Assembly (NCBI RefSeq): GCF_964194025.1
Contig: NC_134472.1
Span: 49,414,001-49,478,000, forward strand
Direction: 5' to 3'
DNA length: 64,000 nt
From: Convolutriloba macropyga
Lineage: Eukaryota
In this document: positions 1 to 64,000 of the stretch, piece by piece
Layout of the letters: each line of letters starts with the position of its first letter
How positions within the stretch are numbered: the first letter of the stretch is position 1
Made by a program: the position numbers and the translations under genes
The notes under the pieces: model-generated
What the model saw: only the letters and a program-made list of their open reading frames with translations
The model's database searches: none
What the model was told of the DNA's origin: nothing

Positions 1-149
1 CTCAACAGAAGTCTGATCAAACTCATCTATCATGTGACCAAGTGACGTCATGATTTGTTGTGGTGACAAGTGAGTGATTGATGTTCCATTCAATCCATCA
101 GAATAGGTTATGTTGTGTGCTGAGAGAACTATTCTGCCAATTGGAGATA
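1..149 (-). CDS. Host gene exon 6 (runs off the window edge)
   Basis: Acceptor ctcttcAG| at 150/149, phase 1, open to position 1: VSPIGRIVLSAHNITYSDGLNGTSITHLSPQQIMTSLGHMIDEFDQTSVE. Confidence 0.7.
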
Positions 150-689
150 CTGAAGAGCATTAACAAAGTTAGTCCGGGAAAAATTCGGTGAAAATTGCCT
201 TCTGAAATAACAAGTGCCTTCTAATGTTTCATAAACAAAAGCACTATTTCTGTGGTGGCTGTTTTTTTAAAGAACCCTTCTGCATATTTTTAATTCTCTG
301 TATTAATGAAATTAGCAGGTTGCTGTACAGGCATAGAAAAATTATCTATTGGAAATATTTTATTGCATTATAAACCTCTTTTGAGTGATTCTACAGTGTC
401 TTTTCAGCGCCTGGGTTGGAGTCCCAGTGAGTCTCAATGATGGATCGTTGTAATTTCATTGTAATTTCTAGATCCATACGCGTAAAATTGACAATTAATG
501 AATTTGAAAGTTGCTTTTTTGCAAGGGTAGTATCTGGTTTTAGACTTTTTCTGAATGAAGTATATTGCTCAGAAACTGCACGAAATTATTTCTGTCTTAT
601 GTGCGCAAGACAATTTTTTGAAAATTTTGCAAGCAACATATACTTGCCTTTAATCTTTCGCGTTTTCAGAGACGTTTGTTGATTATCTA

Positions 690-1259
690 CCCGGGTCAAG
701 GTTCGGTGGTAAAATTTTGTAAGAAATGCGGTGAAAAAAATTAATTTTTTTAACCGCGCAATTTTTACATCTCTTTGCGGAGAATGCGGTGAATTATTTT
801 TTTCACCGCGTTCTCAGTATTCCTAAAAAAGGAAACTTTGTTACACAGCTTCGAACCTATTACCTCCTTGCCTTCAACTTTTTTTTCCTTTGCGCCAACT
901 GTCACGTACGTGTATGATATTTCTTGAGAAATTAAATCAGACTCAGTAAACGTTGCAAAGTAAAGGCAGTGAATTTTTGTTTGAAATGATGTGAGTTTTG
1001 CGGTTAATTTTGTAACAAATGTGGCGAATAGCGCTGAATTATTTTTTTCACCATTCATCGCATTTCTTACATTAATTTGCCCCAAAATCAATGCGGTGAA
1101 TCTTTTAAGAAGTGCGGCGAAGTTCACGTTAAATTTTTGTAAGAAATGCGGCGAAATTTTTTTTTTCACGGCATTCACAGCAATCACTGCATCTCTTGTA
1201 AAAATTCAACGCATTCACCGCATTTCTTACAAAATTTCACCCAAAAACCTTGAGCCGGG
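690..1259. mobile_element. Non-autonomous DNA transposon (MITE), CCC...GGG termini, 2-bp TSD; intronic
   Basis: Imperfect TIR of ~45 bp (CCCGGGTCAAGG...TTTTGTAAGAAATGCGGTGAA / TTCACCGCATTTCTTACAAAA...CCTTGAGCCGGG), flanked by TA on both sides; internal GCGGTGAA motifs. Confidence 0.85.
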
Positions 1260-3465
1260 TACTCATTTTCTTGAGGATGACAACACATCTGAGCAAAATT
1301 ATCGCTTCAATTTATTTCTTGAAGTTTTATCTCAACACTACAGCTTACAGAAAATGCACACAAAATTTTTCGGCATGTTTTTGCACCAATTTTAATTGGC
1401 AAAAGTCTATTGCTGTTTACCTTATTAAGGTAATGCTTTTCAGCATTTTCACTAAAAGACACCTCGTTTTCCCCGCACTGATAAATTGTTCCAGAACAAA
1501 AATTGGAAACATTTTTTATGATCACAGCCTTAATTTCCGAATATCTGGTATGTACAGTTTTTTTTTATTTAAATGAGACATTGAGAGCGAGGACCCCGGT
1601 TTGCAAAACTTTTTGAGTTAAAAAGAACGTAAAGCTTGCTTACCAAAGTTTTGATTAAGGTGACAAACAAACTACTTTTCTTATTAACCAACAAAAAGGC
1701 TGCCTATTGTCCATGATGTATGATTTTTATAACCATATAGTATGCTTCATTTTTGTGTTTTTCTAATAGTATATATCTGGTCTTTTTTTTGAAGTTCTTG
1801 TTTCAAAAAATGGCCTTTTGATTGCTATTTTAAAGTTTTATCAAAAAGGAAACACTGTGATAAAACTTATATAGATAAAAAGAAGGTGACGAGTTTGAGC
1901 GTTCTGAATGTTAATGCTCTAAATTGAAAATTGAAATCATCTAAATTGAAGAAAGATGCTAATTGTTCCGCAGTTTTCTAATTTTTTTTGTATTTCTGTG
2001 AAGCAATTTTATCTCAAAACTTTTATTGTGCAGAATTTATTCAGCGAAACGGTTTTCAAGGTGCTTACGTGCTTACTTTAAAGTGTTTATTTCCCAAGCA
2101 ATTACAAAATTATTTCAAAAGCAGCTAGATGTTTCGGTCATTAACCTATGAAAGCTATTGCTTGCCGAAAAGGATATACTTTTCTCAGTATCAAACTTAC
2201 AATATTACTTTATGGCTATCAAGATTTTGTTGTCTATTTTTCATCTTTCAAGAAAGCTTTTGTTCTTGCAAGATATATATTTTATCTCAATTGTTTTATC
2301 TCATCTGATGAAAACTAACAAACAGCTGTCAGAAACGGCTGACTTGTGAATAGGAATTATGTTTCGAACATTTATTTAAACGAAATTCAATCATTTTTTT
2401 CGAAATTAACTGCTACCGAAATTCGAAAACTAAATGCTATCCACTTAATTTGCCACGCATTAACGGGAATTTTTTCTAATTTCAACAAAGAATTTTTATC
2501 ACAATCCTATGTGACTTAATAACAAACAAATAATCAGGTCCAGGTTGCTGATTAGAGCATCGCTGCATTACAAATGTCTCGTGCTACCAAATTTACAGAT
2601 AATTTTTCTCGTTTTTTTAAAACTAAATTTCACTTTTCCAATCTTACTTAATACAACGTACGTGATAAAGGTACCTACAAATTTAAAGTATAAAAAAGCG
2701 TTTCCCCTAATGGAAATTTCAGTCAGTGTTTTCCAATTTTAGACTCAAAGTTGAAAAATAGAATATAATTTCCACCACAAAAATTCTGCAGAATTGCCGT
2801 AATTAGATTGCACATAATTTCGGAGCAAATATTGCGTATTCATAGACTGGAGTCATAAATCCCTTTTAAAATCGCATTTAAGGTAAATGGTTCGAATTAA
2901 TACTATACTTCACCAAATACAATTGAGTAATATCGCACCAAACATAATTGACAAATAAAGGAAGCATAATTTACGTAACATCAAAACATCAGAGTTTATG
3001 ATCAGAAAAATTGAGGGATTTTTTTACTGCAAATAATGATAAGTATTTATTTGGAAATATACTGAGGCTTTTTTCTGCAATTAATGCGGATTAGCCTAAA
3101 ATACTTCCATTAAAAGTTTGTTGGGCTTATATTAATTGTCCTAATTGTCCTAAAATCACTTCAGAATGGATTAAAATTTTATGAAATGCCCTCGAGCTAG
3201 TGTTTAGGAGTTACCTCACCACAGAATCTAACTACTAAAAACATTTCTTTTTGATTTTTTCCTCTTAAGGCTATTTTATTGCCACGTGGAAACTTCTTAC
3301 ACGTATTTCAAGCGTTTTCTATATTGGGCGTCAAAAGACCAGACGAAGTGCCAGCTATTATTTTTGTAGTAGTTTTTTTGGAAATGCCAGAGGCTCGTAA
3401 CGTAATACAAGGGCCTTTTTGGCCTTTTTGCAGAAACCAGTTGTTGCACTCAATGCTATTCTAAC

Positions 3466-3690
3466 CGTCCAATCCAAATAATGCGAATTCGCAGAATGTG
3501 ACAGAGAACTTGAATCCAATTTGGGTACTTCCAGCTACCTCAATCTGAACACTTTCTGCTATCTCTTCACACAGGACATAATTCCAGCCTGGTTTCCCAG
3601 TGAGAGTGATGTTCTCTCTCCCTCCACAGCACCACCGACACAGAAATCCATCACAAGCATACACTCTCGCGAAGGGGGATTGAGTAAAAT
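3466..3690 (-). CDS. Host gene exon 5: C-terminal half of the fucolectin/F5-8-like domain
   Basis: ttttgtAG|...|GTtaga; 225 bp, phase 1-1; NFTQSPFARVYACDGFLCRWCC...SVQIEVAG...SVTFCEFALFGLD. The end resembles the LxxCEVEVFG terminus of fucolectin-type domains. Confidence 0.8.
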
Positions 3691-4262
3691 CTACAAAAAC
3701 AAAGCATTGAGTTTGCAGCAACATTCTACAGAGACAGCAATGATTACAGATTTGTGTAGCAAATATTCAATTCCATACAGATAATAGCCAAATTGTACTA
3801 AATTTGTTAAATTGGGGCGAACCTCCGAACTACTAACACCAGCTTTGCTGTTTTGGATCAAGCAAGCGTGCAACGTTAATTTTTCAAATAATTGTTTCAG
3901 TACCAATTCTCGGATGGGGCACTTTATGGGTTGTAATTTTTTGCTAAGACGTCCATGGCTGCGCGATTTTTAGAGAAAATAAACCCTTTCATAGTATTGG
4001 TTTCTGTCTATTGACTGATGTAAATCTGATGAATTCAGTTTGACAACTATGTTTCCACAGAAACGTGCACAAACCGGTACACACTAAATTTCGGTTCTAA
4101 TTCCTTGCGCATTTGGCAACACTTGAAAAAAAAATAGAGACAAAATATGAGTATTAATTTATCAATCTTAACTCGTCTTTGATAACATAGAACAGTATCA
4201 CTCTGCCTATCATTACAATTTAAAAAAATTGGAGAAAATTATAGGAAAACTGGAGCTCAAAT

Positions 4263-6898
4263 AAACAAGAAGGCTCGGAAATGTGCATTCGCAGATAATA
4301 TTTCGAACCCACTTATCCACGTTTTTTATTTAATTGTCGACCAAATGAGGAAGAGATCAAAAATTCTGAAGAATTCATATATTGCCTGCAATCAATTGTG
4401 TTTCATTTAAAAATTGGAGGGCTGATGATACCTCCCATCAGCAAGTCTAAAAAACGAGACAAAACAAAATAATCAACAAAAAACGACGGTTAATTACGAC
4501 CAAAACTCAATATCCATCTTCTGAAAAATAACTTAATAACAAAGCCAAAATAGAATAAAACTAAACTACTAAACTGAAAGTATCACTTGAAATTCATCGG
4601 AACAGCTAATTGGATCTGTCTTTAAAGAGAAAAATGAACTGGTACACAAGAAAAAAAACGAAAAGTTATATAATACTTTTTCACTTTTTGGAAACAATTA
4701 ACTTCAAACTCCTGAAAAAAATAGCTACCGAAAAAACCAAAAAACAGGTTCACCTAAAACTCCAAAAAACCGAGGAATCACTTAACACAATTAGTTATGC
4801 GGTTAAAGAAGAACATCAAATAGAGGCATCGAAATGCCATTTTAATTTTGCGAGGAAACGGTGTGCAAACAGTTAAAAGTATAATCTATTCACTGAAAAT
4901 AAAAAAGATTATATTATCAGTCACATCATTCTTCAATGCTTTTAATTTGATATTTGACTCGTTAAAATCGAACCCTAAAATTGAGGGAACGGCCAAAAAT
5001 TAATGAAAAGCTAGAATACTCGTTGTTTCTAAGCCAAAAAACCTTCTGGAAGGTAAAACCGCAATAAAGACTTCAATTCAAACCATTTGAAAGGGATACA
5101 ACTTCTCTCTTTGCCGAGACTATACTTCAGGGCGACAAAAAGTAGATAAAATGTGGCAAAGCTAAAAAAAATCGTTAGTAATTTTTTGAAAACAAGCAAA
5201 GTCATAACAGCCATAAACTTTCCATCAATTAACTGAATTGATCATCTCGTAGATGCCCAAGAAGATAATTGAACCTGCATTAATGAGATTATCACAAAAG
5301 ACAACAAAATAGCAAAATCAAGATTTCACAAACGACTTTACGCAAATACAGTGTTAAAGCAAAAAGAAGATACTGAAGGTTTTAAATGAAATTATAGTAT
5401 TTGTTAATTTGCCCCAACTTCGACGTAAAATTGCTATGCTTGTATTGGATTCGGGATTTCAGCTAGTTCTAATCTGTAATTAACAATGAATTTCCTGCAA
5501 TTTAAATATACCTCCATACTTTTTCAAAACAATTGATTTAAAAGCCGTGGAAACTAAAAACTATCAATCGACTATATTAACTAGCTTCAATCGATGGTCC
5601 ATAGAATGCCATTGCAAAATAACAACATCTAGGATTCCATACGCCGACAAAAAACATAAAAGGCAAAATTTAAATTGAATAAAAAGTTATGAAAGCTCTT
5701 CGTATAAAAGCCAGAAAAACCATTTTTACAAATAGGAAAACGCTAGAAGTCTAACTACTGAATTACTCAAAAAGAAAAGCGAAGCTTGTATCTACCTCTC
5801 TTTTTGCTGATGCCAAGCTGCAGGGGGACAAAAGTAAGATAAAACGTGGCAAAGCTAAAAGCAAAACCCTATTAAAAAACTTTTCAAAAAAGATATAAAA
5901 ATTATCAGCTTTCAACTAAAAATAAATTTACTATATTTTCATGCATTCACCTGAGAAGTTGTTAGTCACGCCCTTAGCAAGATTAAGACAAAGTATAACA
6001 AAGAAAAAAACGAGTAGAGGCTGAAATCAAATTTTCACAAATAATTTTTTTCAAATACCGTGTTGAAACAGAAAAAAGTTAAAGTTTTTGAAAGCAAATA
6101 CAAAACATCTCCATGGGTTTTTTTACTGGAAAGTTTTATGTATCGCTGTTTTAATTTTGCTTTGAAACCATCCTTGATAATAATGTGAAGATAAAATGAG
6201 AACCTAGCTAGCCTCGTTATCGCTGTGCTGCTTTTAAAAACCCAATTGTTCTAAACAGTTGCCTAACAGATTATTCAACCAAATCTTTGGAAATGTATTA
6301 GGAATTTTTGCTAAATATCGAGTAAAATTTGCAAAAAGCCTCCGTGTCATTACTTCCATAAAACTTTCCTCAGAACCGCAGGCTCAAATAGCCTGCGTGA
6401 ACAATGAGTGTGGCATCAGTTTGCATGTCTGTAAAACTTGTCAACTAAGTGTTTGGACTTGTCTGGACTAAGTGTGCTATATTAGCATTATTGGTGCCAT
6501 TTTTCATGAAAAATGGAAAAAGGTTTTTTTTTCAGCCAATTTTCCACGGAAAAAACCATCTGGAACAATTCAGTAATTCTCTTTTTTCTTTAACAATGAA
6601 ACCAAAAACACTTTTGTTGACAATTTCATCCCACTTTCTGCAAAATTGAATAAAATCTCAACAAAATTATGAAAAAATGTGAATCTAACGTTCACAAAAC
6701 TTTAAAACTGTGTTACTCCCGGAAAAAGCAAAATTCGAAAAAAACTTTTTGCATAAAAGTCTTCGCTCAAAAAACTTTCTAGCGATAGCACTCAGAAATC
6801 TATACAATAAATGTTTCGATAAGAGAAATTTGACTGCACAAAAAAAGAAAACCCAGTTGAGCATATAGTTCCTCCCCCAATAAAATGGGTCGAAACAA
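4263..6898 (-). mobile_element. Non-autonomous Helentron/DINE-1-like element (copy B, old); intronic
   Basis: Both ends match copy A (23909-25695) in reverse: AAACAAGAAGGCTC...ATGTGCATTCGCAGATAA at 4263 and TATAGTTCCTCCCCC...GGGTCGAAACAA at ~6865-6898. Confidence 0.65.
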
Positions 6899-7142
6899 TT
6901 AGATTGAAATACAATTTAGCAGAATTCAAAAACTTGGGTATGTTATACTATTAACGGTAATTAATAGAACTGATGAAAAAGAGTAAAAATCCCGTAATTA
7001 TTTTCAAAAGAAGAGAGTAACTTTTGAAAAATATCACTGACTTCTCAAAAGTTCATTCAAGAAAAATGGGTTTATAGATTCCGCCAAGATTTCTAATTCA
7101 ATTGAACTAAATTGAAATCACCTAATGTATTTTTAAACTAAC

Positions 7143-7319
7143 TTGACATTTCATCGTTTCTTGTGTTGATTCCTACAGCTTTGACATAGTGTCTGTTAGT
7201 GAGTCCAACTACAGCCCTCCCACTCACTCCAGACCAGCTGTTGATCAACATGCATCTCTTCTCATCATAGTCACTAGTACTACCCAACACGTTCAGATCC
7301 ACTAGGGGAGTCAGAGGAC
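7143..7319 (-). CDS. Host gene exon 4: N-terminal half of a fucolectin/F5-8 type C-like beta-sandwich
   Basis: tattttAG|...|GTtagt; 177 bp, phase 1-1; GPLTPLVDLNVLGSTSDYDEKRCMLINSWSGVSGRAVVGLTNRHYVKAVGINTRNDEMS. Confidence 0.8.
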
Positions 7320-7402
7320 CTAAAATACACGCGTGTTCATATGATACAATAGCACAATTATAGCACGTGTTGTCGACAAATTTCTGAACAAGAGTATCTT
7401 AC

Positions 7403-7465
7403 CTCCAACAGCTAAGGTGACCGTACTCAAATTTTTGATTGCTGGTGGTAAAATTTGAGGGTATC
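7403..7465 (-). CDS. Host gene exon 3
   Basis: gttttAG|...|GTaaga; 63 bp, phase 1-1; GYPQILPPAIKNLSTVTLAVG; in frame with both neighbouring exons. Confidence 0.8.
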
Positions 7466-7634
7466 CTAAAACAGGAGAACAAGAATTTATCTTTCAAAAA
7501 CTAATCCAAATTTATTTATTCAAAAACTATTATTCTTTTGTTCGGTTTTAAAGAAAATGGAGAGCTTTAATCTAATTCGAATTTTTTATTTGACCTTGAA
7601 ATATAGGTACGATTAAATAGTTGACTCGGCTAAC

Positions 7635-7751
7635 CCGAACAGTACAGCCCATCTCCGACTAATGGTTCAATACAGAGACAGTAGTACTGTACTCCATCAA
7701 ATGAGCATTCTGCCATCTCATGACACAAATGGTTTCCAGTTTCACAGGGAT
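7635..7751 (-). CDS. Host gene exon 2: EGF-like domain
   Basis: tgttttcAG|...|GTtagc; 117 bp, phase 1-1. Translates to xPCETGNHLCHEMAECSFDGVQYYCLCIEPLVGDGLYCS (six Cys in EGF spacing, GDG motif). Confidence 0.9.
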
Positions 7752-8348
7752 CTGAAAACAAGATGCAAGTATCTCAAATTTGATCAATTGTTCAATAGAC
7801 ATGAAAAATAACACTGGGAAAAATCTTAATACATATGGCCAATTTTTTAATTGTTTAAAAATATCTCTGATGCCGTGAACTTTACTTTCAATCTGCAAAG
7901 AGAGCTCTTACTGCAAAATCCCGTAGAAGTTACTTAGCAAATCTAAACATTTCGTCAGAGTATTGAACAACAAAGAGATACTAATTTTTTTGCTAACTAA
8001 TGTTCAACTTGGTTGCTTTTGAAGCACAACCGAAACCTATCATTTACGAAGGGAATTTCAAAAATCCTTTAATCTAAATCAAAATTTCTCACTTGGTGGT
8101 GGATCTTTTGGTTCCAGTTCAGCTAAAACAAAAAATGATTTTTATAAATTACTCAATTTGCGAGCATCAGTTGATTTTCTGGGATCTTTTCTGTTTTTAC
8201 TCCCCCGTAGGCTAAGTGCCCCCAGTTACAGAGCACGTGGTATTACTTACTCATCATAAAAAATATGACACATGATGTTAAGAGGAGGGGCAAATAACAT
8301 GCACCCACTAAGCGGGTGGGGGCACAAACAGAAACGATCCACATTTAC

Positions 8349-8733
8349 ATAGTATAAAAGTCATACGGTGATATATGAATTCGGCAAGATCCATGACTTC
8401 ATTGTAGCGGAAGTAGTCCAACTTCACTGCTTCGAGGCATTTACACTCCTGTGCATTTTTGTCAAATCTCCAAATAAATTTGTGTCCAATTGAAAGACTA
8501 ATTTTACTACACACTGAATTGCATAATGAAGAATCTTCGCTGTGTACTCTATACGTGCCTCGAAAAACTAAGTTCTCCATGTTCGTGTGCTCAACATTGT
8601 GTCTCGTTTTGTGCATCGGAACCGACAAAGTCAGTAGAATGTTAGCACAAAAAACTATTAAACACTTTAGTAAAAAGATGACTGCTTTCAATGAGTTAAG
8701 TTTGAAATCGGACATCGCTCGCAAATGTCTCAT
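8349..8733 (-). CDS. Host gene exon 1: signal peptide + Cys-containing PAN/apple-like region of a secreted or cell-surface protein
   Basis: ORF 8308..8733 starts with a hydrophobic stretch (VIFLLKCLIVFCANILLTLS), then CNSVC...FIWRFD...ECKC. Phase-1 donor CTAT|GTAAAT at 8349/8348; an alternative donor a few codons earlier is possible. Confidence 0.6.
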
Positions 8734-9927
8734 GGTTTGTGAAGATTGATGTAGAAAAAATGAATTTGTTGCGTTCTTAGTGAATTATACAAAAAACGCA
8801 ATTAATAGTAATTCACATCCGCAGAACCGGTACCGAACTGCAAAGTTATGACCTGCCGCCAATTTTAAGTAATATCTCTACCCTATCTCTACTTTTGCAT
8901 AACACATGAATTGGTCTGTTTTTTATTTGATTTTCAACAGACCATGCTTTGGTCTTTCCGAACTTATTTCTTTTAAGTGAGTGACTTTTAAGTTCCAATT
9001 TGTTTGATCAGTCCTTTTCCATGACAACCTCGAATGCTTCTTGGGTGAACAGGTCGTCAAATCTGGCCATTTCTAACCAAGGACAAGCGTTACTTATATG
9101 CTAAGTTGAAAAAGATAAAGTCTTCAGATGCAAGTCTGTATTCTTTACATGAATTTTGCGTGCAGCCAAATAACTTTCTTCGTTAAGAGTAAAATCTTTT
9201 CTTCTCAGTTTGCTTTTTGTGAACTGTTTGCAGATTTCTTTTAAAGCAGTTTTTGAGGATAACTGATATTCAATTTACCTACTTTCATGAGGTTTTTGAA
9301 ATTATTGTAACGTGTATTTGTTTTTAGATGGGCAACACCGAGTTTGATTCTACAAGGGATTTATCAACACTATTACTTTTGCTAAGGCTTTCAGAGCTAA
9401 TTTAATTGGGCCCCGTGTGTGTGTTTTTTTGATATTTTACGTAATTTTCTTGATCTTTTTGCATCATACATTTTTTTGTCTTCCTTTCCGTTAACTTCTC
9501 TACAAAAAGAAAGTTTTTTTTTCCTTTCGGAGTAAAAAGGAAGAGTTATTTAGCTCTTTTATTTCAAAGACATTATATTTCATTACTTCAACAAAACATT
9601 TTCTAAGTTTTTCCGCACATCAGATGTTTTTTTTTCAGTGTATTCTCTTATCAATTATATTAATAGATCTACACTGTTTACAATTGAGTTATGTCTTTTT
9701 GGAAAGAAAAATCAATACCATTGCTCCCTCCTTTGCTACTATTACGGAACCGTGGAATCTCGCAATGTAGTTTAAATTTTGCCGGCTTTAAATTTTTATT
9801 AAAAAAATTTAATTCGATTCCTTTGTCAAAATGTGATTCGTTCAGGGGTATTATTAGATTACCCATGTTAATTTTTTGGTTGGCTGTCTGCTTTACCATG
9901 TTCACCAAGTTAACAGCCAGCTTGTAG

Positions 9928-10364
9928 TGTTAGTAACTAAATAAATCTAAGCGAGAGAATATTAACCAATCAGATTCAAGTATTTAAATATGCATAGAAA
10001 TCGTTCCAATATACGTACAAAGCTCGGAAAAAGTGCAATTAACATAATTTCAAGTAAATCTAATCATAAGACCTATCAAGTAAGACATGATTTGGCTCAA
10101 TAATTTTTGGCTTTTTGGATGCATTGGTACAAAATGGTGACTGGCATTGAACTAATGCGTTATTAGACAAAATACCGGCCAAATGAGCATCAAAAATTGC
10201 CGTCTAAAAAACCACTTGTTGCTATGATCGTACGGAGCTAATACGTTGCTATCATCGATGAGTTATAGACTGACTATAATACGTTGATTTGTCTCTTTAT
10301 ACGTTGCTTTATATCGTTTATGAGTGAATTGAATCGATACGAAAGAGTGTTTTGCACCTTTATA
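9928..10364 (+). repeat. BEL/Pao 5' LTR
   Basis: TGTTAGTAAC...CCTTTATA; direct repeat of 19576-20012. Confidence 0.95.
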
Positions 10365-10365
10365 T

Positions 10366-10388
10366 TGGTGCCGCTTTGAGTTCGAATC
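10366..10388 (+). promoter_or_regulatory. Primer-binding site of the BEL element
   Basis: TGGTGCCGCTTTGAGTTCGAATC, 1 nt after the LTR. TGGTGCCG is complementary to the 3' end of tRNA-His/Phe-type tRNAs; the exact tRNA is not determined. Confidence 0.75.
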
Positions 10389-11370
10389 AAGACGTAGTAC
10401 ATTAATTATTTAACGACATTGAATAGCAGTGAAAGCTTGACTGGGGATTGCGCTAAAGGGAAAGGGAATCAAGCACTAACAGAGAGAACTGGTTGCTCGG
10501 GCCACACACCTTAGAGGAGGTGACGTAGATGAGCGTTCGGAACAAAACAAAGAGACAGGCATATGACGTCCTGTGCACCCTACCGGTTGAGCCTCTCCGT
10601 GAAGCCGGACGCTTGGCATCATTCAATTGTGCCCGATTTGTCAGACAAAACGCCAATTAAGTGCAAAGGCCGACGAAGCAGGACTTCTCTATCACTACTG
10701 GTAATGTACGCAATACAAACGACCAACGCTCAACCAACTCAATAGTCAGTGCAGTCTACAACCTCTGTATTTTGAAACCTTAAGACCAATCGGGTTTAAA
10801 ACTTTTAATTGGTTTAATTGGGTTTAATCGGTTCTTTCCGATCTTTGTTTCCCGTAGTAAATTTCATATTTTGTGGTGAAAACAACACCTTTAGACGGCA
10901 AATACCAACCCCTAACGGAGATAGCGCCTTAACAAAAAAAGAATATATGACGGCATTTGGGTATTAACATTTAGATAATTTGTCACCATTGACCCCCCGC
11001 AAACATAGTTTTTCAGACGAAAAAACATCGATTTTGAAAATTTTTGGTTGAATTGTCGAAAATTTGTAAAAAGTGATTAAGTCGGATCGTATATCAAAAA
11101 TTTACCTCTAATATAGAGGAAATCGAGAAAACGTTATGCTAAATTCTTCAATTTTTAAATTTTTTTGTCAATTTTGATGCAATTCTAAAAACTTTAGAAA
11201 ATCAGTACCGAATATTGATAAACCGTATATTCGAGAATAAAGTTGTCCAGTTTAGTGGATTACCTTTCCGTTTTCAAGAAATTGCAAAAACTTGACCAAA
11301 AATAAAAAAAATTGGACAAAGGCATAAGTTTTTGACAAGGTTGTCAAAATTCAATTTCTCCAGCAAGAAG

Positions 11371-11499
11371 CCCGTACTGAACGCCAAGTCAATATCAGTA
11401 CTGGTCAAGTCTAATTCCAAGTCTAGATATCAGTACTGATTCACAGCTATGACCTTAACACATTTAAGAATTGTCAGACTTGGCCTAAATCAGTACGGG
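11371..11499 (+). mobile_element. 129-bp CCC...GGG MITE nested in the BEL leader
   Basis: TIR CCCGTACTGA/TCAGTACGGG, AG TSD. The first ~115 bp match the reverse complement of 21640-21751 (~10 mismatches). Confidence 0.85.
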
Positions 11500-11840
11500 A
11501 GGTTCGTTAACTGAGTAAAACTCATTACACAGAAAAAGTTGTGAAAATTTTCACAACCTCCGGCCTACAAAAAATTTATCGAATCACTGTAATTTTTCCT
11601 TGTCGATCGTTTATGTACCGTCTCGTCAGCGTCCTTTTCGTCCTTTACCTTTTCACATCTTCGTGTTCCGTCTTTTTCCAAGAACGTTGCTCTCCCAAAA
11701 CTTCGCTTTTCGTTTTCATCCCTCTACCTTTCCGGATTTCGATGTAATATGTCATATGTGATGTAGTATGTTGTGTTTTCATTGCAGTATGTTGATTAAG
11801 CTAGTATGCTGGTTAGTTGCTTTGGTCTTGTTGCCTTCTG

Positions 11841-12202
11841 GGGTGTGACTTAAGATTATTCTGGAGTTACGGCTAGATTGTTTCTTCGCTTTTCCAGCTT
11901 TCATAGACTACAAAAGCGCTGCATATTAATTAATATTTGCTGTAGTTTGTTTAATATTGTTGGTATGCTGATCGGATGTTTAGGTTTGATTATTGCTAGG
12001 GTGTGACTTAAGTTTATTCTGGAGTTACGGCTAGTAATTGTTTTGCTCTTTTCATCCTTTTAGTATACTATTGTTTGCCGTAATTTAGTTTGTTATTTTC
12101 ATACGTTAAGCCCCATAATGACTTGTGCTAGTTTGTCTCTTGCAGTAGCATCCCTCCTTCTTCCTAGGGCGTGACTTAAGTTTGTTCTGGAGTTACGGCT
12201 AG
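11841..12202 (+). repeat. Three copies of a 36-bp hairpin motif in the BEL leader
   Basis: GGGYGTGACTTAAGWTTRTTCTGGAGTTACGGCTAG at 11841, 11999 and 12167. Confidence 0.85.
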
Positions 12203-12762
12203 TTTGTTTGGTTGAGTTTGTTGCTGCGGTCTGCTAGCACAGTGGTTCCCGACCTCCCCGCTCGCTGCGTAATCGTCTTCCGCCCGTTCCGACCCGCCTT
12301 TCCGTATCGCTGCGTGCTACTCGCTCAACGCCTCCGTTCTGTCCGTCTCGATTCCCGTTTCTTCGTGCGTTGCTCGTTCAGCGTCTCCGTCCCGTCCACT
12401 GCGTCGCCCGTTTACTACCCGCGTTTTCGCCAGTTCCGTTCCGTTCCCTGTTGCGTTGCGCGCCGTTCGCCCGTCCTTCCCGCCCCGTCCGCTTCGTTTC
12501 CCGTTTCGTCGTGCTTCGTCCACCCAGTCCTCTTTCCCCGGTTGCCTGTGTTCCTGTTTAGTCCCTCGTTGCTTTCAAGCACGTTAGACGCACTCTATAA
12601 TTTCTTACTCACTTTCGCCGAGTAATTCATTACTCGGTAACTTCTTTTCTGCTCTTCGACGTCTTGACTATCAAGCCGTCGTCATTTGGGTTCGGTATAA
12701 CCCGCATTCCACGTGTTTGGTTGAAAGTTACTCTACATTGATAAACTAGCCATTTCAATATC

Positions 12763-15120
12763 ATGACCGAACAGCAAGAGAAATTGAAAAAGCTCTTTAA
12801 TGCAAGATCTAATCTGGAATCTGAGTTACGTAACATCCATAAAGATATCACAGATGCCATAGATCGTCAAGACAGGAGGGTTAAGGTTGAACGCTTGGTT
12901 TCTAAGTTGAAGGATGTCTTCAGTAAACTGGTGGAGAAGAATGAAGAACTATTTGAATTGGCCAGCAAAGCAGAGAACCCAGAATCAATTTACCCTGTTC
13001 TTGAGCAATGGTTGGATGATGTAACTAAGAACAATGAAAAATTCTTGCTTGCGGCTAGAAGCTATATTGACTCAGTGGCTCACCGAGACACCGTATGTGA
13101 GGGCTTTAACCCTCAAGGGCAATCTAAGAGAAGTTCACGTCAAACAGCATCATCAATGTCTAGCCAGCGTAAACATGACTTTCTAATGGCAAAACTAAAA
13201 CGCGAAGAGGCCGAGAAACAAGAACAAGCCGCCATGCGCCTCGCTAAACAAAAACACGAAATTGCGATGAGAAAAAAGGAGCTTGAAATACAAATGGAAC
13301 AGATGGCACTTCAAGAATTGGAGGAAGACCACCGCCAGCGTGTTGCAGCAGCTAAATTAGATGAGGCTGATTTAATGGATAATCATTCATTGTTTAGTCA
13401 CCACTCAAGTGAACTGAATTTGTTTAAAGATAGGAGATCAGATAGAAGTCAGGGACTTGTTCAGGATTGGGTAAATTCGTTTCCAGCAGGTAATTCAAGT
13501 GAGTTAAACTTTTCTCGTCCTGGTTCAGCAACCGCCGACCCTCCTGTTAAAGATACTTACCCTAGTAATCCTCCAGAAAACCCAAGTAATGTTGCCGATA
13601 ACTTAGTTCATCTTGAAATGGTTTCTCAGTACACACGGCCAGGAGTTGCAATTTCTGTTGCCCAGCAGGAAGCTTTGTATCGGGAATATCTCCAGGCTCA
13701 ACTGCAGCAATCACTCATTGATCAAAGAGCACATAGTCCCTCAGGCAGTGGTGAAGTGAACCAAGTACCAGTCGACGTACAAAATGTCGCACTCCCACCA
13801 CCTCAACCACATATGCAACCTCCCCGGCCACCGACACCCGTTATGGCACCAACAACCTCCGTTTTTGTACCTGATTTTTCAACAAACCCACAAGTAAATC
13901 AGTTCTTGGTTCCGAAAAGTTCCAGTGTGCCTTGCCAATTACATATGTCAATGCCTCATGTTCAACAACAACAGAATCTAACTCAAAGTAACATTCCACA
14001 CCAAACACAAGTCCCTATTGCCCATTCCCCGCATAAGGTCCCTCCACCTCTAAACCCACTCGTGAACCCGCCTCCCATGTTCCCTTCTCAACATCTATTT
14101 ATTCCTCAGCCTCCCGTGATTCCGTCGCCCCCTCCAGCGAGCACAGCAACATACTTACCCGTCCCCAACATTCCACAACAAAACATTGTCCATTCACCTC
14201 AAGCCCGCCTGTTAACATGCCCTACCGCACCCAAACTTCCCCTTAACCGTAACCCCGATTTAAATTTGTGGCGTTTCCCTCAGAATATTCTCCCAAACGT
14301 AAACCAGGCGAAAAATAATGCAACCGTCTATAACAACGTTCAATCTAACCTACCCCCAAGCACAGCTAACCCCACCATCAGCCATCCCATCTTGCAAATG
14401 AGTGCACAACATAATCCAAAAAGCAACTACGCATCTAACTGTAGCATCCCTGTTAACCCCTTTAGTACAACTACTAACATCGCACCACCTTTCGTCACGC
14501 CGGTTATACATCCAACATACGGACATACTGCTCCGATACCATTGTGTTGGGGTGGCCCACCGCATGCCACGCCTCCAGCGCCAGCATCTGAAAATGCAAG
14601 CTTGATTAAGGCATTCACTGACGCCTTATCTAGCAAGAGGAATGACCCACTACCCGAATGGAAGTTGTCACAATACAGTGGGGATCCTCTACAGTGGCAC
14701 GAATGGTATGGTCAGTTTAAAAGCGCAATTGACTCTCAGTCCTTAACTGATGATGTAAAGTTGACATACCTTAAGACCCTCGTTACAGGTAAAGCTAAAA
14801 CAGCTATAGCTGAGTTCGCCTACTGCGGCGCAATGTACAAAGACGCACTGAGGACCTTAGAACGTAAATTTGGCCAACCACAGGCAGTCGTAAGTGCACA
14901 TTTGGACAAACTCAACAACTTTCCACCATTGAAGATGCACAATAGCGATAACATCATTCACTACTCGGGGTGCATTTCAAGTCTTGTCGGGGTATTTAAA
15001 TCGCTGTCATACGATCGCTGCGCTTCTCAACACCGCCGTACAGAAGCTACCACCCAATATGAAGGAGTCATGGTCACTCTTCACGGTCAAAAAGCATTGG
15101 GTGAAACCTACTCTTCTTGA
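12763..15120 (+). CDS. gag: BEL/Pao Gag (coiled coil, Pro/Gln-rich region, DUF1759-like capsid region); frameshifted near 15010
   Basis: YSGDPLQWHEWYGQFKSAI...KLTYLKTLVTGKAKTAI...LERKFG. Homology continues in the overlapping ORF after KSLSYD. Confidence 0.9.
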   Translation: MTEQQEKLKKLFNARSNLESELRNIHKDITDAIDRQDRRVKVERLVSKLKDVFSKLVEKNEELFELASKAENPESIYPVLEQWLDDVTKNNEKFLLAARSYIDSVAHRDTVCEGFNPQGQSKRSSRQTASSMSSQRKHDFLMAKLKREEAEKQEQAAMRLAKQKHEIAMRKKELEIQMEQMALQELEEDHRQRVAAAKLDEADLMDNHSLFSHHSSELNLFKDRRSDRSQGLVQDWVNSFPAGNSSELNFSRPGSATADPPVKDTYPSNPPENPSNVADNLVHLEMVSQYTRPGVAISVAQQEALYREYLQAQLQQSLIDQRAHSPSGSGEVNQVPVDVQNVALPPPQPHMQPPRPPTPVMAPTTSVFVPDFSTNPQVNQFLVPKSSSVPCQLHMSMPHVQQQQNLTQSNIPHQTQVPIAHSPHKVPPPLNPLVNPPPMFPSQHLFIPQPPVIPSPPPASTATYLPVPNIPQQNIVHSPQARLLTCPTAPKLPLNRNPDLNLWRFPQNILPNVNQAKNNATVYNNVQSNLPPSTANPTISHPILQMSAQHNPKSNYASNCSIPVNPFSTTTNIAPPFVTPVIHPTYGHTAPIPLCWGGPPHATPPAPASENASLIKAFTDALSSKRNDPLPEWKLSQYSGDPLQWHEWYGQFKSAIDSQSLTDDVKLTYLKTLVTGKAKTAIAEFAYCGAMYKDALRTLERKFGQPQAVVSAHLDKLNNFPPLKMHNSDNIIHYSGCISSLVGVFKSLSYDRCASQHRRTEATTQYEGVMVTLHGQKALGETYSS

Positions 15121-18100
15121 TTTCAACGATTGGTTGAAAGAAAAAGCCGAAGCGCACGATTTAATGAAGAATACCGCACTTAAAGCAAGGACTGAGGATA
15201 CCAACAACTCAGTAACCGGATCAAAAGTTGCTTCAAAGGCATTTGCTGCAAATACGCAACAGAAGAGTAACTTAAAGCCGCAACAGAGATCTCCGTCAAC
15301 ATCAATCTCTAGTTGCATTGTATGCAAAGGCAGCCACCGGTTGTGGGAATGCCGTGTCTTTAAGGAAAAGACCCCCACACAGAGAGCCAAGGTCGTGGCT
15401 GCGGCAAAGCTCTGTTTCTCTTGTTTGCGTGATAAACACATGTTTAGGCAATGCCCAAGTCCCCGTAAGTGTAGGAAAGATGGTTGCAACAGCTCCCATA
15501 ACACCTTACTTCATGGAGTTGAAAGGGTTTTTCCAGCTAAACCCTCAACAAACAACAACATCGATACTTCGAAGTCGAACGAAGGTACTAGTAGGCCTTC
15601 TACTGGTCAACAGCAACCAAGCAAAACAACCACTTTGTCTTCCGTGACGGATGTCAAAGGCCTCCTTCAGGTCACGAAACTGAAACTTACTAATTCTTCT
15701 GGTACCAATACTACGGCTCTGGTTTTATGCGATACCGCTTGCAGTAACTCTTGGGTGTCCGATAGTCTCGCAGCTAGACTAGGTTTGCAGGGTACCGCAT
15801 TAAAACTTACCGTCAAGGGTATAAACACGGAAGAACTCATAGACACAAAGGTGGTTCAATTGACTGTGACACCTCATAAAGACCAAGACTTCGAAGCATT
15901 CACTGTGCGTCCCTACGTGAGGGAAACATTAAACGTTGGTTCCGACATCATTGACGTCAAGTCCATGAAAGAAATTTACCCACATTTGGCAGTTCTAGAT
16001 CCAGTAAATTATAGCTATGGAGAAATTGAGATGATACTTGGACAGGATGTCTACCATGCCATCCGCCCGTTAGAGTATTTTTCAGCCGACGAAAAGTGCT
16101 CACCGTTTGCTGTCCGCTTGCCCATAGGTTGGGTTTTAAGTGGCCCACTCACGTCAAGTTCATGTTTAGTCTCGGTGTGTTTCAAAGCCAATATTGAACA
16201 GGATTTTGAATTAGCTTGTCAGGTTAAATCTTGGTACGATATGGAATCGTACGGCGCGTTCAAGCAAGTTGACCCACGATCCGCAGCGGATGCTCGCGCG
16301 CAGGAAATACTTGAAACAACAACCTTCCATAACGGCCAAAGATACGATATCAGTATGTTATGGGCTGATGACAACATCCAGCTCCCGAATAACTACTTTT
16401 CGTCACTGGTACAGCTCAAGTCTCTCGAAAAGCGGCTCTCGAGAGATACATCATTGAAAGAAACTTATGCTAATACCATCCGGGAAGACTTGGAAAAAGG
16501 TTACTTGAAAACAGTCCCTGATGCTCACAAGGTAGAGCAGCGGTCGGATAGAGAGTGGTACCTACCACATCATCCCGTGATCAATCCGAACAAACCGGGG
16601 AAAGTGCGTAGGGTATTAAATGGTGCAGCAAAGTTCCACGGTACTTCTTTGAATAAATCTTTGCTCACTGGCCCCGATCTGCTCCAAAACCTAATCCATG
16701 TATTACTTAGATTCCGTCAACATCAATTTGCCGTGTCCGCAGATATCGAGGGTATGTTCCTCCAAGTGGGTGTCCCTGATTGGGACCAGCCATCACTGCG
16801 TTTTTTGTGGCGGGAGGACCCCACAACAGATGTTGTAGTGTATCAATACACGCGCCATATATTCGGGGCTAAAGACTCGCCCACATGCGCTAACTATGCA
16901 CTGCAACGCACGGCCCGAGACAATGTTATTCAGTACCCGGAAGCAACCAAAGCCGTCCTAGAAAACTTCTACATGGACGATTACTTGGATTCGGTGGAGT
17001 CACCTGAGAGGGCTCTCAAAAGATCGAAGGAGTTGGTGCAACTTCTCCATCTAGGTGGGTTCAAGCTTACTAAGTTCGTAAGCAATGTACCGAATCTGGC
17101 TGATCGAATTGATGGGTCACCTCAGTCCACCGAACCAAAAGTAATTGCCTCATCTAAGGAGGAATCTTTGCACGTGCTTGGGTTGAAATGGGATCACAAC
17201 AATGATACTCTAGTTGTGAGTCGGGATACCTCCAGTACAGTAACTAAGTCTTTAACACAGCGCTTGGTATTGAGCCTAGTGTCTAAGGTGTTTGATCCCA
17301 TCGGCCTAGTGGCACCATTTACTGTTGGTGCCCGATTGTTACTAAAGGACATCTGGCGTGTCAGCGGGCAGCAATGGGATGAAGAATTACCAAAAGACAC
17401 TGTTGAAAGGTTCCTCGAATGGAGTGTAGAACTACCCAAGCTTGCAGCAATCACTATACCAAGGAGCTACTTTTCCGGAAACTTTGAACACCTGGAACTA
17501 CACATGTTTGGCGATAGTTCACAAGAAGTTTTCAGTGCCGTTGCATTTCTCCGAGCTCGAGTAACTACTTCGAGTGGGCCCCAAACGGAGCTTGCGTTTG
17601 TACTGGGTAAAGCTCGCGTAGCACCTATGAAGGTCATGACTGTTCCAAAGCTGGAATTACAGGCAGCGCTACTGGCCGCTCGATTGAAACAAGATATATG
17701 TCGAGCTCTCACAGTAAAATTCAACAGGGTTTTCATGTGGACCGACAGAACTACTGTCTTGCAATGGCTTAACTCTGCAACCAAGCACCCAATATTTATT
17801 GCAAACCGTGTTTGCGAAATCTTAGAACACACTAGCGTTGACGAATGGAACCACGTTGCCTCAAGCGATAATCCGGCAGATGCCGGCACTCGTGGTATGT
17901 CTGCTGAGATTTTGCAATCAAGTAGCTGGGTGAGAGGTCCAGATTTCCTAAGAACCAAGCAATTCCCGTTCGAACCAAGCACTGAAGTAGTTAATAACAT
18001 CAAACTTGGTATATTAACTAAGGAAACTGACGAAACCAATACATCATTGGCCGTATCTGTAACCAAGTCAACTAAGGAACCGCCCCCGAAACTAATTCCC

Positions 18101-19588
18101 TTCGATAAGTACAGTTCTTATCAGAAATTGCTACGGATAACAGCGTACGCACTCCGGTTGTTACCTTCTCACGAATGTTACCGTAATGCCGATGGTAGCA
18201 TCATAGACCCCACGGAGCTTGACGAAGCCGAGCGTCATCTCCAGTATCTTGTGCAAGGGGAGTCATTCAATGCAGAGAGAAAAATTCTCCTCGAAAACAA
18301 ACCCGTTAAACGGAGTAGCCGAATTGCTCCGTTATCTCCCTTCATTGGGCCAAATCGTCTAATCCGATCGGCCGGCCGCATCAAACGGTTGGTCGAAGTT
18401 GACTTTGATGTAAAACATCCTATCGTTCTTGACGCACGCCATGCATTTGTAAAGTTGTTCCTCAGGCACACCCACGTTAAACATCATCATCAAGGTATTG
18501 ACTACCTGAGGGCTAAAATGCAAGAACGTTATACCATCCTTAAGTTACGATCCTCACTGCGTTCAATTAAATCGAACTGCGTCACGTGCAGAATGATCCG
18601 CGCTGCCACTATTCAACCCATTATGGCTGACCTCCCAGTAGAAAGACTCGCATACCAGTCTCCTCCCTTCACGAACACCGGGGTCGACTACTTCGGCCCG
18701 TTTTACGTTACTGTACGTAGGACTACCGAGAAGAGGTGGGGTTTCCTCTTCACATGCTTAACTACTCGTGCCGTTCATGTTGAAATCGTTCCGTCCATGG
18801 ACGCCAGTTCGTGTGTAATGGGAGTGGAGCGGTTCGTCTCCCGTCGGGGTACACCAGCCATTATTTGGTCAGACAATGGCACTAACTTTGTTGGCGCGGA
18901 AAAAGAACTACGCGAGAACATCGAAAAGTGGAACACCATCAACATCGCTGTGGAACTTGCCCACAAAGGCATCAAGTGGAGGTTCAACCCGCCCAGTGCG
19001 CCACACCAGGGTGGCATCTGAGAGAGGCTAGTACGTAGTTTCAAGCGCGTACTTTACACAACCCTTGGAACACGTCGCCTCACAGATGAGGTTTTAAGTA
19101 CCATTTTTTGTCTGGTCGAACATGCACTTAATTCACGTCCGCTAACGCCCGTAAGCGCCGACCCGTCCGAGCTAGGAGCTTTAACACCTAATCACTTTCT
19201 CCTCGGTAACCAAGCACGTAGTCTCCCGTCCATCATTGGCGTAGATGAGTTTGATCACCGTAAACGTTACGCCCGCGCGCAGTCTTACGCTAACGCTATT
19301 TGGTCTCGTTGGATCAAAGAATACGTACCGGCGCTGAACCGACGTTCCAAGTGGCAGACGCCTGCCGAGCATCACCTTAAGACCGGTGATTTGGTTTGGG
19401 TAGTTGAAGAGACCAACCAAAGGGGTTACTACCCCACTGCTCGGATCACTGAACTTCGTTACGGTTCCGACAGCGTCGCACGCTCCGCCGTATTGCGCAC
19501 GTCCTCCGGATCGCTCGTTCGCCCGCTTGTAAAATTAGTACCAATTCTCCCAGCATCTTCTTCTGGGCCGGAGGATGTTAGTAACTAA
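14984..19588 (+). pseudogene. pol: BEL/Pao Gag C-terminus-Pol (three Zn knuckles, protease, RT, RNase H, integrase) with premature stop at 19019-19021
   Basis: CIVCKGSHRLWEC/CFSCLRDKHMFRQC/CRKDGCNSSHNTLLH; LCDTAC protease; WYLPHHPV, FYMDD RT; FGDSS, LELQAA, NPAD; SDNGTNF integrase. GGI*ERLVRSFK (TGG>TGA), then the frame continues to RPLVKLVPIL...* at 19588. Confidence 0.93.
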
Positions 19589-20012
19589 ATAAATCTAAGC
19601 GAGAGAATATTAACCAATCAGATTCAAGTATTTAAATATGCATAGAAATCGTTCCAATTTACGTACAAAGCTCGGAAAAAGTGCAATTAACATAATTTCA
19701 AGTAAATCTAATCATAAGACCTATGAAGTAAGACATGATTTGGCTCAATAATTTTCGGCTTTTTGGATGCATTGGTACAAAATGGTGACTGGCATTGAAC
19801 TAATGCGTTATTAGACAAAATACCGGCCAAATGAGCATCAAAAATTGCCGTCTAAAAAACCACTTGTTGCTATGATCGTACGGAGCTAATACGTTGCTAT
19901 CATCGATGAGTTATAGACTGACTATAATACGTTGATTTGTCTCTGTATACGTTGCTTTATATCGTTTATGAGTGAATTGAATCGATACGAAAGAGTGTTT
20001 TGCACCTTTATA
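19576..20012 (+). repeat. BEL/Pao 3' LTR (preceded by purine-rich GGGCCGGAGGA)
   Basis: Direct repeat of the 5' LTR, followed by TSD TGTAG. Confidence 0.95.
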
Positions 20013-21386
20013 TGTAGCTTGTTACTTTCGTTACTTTCATATACTTCCTGTGGATCTCTTCTTTCCACAAAAATTCTAAATACGTTGCTGCTGACGATGC
20101 TAATTCCATCTAAGTTAGTTTTTGCGTGAAATTTTGTACAAAATTTCATAGAAGTTTGTCTTCGAGAACAGTTATGTTGTTTGTAGTAATGTTGATTTTT
20201 TAATGCAATTTCCATACTCATTGTAGGCATTTCGGTTCATTGCTGCAATGGTCTTCTGATATGTCAATTTTTTGGCATTTGAAGCGCTTCCGTACGCCAT
20301 GTGAGTCTCTGCTTTGTTTACAGCTGTTAATTGTTAGTGAGTATTTTGTTTCTCTTCTCTTACAATGCACTATGATTAACGTGTTCAATTATTGAGCTGG
20401 GTTTTCAATGCGGTGTTGGCACTATGTTTGTTTATTTCCTTTGTTGACGTAAGTGATTCCTCTCTGGTCGTCTGTATGTTTGCATTTTCAACAGAGCAGT
20501 CTCATGATTTTTTCCTGCTTTTCTCCGGTACAAAGCAATGTTTTCGAAACAGCTTGTGGAGATAATTGATATGTAAATAAACTACTTTTGTGAGGTATTT
20601 GGAAGTATTTTAACGTAAATTTCTCTCTTTAGCCAGGTATTATCTTAATTTTCAACCGAGCTTAATATTTTAAAGGAGTTGAAAACATCATTACCCCTTG
20701 CTATAGCTCTCACCGCTTGTATTTGATTTATGTCTATCCCAAATAGGAATTAACTGCTTTCCCGTTCATCTTGTTGTTTTTTCCTTCAAAAATTTCTTTT
20801 GTTTTTGTCATTCATTCTAAAGAATTACGAATAACATTTGCTTCCCTCTCCCGGTAGGTTAGAAATTGTCCGTTTTTCTTGCTTTCAGTTGTTTTTATGT
20901 TTCTCTTTTTCGTAAAACGAAATCAATTACTTCTGGATCAACCAATTAGTTCAGATTCTTGGCGTATGAGTGCTATTGAGTTGTGAAATTCTTCAATGAA
21001 GTTTCTTACTGTTATTTTCATATCTTTTTGTTTGAGTAATTTGGAGGCCCAAGGCAAAAAGTTATAGACCAGATCGCTGCAATTTTTTCTTAGATTTTGA
21101 TGTTGAGTTCTCATTTCAGCGCTAATTCTATGTACAGTTTTTTAAGGTAATAACAATTGCTGAGTTGTCGCCGCTAAATATTGCGCCACAATAAGTCTTT
21201 CAAAGCACTTAAACACTGAAACATCAGACCTTGTAGGTGAAGCAACCTTTATCATTCATTTTGGGAAAAATGGATTTTATTTACCGTTACACAATTGCTC
21301 AAAACTCTGGTCATAAATTGTGTCTGAAAACTTCTTCTGGTTTCGATAAATGTAAGCACGTTTTAGCTCTTGCCGGGGAGTTGAAA

Positions 21387-21751
21387 CCCGTACCGAACTC
21401 CAAGTCTTAATCAGTACCGGGCAATTGTAAAAGCAAGTCTCCCATGTAATATAATTTTCTCGCTTTCTGGGTTGAAATTTGATTCTTTCAATCGTATGAG
21501 AGCGGCGCAAACTGCAAAATTACAACAATCTCTGTGGCGCAGTAGGATGGACAAACAACTACGGAGATGGAGAGCGTGGGTTCGATCCGATTACGGAACT
21601 TTTTTTTCGCACTTGTATTAAGACTTGCCAAGTCTTGGCCAAGTCTGACAAGTCTTAAATGTGTTATGATCATATCTCTGAATCAGAACTGATAACTAGA
21701 CTTGGAATTAGACTTGCCCAGTACTGATATTGACTTGGCGTTAAGTACAGG
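21387..21751 (-). mobile_element. 365-bp CCC-type MITE, longer relative of the 129-bp element
   Basis: Ends CCCGTACCGAAC...GTTAAGTACAGG, AA on both sides; subterminal CAAGTC/GACTTG motifs. Confidence 0.8.
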
Positions 21752-22329
21752 AAAACATTGCGCGGGTTGCTTTCAAACATTCCATTCAAAGCCAGATCTG
21801 GTGGACATGGTGAATCAGAAGCATTGATTTTCTTCATTGATTTCCAATGCTGAGTATTTAAAATTATGCATAAAGAATTTCTAGTGTTTGAAGTATATAT
21901 TTCCCATTCAAGTGTTTTCTCTTTTTTGACCATTGCTCCCTCGTCCCCAATTCTTACAGACCAGTGGAATCTCATGATTTATGTTTTTTTATAACAAAGT
22001 AGTTTTCAGTACGTTTTTGTGTTAAATATCAACTTCATTTAAACGAACAATGTTAATTCAATTCGCTTGTTAAAAACATGAATAGTTCATGCATTTTATA
22101 ACTTTATTCATAATGACTGTTTTCTTCGCTCAACCATGTTTGCCAACTTAACCGCCTGCTTGTAGCTTGAGCTTCTGATTTATTGGTGTAATTTTTGTCG
22201 ATCTCCCACTTTCCATAGAAATTGTGGATGCTTTGCAGCTGACGATGCTAATTTCCTCTATTTTTTAAAACTAAATTTGATCGAATTTTACTTAGAAGTT
22301 CGTCTTGGAAAATAGTACTGTTGGTTGTG

Positions 22330-23315
22330 CCCAGGTTGAGATCGCTCTCGAAATCGCCTCTGATCAGACCCTCCCAGACCGAAGTGACCTCTGATCAGAC
22401 GAGTATGCGCTCGAAGATCATTGTGCACTCGAAGTGCGATCGAAGCCGCTCTGATCAGACGAGTTCCAGACCATTGTCCAGACGAGTTCCAGACCATTGT
22501 CCAGACTAAAGTGCTCTGGAAATATTGTCCCAGACTAAAGTGCGGTCGAAATTACCTCTGATCACACAAAAGTGCGCTCGAAATTGCCTCTGTTTAGACT
22601 AAAGTGCGTTCGAAATAGTCTGATCAGAGAATGATTTTGAACATGAACAAATCTCTCAATATCGTTATAATATATTCATTTCATCTATCATTTTATCAAT
22701 CTTACTTTCAACTAACAAAACACCAATCATGAAAATGTTGCTAATAAAAGTAAATTGAAAAAAATATGATAAAAAAAAATTACTTAGTGTGCCATTTATT
22801 TATGCTTTTAACTGGAAAAATGAACTTAGACAGCTTTGCAGAAAAACGTCTTGATCTACTTTGATTCAAAATCTTTCTTTGAGGGGACCGGAAGTTGTTA
22901 TCAGCTGGGCCCCTTGGTTCTGATCAAACCCATCAGATTTTCAGATGAAGTTCTGATCAGAATGCTGTTTTATTGTCGACTCTTACAAGAGACAACAAAA
23001 GTCAGTAAGAAAACAAAAAATAACTTGAAAAAAATTTCGCTCGAATTGGTCTCTGTTCAGATTAGTGTGCGCTCGAATCGACCTCTGTGTGCGCTTGAAA
23101 CTGTCTCTGATCAGACCGTCCCAGACCAAAGTGACCTCTGATCAGACCGTCCCAGACCAAAGTGATCTCTGATCAGGCAAGTTTCAGACCATTGTCCAGA
23201 AAAAAGTGCGCTCGATGCCCTTTCCAGACCATGTAATTCGAGCGCACCGGGAACATGTGTGCGCTCGAAACTTGTCTGATCAGGGGTCACTTCGGTCTGG
23301 CCACATCGACCTGGG
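22330..23315. mobile_element. 986-bp CCC...GGG non-autonomous element with subterminal CTCTGATCAGAC repeats (EnSpm/CACTA-like)
   Basis: CCCAGGT...ACCTGGG, TG TSD. The empty site is supported by the paralogous sequence at 20175-20195; inverted CCAGACCGAAGTGACC.CTGATCAGAC blocks lie near both ends. Confidence 0.88.
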
Positions 23316-23908
23316 TGGTAATGTTAATTTTTTAATGTATTTTCAATGCTCATTGTAGGCATTTTCTGCTGTTGCTGTAATTGTTTTCTGAGTTGCCAAA
23401 TTTATGGCATTTGAAAAACTTTCGTACATCTGATCTGGTGATTCTCTGCTTTGTTTACAGCTGTTAATTACACAGATTTTTTAATTCAGTTATTAAACAT
23501 ACAATTTTCGAAGAGTTGGTTATCCACGAGATTTAGTTCTGATTTTCAAATAACTCCACTGGTTATCAATTGGAGCGTTCATTGCATATTTAAGGAGCGA
23601 TTCTTACTTATCCTCTTTGTACATTGCGCTATGGTTAAGTTGTGCAATTAGTGATCTGGGTTTTGAATGCAATATAGTTCTTTCGTTGATGAAAGTGATT
23701 AAAGAAGTCAGTTGTAATATGTTTGTCTTTTTCAAGGAGCAGGCTTTTGATACTGTCCCTGCTTCTCTTTGGTGCAAAGCTCTGAGCTGAGGAAACAAAC
23801 ATCATTCGAGAAAATGGGAACTGCGTTTGTGTCTGTTTTACTAAAACTATAGCTGGTCTGATTTGCTCACCGGTTCTTTAAGGCTGATTTCTAGAGTGTG
23901 TGCGTTTG

Positions 23909-25695
23909 TTGTTCCGACCCACATGTGGGGGGAGGAACTATATACTCAAATGAGTTTTTTTCGTTCAGACAATTTTGGCCAATCGATATATTCATCGCAG
24001 AGAGTTGAGACTGATATCATTAAAAAGCTCGTTCAGCGTCGAATATGGAATTATTAAGATTTTTCTGATTTTTGTAATTTACGGGGAGTTATCGAGGTTT
24101 AAACTTTTGAGAAAATTAGAGTGAATTCCATTGATTTTTTTCACATTTCCGGAATTTTTGACAAAAATTTTGCAAATTTTGCTAAATTTTTTAAAAAAAG
24201 TGTTGTTTATTTTATTGTTAAAGACAAAAATAACCGTCGGCTATTTTTATTTAAAGTTGCGTCAAAAATTCGGACTGAATATTTCAAAATTCAGACTTTT
24301 TCATCAAAAACAGCACGAAATAGGTTTCTTTAGTCCACTCTGATTAAATTTGCAGGAAGTACACCCCCAAACACCACTAACACAATCTTCGTAGACTCAA
24401 AATGGGGCTATTTCTACTTCCACTTCCGTTGCGAGTGCTCTGTATTTAAAAGTTTGTCGTTTATTTTGGTAACTTTACTCGTTGATTATCAAAAACGCAG
24501 CATGTATTTTTGTTTCTTTAACAAACAAAATATCTATACCTATCACTTTCGAACAAATAAGTGTTTTTATTGGACGAACAACATTAGCAGAGTTAGTTTT
24601 GCACCAATCTTGGACTGTTACAATCCAAAAAAATTCGGATTGTAATCTGTCGGTTTTTTAATTTAAAAAATCGATCTTTTTTATATATTAATTAAATAAC
24701 AGAACATTTCAACTCAAATTTCACCAGTGATAGGTCAACTCGGTTCCCTATTAGCTCCAAATTATTGTATCTAGTTTATTAATTGAAAGATTACGGTCGT
24801 TTTGACTTTTCAAAACATTTGATTTTTATATAAAAATTGCTTATTGAACTTTGCCTCCACTTTTCTCTTAATTTGGTCAACTTGTAGATTATTGTCAGCA
24901 AAGAAAGAATGCTTCTTCTTTCTACTGAAATAAAATTCAGTCTTTATTACGGTTTTACACCTTAAGTTTTGGTTTTCTGGCTTTGATTCTACTAGATTTC
25001 ACTTTTTTCAGATTTTTGCCCATTTTTCACGTTTTCTAGTTTTGTCACATTATCACGTTATTGACAGTTTGATGTCTATTTGTTCTTCTTTTTGTAACCG
25101 CATAAAAATTGAGTGCCGAAATTTCTTAATTCCGATTTTTGGAAAAACTCGCAGTTGTAAACCTTTGGGATATTTTAGTTGATATCTAATGGTTTTCATT
25201 ACTTTCAATTTAATTGTTTAAAAAAAATACGCAAATTTTTCAAATACACTGCTTTTGTTCTTCATTGTCTAATGGTTAACGAATCTTGTTATGGACAGGT
25301 CCCATATATTTTCTGGTGAATTACAAGTTATTTTGTTTAGTTTCAGTTTTATCTGACGCTATTTTGACTTTGTTATTAAGGTTTGTTTTTTAAAACTGAC
25401 ATAAATTTTTTGATGTAATTACTGCTTGTTGTTGTTTTTGTTTGATTTTATTGTTCGTCTTGACTCGCTTTCTTAATACCGGCTTATCTCATCAGTCTAA
25501 TGTATCTTTTTTCTTACTCCGCTGAGTTATTTGTTTTGGAGGCTATCTTTTCGTTCATACACCAATTTTTTTTTAAATACTTGAAGTTTTGGAGTTTTCT
25601 ATCTCTTTCTCATTTGGTAGCCAATTATGCCAAAATTGTGGATGAGCGGGGTAGAAACCTTATCTGCGATCGCACATTACTGAGCCTCCTTGTTT
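23909..25695 (+). mobile_element. Non-autonomous Helentron/DINE-1-like element (copy A, both ends present)
   Basis: 5' TTGTTCCGACCC..GGGGGGAGGAACTATA stem; 3' GGGGTAGAAAC subTIR, TGCGATCGCA palindrome and CTTGTTT end. Homologous to 48583-50987 (inverted) and 4263-6898. Confidence 0.75.
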
Positions 25696-27044
25696 GCCGC
25701 TGGAATGAATTGTTTTTTTTTTTCACCTTGAGATGTGTCACATTCAGAGAGAAGTGCCCTTAGCTAGATTATTTAGGCTTGTGCGTTTCCAAAAGACTTA
25801 CAGTGGTTGTGAGCTGGCATTTACGTACAGGCTCGAAGTATCTATAGTGCAGATAGCAGTGTGGAAAGTCCAAATAATGTCACAAATCAAAAAAGTAATT
25901 GTAAAAGAATAGGAACAATTTTTTTGCAAAATACATCGCGTATGAAAAGATTCACAAAAGCTTCCTTCCAAAAGGACTTTCATGACCAATGTGGAGTACT
26001 TGATTGTTGCTTTTCCTACAACAGGAAAATTGATGTACTGATCCGAAGCTGAAAATATTAGTATTTCTTAGATCTCTAGGCGATCACAACTATTATGCTA
26101 AATTGCCAAGTTTGCAAATGAAAAACTTCCAAAACATTGGTTTTTTCATTTGCCATTAGGGCTATTTTTTAAAAATCCGCCCTATTTTTTGGAATTAAGT
26201 TTTCTCCAATGGATTCAAGTTCACTAGTTTTGCATTTTGGTACTGGTTATGCGGTGGCGCGAAAGTTTCAGAAAAATTGCTACAGCGAAAAGAATAATTA
26301 TTTGGAAGACAACTGATGGAAAATAGTCGCAGGTTTGGGAGCCAGGGAAGTTCAGATGAAGATAATTGAAATAATTGATAACTGTTTTAGAGAGCTGAAG
26401 GTTCAAAAGTTTTTGTGAAGTTGCTAAATTAGGAATAAATATTTGATAGTAGCCAGCGTCTGCCTATTTTAAACCTCAATTATTGACATTTTAGGCAAGA
26501 ACTGTGCTTTCCCGTATGCAAACCTGCATAAGTAAAAACCATTAAATGTTTTCACTAATTTATGATTGGCCGTTTTGAACATCTTTTGTATCAGAAATAA
26601 TTTATTGTTGAGAGATTTCGTCGAAGTGGCTTTATTGTTAACTTTAATTAAAGTTTAATAACATCCAATTTTTATTTTTTGAGAAAGTTGAAAGGAAACA
26701 TCAGTAAGTCACGGGAGTTTTTTCCACCACACAAAGTGTCTTCCAAACTAAAGCAAAATTCGCGGTTGCCGAAAAAACCTCCACGGAAAAAAACCCTAAT
26801 TTACTCCTAAAGAGCTGCGCATTTAGCGCGTTTGGCCATGCCTCGCGGGTCACGGCCCTGCCTTAGCGGCCCGTGGGACTGGATATGAAACTATCACAAC
26901 CGAAAAAGTTATCACGACCGAAATTTGATTGTAAAATGGGGTTTATTTCTGTGGGGGTTTGTTTCCTATCTAAAGTTAAGTGATTTTTACCGAGGGCGTT
27001 TATTTTCTAGACTCCAAAATTCAGCTTAAAAAATGATTGGATAG

Positions 27045-27829
27045 CCTGGTTGAGAACAAAACGAAAAAAATGGTAAGAAAGCTTCGGTATGTTCGGTTTG
27101 TTCGGTATTGTCAGTTGTAAGCGTAAGAAAGATTCGGTATGTTTAGTTTTAGACGTAAGAAATTGTCGATTTTTTCCCATTAGAAAATCTGATTTTTCTC
27201 TATATAATGTAGCCAAACGTTGTGCTACTGTTTTTTGCAGTAAAACTCAAAAGTTCTTCTTGGAAAGAAATTTCTGAAAGATACTGCAAGTTCATTGAAA
27301 AGTCTTTTTTTAGCTCATCAACAAAATTAAAGGACCGAGTTTAAATTTATTGTTTTTTTAATTCAAAGATTTAACATACTTGTTGAACATTGATGAGAAT
27401 TCTGTTAATTGATTCGCATTCACTGAGTTTTTGCATATTTTCTTGAAGTTAACAAGCAAAATTTTTGACGGCTAGTTTTTTTTCAAAACGTTCAATGCCG
27501 ATCATTTTAATTGTTCGGTCTGCTGGACTAATCTGCTTTTCAGACCCTGTTTAAAAAAGCCTGGTGTTTCTATTAACAATACTGAATCTCGCTTAAGCTT
27601 AAAAATGACGATACCGAATCTCTCTTACGTTTAGAAACGACCATACCGAATCTGTCTTACGTTTAAAACGGCGATACCGAATCTTTCTTTATGTTAAATA
27701 CCGAATAAAAACGACGATACTGACGAAAAAAAAATTAAACGTATTTTCTTTGTTTTTGGCTAAAATTGCCATTTCTTATGTTTAAAAACTGACATTTTCA
27801 AAGAAGTTTCTTTAAAGTTCTCACTACTA
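27045..27829 (+). mobile_element. MITE-like dispersed repeat, diverged relative of 54654-55469 (ends approximate)
   Basis: Shared blocks CTTCGGTAT, CGTAAGAAAG, GATGAGAATTCTGTT, TTCGGTC.GCTGGACTAATCTGC, CCTGGTGTTTCT and ACGACGATAC in the same order. Confidence 0.65.
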
Positions 27830-28624
27830 GGCAGCGCCGCTACCAGATTCATAATAGATAATATTTCGTTGGCATGTAAAATTTTGAGGCATAGGCAAAA
27901 TTATAACAATTATAATCATTTTAGTATAATTTATAATAGTGTGTGGAATACTAATTAGCATAATTGGTCCTTTATGTCCACATTCCAATCTGTAAGGCCG
28001 TATGGATTTAATCAGGTAAAATGGACCAAATGGTCCACTTTATCTGTTAGGGGTGCTAGATGGTAGTGCTTTTGCTGGATAGCGGTATATCAATATAAAC
28101 CATATGAAATGATACAAAGCGGAGTGCTTTGAAAGTAGAATTAAATTTTGGTAGAAGATTTAGTGCACTGAGCAGAATGATCTCCCAGGTTCAGACCTCG
28201 ACCTTTGAAAAGATCATACTCTACAAAAAATGTGGTTAGAAAAGGCCATACTCGACTCAAACAGCCCATGAGAAGACTTTAGCTGGACCTAATCGTTCAA
28301 TTAAATTTTGATTCGGCCCATATTATCGATGCTGGACTTAAGCTCGACACAAATATGATGCTCTACTTTAGCTCGTCCTAAAATTTGTTCGAAAAAAGAT
28401 TTCTGCTCAGTCCAATTATTGTTTTCTCCAAACAATTTCATTACTAAGGAAATGGGCTAAGAATTGGCAAGAAAAGACGCTTTGCAAAAATATTTTGGCG
28501 CTGGACCAATGTGCATGTTCAATGGCTCTACTTTTTACGTATCTGTATCTGTAATCAGATGTTTCAAGGTTGCTTCTGTTCTGTGAATGCCACCTTGGCC
28601 AGCATGGTTCTACACTTCTTAGTA

Positions 28625-29024
28625 CCCAGGTTACCCACCTTAGACGAAACTTTGAAAACTTACTAAGATTTATACGGTGCCGTAGAAAACTTACAAAACT
28701 TTGTACGGCACCGTTTAAGGCCCTAATAAGTTTTCTCCGGCACCGTAGCCAATTGATGTAATTACAATTTGTAAATTCGAAATTCTTAAAATCGACTTCA
28801 AATTTATCGTTTATCTCATACACGTCACTTTTTCATCATTTTTTGGCACTGGGTATAACTTTTTAAATCTCTGAAAAATTACAAAACTTAGTACGGTGCC
28901 GTATAAGGCCGTATCAAGTTTTGTAATTTTTCTAAGGTAATGTTTTCGAACTTTATTTTGCTCAAAGACTTATACGATGCCGTACTACGGCCTTACCAAG
29001 TTTTCCAAGTTTGGGCAAACTGGG
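28625..29024. mobile_element. 400-bp CCC...GGG MITE
   Basis: CCCAGGTTACCCA...TGGGCAAACTGGG, TA on both sides; internal TACGGTGCCGTA palindromic repeats. Confidence 0.8.
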
Positions 29025-31319
29025 TAGTCATACGCGAATCATATATGATGTAATAAAAATTATAACCTGTTTTATAGTAAGAAAATGTCTTTTCATGAAT
29101 TTAAAGAAATCATATTTGACCCTTTTGAGGTGGCCGTCAACCTAGCAGAATTTTTAAAATGAGGTCAAGTAATCCAAACAATTTTGTAAGTTTGTGATAC
29201 CCGTCCTGTAACTTATCCCAAACCTGTCATAGTTTCGCCGCAAAAATGGGCCCGCGGTTTTCCGGATTACATCCCACAGCTGATAAGAAGCATGGCCGTG
29301 GGTAGCGGTCCGCTGAAGCCCGTAAACAATTGATGTCTAAAAATTGGCGAGTTTTTGTTCATTTGGTGGATACATATTAATATATTGCGTGGTCTTGATT
29401 GTGACGGTTAACAATGTATTATTTCTGATAGATTACATAATTAGTGCATAACTGTTGCTTTCATGTAGCCTTACTTTCACTTCGTTTTTTTTAGCGTTCA
29501 AAAATCTTTTTTGCCGAAATCAAATATTGTACGATGTAAATTAAATGTCTTATGACTACTAAGGGAGGAGGCCGGTACAGCCAAACGGACACAGAGCAGT
29601 AGCCATAAAATTAGATTTAAAACCGATTACTTTCCTTTTCTGATTGGTTGATCTTAATATCATTACTTTAGAAGCAATTTTTGTGAGAAATGCTCACGAA
29701 TGAAGCTCAACCCGACCGCACACCATAAATAATCAAGCAACAACTAATTTATTCGCTATTTTTTTGGCCAATCAAATTGAAGCATTATTTGGCTCTGATT
29801 CTCGTTTTTTTTCGCATTCAGCTGGCTCTGAACCCGTTCGCCTCTAATTCATAGCTCCGACTACGAAAAATCATGCATGACCTAGTACGGTTACTAACAA
29901 TCATACATGCGAACTAATATGACTATTTAAAATAACGTGTGATGAGAAACCGGGAAGGCATTTGTCAATTTTCTGTCTTGTGTGCTTCGGTTGGTTCGAT
30001 CTCGAAAATTTCATTAAGTTCTGTGTTGGTGTCAAAAACGGCCAATTTCTCTCCATATTACAGAAGCTCAATTCAAACAAAAATAACAAATCTATCAGAT
30101 CTGCTTCAGTCAAAAATCTGCTTGTTCAAAACATTTGCTTGGTTTCAAAGCATTCACCAGAAATTTTTTTTGTGATATAATGCAATGGAAATACATGGTA
30201 ATAACCAGGAAAAATTGGAGTTAAAGATTGTTCAATCGAATCTACAATAGACAAGAGTGAAACATCAGTGAACTGCAATGGCTGGTACAGCAAAATATTT
30301 TTTTCATTGTTGTTCTAGATAGAACGTGTCGCCTTATGAGTTCGCGACCTTCTGCAAAGTTTTATGCACCTAATGAACACAAGTATATTCACCTTGAAAA
30401 GTTAAAGCTATCAAAATTTGATTTCTCTGGTGCCCTATTAAAATAGAAGCAGCACAAAATTCTCCATGTCGATAATTATAAGAATTTGAAAGGAAGAAAG
30501 AAAAAAGACAGACAGAAAGAAAGAAAGAATATTTTTCTACAGGAAAGATAACCGCACAGCGACAAAAAATTTAAGTCAGAATAAATAACTCAGTAAAGAA
30601 TAATGCTGGCAACTATTGACTTAGAGAGTAAAGACAACGGGGCCCTGGTGCCTACCAAACGCCCACCCTGAGAAATATGCACCTAACGTGAGAAAACAAA
30701 AAGCAACAGGTTTTCTTAATTTTTTCGATGTTTTTTAAATATTTTTTTTTGGAATTTTTAAGAGTTTTTTCCACGTAACTTCTGCAGTTCTAACAGCAGC
30801 ATTCTTACCTGCTGTGAGTGTTCAATGTTACGAAAGAGAAAAAAAATTAAAAAAAACTTTGAAAAACTTTCTAAGTTTTTTTTCAGTGGAAAAGACAAAA
30901 AATCACAAACACGGCCACATCTCAAAAAATAGAAAGTTCTAGAAGGTAAAATTTTTACAGAATGAAGGCAATTTTTTTTAACATCGTGTAGCATGCAGGC
31001 AGGCTTTTATTTAATAAATTTGAACAAAAATTGAACTTTTTCATTGCAAAATGCGGGAAAAAAATCACCCACGGATGGCCATATCTCAAAAACTGGAAGG
31101 TTCTGGAGGGCTAAATTTTTACACATGAGAGTAAATCCTATTTTTGAGCTCCTGTAGCTATAGGCAAGAGGTCTTTTTTTACAAGACACCTTTATCGATG
31201 GCAAAACAGAGCTTTTGGTATACTACCAACTAAAAACACAGTTGATCAGGTCATGATTTCCATTAACAAACTATCCCAAAAACGATGAACAAAAGCGCTG
31301 AGTTGGCTGGCAGACAAGC

Positions 31320-33950
31320 TTTTGACACTTTTTGTTAGTGTGTCGGCTGGTAGAAAGGTATTGTATAAATTGCAGACCTGAAATATATCGAGTTTCTCTT
31401 CAGTTTGGTTTTACATAATTTAAACATTGGAAAACGTTTGTATGAACTTCTGGTGGAATGACTATTTGCTTCAAACTCGGACAAAATGCTGGAAATATTG
31501 CTCACAATGCTGCCCATTAATGGAACGCAAGACAAACTTAAGGACCTGATAAATATCTAGTCCAAAAACACTGAGCACCTTATGCTTCTCGGAAAAATCG
31601 TAAGAATGATCTCTTTTTTATTCCCGGAAGAGTATCGGTTTTAAGATTTTCTTTTCTATCTGCGAAATTCGTAAGAGCTTGGAGGAGTAGCATCATCCAT
31701 AATCCAACATTTCATAATGAAAAATTGATTTGACATTAGAGCTATTGTACAGCATGAGCTCCTTCGAAATTATCACATATTGCGTTCCTAATCTTTTCGT
31801 AACGTAGTCTAAAAGAGAAAAAAAAATAGTTTAGAATGCAGAATTATTCGTAAATACTTGCTCACATGTTCACATTGCACAATATAATTATTAAGGTCAA
31901 GGAGATACTATTGGAAGTACTGTTTCCTATGTTCATACGAATGTTTATGTTTACATTAGGAACTAGCTTATTGGCTTGTAGTCAATTTGTCACAAAACTA
32001 AAGCCAATTTCAATACTATTTTGGTGTCAACCCCAAGCCAGACAGATTTGTGTCAACTGCAAACTGAAACCCGGCAATGCTGTCACAAAAAAAACGTCAG
32101 GCCATTTATGTAAATTAGAAAAAGGGCCATGAACGAACCCTTGTCGAACGCCACAAGACGTTTCAAGCCCGACAGACGCAAAACCCTGCAGTTTAACTTT
32201 TTACAATCTGTCAGATAAATAATATCTGAATTATTTGAAGGTTTTTCATCGAATACAATAGCGAAGCAATTTTTTCAAAAGCGTATTATGGTCAACAAAA
32301 TCAATTATCGTCTTAAAATAAAAAAAAGTTTGGTAGAAGCTTTGTTTTTAAAATATCTCTGCCAGTTCGTCTACGTTTTTTGCGAAATCCGACTTGTTTG
32401 CTTTAGATTAAATCAAATTTTTCAAATTAGTAAAATAAGCGGTTGAACATGACCCTTTCAAATTTTTTACTGGAGACCATCAGGATATAATTGGACTGTA
32501 TTTGTTTTCATTTATTTCCAGCCAGATTTTTGGATTGGCATTACCTTTGCCCTTTTCATATCATTTGAAAAAACACCTAGTCTGAATCTGAAAGACATAT
32601 TAATCAATTTAGTGAGATGTGGGCTAATTACGGAAGCAACAGCTTTCACCAGAATGTTTCTTAAGTCATCATCTCCTGATTAATTTTTCTCATCTAATTG
32701 GTTTATTTTTTTTCTCAAATTTCTAATTCATCACCGGAATCAAGAACATGGAATATGAAAATTTTTCTAGAGATTGTTAGAAACATTTGGGAGGTTCCTT
32801 ATCACTAATCGAGCTGAAATATTTGTTGAATTTCCCAGCCCCCAGATGCGAGGGCGGCTCAGAACCAGTAAGGCACGATGAAGGATCTGACAGAGCATTA
32901 TCTTTTGTTGATTGTGCTTTAAAATCCTTAAGTAAACAAAATGTTTGCCTCGAGTCTCCAAATCACGATTTAAATCTCTCTTTATAGTACAATTTTTTGA
33001 GGCATCAATCCCTTCTTCAAACTTTTCCCGGACTTTTTTGAAATTTTTTTTCCTCTCAGTATCGGTTGGGTGCAATTTTCACTTTCTAAGCATTTCGTTT
33101 CGAGCGCAAGTTTTTTAAATAGTCAGTAAACCATTCAGGAGTCCTACAAAAACACTTTTCGGATGTTCTAAAGGGACTGAAGTGGTCTGCTACCTGGCAG
33201 ACAATTTTGTAAAAACTAACCAACGAATCTTCAAAAATATATCCGGAACCTTGAGACCTGATTTCCTCAATTCGTGACTAAGCTTGAACAAGTTGTTTGT
33301 AGTTAATTATTCAGACTTCAGAAAACTGGTATCCCGGAAGATGCAGTTGTTTTCTATTCCACACAAATTGTTGGTACAAGAGAAAAGGACTGGGCAATTA
33401 TCTGATCCTCAAGTACTTCTGTTGCACCTGTAGTAATGCTTTTTATTAGAAATTGATCAAGGCAGGTGTTTAACTCTTTGATGACCCGGGTTGGTTTGGT
33501 AAATAGCATTTTAAATCCATTTGATTCAAAAATAACCAGAAACCGCCGAATGAGATGATTGTCCGATGGTGTGTCTTTATTGAAATCACCACAGACTGTG
33601 CCGAGGTGATGGTACTGAGCTTGATATCTCTCCCAAACACTTGTAAAAGTTCTCAAGACAGACGATTTATTTAGAAAACGGTGGGTTGTGGCAACACATG
33701 ACTGTAATGTGAAATTCATCTTTTCGAAGATGCACTAAAATTGCTTTTTCAAGGCCTACTGTACTTTCTTTTATTTTCGAGATATCCTCTTTGATTGGGA
33801 TCATCACACCACCTGCCCTAGCGTCACGGGTTTTGAGGAAAATTGATAACATCCTTTTAATCAAAAGACACCGCGGGTCATAATCTCTGTGGAGCCATAT
33901 TTCAATTAAAAAAATCGCTGACGGTGGAGCTCAAGACTGTATACCGGTGC
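31320..33950 (-). mobile_element. Decayed non-LTR retrotransposon ORF2 (CR1/L2/Jockey type; APE + RT)
   Basis: APE remnants RAGGVMI, VCGDFN, KPTRV...CLDQFL. RT remnants ISPHLTKLINMSF...KRAKVMPI, GVRQGFVHGP..IYIN, FAVDT (FADDT-like). Many stops and frameshifts. Confidence 0.8.
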
Positions 33951-35191
33951 CTCATTTCCAAAAAGAAATTTAATTGAAAAGCAAAAAACACATACAGTGC
34001 ATTCGATATTTCGTAAAAATATCACAGGAGAACAAAACAGAAAACAAGTCCCTTCGTGTCTTCAAGACAAGTTAAAAGATACCAAACAAAAACGAAAGAC
34101 CGTCATCAGCCCTCCAAAAGTGCTGTTAAAAAATTATATCTCTTTTTGTTATCCCCGAAGAAAGAAATCAAACTGTCAAATCTGTATTCGATTTAAGTGT
34201 ACTCGCAATAAACTGCCACATCCAGATTTTTGCCAACAGCGTTTTTGCTATCCTTGAATCGTAGACATCTTGATAGTATAAACCAATGCAAAAATTCATT
34301 TTTCAGGGTTACGCTTGTTATTACCATCTGTTCACGGCTTAAGTCAATTTAGTCACAACCAATAGAGTAGAAAACTTCAAAATAGTCAACGGGACAACTT
34401 TGTGACTGAAATGTGGTACTCTGACTTTTCGCAAGAAACGTGGGTCAATTGTTAAGCTTTTGAAAAAGGTTTTGAGCCGGCAATTGAGCAGCACGTCGTT
34501 TGTGCTCAGTTTTGGTAACACCACTGGAGATGGATAACAATTATGAGTTTGCTAATAGTCAATTAAATTGCTTTAATTGTACATTTTATGGTGAGCAGGT
34601 ACAAACATTACCCGTGTTGAGGAATTTCGTTCTCACTTGTAAGAAATCGTCCTTTTTTGATTGTTTTCCTTAGACAAAAACGATCAAAGCCCTTAACTGG
34701 TAATCGTTGTTTTGTTCGTTTTTTCATCGGTATTTTTATGTAAGAAATGATCGTTTTTTCATCATTATTTTTTTGTAAAAAATGATCGTTTTTCCGTCGT
34801 TTTTTGTCGTTTTCGTCTTTTTTTGTCGTCTCTTACATAAAAAATGTCGCTTTTTCGTTGTTTTTTTTGACGTTTCTTACATATGGAATATATAAAATTG
34901 CAGTAAAATTGTCGGAGAAAGCCTTACGTTGATTTTAAAAAATCAATTTTTTCGAGATCTTCCAGTATGTACTGGGTGTGTTTCCCTCCCCTTTTCTCAT
35001 CCGGGCTGGGAACCGGCCAGGGCGGAGTTACAAACAAACAGCTATAGGAGAAATGAGCCGTGACCAAGCAAGAAATAACTAGGCTCAAACTCTTTCTCCA
35101 AACAAAAACAAAACAAATTATAAATAAAATGGCAAAAAAATTGTCGGAAAAAGTCTCAAGTTGATTTTAAAAGCCAAATTTTTGAGACCTT

Positions 35192-38100
35192 TTTTTCTGC
35201 TTCGGTAAAGTGATGTTCCTATGTAGGCCCTAAAAATTAATTCAGCAAGTATTTGATTAATTGAACAACACTTTTCGTGAAACTGATTATGGATGGTTCT
35301 TAGAGCGCAAAACTAGATAACGTATTCAGAAGTTTTTTTCCTAGACAACCTAGCTAAAGATTTCTTTCTGCTTCAGTAACAAGTAGGAAGGTCAGACTCC
35401 TACGTAGGCCCTGAAAGTAATTTATAAAGTCTTAGACTATATTGAAAAATGCTTTTCGTGAAACTGATTATGGATGGTTCTTAGACCGCAGAACTAGACA
35501 ACGTATTCAGGGTTTTTTTCTAGACAACCTAGAGAAAAATTTTTCTCTCCTTCAGTAAGCAATGAGAGGCTGACACTCCTACGTAGGCAACAAAGATTAT
35601 GTAAAAGTGTTCAACTTGATTGAAAAACACCTTTCATGAAACTGTATATAGATGATTTTTAGACCACAAAACTGGACAATGTATTCAGAACTTTTTCCTA
35701 GACATTCCTAGATCAAAATTGTACTCAGCTTCAATGACTAACTGGAAAGTGACCTTCCTACGTAGGCCCTGAAATTATTTCGGCAATTATTCGACTAATT
35801 AAAAAACACTTTTTGTGGAACTGATATTGGATGGATCTTAGAGCGCAAAACTAGACAACGTACTCAGAGCTTTGTTTCCTAGACATTCCTCGATCAAAAT
35901 TTCATTCAGCTTCAGTGACTAATAGGAAAATGACCCTCCTACGTAGGTCCTGAAATTTATTCAGCAATTTTTTGACTTATTGAAAAACACTTTTCTTGAA
36001 ACTGATTATGGATGGATCTTGGACCGCAAAACTAGACAACGTATTCAGAGCTCTTTTCCTAATCAACCCAGATAAAAATTTTTCTCGCCTTCAGTAAGCA
36101 ATGAGAGGCTGACACTCCTACGTAGGCACCAAAGATTATGTAAAAGTGTTCGACTAGATTGAAAAACTCCTTTCAAGAAACTGTATATAGATGATTTTTA
36201 GACCGCAAAACTTGACAATGTATTCAGAACTTTTTTCCTAGCCATTCCTAGATCAAAATTTCATTTTGCTTCTGTGACTAATAGGAAAGTGACCTTCCTA
36301 CATAGGCCCTAAAATTAATTCAGCAAGTATAAGATTAATTGAAAAACAGATTTCGTGAAACTGATTAAGGATGGTTCCTAGAGCGCAAAATTAGACAACG
36401 TATTCAGAGCATTTTTTCCAGACAACCTAGCTCACAACTTGTTTCTCCTTCAGTAAGCAATGAGAGGTTGACACTCCTGTGTGGGCACCAAAAATGATGT
36501 AAAAGTGTTCGACTAGATTGAAAAACACCTTTCAAGAAACCGTATATAGATTGTTTTTAGACCGCAAACCTTGACAATGTATTCAGAACTTTTTTCCTAG
36601 ACATTCCTAGATCGAAACATTACTCAGCTTCAATGACTAATAGGAAAGTGAACTTCCTACGTAGGCCCTGAAATTAATTCAGCTATTATTCGACTAAATG
36701 AAAAACACTTTTCTTGAAACTGATTAGGGATGGATCTTAGACCGCAAAACTAGACAACGTATTCAGAGCTTTTTTCCTAGACATTCCTAGATCAAAACTT
36801 CATTTAGTTGCAGTGACTAATAGGAAATTGACCCCTCCTACGTAGTCCCTGAAATTAAATCAGCAACTATTTGACTCATTGAAAAACACTTTTCGTGAAA
36901 CTGATTATGGATGGATCTTAGACGGCAAAACTAGACAACGTATTCAGAGCTCTTTTTCTAGACAACCTAGATCAAAACTTCTCTCTCCTTCAGTACGCAA
37001 TGAGAGGGTGAAAATTCTGCGCAGGCAGCAAAAATGATGTAAAAGTTTTCGACTAGATTGAAAAACACCTTTAATGAAACTGTATATAGATGGTTTCTAG
37101 ACCGCAAAACCTGACAATGTATTATGAAATTCTTTTCATAGACATTCCTAGATCAAAACTTCATTCAACTTCAGTGACTAATAGGAAAGTGACCTTCCTA
37201 CGTAGGCCCTGAAATTATTCCAGCAGTTATTCGACTAATTGAAAAACACTTTTTGTGAGACTGATTATGGATGGATCTTAGAGCGCAAAACTAGACAACG
37301 TACTCAGAACTTTGTTTCCTAGACATTCCTAGATCAAAACTTCATTCAGCTTCAGTGACTAATAAAAAAGTGACCTTCCTACGTAGGCCCTGAAATTAAT
37401 TCAGCAATTAATCGACTATTTGAAAAACACTTTTCGTGAGGCTGATTATGGATGGTTCTTAGAGCGCAAAACTAGACAACGTACTCAGAGCTTTGTTTCC
37501 TAGACATTCCTAGATCAAAACTTCATTCAGCTTCAGTGACTAATAGGAAAGTGACCTTCCTACGTAGGCCATTCAGCTTCAGTGACTAATAGGAAAGTGA
37601 CCTTCCTTCGTAGGCCCTGAAACTATTCCAACAGTTATTCGACTAACTGAAAAACACTTTTTGTGAGACTGATTATGGATAGATCTTAGAGCGCAAAACT
37701 AAACAACGTACTCAGAACTTTGTTTCCTAGACATTCCTAGATCAAAACATCATTCAGCTTCAGTGACTAATAAAAAAGTGACCTTCCTACGTAGGCCCTG
37801 AAATTAATTCAGCAATTAATCGACTAATTGAAAAACACTTTTCGTGAAACTGATTATGGATGGATCTTAGACGGCAAAACTAGACAACGTATTCAGAGCT
37901 CTTTTTCTAGACAACCTAGATCAAAACTTCTCTCTCCTTCAGTACGCAATGAGAGGGTGAAAATTCTGCGTAGGCAGCAAAAATGATGTAAAAGTTTTCG
38001 ACTAGATTGAAAAACACCTTTAATGAAACTGTATATAGATGGTTTCTAGACCGCAAAACCTGACAATGTATTATGAAATTCTTTTCATAGACATTCCTAG

Positions 38101-40090
38101 ATCAAAACTTCATTCAACTTCAATGACTAATAGGAAAGTGACCTTCCTACGTAGGCCCTGAAATTAATTCAGCAATTAATCGACTAATTGAAAAACACTT
38201 TTCGTGAGACTGATTATGGATGGTTCTTAGAGCGCAAAACTAGACAACGTACTCAGAGCTTTGTTTCCTAGACATTCCTAGATCAAAACTTCATTCAGCT
38301 TCAGTGACTAATAGGAAATTGACCTTCCTACGTAGGCCCTGAAATTAATTCAGCAATTAATCGACTAATTGAAAAACACTTTTCGTGAGACTGATTATGG
38401 ATGGTTCTTAGAGCGCAAAACTAGACAACGTACTCAGAGCTTTGTTTCCTAGACATTCCTAGATCAAAACTTCATTCAGCTTCAGTGACTAATAGGAAAT
38501 TGACCCCTCCTACGTAGGCCCTGAAATTAAATCAGCAATTATTTGACTCATTGAAAAACACTTTTCGTGAAACTGATTATGGATGGATCTTAGACGGCAA
38601 AACTAGACAACGTATTCAGAGCGCTTTTTCTAGACAACCTAGATCAAAACTTCTCTCTCCTTCAGTTCGCAATGAGAGGGTGAAAATTCTGCGTAGGCAG
38701 CAAAAATGATGTAAAAGTTTTCGACTAGATTGAAAAACACCTTTAATGAAACTGTATATAGATGGTTTCTAGACCGCAAAGCCTGACAATGTATTATGAA
38801 ATTCTTTTCATAGACATTCCTAGATCAAAACTTCATTCAACTTCAATGACTAATAGGAAAGTGACCTTCCTACGTAGGCCATTCAGCTTCAGTGACTAAT
38901 AGGAAAGTGCCCTCCCTACGTAGGCCCTAAAAAATTATTCCAGCAGTTATTCGACTAATTGAAAAACACTTTTCGTGAGACTGATTATGGATGGATCTTA
39001 GAGCGCAAAACTAGACAACGTACTCAGAACTTTGTTTCCTAGACATTCCTAGATCAAAACTTCATTCAGCTTCAGTGACTAATAAAAAAGTGACCTTCCT
39101 ACGTAGGCCCTGAAATTAATTCAGCAATTAATCGACCAATTGAAAAACACTTTTCGTGAGACTGATTATGGATGGTTCTTAGAGCGCAAAACTAGACAAC
39201 GTACTCAGAGCTTTGTTTCCTAGACATTCCTAGATCAAAACTTCATTCAGCTTCAGTGTCTAATAGGAAAGTGACCTTCCTACGTAGGCCATTCAGCTTC
39301 AGTGACTAATAGGAAAGTGACCTTCCTACGTAGGCCCTGAAATTATTCCAGCAGTTATTCGACTAACTGAAAAACACTTTTCGTGAGACTGATTATGGAT
39401 GGATCTTAGAGCGCAAAACTAGACAACGTACTCAGAACTTTGTTTCCTAGACATTCCTAGATCAAAACTTCATTCAGCTTCAGTGACTAATAAAAAGTGA
39501 CCTTCCTACGTAGGCCCTGAAATTAATTCAGCAATTAATCGACTAATTGAAAAACACTTTTCGTGAGACTGATTATGGATGGTTCTTAGAGCGCAAAACT
39601 AGACAACGTACACAGAGCTTTGTTTCCTAGACATTCCTAGATCAAAACTTCATTCAGCTTCAGTGTCTAATAGGAAAGTGACCTTCCTACGTTGGCCATT
39701 CAGCTTCAGTGACTAATAGGAAAGTGACCTTCCTACGTAGGCCCTGAAATTAATTCAGCAGTTATTCGACTAATTGAAAAACACTTTTCGTGAGACTGAT
39801 TATGGGTAGATCTTAGAGCGCAAAACTAGACAACGTACTCAGTGCTTTGTTTCCTAGACATTCATAGATCAAAATTTCATTCAGCTTCAGTGACTAATAG
39901 GAAATTGACCTTCCTACGTAGGCCCTGAAATTAATTCAGTAGTTATTCTACTAATTGAAAAACACTTTTCGTGAGACTGATTCTGGATGGATCTTAGACC
40001 GCAAAACTAGACAACGTATTCAAAGACACCTTTCATGAGACTGTATATACATGGCTTTTAGACCGGAAGACAATGTATTCAAGAACTTTG
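35192..40090. repeat. Satellite array, ~26 monomers of ~180 bp, two monomer types, higher-order structure
   Basis: Core CCTACGTAGG recurs every ~180 bp. B-type monomers (GCAATGAGAGG...GTATATAGAT) at ~35580, 36120, 36480, 37020, 37970 and 38690; 46-bp internal duplications at ~37571, 38881, 39291 and 39698. Confidence 0.97.
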
Positions 40091-40199
40091 TTCTTCAAAA
40101 TTGACTCTAGATTAAATACGCAAATTTCTTATAATAAGGCTTTTCGATAACATATCTGAACAATTTTCAAGGCATGTAAAATTTAACTCAGCTAGATCA

Positions 40200-42240
40200 A
40201 CGGTAAGCACTGCATCAATCATGTTCAAAATGGTCCAAAATATTGATGAGGGGCACGGTATCACGAAAGTCATATCTTAGAGGTTTTTTTTAACAATTTA
40301 AACGACAAAACTTTGTTCTCCGATGTTGCTTTGCATAGGTATCCGAGTTGCTTCAAAAAAACCACTTCGGTTTTCTAATTCAGATCCTCCAAGATTGAGA
40401 TCGATTTTTTCCTCAACACTAAAAAAACGGGCTAAAACTTTAACTTCATCTCTATCCTCAAAGTATTGTGGATTTTCGTTACTCTGCAAAAAAGAGAGGG
40501 AGTCGTGAAGAAAACGAAAAAAGAAAATGAAAACGTTAACGGCAAAAAAATTCGGGAAATCGGAAACTCTGCCCGAATTCTGTTAACGAACGAATTCTCC
40601 TGCAGGTTATAGTTTTGCCACTCATGGTTTTTTTCTCCGCGCTCAAGTTCTCAACAAAATTTTTCAGTACCTCATCCCTTAAATTTGACCTTTGCAATTC
40701 CTTATTCCTTATCTATCTGGTAGAGAAAAAGCCGGCTTATGTTAACTGAGCCAGTAACTGGTCGTATCAGGTGATGGTTGGCTTACTCAAAAGACGTTCC
40801 AGAAATGACTCAAAGTGGTCCAAAATTAGTACATTTCCAACTCAATTGTCGTAGGAGATGAAATTTTATGATCTCAAAAGGTTTCATTGGATACTTTCTG
40901 TTCATACTTTTGCAAAACATTTCCATAGGAATCCCACAGAAATCGGCATGCTTGCTTGTCTCGTACATAGAACGCAGAGCAGAAACAAGTAAATTGAGGT
41001 CTTTTAAGTTAGAATTGGCGTGAGTGTTTGAGTGAACATCTTGAAACACAAGTGGAGCAAAAATTTTGAGCTCGTTAGCTTTGAAAAAACTTCGGTACTT
41101 GAGCGGTCAAACTTTCCAGGCAAATTTCTTTCTTGAAACTTTCTTGGGTCGAACTTTCATGGGTTTCTTGAAACGAGCTAAAGCCTGATCGATATCCGAG
41201 GTTGAATGAAGTAAACGCACAAAAAAGTCAATAACTTCTTTTGCCACACCTATGAGAGTTTGATGCATTGTATCTGTGGGACACGTCAATGTTGGAATTG
41301 TATCTGTGGGACACGTGGTAAATTCTCAAAAAAGATCAGAAGTTTCTAGTATCTTTTCACTCAACGAGTTTCCATCTCATTATCGATGCTTCTTGTTGAT
41401 TTCTTTTGTGGACCTTCCTGTCCGCAACGAAGCGCAACTTGCTTGTTTTCAATAGGACTTCCCATTTCAATACTTCATGATGCGGGTAGGAGTGCGACCC
41501 CAACCTATGTAGGCCTCTCATGTAGCACAATGGACAGCCATATTAGCCGTTGCAGTGCTTCTGTTTAAGCACTTCTGCCGTGCAGATTAGGTCTGTTATC
41601 AACATTTTCGTGATAAATTCAACTTCAAAACAATGTGGTTGATACTCTGCTGTTAACGGCTTGCAAATTTCATTATTGTAATGGTCGGAAACTGTGTTCC
41701 AGCGCGTATCCTTATTTCCGTACCAAAGTGTGCATAACAAAATATTTCTGAAAGATGAGCGAAGGAGTGGAGGAAGATCTGCAATCGCAACCACACAGGG
41801 TAGGCTGACCGGCTGCTTGACTTTCTGACGTTAGCACCATCAGTATCAAGAATCAGTCGTATGCGCAGCTTTTCGCCATCACAAAGAGTTTTATTCTGAT
41901 ATCTATACGGGTTCTAGCTTCTACACGAGAATATTGAAATATTGAATATATAATTAATATGACTATTTCCGCTAAGAACTCCGCAAAAACTAAAAGAATA
42001 AGTTGGCCTCCTTCAAGATATTTACTTTCGCTTAAGTACATTTCATTGCATTTTGAAATCTCGGACATGACAAGATTCGGACTCGGGTAGAAAAAAGGCG
42101 TGATTGAGAGCTTCCTATCTCGTAAGCGTGTCGTTTAGCAAGTCATCAGAACCGGCATGGACAAAAACTGCTGAAATTTGGGATAGCATTGCATTCTGAA
42201 CTCTGACAATTCCGTTTAACATTTCAGTACCAATATCAAA
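40200..42240 (-). pseudogene. EnSpm/CACTA (CMC)-type DDE transposase, decayed
   Basis: Manual translation across lesions: LDTDGANVRKSSSRSAYPVW.AIADLPPLLR...NILLCTLWYG; ITDLICTAEVLKQKHCNG*YGCPLC; DTMHQTLIGVAK; FKANELK; FHLLRQL...FGPL*VISGTSFE*ANHHL...VTGS. These follow the typical animal EnSpm motif order. Confidence 0.88.
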
Positions 42241-42699
42241 AGACAAACTTCAGCGTGAAACAGCTGGCGAAGTTGACTGCTCGCATAGAAAACTTAGTAA
42301 ATTTGACCTATCAGAGCACCTGCGATAAGCACACACTTCTGAGCTTGAACAATCAGTTAGTGCAGAAAACTCTTGCAGAGTCTCTACTCTTGGCGTTTCT
42401 AAACTTTCAAGCGAATCAAGAGCCTGGTCAATAAACGATTGCATGATCTTCGTGCTAAGACAGGTAGAAGAAGCAGTTAATTCCAATTGTCTCTTTCGCT
42501 GAATAGCAGATGTTCTTGTCTTGCTGCCAGTGCTTGTGCTTGAGCCAGACAAAATCGGGTTGCCAACGGGTGTTTCAGTGATATCAAGGGAAAGACGCGA
42601 AGTATGTGAGTTCAAAGGCGTATTAATATGGCTATCAGTGAGAACTTCTGGGATGCCGTCTACAATCTGCGGGCTCTCTTCGTGTTCGGAATCACCGTG

Positions 42700-43324
42700 A
42701 AACTCGGATCCACCGTGAAAATCTCTATCATTAATTCCAAAGAATGATTCACCATAGCTAACCGTTATCTCCTCCACCAGATATGACGATCGAACTTCTT
42801 GCAGTCTCACGCATGGATATGGTAACTCCCAGCTGATGCCTTGGTGATACCTTGCAATTGGTGAGCACGAATGGTTTACAAAAATAACCGTTCCAAGTAG
42901 CACTTTCTCGGAATCGAACAAAATTCCCTTCATTATAGACAGACTGCATATTTCCAGGAATATTGTCAACTATTCCTAAAGGAAACGAGAAAGGATTAAT
43001 TCGAAGTTTAATAAGTTTTGCAGTTTGATTGAAAAGTCCGAAGACACTAAAGTTGTCCGGTAAAAATTCAAACCCACTCTCTATAGTTTCACGATAAAGT
43101 TTGTCAAAGGATAAGTACGTCTTGTTCAATTTTCGGTGACGGTTACTGGTGCGCCTTTGATCGAAAAGCTCTTCACAAGGCAATAATATCATTGAAACTG
43201 GCTTTCTTTCAAAGTTATTAAGAGACTTTTTTGCAACGAGCGCGTCACATAACATTAAATCTTTGCAAACAATCATATCATCTAAACTCTCAACAGACAA
43301 TGAAAATAACCAGTCAGAATACAT
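42700..43324 (-). pseudogene. SET-domain protein, SUV4-20/KMT5B-C/Set9-like (H4K20 methyltransferase family), frameshifted
   Basis: KDLMLCD; SGFEFLP (cf. SGFEILP); LSIM...VLLGTVIFVNHSCSP (cf. FSVM...LWLGPAAFINHDCRP); EEITVSYGESFFGIN (cf. EEISCYYGDGFFGEN). Split over ORFs 42758..43324 and 42250..42969; post-SET cysteines absent. Confidence 0.85.
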
Positions 43325-43464
43325 GAATCAAATTATGCTAATCACCCGTGTTTTTGGAAGTTTGCTGAGAAACTAACTGAACAAATCAACAACTTTCTAC
43401 AAATGGTCACTTAATTTCCAACTGATTTACGAAAAGGAAGGAAGTCACTTTTCTAAAATTCTCA

Positions 43465-43900
43465 ACGAAAATATTCCTAAACCAATATTGGCTAAAATTC
43501 ATTCAACAAATTTCCCGGAGAATTTATTTGATCCGACGAGACTCACCTACGAGTGCCTTCTGACCAAATAATTTTAAGACACATCTGGTAGATTTAGACC
43601 AATGTCATTTTCTATAAAAAACTACTTCAGAGAATTAGAAAACTATTTAGAGTTCTGAGATACTGATTGACCGGCCGAGCCTCATATACAAATGGCTTTT
43701 GCTACTGTTTTTTCAAGCTGATCTGCGAGAATAAAATCAGTCACTTTTAAATGTTCTCTGCGAATATATTCCTAAAGAAGGTATTGGCTAAAATTTATTC
43801 AACAAAGTTCTCGGAGAAATAGTTTTATCATGAGCCTCATCTACCAGTGCGTTCTGATCAAGTGATTTTGGCGGCGATGGATCTTGAGCAATGTCATTTA
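43465..43900. repeat. Degenerate repeat block, same family as 46960-47460
   Basis: ATTCCTAAA..TATTGGCTAAAATT.ATTCAACAAA...CGGAGAA...GAGCCTCACCTACGAGTGCC.TCTGA units. Confidence 0.8.
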
Positions 43901-43992
43901 TCAGAGTTTATTAGAAAGAAACAGTAGTAATCAAGAGTAAACTGGTTAATCACTTGACTGATCAACATACTAGAGACTGGAATTTCTCTCAA

Positions 43993-45005
43993 TTATACAA
44001 TATAAACCTGATCTTCATACTCGTCAGTTTCACAATGAGAGTTTTGATAATCGGATTCGAGAGAATGAGAGCCCAAATTGTCCAAGGCTAATTTGTGTGA
44101 ACCTTTTGTTGAGTCACGCATCATCTGATTGCGGGATCTTCTGCAAGTTTCGTACGAAAAAGAAGGGTTATGAGGGTATTTTGATTTTACAAACCAGTTT
44201 AAATTTTCCCTCAGTTTCAGCATCCAAAGAAGACCTTAAGCTCAATTTGATCGACACCCTTTTGGAGACAGCATCATTCTTGCTGCAAAATTTTTTTCTC
44301 AATGAGTTTATCACCGAGGTCTCGTCCAAAACCAGCAGCATCCATACCTGCGTAGATTTTCATCAAATCAAAGTTATTATGCATAACAGACACCGCTTCT
44401 TTCGACAATTCTGGATAATCATCAATGTTTTGGAAACCCCAATTTTCAGAGATTAAGAGCTTCTCTCTTAGCATTTCCTCTTCTTTGGAAATTGAGGACA
44501 AAAAAAATTTTCTTTTCATCTGCTCTTTCTTTTTTTTCAAAAAGCACTTAGCATCAGATCCACTGTTTTCTCGTGTTCCGCCAAATACTCGTCAAAACTT
44601 TTACAAACGGGAGAGCAAGACTGCTGGGCCAAACTGAGAGACTGATCTTCTTTTTCACCTGCTCCGTCGAAGTGCATCGGACATACAACATTTGAGTTGC
44701 GAATAGAAGAATCAGCACTTCTATTCTCACCGGGCTCAATGATCGAATCCGCGGTTTTCGTTTGAGCCTGAAAGGTTTTCACTTTCTCGAATCGTCATCG
44801 GTTTTTTCGAACCAATCACAGTAATATCTAGTTCAGAACAGTCGACTCCTTTATCAACAGGTTCCAAGTACTTCGCTTCAACAACCTTGAGATCTTTTTG
44901 GTGTCCCTTGCAGCGCAGTCGAGCTCTGAAATTGAACCCTGAAAACATCAAATCATTACAACTGTCATCCGGCAGGGTATACTTTTGCCAATAATCTGTT
45001 TTCAA
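43993..45005 (-). pseudogene. Protein with C-terminal BEN-like domain, frameshifted
   Basis: Four consecutive minus-strand ORFs. Reconstructed C-terminus AGFGRDLGDKLIEKKI...MLSPKG...RSSLDAELRENLNWFVKSKYP...SYETCRRSRNQMMRD fits the BEN pattern (F..L...LF; R..LD; terminal N...RD). Confidence 0.65.
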
Positions 45006-45608
45006 TCATGCCTCACTGTTTGTTTTGAGGGTGAATACAGATAGATAATCGCAAAAAATCCACTTGACCTTTCGAGCTCCGCTGTGACGGCAAATTGTCT
45101 TTGTCAGCTGCACAAAATCCTTATCCTAAATTTGTTTGCGACATTGATTTCGTCTTAACTTTCGTTTTGCTTACGCTCAGCGTATAGGATTTATTTTCAC
45201 TGAACTCATGGTGCAACTGAAAAAACAAGCAAAATGACGCTCTTGTCACATTCTTGCAAAATCATTGGCACAATCATAAACAGTACTTTAAAACACACCA
45301 GACCAGGCAATCATGAGATTCTAGATCACGAATCTGATGCAGGATAGCAATTGCAAATAATAAATAGGCTAAAATTTTGCTATCAACTACGAAAATAAAA
45401 ACCAAATTAATAACGAATTGCTTTCAAACATGTCATTTCTTGTACTTCAAAATGAGCTCAACTGTTTGAGAGCCAAAACAAAAGAAACCCAAATCAAACG
45501 AAAAAGAAACAAACAACCGTTAAAATGTCATCTAAAGTAAAAAAAAAAGTCAAGCTGACTAGTTTGAAAACAATTTGGAAACGTTCAAAAAAGTAACTAT
45601 AGTTCATG

Positions 45609-45860
45609 AAACAAATCCTTTCTACAAATCTATTTCACTGAATGCCTCATATCAATTTAGTACTAGAAGCAAAGAGCATGTATCAATTAATTAAAAAATA
45701 AGCGTATATGGACCGAAACAAAATCTTTCTATTGAGATATTTCATTTGATTGCTCATATCAATATAGCACTAGAACCAAGGAACATGTATCAAGTAATAA
45801 AAAAAGCATATGGAGCGAAATAAATTCTTTCTACAAAACCATTTCACTGAATTGCTCATT
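45609..45860. repeat. Short tandem repeat, ~2.3 copies of ~107 bp
   Basis: CTTTCTA...ATTTCA.TGA.TG.TCATATCAAT.TAG.ACTAGAA.CAA...CATGTATCAA repeated. Confidence 0.75.
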
Positions 45861-46959
45861 CCAATATATCGGACTAAGCGTTAATCTAACTGGCTTCATG
45901 TGACGTACTAGCACTTGACTGGTCAAAGTTATTTTGTTTCTTCTTGCTGTTATGTTTCCTATCAATACCTGCCTTGTTGGCTGCTCTTTTTGCTTCACTA
46001 TAAGCATTTGGGAATTTGAGTGGATTGAACAGACGACAAACATTTGCTAAAAAAAACTCAGCTTAGATATCACTTGAACAATTAAATTGAAGAATGAGAA
46101 AAAATAACCTTTGAAATTTTGGGCATCTAAATTAACCGGACTTCTTTGCAACTATTGCTGTTTTCAGGCCAAAATCATCTCATCAGACAGTGCATCTTTG
46201 CCAAAAAAATTTAACACGAAGAATTTGACCAGCTTTTTTTTGTGTCTGACGTAACAATTTCGTAAATTTCAGTTTCACTTTTTTCAGGGGAATCAGAGGG
46301 GACATCCCTGGTAGAAAAATCAGCTGTTGGTTTGTTCAAAGTCAACGAGAACGAGCTGAATAAATACATTAGACAAATCAAGGATATTTTGAATCAAAGA
46401 TGTAACATACCGCAGCTCTGATTTGCTTCACCTCAAGTCTGGAATTTACTAATTGGACTGCTTACAACAATTATTTTACTCAACCGTAGATTTTTAAAAT
46501 TGTCTTTTGCGTTCAATAGGAACTTCTAGCCCGATCTCTGTGTTCGACGGCAAAAAGAATTTGAACCTATTTCAGCTTAAAAATTCAATTGTACTACATA
46601 TACAAAAAACTTCAATGTTATTACCTGGCAACCTAATAGCTGGCTTTGAGTAACGTTAGCATTTACTGCGCTTGTTGAATTTTCCGCTTGTTGCGATGTG
46701 CTTTCCTATAACAAAGACCAGTTAAAAACAGGAAAAGATCAAAAAAAGGGGAAAATCAGCCAACCATGTTTGCCTTTTTTTCATTCATCCCTTTCTTTTT
46801 TCTCTGGTCGTTTCCCTCAAGTATCTATGGTAAGTTTTAAAGCAATAGGAACAAAGAAAAATTGTATTACGTCAATTTAATACAATTTAAATGAATAAAT
46901 TTACATAATTCAATAAATTCAAACTCAATTATGAGAATGAAAGCAGTCATTTGTCTAAT

Positions 46960-47460
46960 TTCTTTACGAACAAGTTCCTAAAGAAGGTATTGGCCAATAT
47001 TCACAAAACAAATTTCTCGGAGAAATTATTTGATACGAAGAGCCTTACCTAGCAGTGCCTTCTGACCAAATAATTTTGGGCTTATTGGGAAAATTGGGAG
47101 CAATCTCTTTTATTAGATGTTCTCTTAGCAAATTTCTCGGAGAAAATAATTGATCCGAAGAGCCTCACCTACGAGTGCCTTCTGAACAAATAATTTTGTG
47201 CGCATCGGGAGGATTTGGAGCATTGTCTTTTATTAGATGTATTTTTAACAACGTTCTCGGAGAAAATATTTGATCAGAAGAGCCTCACCGACGAGTGCTT
47301 TCTGACTAGATAATTTTGGACATATCTGCTTGATTTAGTGCAATTTCATTTATTAGAAATTCTCAATAAAATTGCTTTTTCAGATTGAATTAGAAAAAAA
47401 ATCTTGGTAGTTCTGAGAAATTGACTGAACCGACGAGCCTCACCTACGAATAACTTTCAG
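46960..47460. repeat. Tandem repeat of 120-bp units (~3.5 copies)
   Basis: TTCTCGGAGAAA..TTGAT..GAAGAGCCTCACCTACGAGTGCCTTCTGA at ~47040, 47160 and 47280; partial at 47435. Confidence 0.85.
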
Positions 47461-47725
47461 TCATGTCATTTGAATCGTTTTAGCGTAAACGTGAATCTGA
47501 TATATACTAAGAGACTAAAACTACTTGTGGTTCACTTCAAGACAGTTAACTAGTTTACTTTTAGTTAAGTATTGACAATTGATGACAACGTTAAGTAACG
47601 AAATTGATGACAACAACGTTAAGTAATGGCAATTGATGACAACTTTAAGTAATGACAATTGATTCGAATAGCATTCAAACAAACATAGCCGGGAATTTGC
47701 CGGAAAATAGCCCCCGATAACTCAC

Positions 47726-48572
47726 TTACATGAACTTTCGCAAAAGGTCCGCATCAACAACTTCTTGCATTGATCTCGGATCATCTTTGATATCATTGAG
47801 CCAGTAACCGATAGTTTTATAACTATCGTCTGTGAGATGAACACTTTCGCTGAGCTAATCCAGATTAAACCCCAATTCAATAAGATGAGGCTTAAACCGC
47901 AACAAGAGAAGATCATTAAATTGGTTGAGCCATTTTCGTGTTTCCGGGAACGAGTTACGAGGGATAACTTGATGCAAATGAAACTTTTCTCTTTGAAGTT
48001 AAGATATATCCTAAAAGCTCTTAAGAATTCTTTGGCTTAGCCAATTGTCCTTAAGGGGTCGTCTTCTGGTTTTCTCGGGTGTCTTTTTATATCGTTGCCA
48101 GCCAACATAACAATAACATTACTCGCGCAAATAACCTCACTTTTCATGCGTTTTAAAAAGTCCAATTTGGCCCCGGAACTCCCATTGCATTGATTTCCGC
48201 TCAGAAGCGGAAAAAGTCTTTCAGTTGCTTCAAATGCGAATCACCCACTATGAGAATTTTGTTGAGCGGTGGGGTTGGCGAATGAATTCTTCGTAGGGTC
48301 AACTTCTTTTTCTCGCCAGATCCACGACGCAATGATGATCCGCTAACTGCTAGACTTCCTGCACGGCTTGTGCTTCTGAACCCGCTCGAAACATAGACGT
48401 TTGTTTTTGAGAATGGCTCTGGTTTCCAGGCAGCAAAATCTCTGGTGGGAACCACCCACTTCAAGTCGGAATCACCCACTAAGCAAACTTTGTTTAGCGG
48501 TGTGGTTGTAGCTGTTGGCGAGGGAATTCTTTTAAGGGTCAACTTCTTTTGCTCGGCAGATCCACGAAACAT
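47726..48572 (-). pseudogene. SGNH/GDSL hydrolase-like protein, decayed
   Basis: Block I ILIVGDSHLK (duplicated as VCLVGDSDLK), block II SSGAKL, block III VIV.LAGNDI, then VIPR and block V ESVHLTDDSYKTIG. Needs several frameshifts and read-through of stops. Confidence 0.75.
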
Positions 48573-48582
48573 TGATCAAAGC

Positions 48583-50987
48583 AAAATCAAACAACAAAGC
48601 AAATATTAATTACATCAAAAAGTATATGTTCGTTGTAAAAAACAAAACCTAATAACAAAGTCAACATAGCGTCAGAAAAAATCGAAACTAACTAAAGTAA
48701 CTGGCAATTTATCAGAAAAGATATCAGACCAGTCTTTAATAAGGCTTGGTAACAATTAGACAAGAAAGAACAAAAACAGTAAATTTAAAAAATTTGCTTA
48801 GTTTATTTTGCAAACAATTAATTTCAAAGTAATGAACACCAATAGAAATCAGCTAAAATATCCCATAGATCTACGATTACCAATGCTTCTATAGAAAAGG
48901 ACATTAAGACCTGTCCTTATTCAATTTTTTATTCGGTTAAAAAAGAACAACAAAAAGACAAAAAAAAAACAAAAATTCAATTAAAACTTGCCAATAAACA
49001 AACAACGTGGAGGCCGTAAAGTCATATTTCAGCCCTAAGAATGTGATAGATTGCGCCTTCTTTAAACACAGATACTGTTTTATGTGAGTTTTCAATAATG
49101 AGCTAGGTAACAAGTTGACAAAAGAGAAAATAGAGCAAAATTAGGTATTATTTTTTGTATTTTCTAGAAATAAAATTACTTCCAAACTCACGAAAACCAT
49201 CAATTACAAAAAATATAATTAAATAGGCTCGGGTATTCTTTCAAAGCAAGCCCATGAGACCTGCAATTATCCAGAATATATCTTATGTCTACGAAAAGAA
49301 CTTCAAATAAAACAAAAACAAAAATCAAAAATTAGTTTTTTTCTTTTGAAAAAACAGTGTCGAAGCCAGTAAAGTCATAACGAATTCATTAAAAGCATTG
49401 GATTTTCTGACACCATTCCCTTTTGACACATTCCCTTGACACCAGTTGTGTCATATTTGACCTGGAATTAACAAGGCTAGGTAAAAAGTACACAATAAAA
49501 AGAACAAAATTGCGAATTTAAAATGAGTTTTTTATTCTGGAAAACAATTGTTTTCAAAGTCATGGAAGCCATCAGCGATCTACTAACATCAGAATATCGG
49601 CTCATCTATTCTATCATGAGAAGTTGAAGAAACCTGCCTTTATACAGGCAATTTCATACGACTAAAGCGACAAAGTAAAACGACAGTTAAAGAAAAAATT
49701 AAAAAATTCAATTAAAATCTTCAAGAAAGTAATGTAGAGGCCGGTAAAACCATAATCTACATCTTTCGGCAATTTAATATGATCAATTGTGCGTTATATT
49801 AAACTCCAATAATGTGATATGTGAACTGTATATAATGTAATAATGTGACAAAACTAGAAAACTAAAAATGTGCAAATCTAAAAAAATAAATAAAAATGTG
49901 AAATCTAGTAGTATCAGAGCCAGAAAACCATAACTTAAGGCGTAAAACAGCGATAGAGATTAAATACATTCTAATTCAAAAGAAATAAAAAGCATCCTTT
50001 CTTTGCTGACACTAAGCTACAAGTTAACCAAACTATGACAAAAAATAGAGGTGGAGTTCAATAAGCCATTATATATTTAAAAATCAATTTTTTTTTAAAA
50101 GTCAAAACGACCAAAAGCTTTCGAGTAAGAAACTAGACGCATTAGTTTGGATTTCCTTAGGAAATCAATTGGATCTCTCTTTACTGAACTTTGATTTGAT
50201 ATATTCTGTTCTTTAATTAATATGAACAGATCATTCTTTTAAAAAAACGAACGACTGATTACAATCCGAATTCTGTTTGGATTGTAACAATCCAAGATTG
50301 GTCAAAAACTGGCCCTGCTAATGCTAATCGTCTATTAGGAACACTTAATATTATAGATAAAGTTAATATGTTACATAAAAAATCAAAAATGAATGCTGCG
50401 TTTTTGACACTCCATGAGTATAGTTAGCAAAAAACGACAAAGTTTTAATTACAGAGAACTCCCAACGGAAGTTGAATTAGGAATAGCCCCCTTTTGAGTC
50501 TCGAAAAATTGTATTAGTGGCGATTGGGGGTGCACTTCCTGCAACTTTAATGAAAGTGAAAAAAGTGAGCTTTTTTCGTGCTGTTTTTGATGAAAAAGGC
50601 TGACTTTTGAAATATTGAGCAAGAATTTTTGACAAAAAATTTTTAAACTGGTCGACAATTTTTTTTTGTCTTTAAAAATAATAAAATAAACAACACTGTT
50701 CTTCTAAACTTCAACAATTTTTAGCAAAACTGACGAAATTTTAGGAAAAATTCCGGAAATTGTGAATAAAAACAACGGAATTCACTCTACTTTTCTCGGA
50801 AGTTTAATCTCAATAACTCCCTGTAAAAAACGAAAAAAAAATTGAATTCCATATTCTACGCTGGACGAGCTTTCTAATGATACCAGTCTCAACTGTCAAC
50901 GATTAGTATATCGATCGGAGAAAATGGTGTGAGCAAAAAACCAATTTGAGTATATAGTTCCTCCCCCCTCAACAGGGGTCGGAACAA
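48583..50987 (-). mobile_element. Helentron/DINE-1-like copy C, lacking its 3' ~250 bp, with internal ~365-bp diverged repeats
   Basis: Colinear inverted homology to 23909-25450; terminal TATAGTTCCTCCCCCCTCAACAGGGGTCGGAACAA. Confidence 0.75.
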
Positions 50988-50999
50988 TTAAGCGACCAA

Positions 51000-52620
51000 G
51001 AAGCCGTGTATGTTATTAGTAAAAGATTATATGACCTATGTATTATTACTATTTTTTGTTAATTACCGGTAGGGATTCCTTAAGGATGAAGATCCTAAAT
51101 GACTTGGTGCATTTAATTGAATAATGCTCCACAGAAATATCCTGATACGTTGATAGGCCAGTCCTCTACTTTTGAAAAAAAAGAGTCTGGGGTGGTCATT
51201 ATTGGTTTTACATACACCATTGAGCCTCCTGTTAAAAGTAAAGCCCGGGTCGAGAAAAAATTGGAAAAATATGTGAGATAAGCGGTGAAATTTCAATTTT
51301 TAGCGATGAAATGTGGTGAACGCGGTAAAATTATGTAAGTTCACCGCTTACTCTAGTGGTGAAATTACATAAGTTAATCGCTTAAAAAAGTTTCAAAAAA
51401 GATGTTTGTGGGTAAAATTTCCGCGCATCTTTTAATAAATGTATCTTAACTTTGTTGAACAAAAGACAATTCGAAGCGTTTTCTAAGCGGTGAATTTATG
51501 TAATTTCACCACTAAGTTAAGCGGTGAATTGATGTAATTTCATTGCATACATCGCTTATCTTACATAATCAGGAATTTTTTCAAACCGGTAATTTTATGT
51601 GATTTCACCGCTTGATTTCATCGCTAAATTCAGCTGTGAAATTATGTATTTTCACCGCTTCCAGGCGATAAATGTTTTTCACCACATTCACCGCCTGATT
51701 TATATAATTTCACCGCATTCAACGCTTATCTTACACAATTTTTCGCATCCAGCGCTTATCTTATATAATTTTGAGTTGAATGGAGGTGACACCTCGACCC
51801 GGGAGCTGTATGTTTTCCATGGATGCGGCATCGTGTCTCTTTAGCTTTTTTTTGAAGGGTACGGTCTCCTCATATCTCATTTTGGTAGCAGACAATCTTT
51901 TCATGCTTTCTGTGGGATGAGAGAGCATCAACTTGTACTATGAAAGTGCTATTATCCACAAAGCAAGGCTAAATCAGCGTTGCAACTGGCCAATCCAACT
52001 TAACGGATAAAGGTTTGGTTGCAAACGACAGAAGAAATTTTTAAAAGTTTTTTTCAGGAGAGCGGGTTGTCTCAATTTGAAGTTTCCCTTAGTGTTCAGA
52101 GGGACTGCGTGTACTTTAGTACTTCCCACAATAATTTCATTATCCATGATCAGTTACTTTCTAGTAATTCCTAATTCCAATTTTCCTTTTTATGAGACAA
52201 AACCCCGGTTCTTTTTGTTAGAGATGGGTCAAAATGGAACCACTTGAAAAAATAAAACCAATGACTACTACCTTACATGAATATGAAAACGTTGAAAGTG
52301 TACGTAATTTTTTTTCGCTCAAGCTTAACATCTTTGGTCGAACTAAAATCAAGGATCAAATTTTGATTGTGCTAACATCGAGCAGCAAACTTGTGCCGAA
52401 GAAAAGCTCAGCGGCAGAACTTGGGTCGTGCTAAAATCCAGCTGTAAAGTAAAATATTGCATCGATCCAAAATCGAGAGCGTCTAAATTAAAGCTACAAA
52501 TCTTTTTATGTGTTATTGGGGGCGAGCAAGAGGCCTTTTCATGCCAGCTTTGGTCGAGCATCGTCGTTTTTCAAAAGTCTATACCTGAACAAGGGAAGCG
52601 TAGTTACTAATATGCTGCAT
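51000..52620 (-). pseudogene. Heavily decayed LINE RT/C-terminal remnant, interrupted by the MITE (duplicated at ~52960-54560)
   Basis: Only weak motifs: LQLDFS (DFSKAFD-like), GGTTCCATTTTGACCCA (GSILGP-like), LLTGGSMVY (ILLYGSxVW-like). Confidence 0.35.
51244..51803. mobile_element. CCC...GGG MITE related to 690-1259
   Basis: TIR CCCGGGTCGAG/CTCGACCCGGG, AG TSD, many GCGGTGAA/TTCACCGC motifs. Confidence 0.88.
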
Positions 52621-53200
52621 ATGCTGTGATCAACACATTACAAAAAAAATAAATTAAGTAAAAGACGTGAAGTTATAACAACGTGAAAATTTTAGGAAAA
52701 ACTCCGGAAAATGTGAATAAAAACAACGGAATTCACTCTACTTTTCTCGGAAGTTTAATCTCAATAACTCCCCGTAAAAAAACGAAAATAAAAAAAAAAT
52801 GAATTCCATATTCTCCGCTGGACGAGCTTTCTAATGATACCAGTCTCAACTCTCAACGATTAGTATATCGATCGGCGAAAATGGTCGGAGCAAAAAACCC
52901 ATTTGAGTATATAGTTCCTCCCCCCTCAACAGGGGTCGGAACAATTAAGCGACCAAGAAGCCATGTATGTTATTAGTAAAAGATTATATGACCTATGTAT
53001 GATTATTATTTTTTGTTAATTACCGGGAGGGATTCCTTAAGGATGAAGATCCTAAATGACTTGGTGCATTTAATTGAATAATGCTCCACAGAAATATCCT
53101 GATACGTTGATAGTCTAGTCCTCTACTTGTGAATAAAAAGAGTCTGGGGTGGTCATTTTTGGTTTTACATACACCATTGAGCCTACTGTTAAAAGTAAAG

Positions 53201-53748
53201 CCCGGGTCGAGAAAAAATTGGAAAAATATGTAAGTTAAGCGGTGAAATTACAAATTTTAGCGATGAAATGTGGTGAACGCGGTAAAATTATGTAAGTTCA
53301 CCGCTTACTCTAGTGGTGAAATTACATAAGTTAATCGCTTAAAAAAGTTTCAAAAAAGATGTTTGTGGGTAAAATTTCCACGCATCTTGTAATAAATGTA
53401 TCTTAACTTTGTTGAACAAAAGACAATTCGAAGCGTTTTCTAAGCGGTGAATTTATGTAATTTCACCACTAAGTTAAGCGGTGAATTGATGTAATTTCAT
53501 TGCATTCACCGCTTATCTTACATAATCAGGACTTTTATTCAAACCGGTAAATTTATGTGATTACACCGCTAAATTCAGCTGTGAAATTATGTATTTTCAC
53601 CGCTTCCAGGCGATAAAGGTTTTTCATCGCATTCACCGCCTGATTTATATAATTTCACCGCATTCAACGCTTATCTTACACAATTTTTCGCATCCAGCGC
53701 TTACCTTATATAATTTTGAGTTGAATGGCGGTGACACCTCGACCCGGG
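53201..53748. mobile_element. Second copy of the same MITE, produced by the tandem duplication
   Basis: Same TIR, same AG TSD and same flanks as 51244-51803. Confidence 0.88.
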
Positions 53749-54653
53749 AGCTAAATGTTTTCCATGGATGCGGCATCGTGTCTCTTTAGCATGTTTTTGA
53801 AGGGTACGGTCTCCTCATACCTCATTTTGGTAGCAGACAATCTTTTCATGCTTTTTGTGGGATGAGAGAGCATCAACTTGTACTATGAAAGTGCTATTAT
53901 CCATAAAGCAAGGCTAAATCAGCGTTGCAACTGGCCAATCCAACTTAACGGATAAAGGTTTGCTTGCAAACGACAGAAGAAGTTTTTTTCAGGAGAACGG
54001 GTTGTCTCAATTTGAAATTTCCCTTAGTGTTCAGAGGGACTGCGTGTACTTTAGTACTTCCCACAATAATTTCATTATCCATGATCAGTTACTTTTTAGT
54101 AATTCGTAATTCCATTTTTCCCTTTAATGAGACAAAACCCCGGTTCATTTTGTTAGAGATGGGTCAAAATGGAACCACTTGAAGAAATAAAACCAATGCC
54201 TACTACCTTACATGAATATGAAAACGTTGAAAGTGTACGTAATTTTTTTTCGCTCAAGCTTGACATCTTTGGTCGTACTAAAATCAAGGATCAAATTTTG
54301 ATTGAGCTAACATCGAGCAGCAAACTTGTGCCGAAGAAAAACTCAGCGGCAGAACTTGGGTCGTGCTAAAATCCAGCTGTAAAGTAAAATATTGCGTCGA
54401 TCCAAAATCGAGAGCGTCTAAATTAAAGCTACAAATCTTTTTATGTGTTATTGAGGGCGAGCAAGAGGCCTTTTCATGCCAGCTTTGGTCGAGCATCGTC
54501 GTTTATAAGAAGTCTATACCTGAACAAGGGAAGTGTAGTTACTCATATGCTTCATATGCTGTGATCAACACATTACAAAAAATAATAAATTAAGTAAAAG
54601 ACGTGAAGTTATAACAATTAGTATAATTGCTAGGTGGGAATATGCGCTGTATA

Positions 54654-55469
54654 CCGTAGTTGAAAACACCGACCAAAATCGACAAAAATTTGTAAGAAAT
54701 CTTCGGTATCTTTGGTTTCAAAAGTATGTTCGGTTGGGTCAGTGTCGTCGGTTATGAACGTAAGAAAGAATCAGTATGGTTGTTTGTAGACGCAAGAGAG
54801 ATTCCGTATGTTCAGTTTTGGAAAATTAGGTATGTTCGGTATTTAAGCGTAAGAGGTCGCCGGTATGTACGGTTTTAGACATAAGAAAGCGTCAGTTTTT
54901 CCCACCGGAAAAATTGTTTTTTTTTCTGTATTCTTTTTTTTAAATTCTTTTTTTAGCTCTTTTTTTTATAGCTCATTAATTCTTTTTTTTTAGCTCATTA
55001 GCAAAAATAATTGAATGAGTATAAGTTCCTTGGTTAATTTTGAATTCAAAAATCTAACAGAATTATTGAACGCTGATGAGAATTCTGTTGATCAATTGGC
55101 ATTAACTGGAATTGGCAGTTTTGATATAATTTCTTGCAGTTTGTAAACAAAGTTTTTGAGGTTGGTTGCGTTTCAAAACGCCCAGTGCCGATCGTTTTCA
55201 ATATTCGGTCCGCTGGACTAATCTGCGTTTCAGAACCGGAGCCTAAAAAAATCCTGGTGTTTCTCTAAAAGATGGGTGTTTCTCCAGGTGTTTCTCCTCT
55301 TCAAGTCGAACCTCACTTAAGTTTATGAACGACAATACCTAATCTGTCCTTCGTTTAAAAACGACGATACCGACACAAAGTCTTAGGAAATTTTATCATT
55401 TTTGGCTAGAAAAGACCAACGATACCGACGATTTCTTGTGTTTAAAAACCGAAAATTTGTCAACTACTG
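54654..55469. mobile_element. MITE with TA flanks and C(C/A)GTAGTTGA TIR
   Basis: TA|CCGTAGTTGAAAA...TTTGTCAACTACTG|TA; subterminal CGGTAT/ATACCG motifs. Superfamily uncertain (Tc1/mariner-like or CMC). Confidence 0.75.
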
Positions 55470-56477
55470 TAATAACTTATTGGGTTTGAAATTGGAGCCG
55501 CTGGAAAAAAATTGTTGTGGTTTGATGGCATGGCTGATCTTCGATGAGACAAATGGATAATAGTTAATGAGCTTCTGCTATGTTTTTCTGTGGTTGTGTT
55601 TTTATGTGTTCGATCCAGAGGCACCATTTCGCAATGTATTTCCACTTTAGTCCAGTCTTCTGTGGTTTTTACCTTTACAAGGAAAAATGTCCGTCTGAAA
55701 CGATCAATTAATTACCTTTCGATAGCAGATGTTTACCAGGTTTCTTTGGAAACGGACAAAAAATTTCGATAAATATTCTGAAAAAAAAAATGAAATGAAT
55801 GATTAAGCTAAATTTTGTGTTTCAATTAACCAAATAGTATACAAAATAAAAGAAAAATTCCTATCAGTAATATCTTTTGGCAGTAAAGATCTTCCTTAGT
55901 TAGACTGCTTACTATAATCACTTAAAATGTAAATTTTGTTTTCTTTGTCTGATTCATGATACAGAACTGATTCCGTTTTAAATCACCGTTGAAACGTATC
56001 GTGGAACAGTCAGTGAAGAACAAAACATATCCATTGAAAACAAGACACAACTGAGATCAAACTTCGACAATAATACCAAAAATAAAAAAATTCTATAAAT
56101 TTCATTGTATTTTCTACATAAATTTAATTTTGCTTCCACTTAAGAACAAGTAGAAACAGCAACTAAAATTGAAGTGAACAACTGAGCTGAATTTTTTATT
56201 GTATATATATAAGTGTTTTGATCATATGATCCAAAAACATGTAGAGCAGCAAACAAGCAATCCAGGAAGAGAATATTGTTTATTTGGGATTAACGATTTC
56301 GTAGAAGAACTGCCTAGCAAAGAATTTATAGTTGCATACAGTATTTATACAGCATGCAGAATATACAGTAACATTATCTTAAAATCGGATGCTTAGATGA
56401 TCAACTGTAATTTGAAAAATGCTTTAAGAATCGGTATTTGTCTCAACGAATGTTTCCAACATTAGTCTCTTCATTCA

Positions 56478-56961
56478 TGTCATACGGTATGGATAAATCA
56501 TCATATATCCATAACTGTTTTTAGTTCAGTTTTACCCATTTGAAGGACAAGTGCTTGTGTTATTTAGTTTAGTTTCAGTTCATTCAAATCTTCATCACTT
56601 CTTGTCTGTTCATTCTGTCTGTGCAGGAAATTGTCTGTTCAACTTCTAAACAATTCTTGCAGTTCCTTCCTGTCTTGTGATTATGTTATGAACAAAACTT
56701 TCAATTTCTAAATTGTACTTATTTTAATCATCGTCTCATTTGCATGCTGAAAATCAGTTCTAATTTAAATCTAGAAATCCGCTTTTCAATTGAACTCAGT
56801 TGAATAGAATAGTGGCAATCGAGCCGCGATTGACTAAGTTGACAATTAGAAAATCTAATTGTAATCAGTGAATTGCCATTTGTGACGCAACTGCCGAAAC
56901 TGATTTGGACTAAAAGCATCCGCAACTCGATTGGAACAATTTGTCGTACTTGGGTATAGCA
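56478..56961 (+). repeat. Gypsy 5' LTR
   Basis: TGTCATACGG...GGGTATAGCA; direct repeat of 63201-63686. Confidence 0.93.
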
Positions 56962-58080
56962 TGGCGCAGTCAGCAGCTGAATCAAAGGAGACGCTTCTTC
57001 ATGTAGAGGCATTTTGGGAGAAGCCTACTGCCACTCCCTCATTGACGTCGGACAAATGGACTCAACAGTGGAAGCTAGCCTTGCTAGCAAAAGAAGAAAT
57101 TCAACTCGACAACCTACTAAACGATCCACCAACAGCGGTAACATACCCACCCGAGCCAGCTTACGAGGAACCAGTGGAAAATCATACACGAGCGACGGAA
57201 AGAGATAGAAGAATCCGAAACCAACAACTCAAGGTAAATTTGAAAAATCGCTGCAAAAAAATCGAGGAAATAGGTATCTTATGCGGAGATAAATTTTGGG
57301 GGATTTGTGAGCAAAAATCGATCGTATTTGATTGTATTTGAGTTTTGGGACGGATGGACGACGTATCTTTAAAAGCAAACATCCTCACTTCCAAATAGAA
57401 AAACAACCATTTAAAGAACTATGACAAGCAATGGAGGATTCCTTTACAAAAGTAAGGAATATAACCTACATCCGCTTTGTTTTCTACTCATGTAAACAAC
57501 AGAAAGGTGAATCTGTCGAAAGTTTCTACGGTCGTTTAATCGAACAATCCGAAAACTGTAGTCTCGGAAGTGATGAAACGAGTCTAATTCGAGACACCTT
57601 CTTACTAAACATGACAGATCATGAAACCCAAAAGGAGTTGTTAAAGGAAACAGTTTAACCATCGAAAGCGCTTGAAAAAGCAGTCCAGATGGAGATGGGG
57701 GTACAAAACCAGCAAAAAATTAATCAAAATTCAATTTCAGCTACAAACTCAACAACTACCAGTTACGCAATCGCAACCCGAAAACCCAACAACTTAAACG
57801 AGATTTCACGCGATACGCAACCGTGCCCCAAAACTACCAATACAACAGCATCTGTACGAATTGCGGCCTCAGATGGAGTCACAATCATTGACAAATTTGT
57901 CCCGCAAATGGAAAAAAGTGTAACAGTTGCGGAATAATTGGTCACTTTTTGAGAAAATGTCGAAAGCCAAAACGATCACAAGGACAAACACATAAAACTC
58001 CTCAAACAAACGTCAATCAGATTGATAAGTCTCCCGAAAAAAGTGACGACGAAGAACCTGTTAACTACATAACTAGTTAA
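56961..58080 (+). pseudogene. gag: Gypsy gag, fragmented
   Basis: MAQSAAES...; FYSCKQQKGESVESFYGRL...IRDTF; knuckles CTNCG..H*..C and CNSCGIIGHFLRKC; several stops and frameshifts. Confidence 0.85.
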
Positions 58081-58137
58081 CAGCAATTATACGATCAAGT
58101 ATACGATTCAAACTATGAGAGTGACTCTGACGACTAC

Positions 58138-61100
58138 GTGGCGGCAATCTCAACCGATTTGGCAAATCAGCTCGAACCTCTAAACGTCAAAGTACATTTC
58201 GGCGAAGTAAAAGCAAACGCTATGATTGACTCCGGGATTGCGGTTAGTCTCATAACGAAAACACTAGCAAACCAAATAATTCGAACTACAAAATCTGCGA
58301 AATGGATCATCAAGAAAGAAAAGCGGGATCTCAAAACATTTTCAAACGAACCGATTCAAGTTCTGGGACATCTGGAGACAACAGTTGCATACAATAACTG
58401 GACTGATAGAGAAGCCATTCTGACAGTGCTGGACAACGGTCACAAGATCATCATTGGAAGAGAACTCTTCCCAAGCCTTGGCCTCGCAGTAGTACAACAA
58501 CACCAATCGGAGAACGGTAAATGTGTTAATAACATTAATAATTCCGCATGCAAAATTAAAGAGACAATCGCGGCGCAATTTTCTCACTTAGTATCAAGAA
58601 TTGGTCTGTCCAAAACATATGTAGCGAAATCAAATTTTCATCAAAAGTTCACAGCAAAGCATCAAAAAGGTCGGCGCGTACCAATAATTCTACAACCTAG
58701 AGTCACGGCAGAATTAGAACGTTTACAGAATGAAGATCATATTGAAAAATTATCTAGTTGCTCCGACGAACATTTCATATCTCCGATCGTAATTACAGTA
58801 AAGAAAGATCAATCTATAAAACTGGCATTAGACTCTAAATTACAAAACAAAGCAATACACAAAATTAAATATCAAATGCCAAACATTGAAATGTTAATCG
58901 ATACAATATCACAACACCTTACTAACACTCAAAATGGCCAACAGGCATATTTCACCACGTTAGATCTAAAATATGCATATAGTCAATTGAATCTACACCA
59001 TGACACTGCAAAACACTCTAATTTCAACATTATCTGTGGGGAATCCACCGGCTTTTATAGATTCAAAACTGGATTCTACGGTCTTACTGACATGCCGGCA
59101 GAATTTCAGAAAGCAATGGACTACACTTTAGTAGGTTTACCAAACACTTATTGCTTTTTAGACGACATCATAATAGTTAGTACCGGAACTGAAACAGATC
59201 ATTTGGCATATGTTACAAAATGCTTAAAAAAGTTGGACGAAGACAATTTAAGACTAAATCTCCAAAAATGCCATTTTGCGAAAACAGAAATAGACTGGTT
59301 AGGATATAAATTTACACAAACTAGAATATCACCATTAGAAAGCAAAACTGCAGCAATACTAACAATACCACCACCAACAACACTCAAACTCCTTCGATCC
59401 TTTCTCGGGTCAGTACATTATGTAGGTAAGTTCAGACCACACTTAGCAAAATTATGTCATCCATTTAGACCACTTCTAAAAAAATCTATAAAGTTTGTTT
59501 GGACGGAGGAACACACCAAACATTTTAATTTAATAAAAGAAAAATTTGCCAACTGCACAGAAAATAGCCATTACAATCCAAAATTCGGTGTTCGAGTTAA
59601 ATGTGACGCTTCACGTTCTGGATTGGGTGCAACACTAGAGCAAAATACACCCGAAGGTTGGAAACCGATAGCATTTGCGTCACAATTCCTCAACTCAACA
59701 GAAGAACGTTACAGTGTTAATGAACTAGAACTATTGGGAATAGTCTGTTCCATTGACTATTTCAAGTACTACCTATATGGAAAAAATTTTACGGTAGTAA
59801 CGGACCATCGAGCACTATTGTCTATTCTAAAAGAGCACAGACTGAATAAATCAAACAATAGTCGACTCTTTAGATGGATAGATAGATTACTTCCATACAA
59901 CTTCACAATCGAACACATGCCGGGAGCAAAAGTGGGTTCAGTCGACTACATATTTAGAAACCCATTTGCAAGAGCTAAAAAATATCCACATATGACGAAC
60001 ACTTTGTGGTAGCTACAATATCTAAAATTCGCAATTCATTGGAAAATCTAATTAAAAATAAACAGAACGCATTAAAAAAATTAGTAGCATATTAAAGTTA
60101 CATTCGCCTACATTTCATTCAAAACAGTCATTCGCACAGCAAATGCCTACACCACTAATTACTAATTCACAAATTAGTACTAAACCACTAGCATCACAAT
60201 TACTACCTTCTCACTTTGACTACCACCTACGAACACTTTGGGGTAGCTACAATATCTAAAATTCGCAATTCATTGAAAAATCTGATTAAAAATAAACAGA
60301 ACGCATTAAAAAAAATTAATAGCATATTAAAGTTACATTCGCCTACATTTCATTCAAAACAGTCATTCGCACAGCAAATGCCTACACCACTAAATACTAA
60401 TTCACAAATTAGTACTAAACCACTCGCATCACAATTACTACCTTCTCAAAAGAAAGTACCATTCGCGTCGCAATGTACACTTTCAAATTCAACAATTAAT
60501 CCGCATTTAAATTCTCCATTCGCGTCGCAAATACCCCTTAAAGTTAGTAAATCACAATTTGTACTAAAAAACTGTAAAGTGAATAATTCACATTCCATTA
60601 ACAAAGTTGATGCAAAAGAGGTGCAAATGTCAGACAGTAAAGAATGTGAACACTCTGAACAATTGTACCCAATAAAGCCCATTAATGGTATTAAGTCAAA
60701 AAATCCACCTGAAATTGCTAAATTGATCGCGAAAACACTAATTCCGAAGTATAAATACCACTCGCAAAAGAATGGCTTGCATTTTGCCCAAAATAGATCC
60801 ACAATTCACTTAACCTTGAATAATTCTATCAAAACACTTCACGTAAGTAATTCAGTCAATCATATGAACAAAATGCAAAAAACTAAAGCTACTCGATCGA
60901 AATCTACCCCATCGAAGGCGAGAGTAACATTCTCTGTTACAACTCCTTCTACACCCGGCACTCATACATCATCTAACACCAAGACCCCTTCAGGCAGTTT
61001 AATTGAGGTGGCAGATGACATCTTCTTCACCGAAACGCTATATAAAGTATTTAGCAGAAAAATCTTGGCTATACTCACTGGGAAAGACGCGATTCTCAAG

Positions 61101-63069
61101 GAGGTGAGAGACTGCGTAATACGAGACGACCCCGATAGGCTTCGAGAAATAAGTCCCTACCTTTGCTCCTTTACTGGCGAGAACTTAGTGTAAAGCATGG
61201 CTGTGTCTGTCTTGACGAGCGAATAGCAATTCCGAAAATTATAAAGGACGCAGTACTTGAGGACATACATTCCCGGGAGCCATGCTTTCACTTGCGCAGT
61301 GCATTTGGTGGCCATACATCCATCGGGATATACTAGCAAAAGCCAGCGAGTGCAAAGCTTGCACGGATATAGGTAAGAATCTTAAATCAGTGATTCCGCA
61401 CCGCAAATGAGCACCTTTACCAAAATGCGTCGAACCGAATGACGAAATACAAATAGAATTTGGTGGACCAATAATTATTGAAAAAGGTATAGAACAGTAT
61501 TTCATTACAAGTGTAGACAGATACTCATAATATCCCACAGCAGAAAATGTAAATAACGCCTCCGGTACAAATATAATCAAATTTCTTAATTAATATATAA
61601 TCACGGAGTACCTAGAGCAATTAGATTAGATTAAGCAAGATGATTTACAGGAAAAAAGTTTGAAAAAATCTGCACAAAAAACATTACACCTATGTTTGCA
61701 CCAGCAAACGACCATCAAGCAATTGGTCTAGTAGAACGCCTTATTCAAACAACTAAACGACAATTATTTTGCATGGAATCACAATTAAACAAAAATTTTA
61801 ACTTAGAACATTCACTATATGCAATTATACAACGACTGAGAATTTCAAAACAAAAAACAATAGACATCACACCATTCGAAGCACATTTTGGTAGAAAATG
61901 TAATACACCTATTTACTATATTTATTAATATTACCACTAAACCTAACAACAAAAAATTAAATAACACTAATATAATTAAACATTATTTAGATGAAGACAC
62001 GATACCCGGCCGTGTGTATTTAATGGAGGAACAAGGGGCAGATACAGCCCTATGCTCGGACACTGAGTTCGAGGAAGTCATTTGTGCCGCAAATGCCCGC
62101 GAAAGAAAATAAGAACAGAAAATGAAAGACGGAGAGCAACGATTGATCAAATCAGAAGCAGTTTCGGGGCCATTTCCGTGTTCGGAAAGAAGCATCCAAG
62201 TAAAATTAGCCAGAAAACTACACGAAAGCCAGCGACAAAAGAAGAACCTTGATGGACTGTATGAAGTGCTTGCTCCCGGAAGCACGGTGTGCAAAGTCAG
62301 CCCAACCACACGCGTTATCAATGAGCCAAATCGTCAAGAGGTTCGGGTCCGAAATTCGGATATCGCGAAGTTTGGCACCAAAGCAGAACGCGATACAGAA
62401 CTTACACAGTACATAGAGAGAAGACCAAAAAAGATATACGAAAAAACGATCGAGCAGAAAATCAACAAACATAGACGAGACTTGAAAAACACCGGGCACA
62501 AAAAGATCACGAGAAATAGAAAACAGGCTGATGACATTAGTGTAGTATCTTCCGGAAGATCTTGTATCTCTTCAGCTAGTAATGTGGCACGCTCTCTAAA
62601 AATGAGAATTCCGAAGTGAAATCCCAATCATGACGAAGCTGTCATCAATAGACCTGACCTTACTCAAATACTAAATTTCAGCCCATCTGTTCCAATTGCG
62701 CCGCCTCCACCTAATCCAAATAAAGCAGGGCCATCCGTGGTACAAATGACCACTCCGCAAATACCCACTCCAATTTTAAGAAAAACAAGCAAACGACAGC
62801 TAACTATAAGCGACACGTCTGACTCTGATACGTTCGTGAGAATGAGCAAAAGGACACTTAAACAAAAGAAGTCATCACAGTCGTTAGTGGAGAAAATTAG
62901 AAATACAGAAGGATACTCAACGGAAATCCCTGACTCTAATACTGACTCTATTGGACAGGTTTCGCAACGAAACCCTAACGAAAGGTGGACAGAAGACCCA
63001 AACCCAAATCTCCCAAGAGAACTGACGGTCTTGCAAGCAGAAAATGAAGAAAACTCAGAATCCGATTAA
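58138..63069 (+). pseudogene. pol: Gypsy pol (PR, RT, RNase H open to 60012; integrase and C-terminal extension fragmented)
   Basis: MIDSG protease; LDLKYAYSQ, FLDDII RT; CDAS, YSVNELELL, TDHRAL RNase H; CKAC, GLVERLIQT, TPFEAHFGR integrase remnants. Confidence 0.92.
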
Positions 63070-63200
63070 AAACTCATTGAATTTTTATGAACTCTTTATA
63101 TTTTAAATATTATCTAATATTTTATTATTTATGTAATCGGTGAATGGTTGTTAATTTTCTGATTTTATATACTAATTTTCTTTTTCCCAACAAGGGGAAA

Positions 63201-63686
63201 TGTCATTCGGTATGGATAAGTCATCATATATCCATAACCGTATTTTGGTTCAGTTTTACCCATTTGAAGGGCAAGTGCTTGTGTTATTTAGTTTAGTTTC
63301 AGTTCATTCAAATCTTCATCACTTCCTGTCTGTTCATGCTGTCTGTGCAGGAAATTTTCTGTTCAACTTATAAACAAATCTTGCAGTTCCTTCCTGTCTT
63401 GTGATTATGTTATGAACAAAACTTTCATTTCCTAAATTGTACTTATTTTAATCATTCTCTCATTTGCACTGCTGAAAATTAGTTCTAATTTAAATCTAGT
63501 AATCCGCTTTTGAATTGGACTCAGTTGAATAGAATAGTGCCAATCGCACCGCGATTGACTCAGCTGACAATTAGAAAATCTAATTGTAGTCAGTGAATTG
63601 CCATTTGGGGCGCAAATGCCTAAACTGATTTGGACTATAAGCATTCGCAACTTGGTTGGAACAATCTGTCGTACTTGGGTATAACA
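63201..63686 (+). repeat. Gypsy 3' LTR
   Basis: TGTCATTCGG...GGGTATAACA, directly after the PPT. Confidence 0.93.
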
Positions 63687-64000
63687 ATGCATAATAAGGT
63701 ACAATTTCTCTTCATCTAATAGCAAAAATAGTGGCTATAACTCTTTCACTCATTTTAGATTATTGCGCCGCAAAACGTGCATGAAAACAAACAAATTTTG
63801 ATGCACTTGTTGGAATAATTCACGGCCAAAGTTATCAGTTTTAGAGTTACAAGCGAGCGTGAAAACGGTGACAGTAAGGCGAATTTAGTTCAAATTTTGT
63901 GAAATGTTGGAAACATGCGTCAAATTTAAACCACAATTTGGGTTTTTGAGCTACAGTCGAACGGAAACTGCTCAAAAATTCAAATTAAGTAGAAATCAAA

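Follow-up and report, generated by a model that had tools for sequence, protein, structure and literature searches.

A very probable dead copy of an EnSpm-group transposase gene with an in-chain SUV4-20-like SET module

In SETMAR (Metnase) of anthropoid primates, as in the proteins described here, a SET domain at the N-terminus is joined to a DDE-type transposase at the C-terminus of a single protein. SETMAR is a host gene, domesticated and present in a single copy, which arose by capture of the mariner transposase of Hsmar1, and its SET domain belongs to another class, credited with H3K36me2. In contrast, the family described here represents the own transposase of a multi-copy element, dead copies included, with a Transposase_21/DUF1258 (CMC/EnSpm) transposase and a SUV4-20/KMT5B-C-like SET module. 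SUV4-20 enzymes are defined by a unique helical N-terminal domain, a SET domain and a zinc-binding post-SET region (PMC10697951). The host enzymes SUV4-20H1/H2 (KMT5B/C), which di- and trimethylate H4K20, share all three with the family and are its best match by profile and by fold, while the identity is 20-25%, the fourth post-SET ligand of the family is often His instead of Cys, and the family module is transposase-fused and multi-copy. Other mobile elements also carry an epigenetic enzyme or reader. KDZ and other fungal DNA transposons with TET/JBP (5mC oxidation, usually as a separate gene) and the chromodomain-integrase chromoviruses (H3K9me reading) resemble the present family in this respect, but the enzyme or reader and the element classes are different. 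HarbingerS and MuDR elements of Phytophthora incorporate SET genes (Kojima and Jurka, Repbase Reports 2014, cited in PMC12730594) and are thus DNA transposons with a SET methyltransferase, as here; they belong to the PIF/Harbinger and Mutator superfamilies in oomycete hosts, and the likeness is drawn from the citation, which concerns the presence of SET genes rather than their class or fusion state. Grau-Bove et al. 2022 list, in Supplementary Table 6, a Ptychodera flava gene model of class CACTA;CMC;EnSpm which combines SET and Transposase_21, the same Pfam pair as in the present family. The table row gives the orthogroup 'like:KMT5A', multiple exons and partial expression, and contains no element, fold, motif or selection analysis. 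Compared by domain description and not by sequence, this model probably belongs to the same family. No main-text description of a SET-Transposase_21 fusion was found in the literature searched, only this one supplementary-table row. The idea of an earlier note on this DNA that the combination had not been described needs correction in view of the Ptychodera row and, in other superfamilies, of the SET genes of Phytophthora as cited.

The window is the whole 64-kb stretch of DNA analysed. It is very probable that its SET-transposase locus is a dead copy of a transposase gene and that the fusion is real. By frameshift-aware alignment and tblastn, the whole coding remnant runs on the minus strand from 43276 to ~40415 and is colinear with proteins which carry SET and transposase in a single ORF. 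The motifs quoted in the earlier note are all present on this strand where it had placed them. The features of the remnant, all on the minus strand, are as follows.

40415..43276, minus strand, whole remnant of the SET-transposase fusion pseudogene (alignment to P0002, L002:11466-12359 and P0010; tblastn)
43079..43276, minus strand, helical domain at the N-terminus of the SUV4-20-like module, beginning MIVCKDLMLCDALV... (25/64 identical to P0002 residues 1-64)
43276-43274, minus strand, likely start codon ATG
42697..43078, minus strand, SET core and post-SET remnant (motif comparison, alignment)
43078-43028, minus strand, SGFEFLPDNFSVFGLFN, degraded GxG (GGFG to SVFG)
42925, minus strand, frameshift inside the SET part
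42888-42856, minus strand, VIFVNHSCSPI, NHSC retained
from 42774, minus strand, EEITVSYGESFFG, with EEITVSYG retained
42211..42696, minus strand, Ser/Thr-rich linker, containing two short motifs that are conserved and a stop at 42250-42252
42534-42475, minus strand, basic linker motif STGSKTRTSAIQRKRQLEL
42447-42421, minus strand, linker motif IMQSFIDQA
41059..42210, minus strand, transposase N-region and DDE core (alignment; catalytic columns invariant in alignment A3)
41853-41827, minus strand, first catalytic Asp (D1), ILDTDGANV
41782-41750, minus strand, ADLPPLLRSSF
41605-41576, minus strand, second catalytic Asp (D2), MLITDLICTA
41551-41513, minus strand, NG*YGCPLC, with a stop at 41543-41545
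41283-41236, minus strand, DxMH motif, CPTDTMHQTLIGVAKE
41088-41059, minus strand, catalytic Glu (E), FKANEL
42099, 41881, 41789, 41460 and 41305, minus strand, frameshifts of the DDE region
42115, 41543, 41361, 41346 and 41107, minus strand, stops of the DDE region
40415..41064, minus strand, C-terminal transposase region, FGPL*VISGTSFE*ANHHL... (107/213 identical to L002:11466-12359)
near 40810-40785, minus strand, GPL*..FE*
40810, 40783 and 40536 (stops) and 40713, 40645, 40545 and 40505 (frameshifts), minus strand, C-terminal region

With the intact relative P0002 as tblastn query, four colinear HSPs were obtained in the window (E 1.7e-41, 1.3e-34, 3e-21 and 2.4e-18), and the frameshift-aware alignment to P0002 residues 1-751 gave 332/711 identities. 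The window is also colinear with P0010 and with the L002 ORF located 3' of P0002 (L002:11466-12359). As judged from the sequence, the motif and P0002 matches are far above chance level. The two modules follow each other without a non-coding gap, as the earlier note had supposed, because the stretch between them aligns with the linker of the single-ORF relatives; its short motifs are common to the window and to P0001, P0002, P0003 and P0004. That a KMT5 retro-pseudogene came to lie beside an unrelated EnSpm fragment by chance would fit a decayed locus and nothing else. This reading is refuted by the colinearity of the window with single-ORF proteins through SET, linker and transposase and by the same arrangement in at least 10 diverged relatives, and its probability is practically negligible.

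The frameshift-aware alignment shows a dead gene in the window, interrupted by ~10 frameshifts and 9 in-frame stops. The post-SET Cys residues are gone, the last ~80-125 residues at the C-terminus have decayed or are absent, and the similarity to the C-terminal transposase region fades before the satellite which follows it. The earlier proposal that both parts have decayed to a similar degree holds only roughly: a single frameshift (42925) and no stop fall in the SET part, and ~9 frameshifts and 9 stops fall in the linker, transposase and C-terminal part together (Poisson P ~0.08 on small numbers). Against its closest relative, L004, the codon alignment gave a dN/dS of 1.29, which is neutral divergence and carries no information on selection, so the window copy itself shows no sign of function. 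Given its frameshifts and stops, the degraded GxG and the lost post-SET Cys residues, the chromatin activities proposed for the fusion are impossible for this copy. No second copy of the fusion gene was found within the window. In Pfam, the window's own ORF pieces gave SET only below threshold (E 0.065) and no match for the transposase pieces, and the assignment therefore required intact relatives.

Exhaustive HMMER search with the 239-aa ORF yielded 12 relatives, including P0002 (754 aa), P0006 (551 aa) and P0010 (995 aa), which contain SET and Transposase_21/DUF1258 within one protein. A word-indexed search found few relatives from whole P0010 and no further ones from A3, while a region-restricted search was productive. 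SET and transposase are present in the same chain in 10 of 15 relatives, many diverged relatives have the two in a single unbroken ORF, and the linkage is also found at L002, L004, L005 and L006, which are at least four diverged copies in one assembly. The suggestion that the two parts may form one polypeptide is borne out by uninterrupted ORFs: P0010 is a 2988-nt ORF on an NCBI assembly contig, P0013 is a single 3351-nt ORF, and P0016 (982 aa) has an N-terminal SET and a C-terminal DDE transposase in a single ORF which aligns end to end with P0010 at 36% identity. The intact fusion protein is ~980-1120 aa long. Its SUV4-20-like module (helical N-domain, SET core and Cys/His post-SET) is followed by a Ser/Thr-rich linker and then by a DDE transposase that contains the motifs CxxC and DxMH. 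Averaged over pairs, the relatives are 35% identical in the SET core, 40% in the DDE core and 18% in the linker, which in the intact relatives is poorly conserved apart from short basic motifs. Comparison of L005 and L006 gave a dN/dS of 0.36 [0.19-0.67] for SET and 0.41 [0.28-0.63] for the transposase. At the level of sequence, purifying selection on the SET part is thus shown to be equal to that on the transposase.

Profile searches assigned the transposase to CMC/EnSpm (Transposase_21/DUF1258), in line with the earlier note. Transposase_21 (PF02992) scored 39.9 bits in the SET-less relative P0014 (cut-off 28.6), to which P0010 is similar with E 9.5e-18, and DUF1258 scored 34 bits in P0013 (cut-off 33.1). 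In the SET-bearing proteins scanned, Transposase_21 reached 15.8-20.9 bits, below the Pfam cut-off of 28.6; P0022 has precomputed matches to PF02992, PF06869 and PF00856 all on one protein. The nearest Atlas clusters of the transposase are also Transposase_21/DUF1258. Alignment A3 shows no variation at D463, E703, C565, C568, D644, M646 and H647, and 14 of its 15 sequences have D546. The residues of the DDE triad and of the D/CxxH motif, which precedes the Glu, are also present in the window copy.

The SET module was assigned to the SUV4-20/KMT5B-C class, as its motifs had suggested. The family N-terminal SET profile A1 matched SUV420H2/KMT5B in PDB with E 2e-25 to 4e-24 (89-93 bits), while the next SET class gave 1.3e-9 (41 bits). 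For the window ORF alone SUV420H2 was also the best match, but with an E of just 0.026. An AF2 (AlphaFold) model of P0010:1-240 (pLDDT 79) was compared with PDB structures by Foldseek. Its best 15 matches were all SUV4-20H1/H2, with TM 0.53-0.63 (0.60-0.63 where ~237 columns align), while other SET structures gave TM 0.34-0.39 over ~130 columns, so that only SUV4-20 folds match over the whole length. Helices 21-82 of the relative's model superpose on the SUV4-20 N-domain. The post-SET motif of the family is CxCxxC or CxCx(5-6)H. The C-terminal domain with the Arg anchors by which SUV420H1 contacts the acidic patch (Y349/R352/R357) is neither recognisable nor alignable in the family; a basic QRKR motif (42534-42475 in the window) follows the post-SET at a distance of ~70 aa in P0001, P0002 and the window copy, and the corresponding region of P0003 and P0004 also contains runs of basic residues. 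The QRKR motif could equally be a nuclear localisation signal.

The fusion gene is situated inside a multi-gene, satellite-bearing element flanked by 1.5-kb inverted arms (23909-25451 and 48575-50987). The source element is very probably a large cut-and-paste DNA transposon with several genes, from the CMC/EnSpm (Transposase_21) group. Its other features in the window are as follows.

23909..25451, plus strand, left inverted arm, candidate element end (self-BLAST; outer part shared with L002:1-251)
35207..40022, no strand, array of a 181-bp satellite, immediately downstream of the transposase remnant (TRF)
43993..46053, minus strand, accessory ORF remnants upstream of the fusion gene (tblastn of L002 ORFs; order as in L002)
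48052..48572, minus strand, SGNH/GDSL-like accessory gene remnant (tblastn of L001:11668-12333)
48575..50987, minus strand, right inverted arm, candidate element end, interrupted at 48960-49824 by an insertion of ~860 bp

Short inverted-repeat scans of the window found no terminal repeats, and the arms were found by self-BLAST, which paired 23909-25069 with 50987-49824 (77%, 1197 bp) and 25073-25451 with 48960-48575 (78%). The candidate ends of the arms read 5'-TTGTTCCGACCC... and not CACTA/CACNG, which bears on the candidate ends and not on the transposase class. With the ends set at ...GGAACAA the left flank reads TTG and the right one TTA. Divergence between the arms amounts to 23%, and there is no clear target-site duplication. 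The gene order of the window is that of L002, and L004 is colinear at 80-86% nucleotide identity. L004 has the same satellite in the same position, where satellites of 173-175 bp and a (GTAT)n of 3 kb are found in L002; the 181-bp satellite belongs to the same element in related copies. By tblastn, the L002 ORFs 6096-6338, 6676-7374 and 7997-8296 matched the window at 46053-45937, 45164-44826 and 44435-44289, respectively. No Pfam family was found for the accessory ORFs at 43993..46053. A BEN-domain label for the accessory ORFs is not endorsed, as Pfam gave no BEN in these ORFs or their relatives. L001:11668-12333 matched Lipase_GDSL_2 with E 7.5e-5, below the curated cut-off.

This setting also bears on the possibility that the locus is a host KMT5 gene which captured a transposase and was domesticated, as in the case of SETMAR. 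The order of SET followed by transposase is that of SETMAR. Such an origin is nevertheless highly improbable and was rejected, given the many copies (clusters with 113 and 101 near-identical member sequences, besides the diverged copies within one assembly), the existence of dead copies with frameshifts, the DDE triad intact in all 15 relatives (with the D546 column at 14/15) and the setting in a repeat-rich element that has inverted arms and accessory genes in common with its relatives.

The SET module of active copies would dock the transposase on nucleosomes via the H4 tail. It may also methylate H4K20 and so mark chromatin at the element or at excision and insertion sites; as an alternative use, it may select chromatin for insertion. 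We tentatively consider a catalytic H4K20 writer quite possible. NHSC is retained in 7 of the 10 SET-bearing relatives, the catalytic Tyr of ExxxxY in 9 of 10 and G(G/S)(F/Y)G in most of them. The His of NHxC is replaced by Ser in three lineages (P0013, P0019 and P0025), and P0013 is also without the catalytic Tyr, so that catalysis is not a universal requirement. The domain is kept in spite of these losses, and SUV420H1 contacts the nucleosome extensively via the H4 tail, DNA and the acidic patch (PMC10697951). Both points would suit a non-catalytic tether, which binds the H4 tail or nucleosome and steers insertion like the chromodomains of chromoviral integrases while writing no mark. This role appears rather unlikely, as the retention of NHSC and Tyr, together with the widely kept GxG and Cys/His post-SET, is more than pure binding would demand. 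Methylation of a non-histone substrate, either the transposase itself or a host repair factor, has a precedent in the automethylation reported to regulate Metnase/SETMAR (PMC2566874), and the linker contains conserved Lys/Arg-rich motifs. We regard it as quite improbable, since the whole SUV4-20 architecture is kept, including the N-domain which frames the H4 peptide. Returning to the catalytic writer, H4K20me2 recruits 53BP1 and ORC1 in the host pathway (PMC10697951). In its furthest form, the transposon would bring an active H4K20 writer to its own DNA and form, with nucleosome-length satellites and accessory DNA-binding proteins, a self-contained chromatin module, either coupling excision breaks to 53BP1-dependent repair via H4K20me2 or building H4K20me3 heterochromatin over the element; so complete a scheme is unlikely.

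The dead window copy is important only as a witness of its family. If the reading of the family is true, an animal cut-and-paste transposase possesses a SUV4-20-type H4 methyltransferase module in the same chain, kept by selection, and would represent a natural counterpart of SETMAR born inside an active element and not by domestication. The fusion offers a natural scaffold for chromatin-aware transposases. Because of the recruitment of 53BP1 and ORC1 by H4K20me2, it would also be a directly testable link of transposition, break repair and chromatin marking, and if the writer reading holds, this would be a transposon which writes its own histone mark.

The window is repeat-rich eukaryotic DNA with a G+C content of about 35%. 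Two overlapping ORFs on its minus strand possess the SET motifs at the place where the earlier note had located them, and the transposase motifs are found in shorter ORFs downstream. Taken alone, these ORF pieces appear to be weak evidence. Pfam SET was matched at E 0.065, SUV420H2 was the best match among PDB sequences at E 0.026, and the transposase pieces on their own showed no match in the Pfam and PDB sequence searches. A tblastn search of the window with related fusion proteins revealed colinear HSPs from 43276 to ~40546. The window copy was then aligned by frameshift-aware dynamic programming to P0002, a related protein encoded by contig L002, and to the L002 ORF 11466-12359.

ORFs and aligned segments of the window copy (minus strand)
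42758-43324: ORF with SET motifs, 188 aa
42250-42969: ORF with SET motifs, 239 aa, overlapping the 188-aa ORF
43276-41059: aligned to P0002 residues 1-751; 332/711 identical, 6 frameshifts, 6 in-frame stops
41064-40415: aligned to L002 ORF 11466-12359 residues 1-217; 107/213 identical, 4 frameshifts, 3 in-frame stops

Relative to P0002, the frameshifts are situated at 42925, 42099, 41881, 41789, 41460 and 41305 and the stops at 42250, 42115, 41543, 41361, 41346 and 41107. Identity with P0002 is highest for the transposase (54%), followed by SET (43%), the N-domain (39%) and the linker (36%). Similarity to the relatives stops at 40415, just short of a satellite. There is thus a single gene in the order SET-linker-transposase, thoroughly dead and without any gap between its parts. 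The Ser/Thr-rich linker, otherwise variable, has two short conserved motifs. The basic motif at 42475-42534, STGS with a K/R-rich run, includes QRK(R) in the window as well as in P0001 and P0002 and is matched by basic runs in the corresponding region of P0003 and P0004; it could act as a nuclear localisation signal or as an anchor to the nucleosome acidic patch. The other motif, (I/L)xxSFIxQ at 42421-42447, is common to the window and P0001-P0004.

When 1.84 billion representatives were searched exhaustively with HMMER, the 239-aa ORF matched 12 proteins, among them P0002 (754 aa, E 2.8e-25), P0006 (551 aa) and P0010 (995 aa). In these three, SET is N-terminal and Pfam matches to Transposase_21 and DUF1258 lie farther along the same chain. 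The coding sequence of P0010, found on a contig of the NCBI assembly GCA_013332895.1, is a single 2988-nt ORF without interruption, and that of P0013 (1116 aa) is a single 3351-nt ORF; P0002 is followed by a frameshift and then by a 297-aa ORF that completes its transposase. Searching with only the transposase half of P0010, in region-restricted mode, brought in the SET-bearing full-length proteins P0016, P0019, P0020, P0022, P0023, P0024 and P0025, some of which stand for clusters of >100 near-identical sequences, and also SET-less named relatives with PF02992 in ants, a wasp and a rotifer. P0016 and P0010, from different sources, align end to end with 36% identity. SET is present in the same chain in 10 of the 15 relatives aligned, the remaining five being N-terminally short ORFs. 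The single polypeptide suggested earlier is borne out.

To classify the SET module, ~220 residues from the N-terminus of each of ten relatives were aligned with the two window pieces, and this profile was compared with all PDB sequences. SUV420H2 and KMT5B were matched at E 2e-25 to 4e-24 (89-93 bits), and SETs of the H3K36 and MLL types, which form the next class, at only 1.3e-9. An AlphaFold2 model of P0010 residues 1-240 built from the same alignment had a mean pLDDT of 79, and its best 15 Foldseek matches in PDB were all SUV4-20H1/H2 structures, with TM 0.60-0.63 over ~237 aligned columns and 0.53-0.56 in four shorter alignments. Other SET domains reached TM 0.34-0.39 only, over a ~130-residue core. 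As ~237 columns align, the match takes in the helical N-domain, described as unique to the SUV4-20 family (PMC10697951). Part of the fusion family shares the post-SET Zn motif CxCxxC with KMT5B/C, whereas other members have CxCx(5-6)H. The predicted model thus agrees with the SUV4-20/KMT5B-C type read from the motifs, and the module is modelled with a SUV4-20 fold.

In the alignment of the 15 relatives, D463, E703, C565, C568, D644, M646 and H647 (P0010 numbering) are invariant and D546 is present in 14; these residues represent a DDE triad with CxxC and DxMH motifs. For Transposase_21, the SET-bearing proteins scanned score under the Pfam cut-off, and P0014, a relative, exceeds it with 39.9 bits; P0022 is recorded with both this domain and SET, and DUF1258 exceeds its cut-off in P0013. 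ESM Atlas neighbours, used as a lead only, were clusters with Transposase_21/DUF1258 from arthropods, rotifers and nematodes, with Plavaka next. On the basis of these motifs, domain matches and neighbours the transposase was filed in the CMC/EnSpm group, in line with the EnSpm/CACTA type first proposed.

Pairs of relatives are on average 40% identical in the DDE core and 35% in the SET core, against 18% in the linker. The dN/dS comparison called for earlier was made by the Nei-Gojobori method on two loci of the same assembly with ~90% nucleotide identity, L005 (encoding P0020) and L006 (encoding P0005).

dN/dS between L005 and L006 (bootstrap 95% intervals)
SET module: 0.36 (0.19-0.67)
Linker: 0.33 (0.20-0.55)
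Transposase: 0.41 (0.28-0.63)

By these values, purifying selection on the SET module has been the same as on the transposase. In contrast, dN/dS between the window copy and L004, the relative nearest to it, was 1.29 over 143 codons; these are dead copies in neutral decay. The fusion gene of the relatives encodes one polypeptide with a SUV4-20 fold and an intact DDE triad, both halves being selected, and the cofactor and catalytic SET motifs are conserved in most lineages. NHxC is intact in 7 of the 10 SET-bearing relatives and the catalytic Tyr in 9. P0013, P0019 and P0025 have NS(D/S)C in place of NHSC, with Ser for His, and P0013 has His at the catalytic Tyr position; they may be catalytically dead variants. 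The SET fold region is kept in all three, and since such degenerate lineages still retain the domain, a module that only binds is a serious, if less likely, rival. By analogy with known SUV4-20 enzymes (PMC10697951), the module most likely puts the transposase on nucleosomes, where it would probably methylate H4K20, be it close to the element, at the breaks left by excision or at targets.

The fusion gene is part of a larger element. Accessory ORF remnants are situated upstream, at higher window coordinates.

Features flanking the fusion gene
48398-48052: SGNH/GDSL-like remnant, upstream
46053-45937: accessory ORF remnant, upstream, same order as L002
45164-44826: accessory ORF remnant, upstream, same order as L002
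44435-44289: accessory ORF remnant, upstream, same order as L002
40022-35207: 181-bp satellite array, directly downstream

In locus L001 the accessory-gene homologues (9100-12333), a GDSL-like ORF among them, share the strand of the fusion gene and are situated downstream of it, whereas in L002 (5926-8296) and the window (44289-48398) they are upstream; therefore gene order varies among element lineages. L004 and L002 belong to one ENA assembly. Window 35207-48567 is matched colinearly by L004, through the satellite as well, with 80-86% of the nucleotides identical. In L002 the place corresponding to the 181-bp array is taken by satellites of 173-175 bp and a (GTAT)n stretch of 3 kb. Three related elements have satellites of nucleosome-like length immediately downstream of the fusion gene (window 35207-40022; L004 12662-14264, 97-1015 and 2129-2517; L002 16080-18082). 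Arrays of ~120-bp and ~107-bp repeats (43412-43905, 46914-47357 and 45608-45868) are found on the upstream side of the fusion gene as well as between accessory ORFs; the ~120-bp unit occurs at both of these places and again in L004.

Self-BLAST revealed inverted arms of ~1.5 kb, 23909-25451 and 50987-48575, which are 77-78% identical. Contig L002 likewise starts, at its 5' end, with the outer arm part, about as far from the gene as in the window. The arm termini read ...GGGTCGGAACAA, not CACTA, and the flanks TTG and TTA showed no clean target duplication at the arm ends. The 27 kb from 23909 to 50987 are the probable element. An isolated ~320-bp copy of the outer arm end at 6582-6901 (67-68% identical, right-end orientation) could be a fragment or another element's end. 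A tandem duplication at 50736-54617 with a unit of ~1950 bp (50736-52681 and 52687-54617, 95% identical) covers the outermost ~250 bp of the right arm together with the flank that adjoins it.

Two other elements are present in the window. A young BEL/Pao LTR retrotransposon at 9928-20013 has 438-bp LTRs (9928-10365 and 19576-20013, 99.1% identical), an intact 785-aa gag-like ORF (DUF1759), a 1345-aa pol ORF (Peptidase_A17, RVT_1, rve) and a G+C content of ~46% against 35% in the surroundings. In a Gypsy-type element at 56477-63686, ORFs for RT/RNase H (58138-60012 and 60216-61193) are enclosed by direct repeats (56477-56961 and 63200-63686, 92.6% identical), which are probably its LTRs.

The earlier note knew of no description of the combination. 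Full-text literature searches found no paper describing this fusion; SET and Transposase_21 in one gene model occur in one row of Supplementary Table 6 of Grau-Bove et al. 2022, for Ptychodera flava (TE class CACTA;CMC;EnSpm). DNA transposons with SET genes have been reported in Phytophthora, namely HarbingerS and MuDR (cited in PMC12730594). Novelty is limited by both. The interest lies in the fusion family, the window copy itself being an ordinary dead transposon gene.
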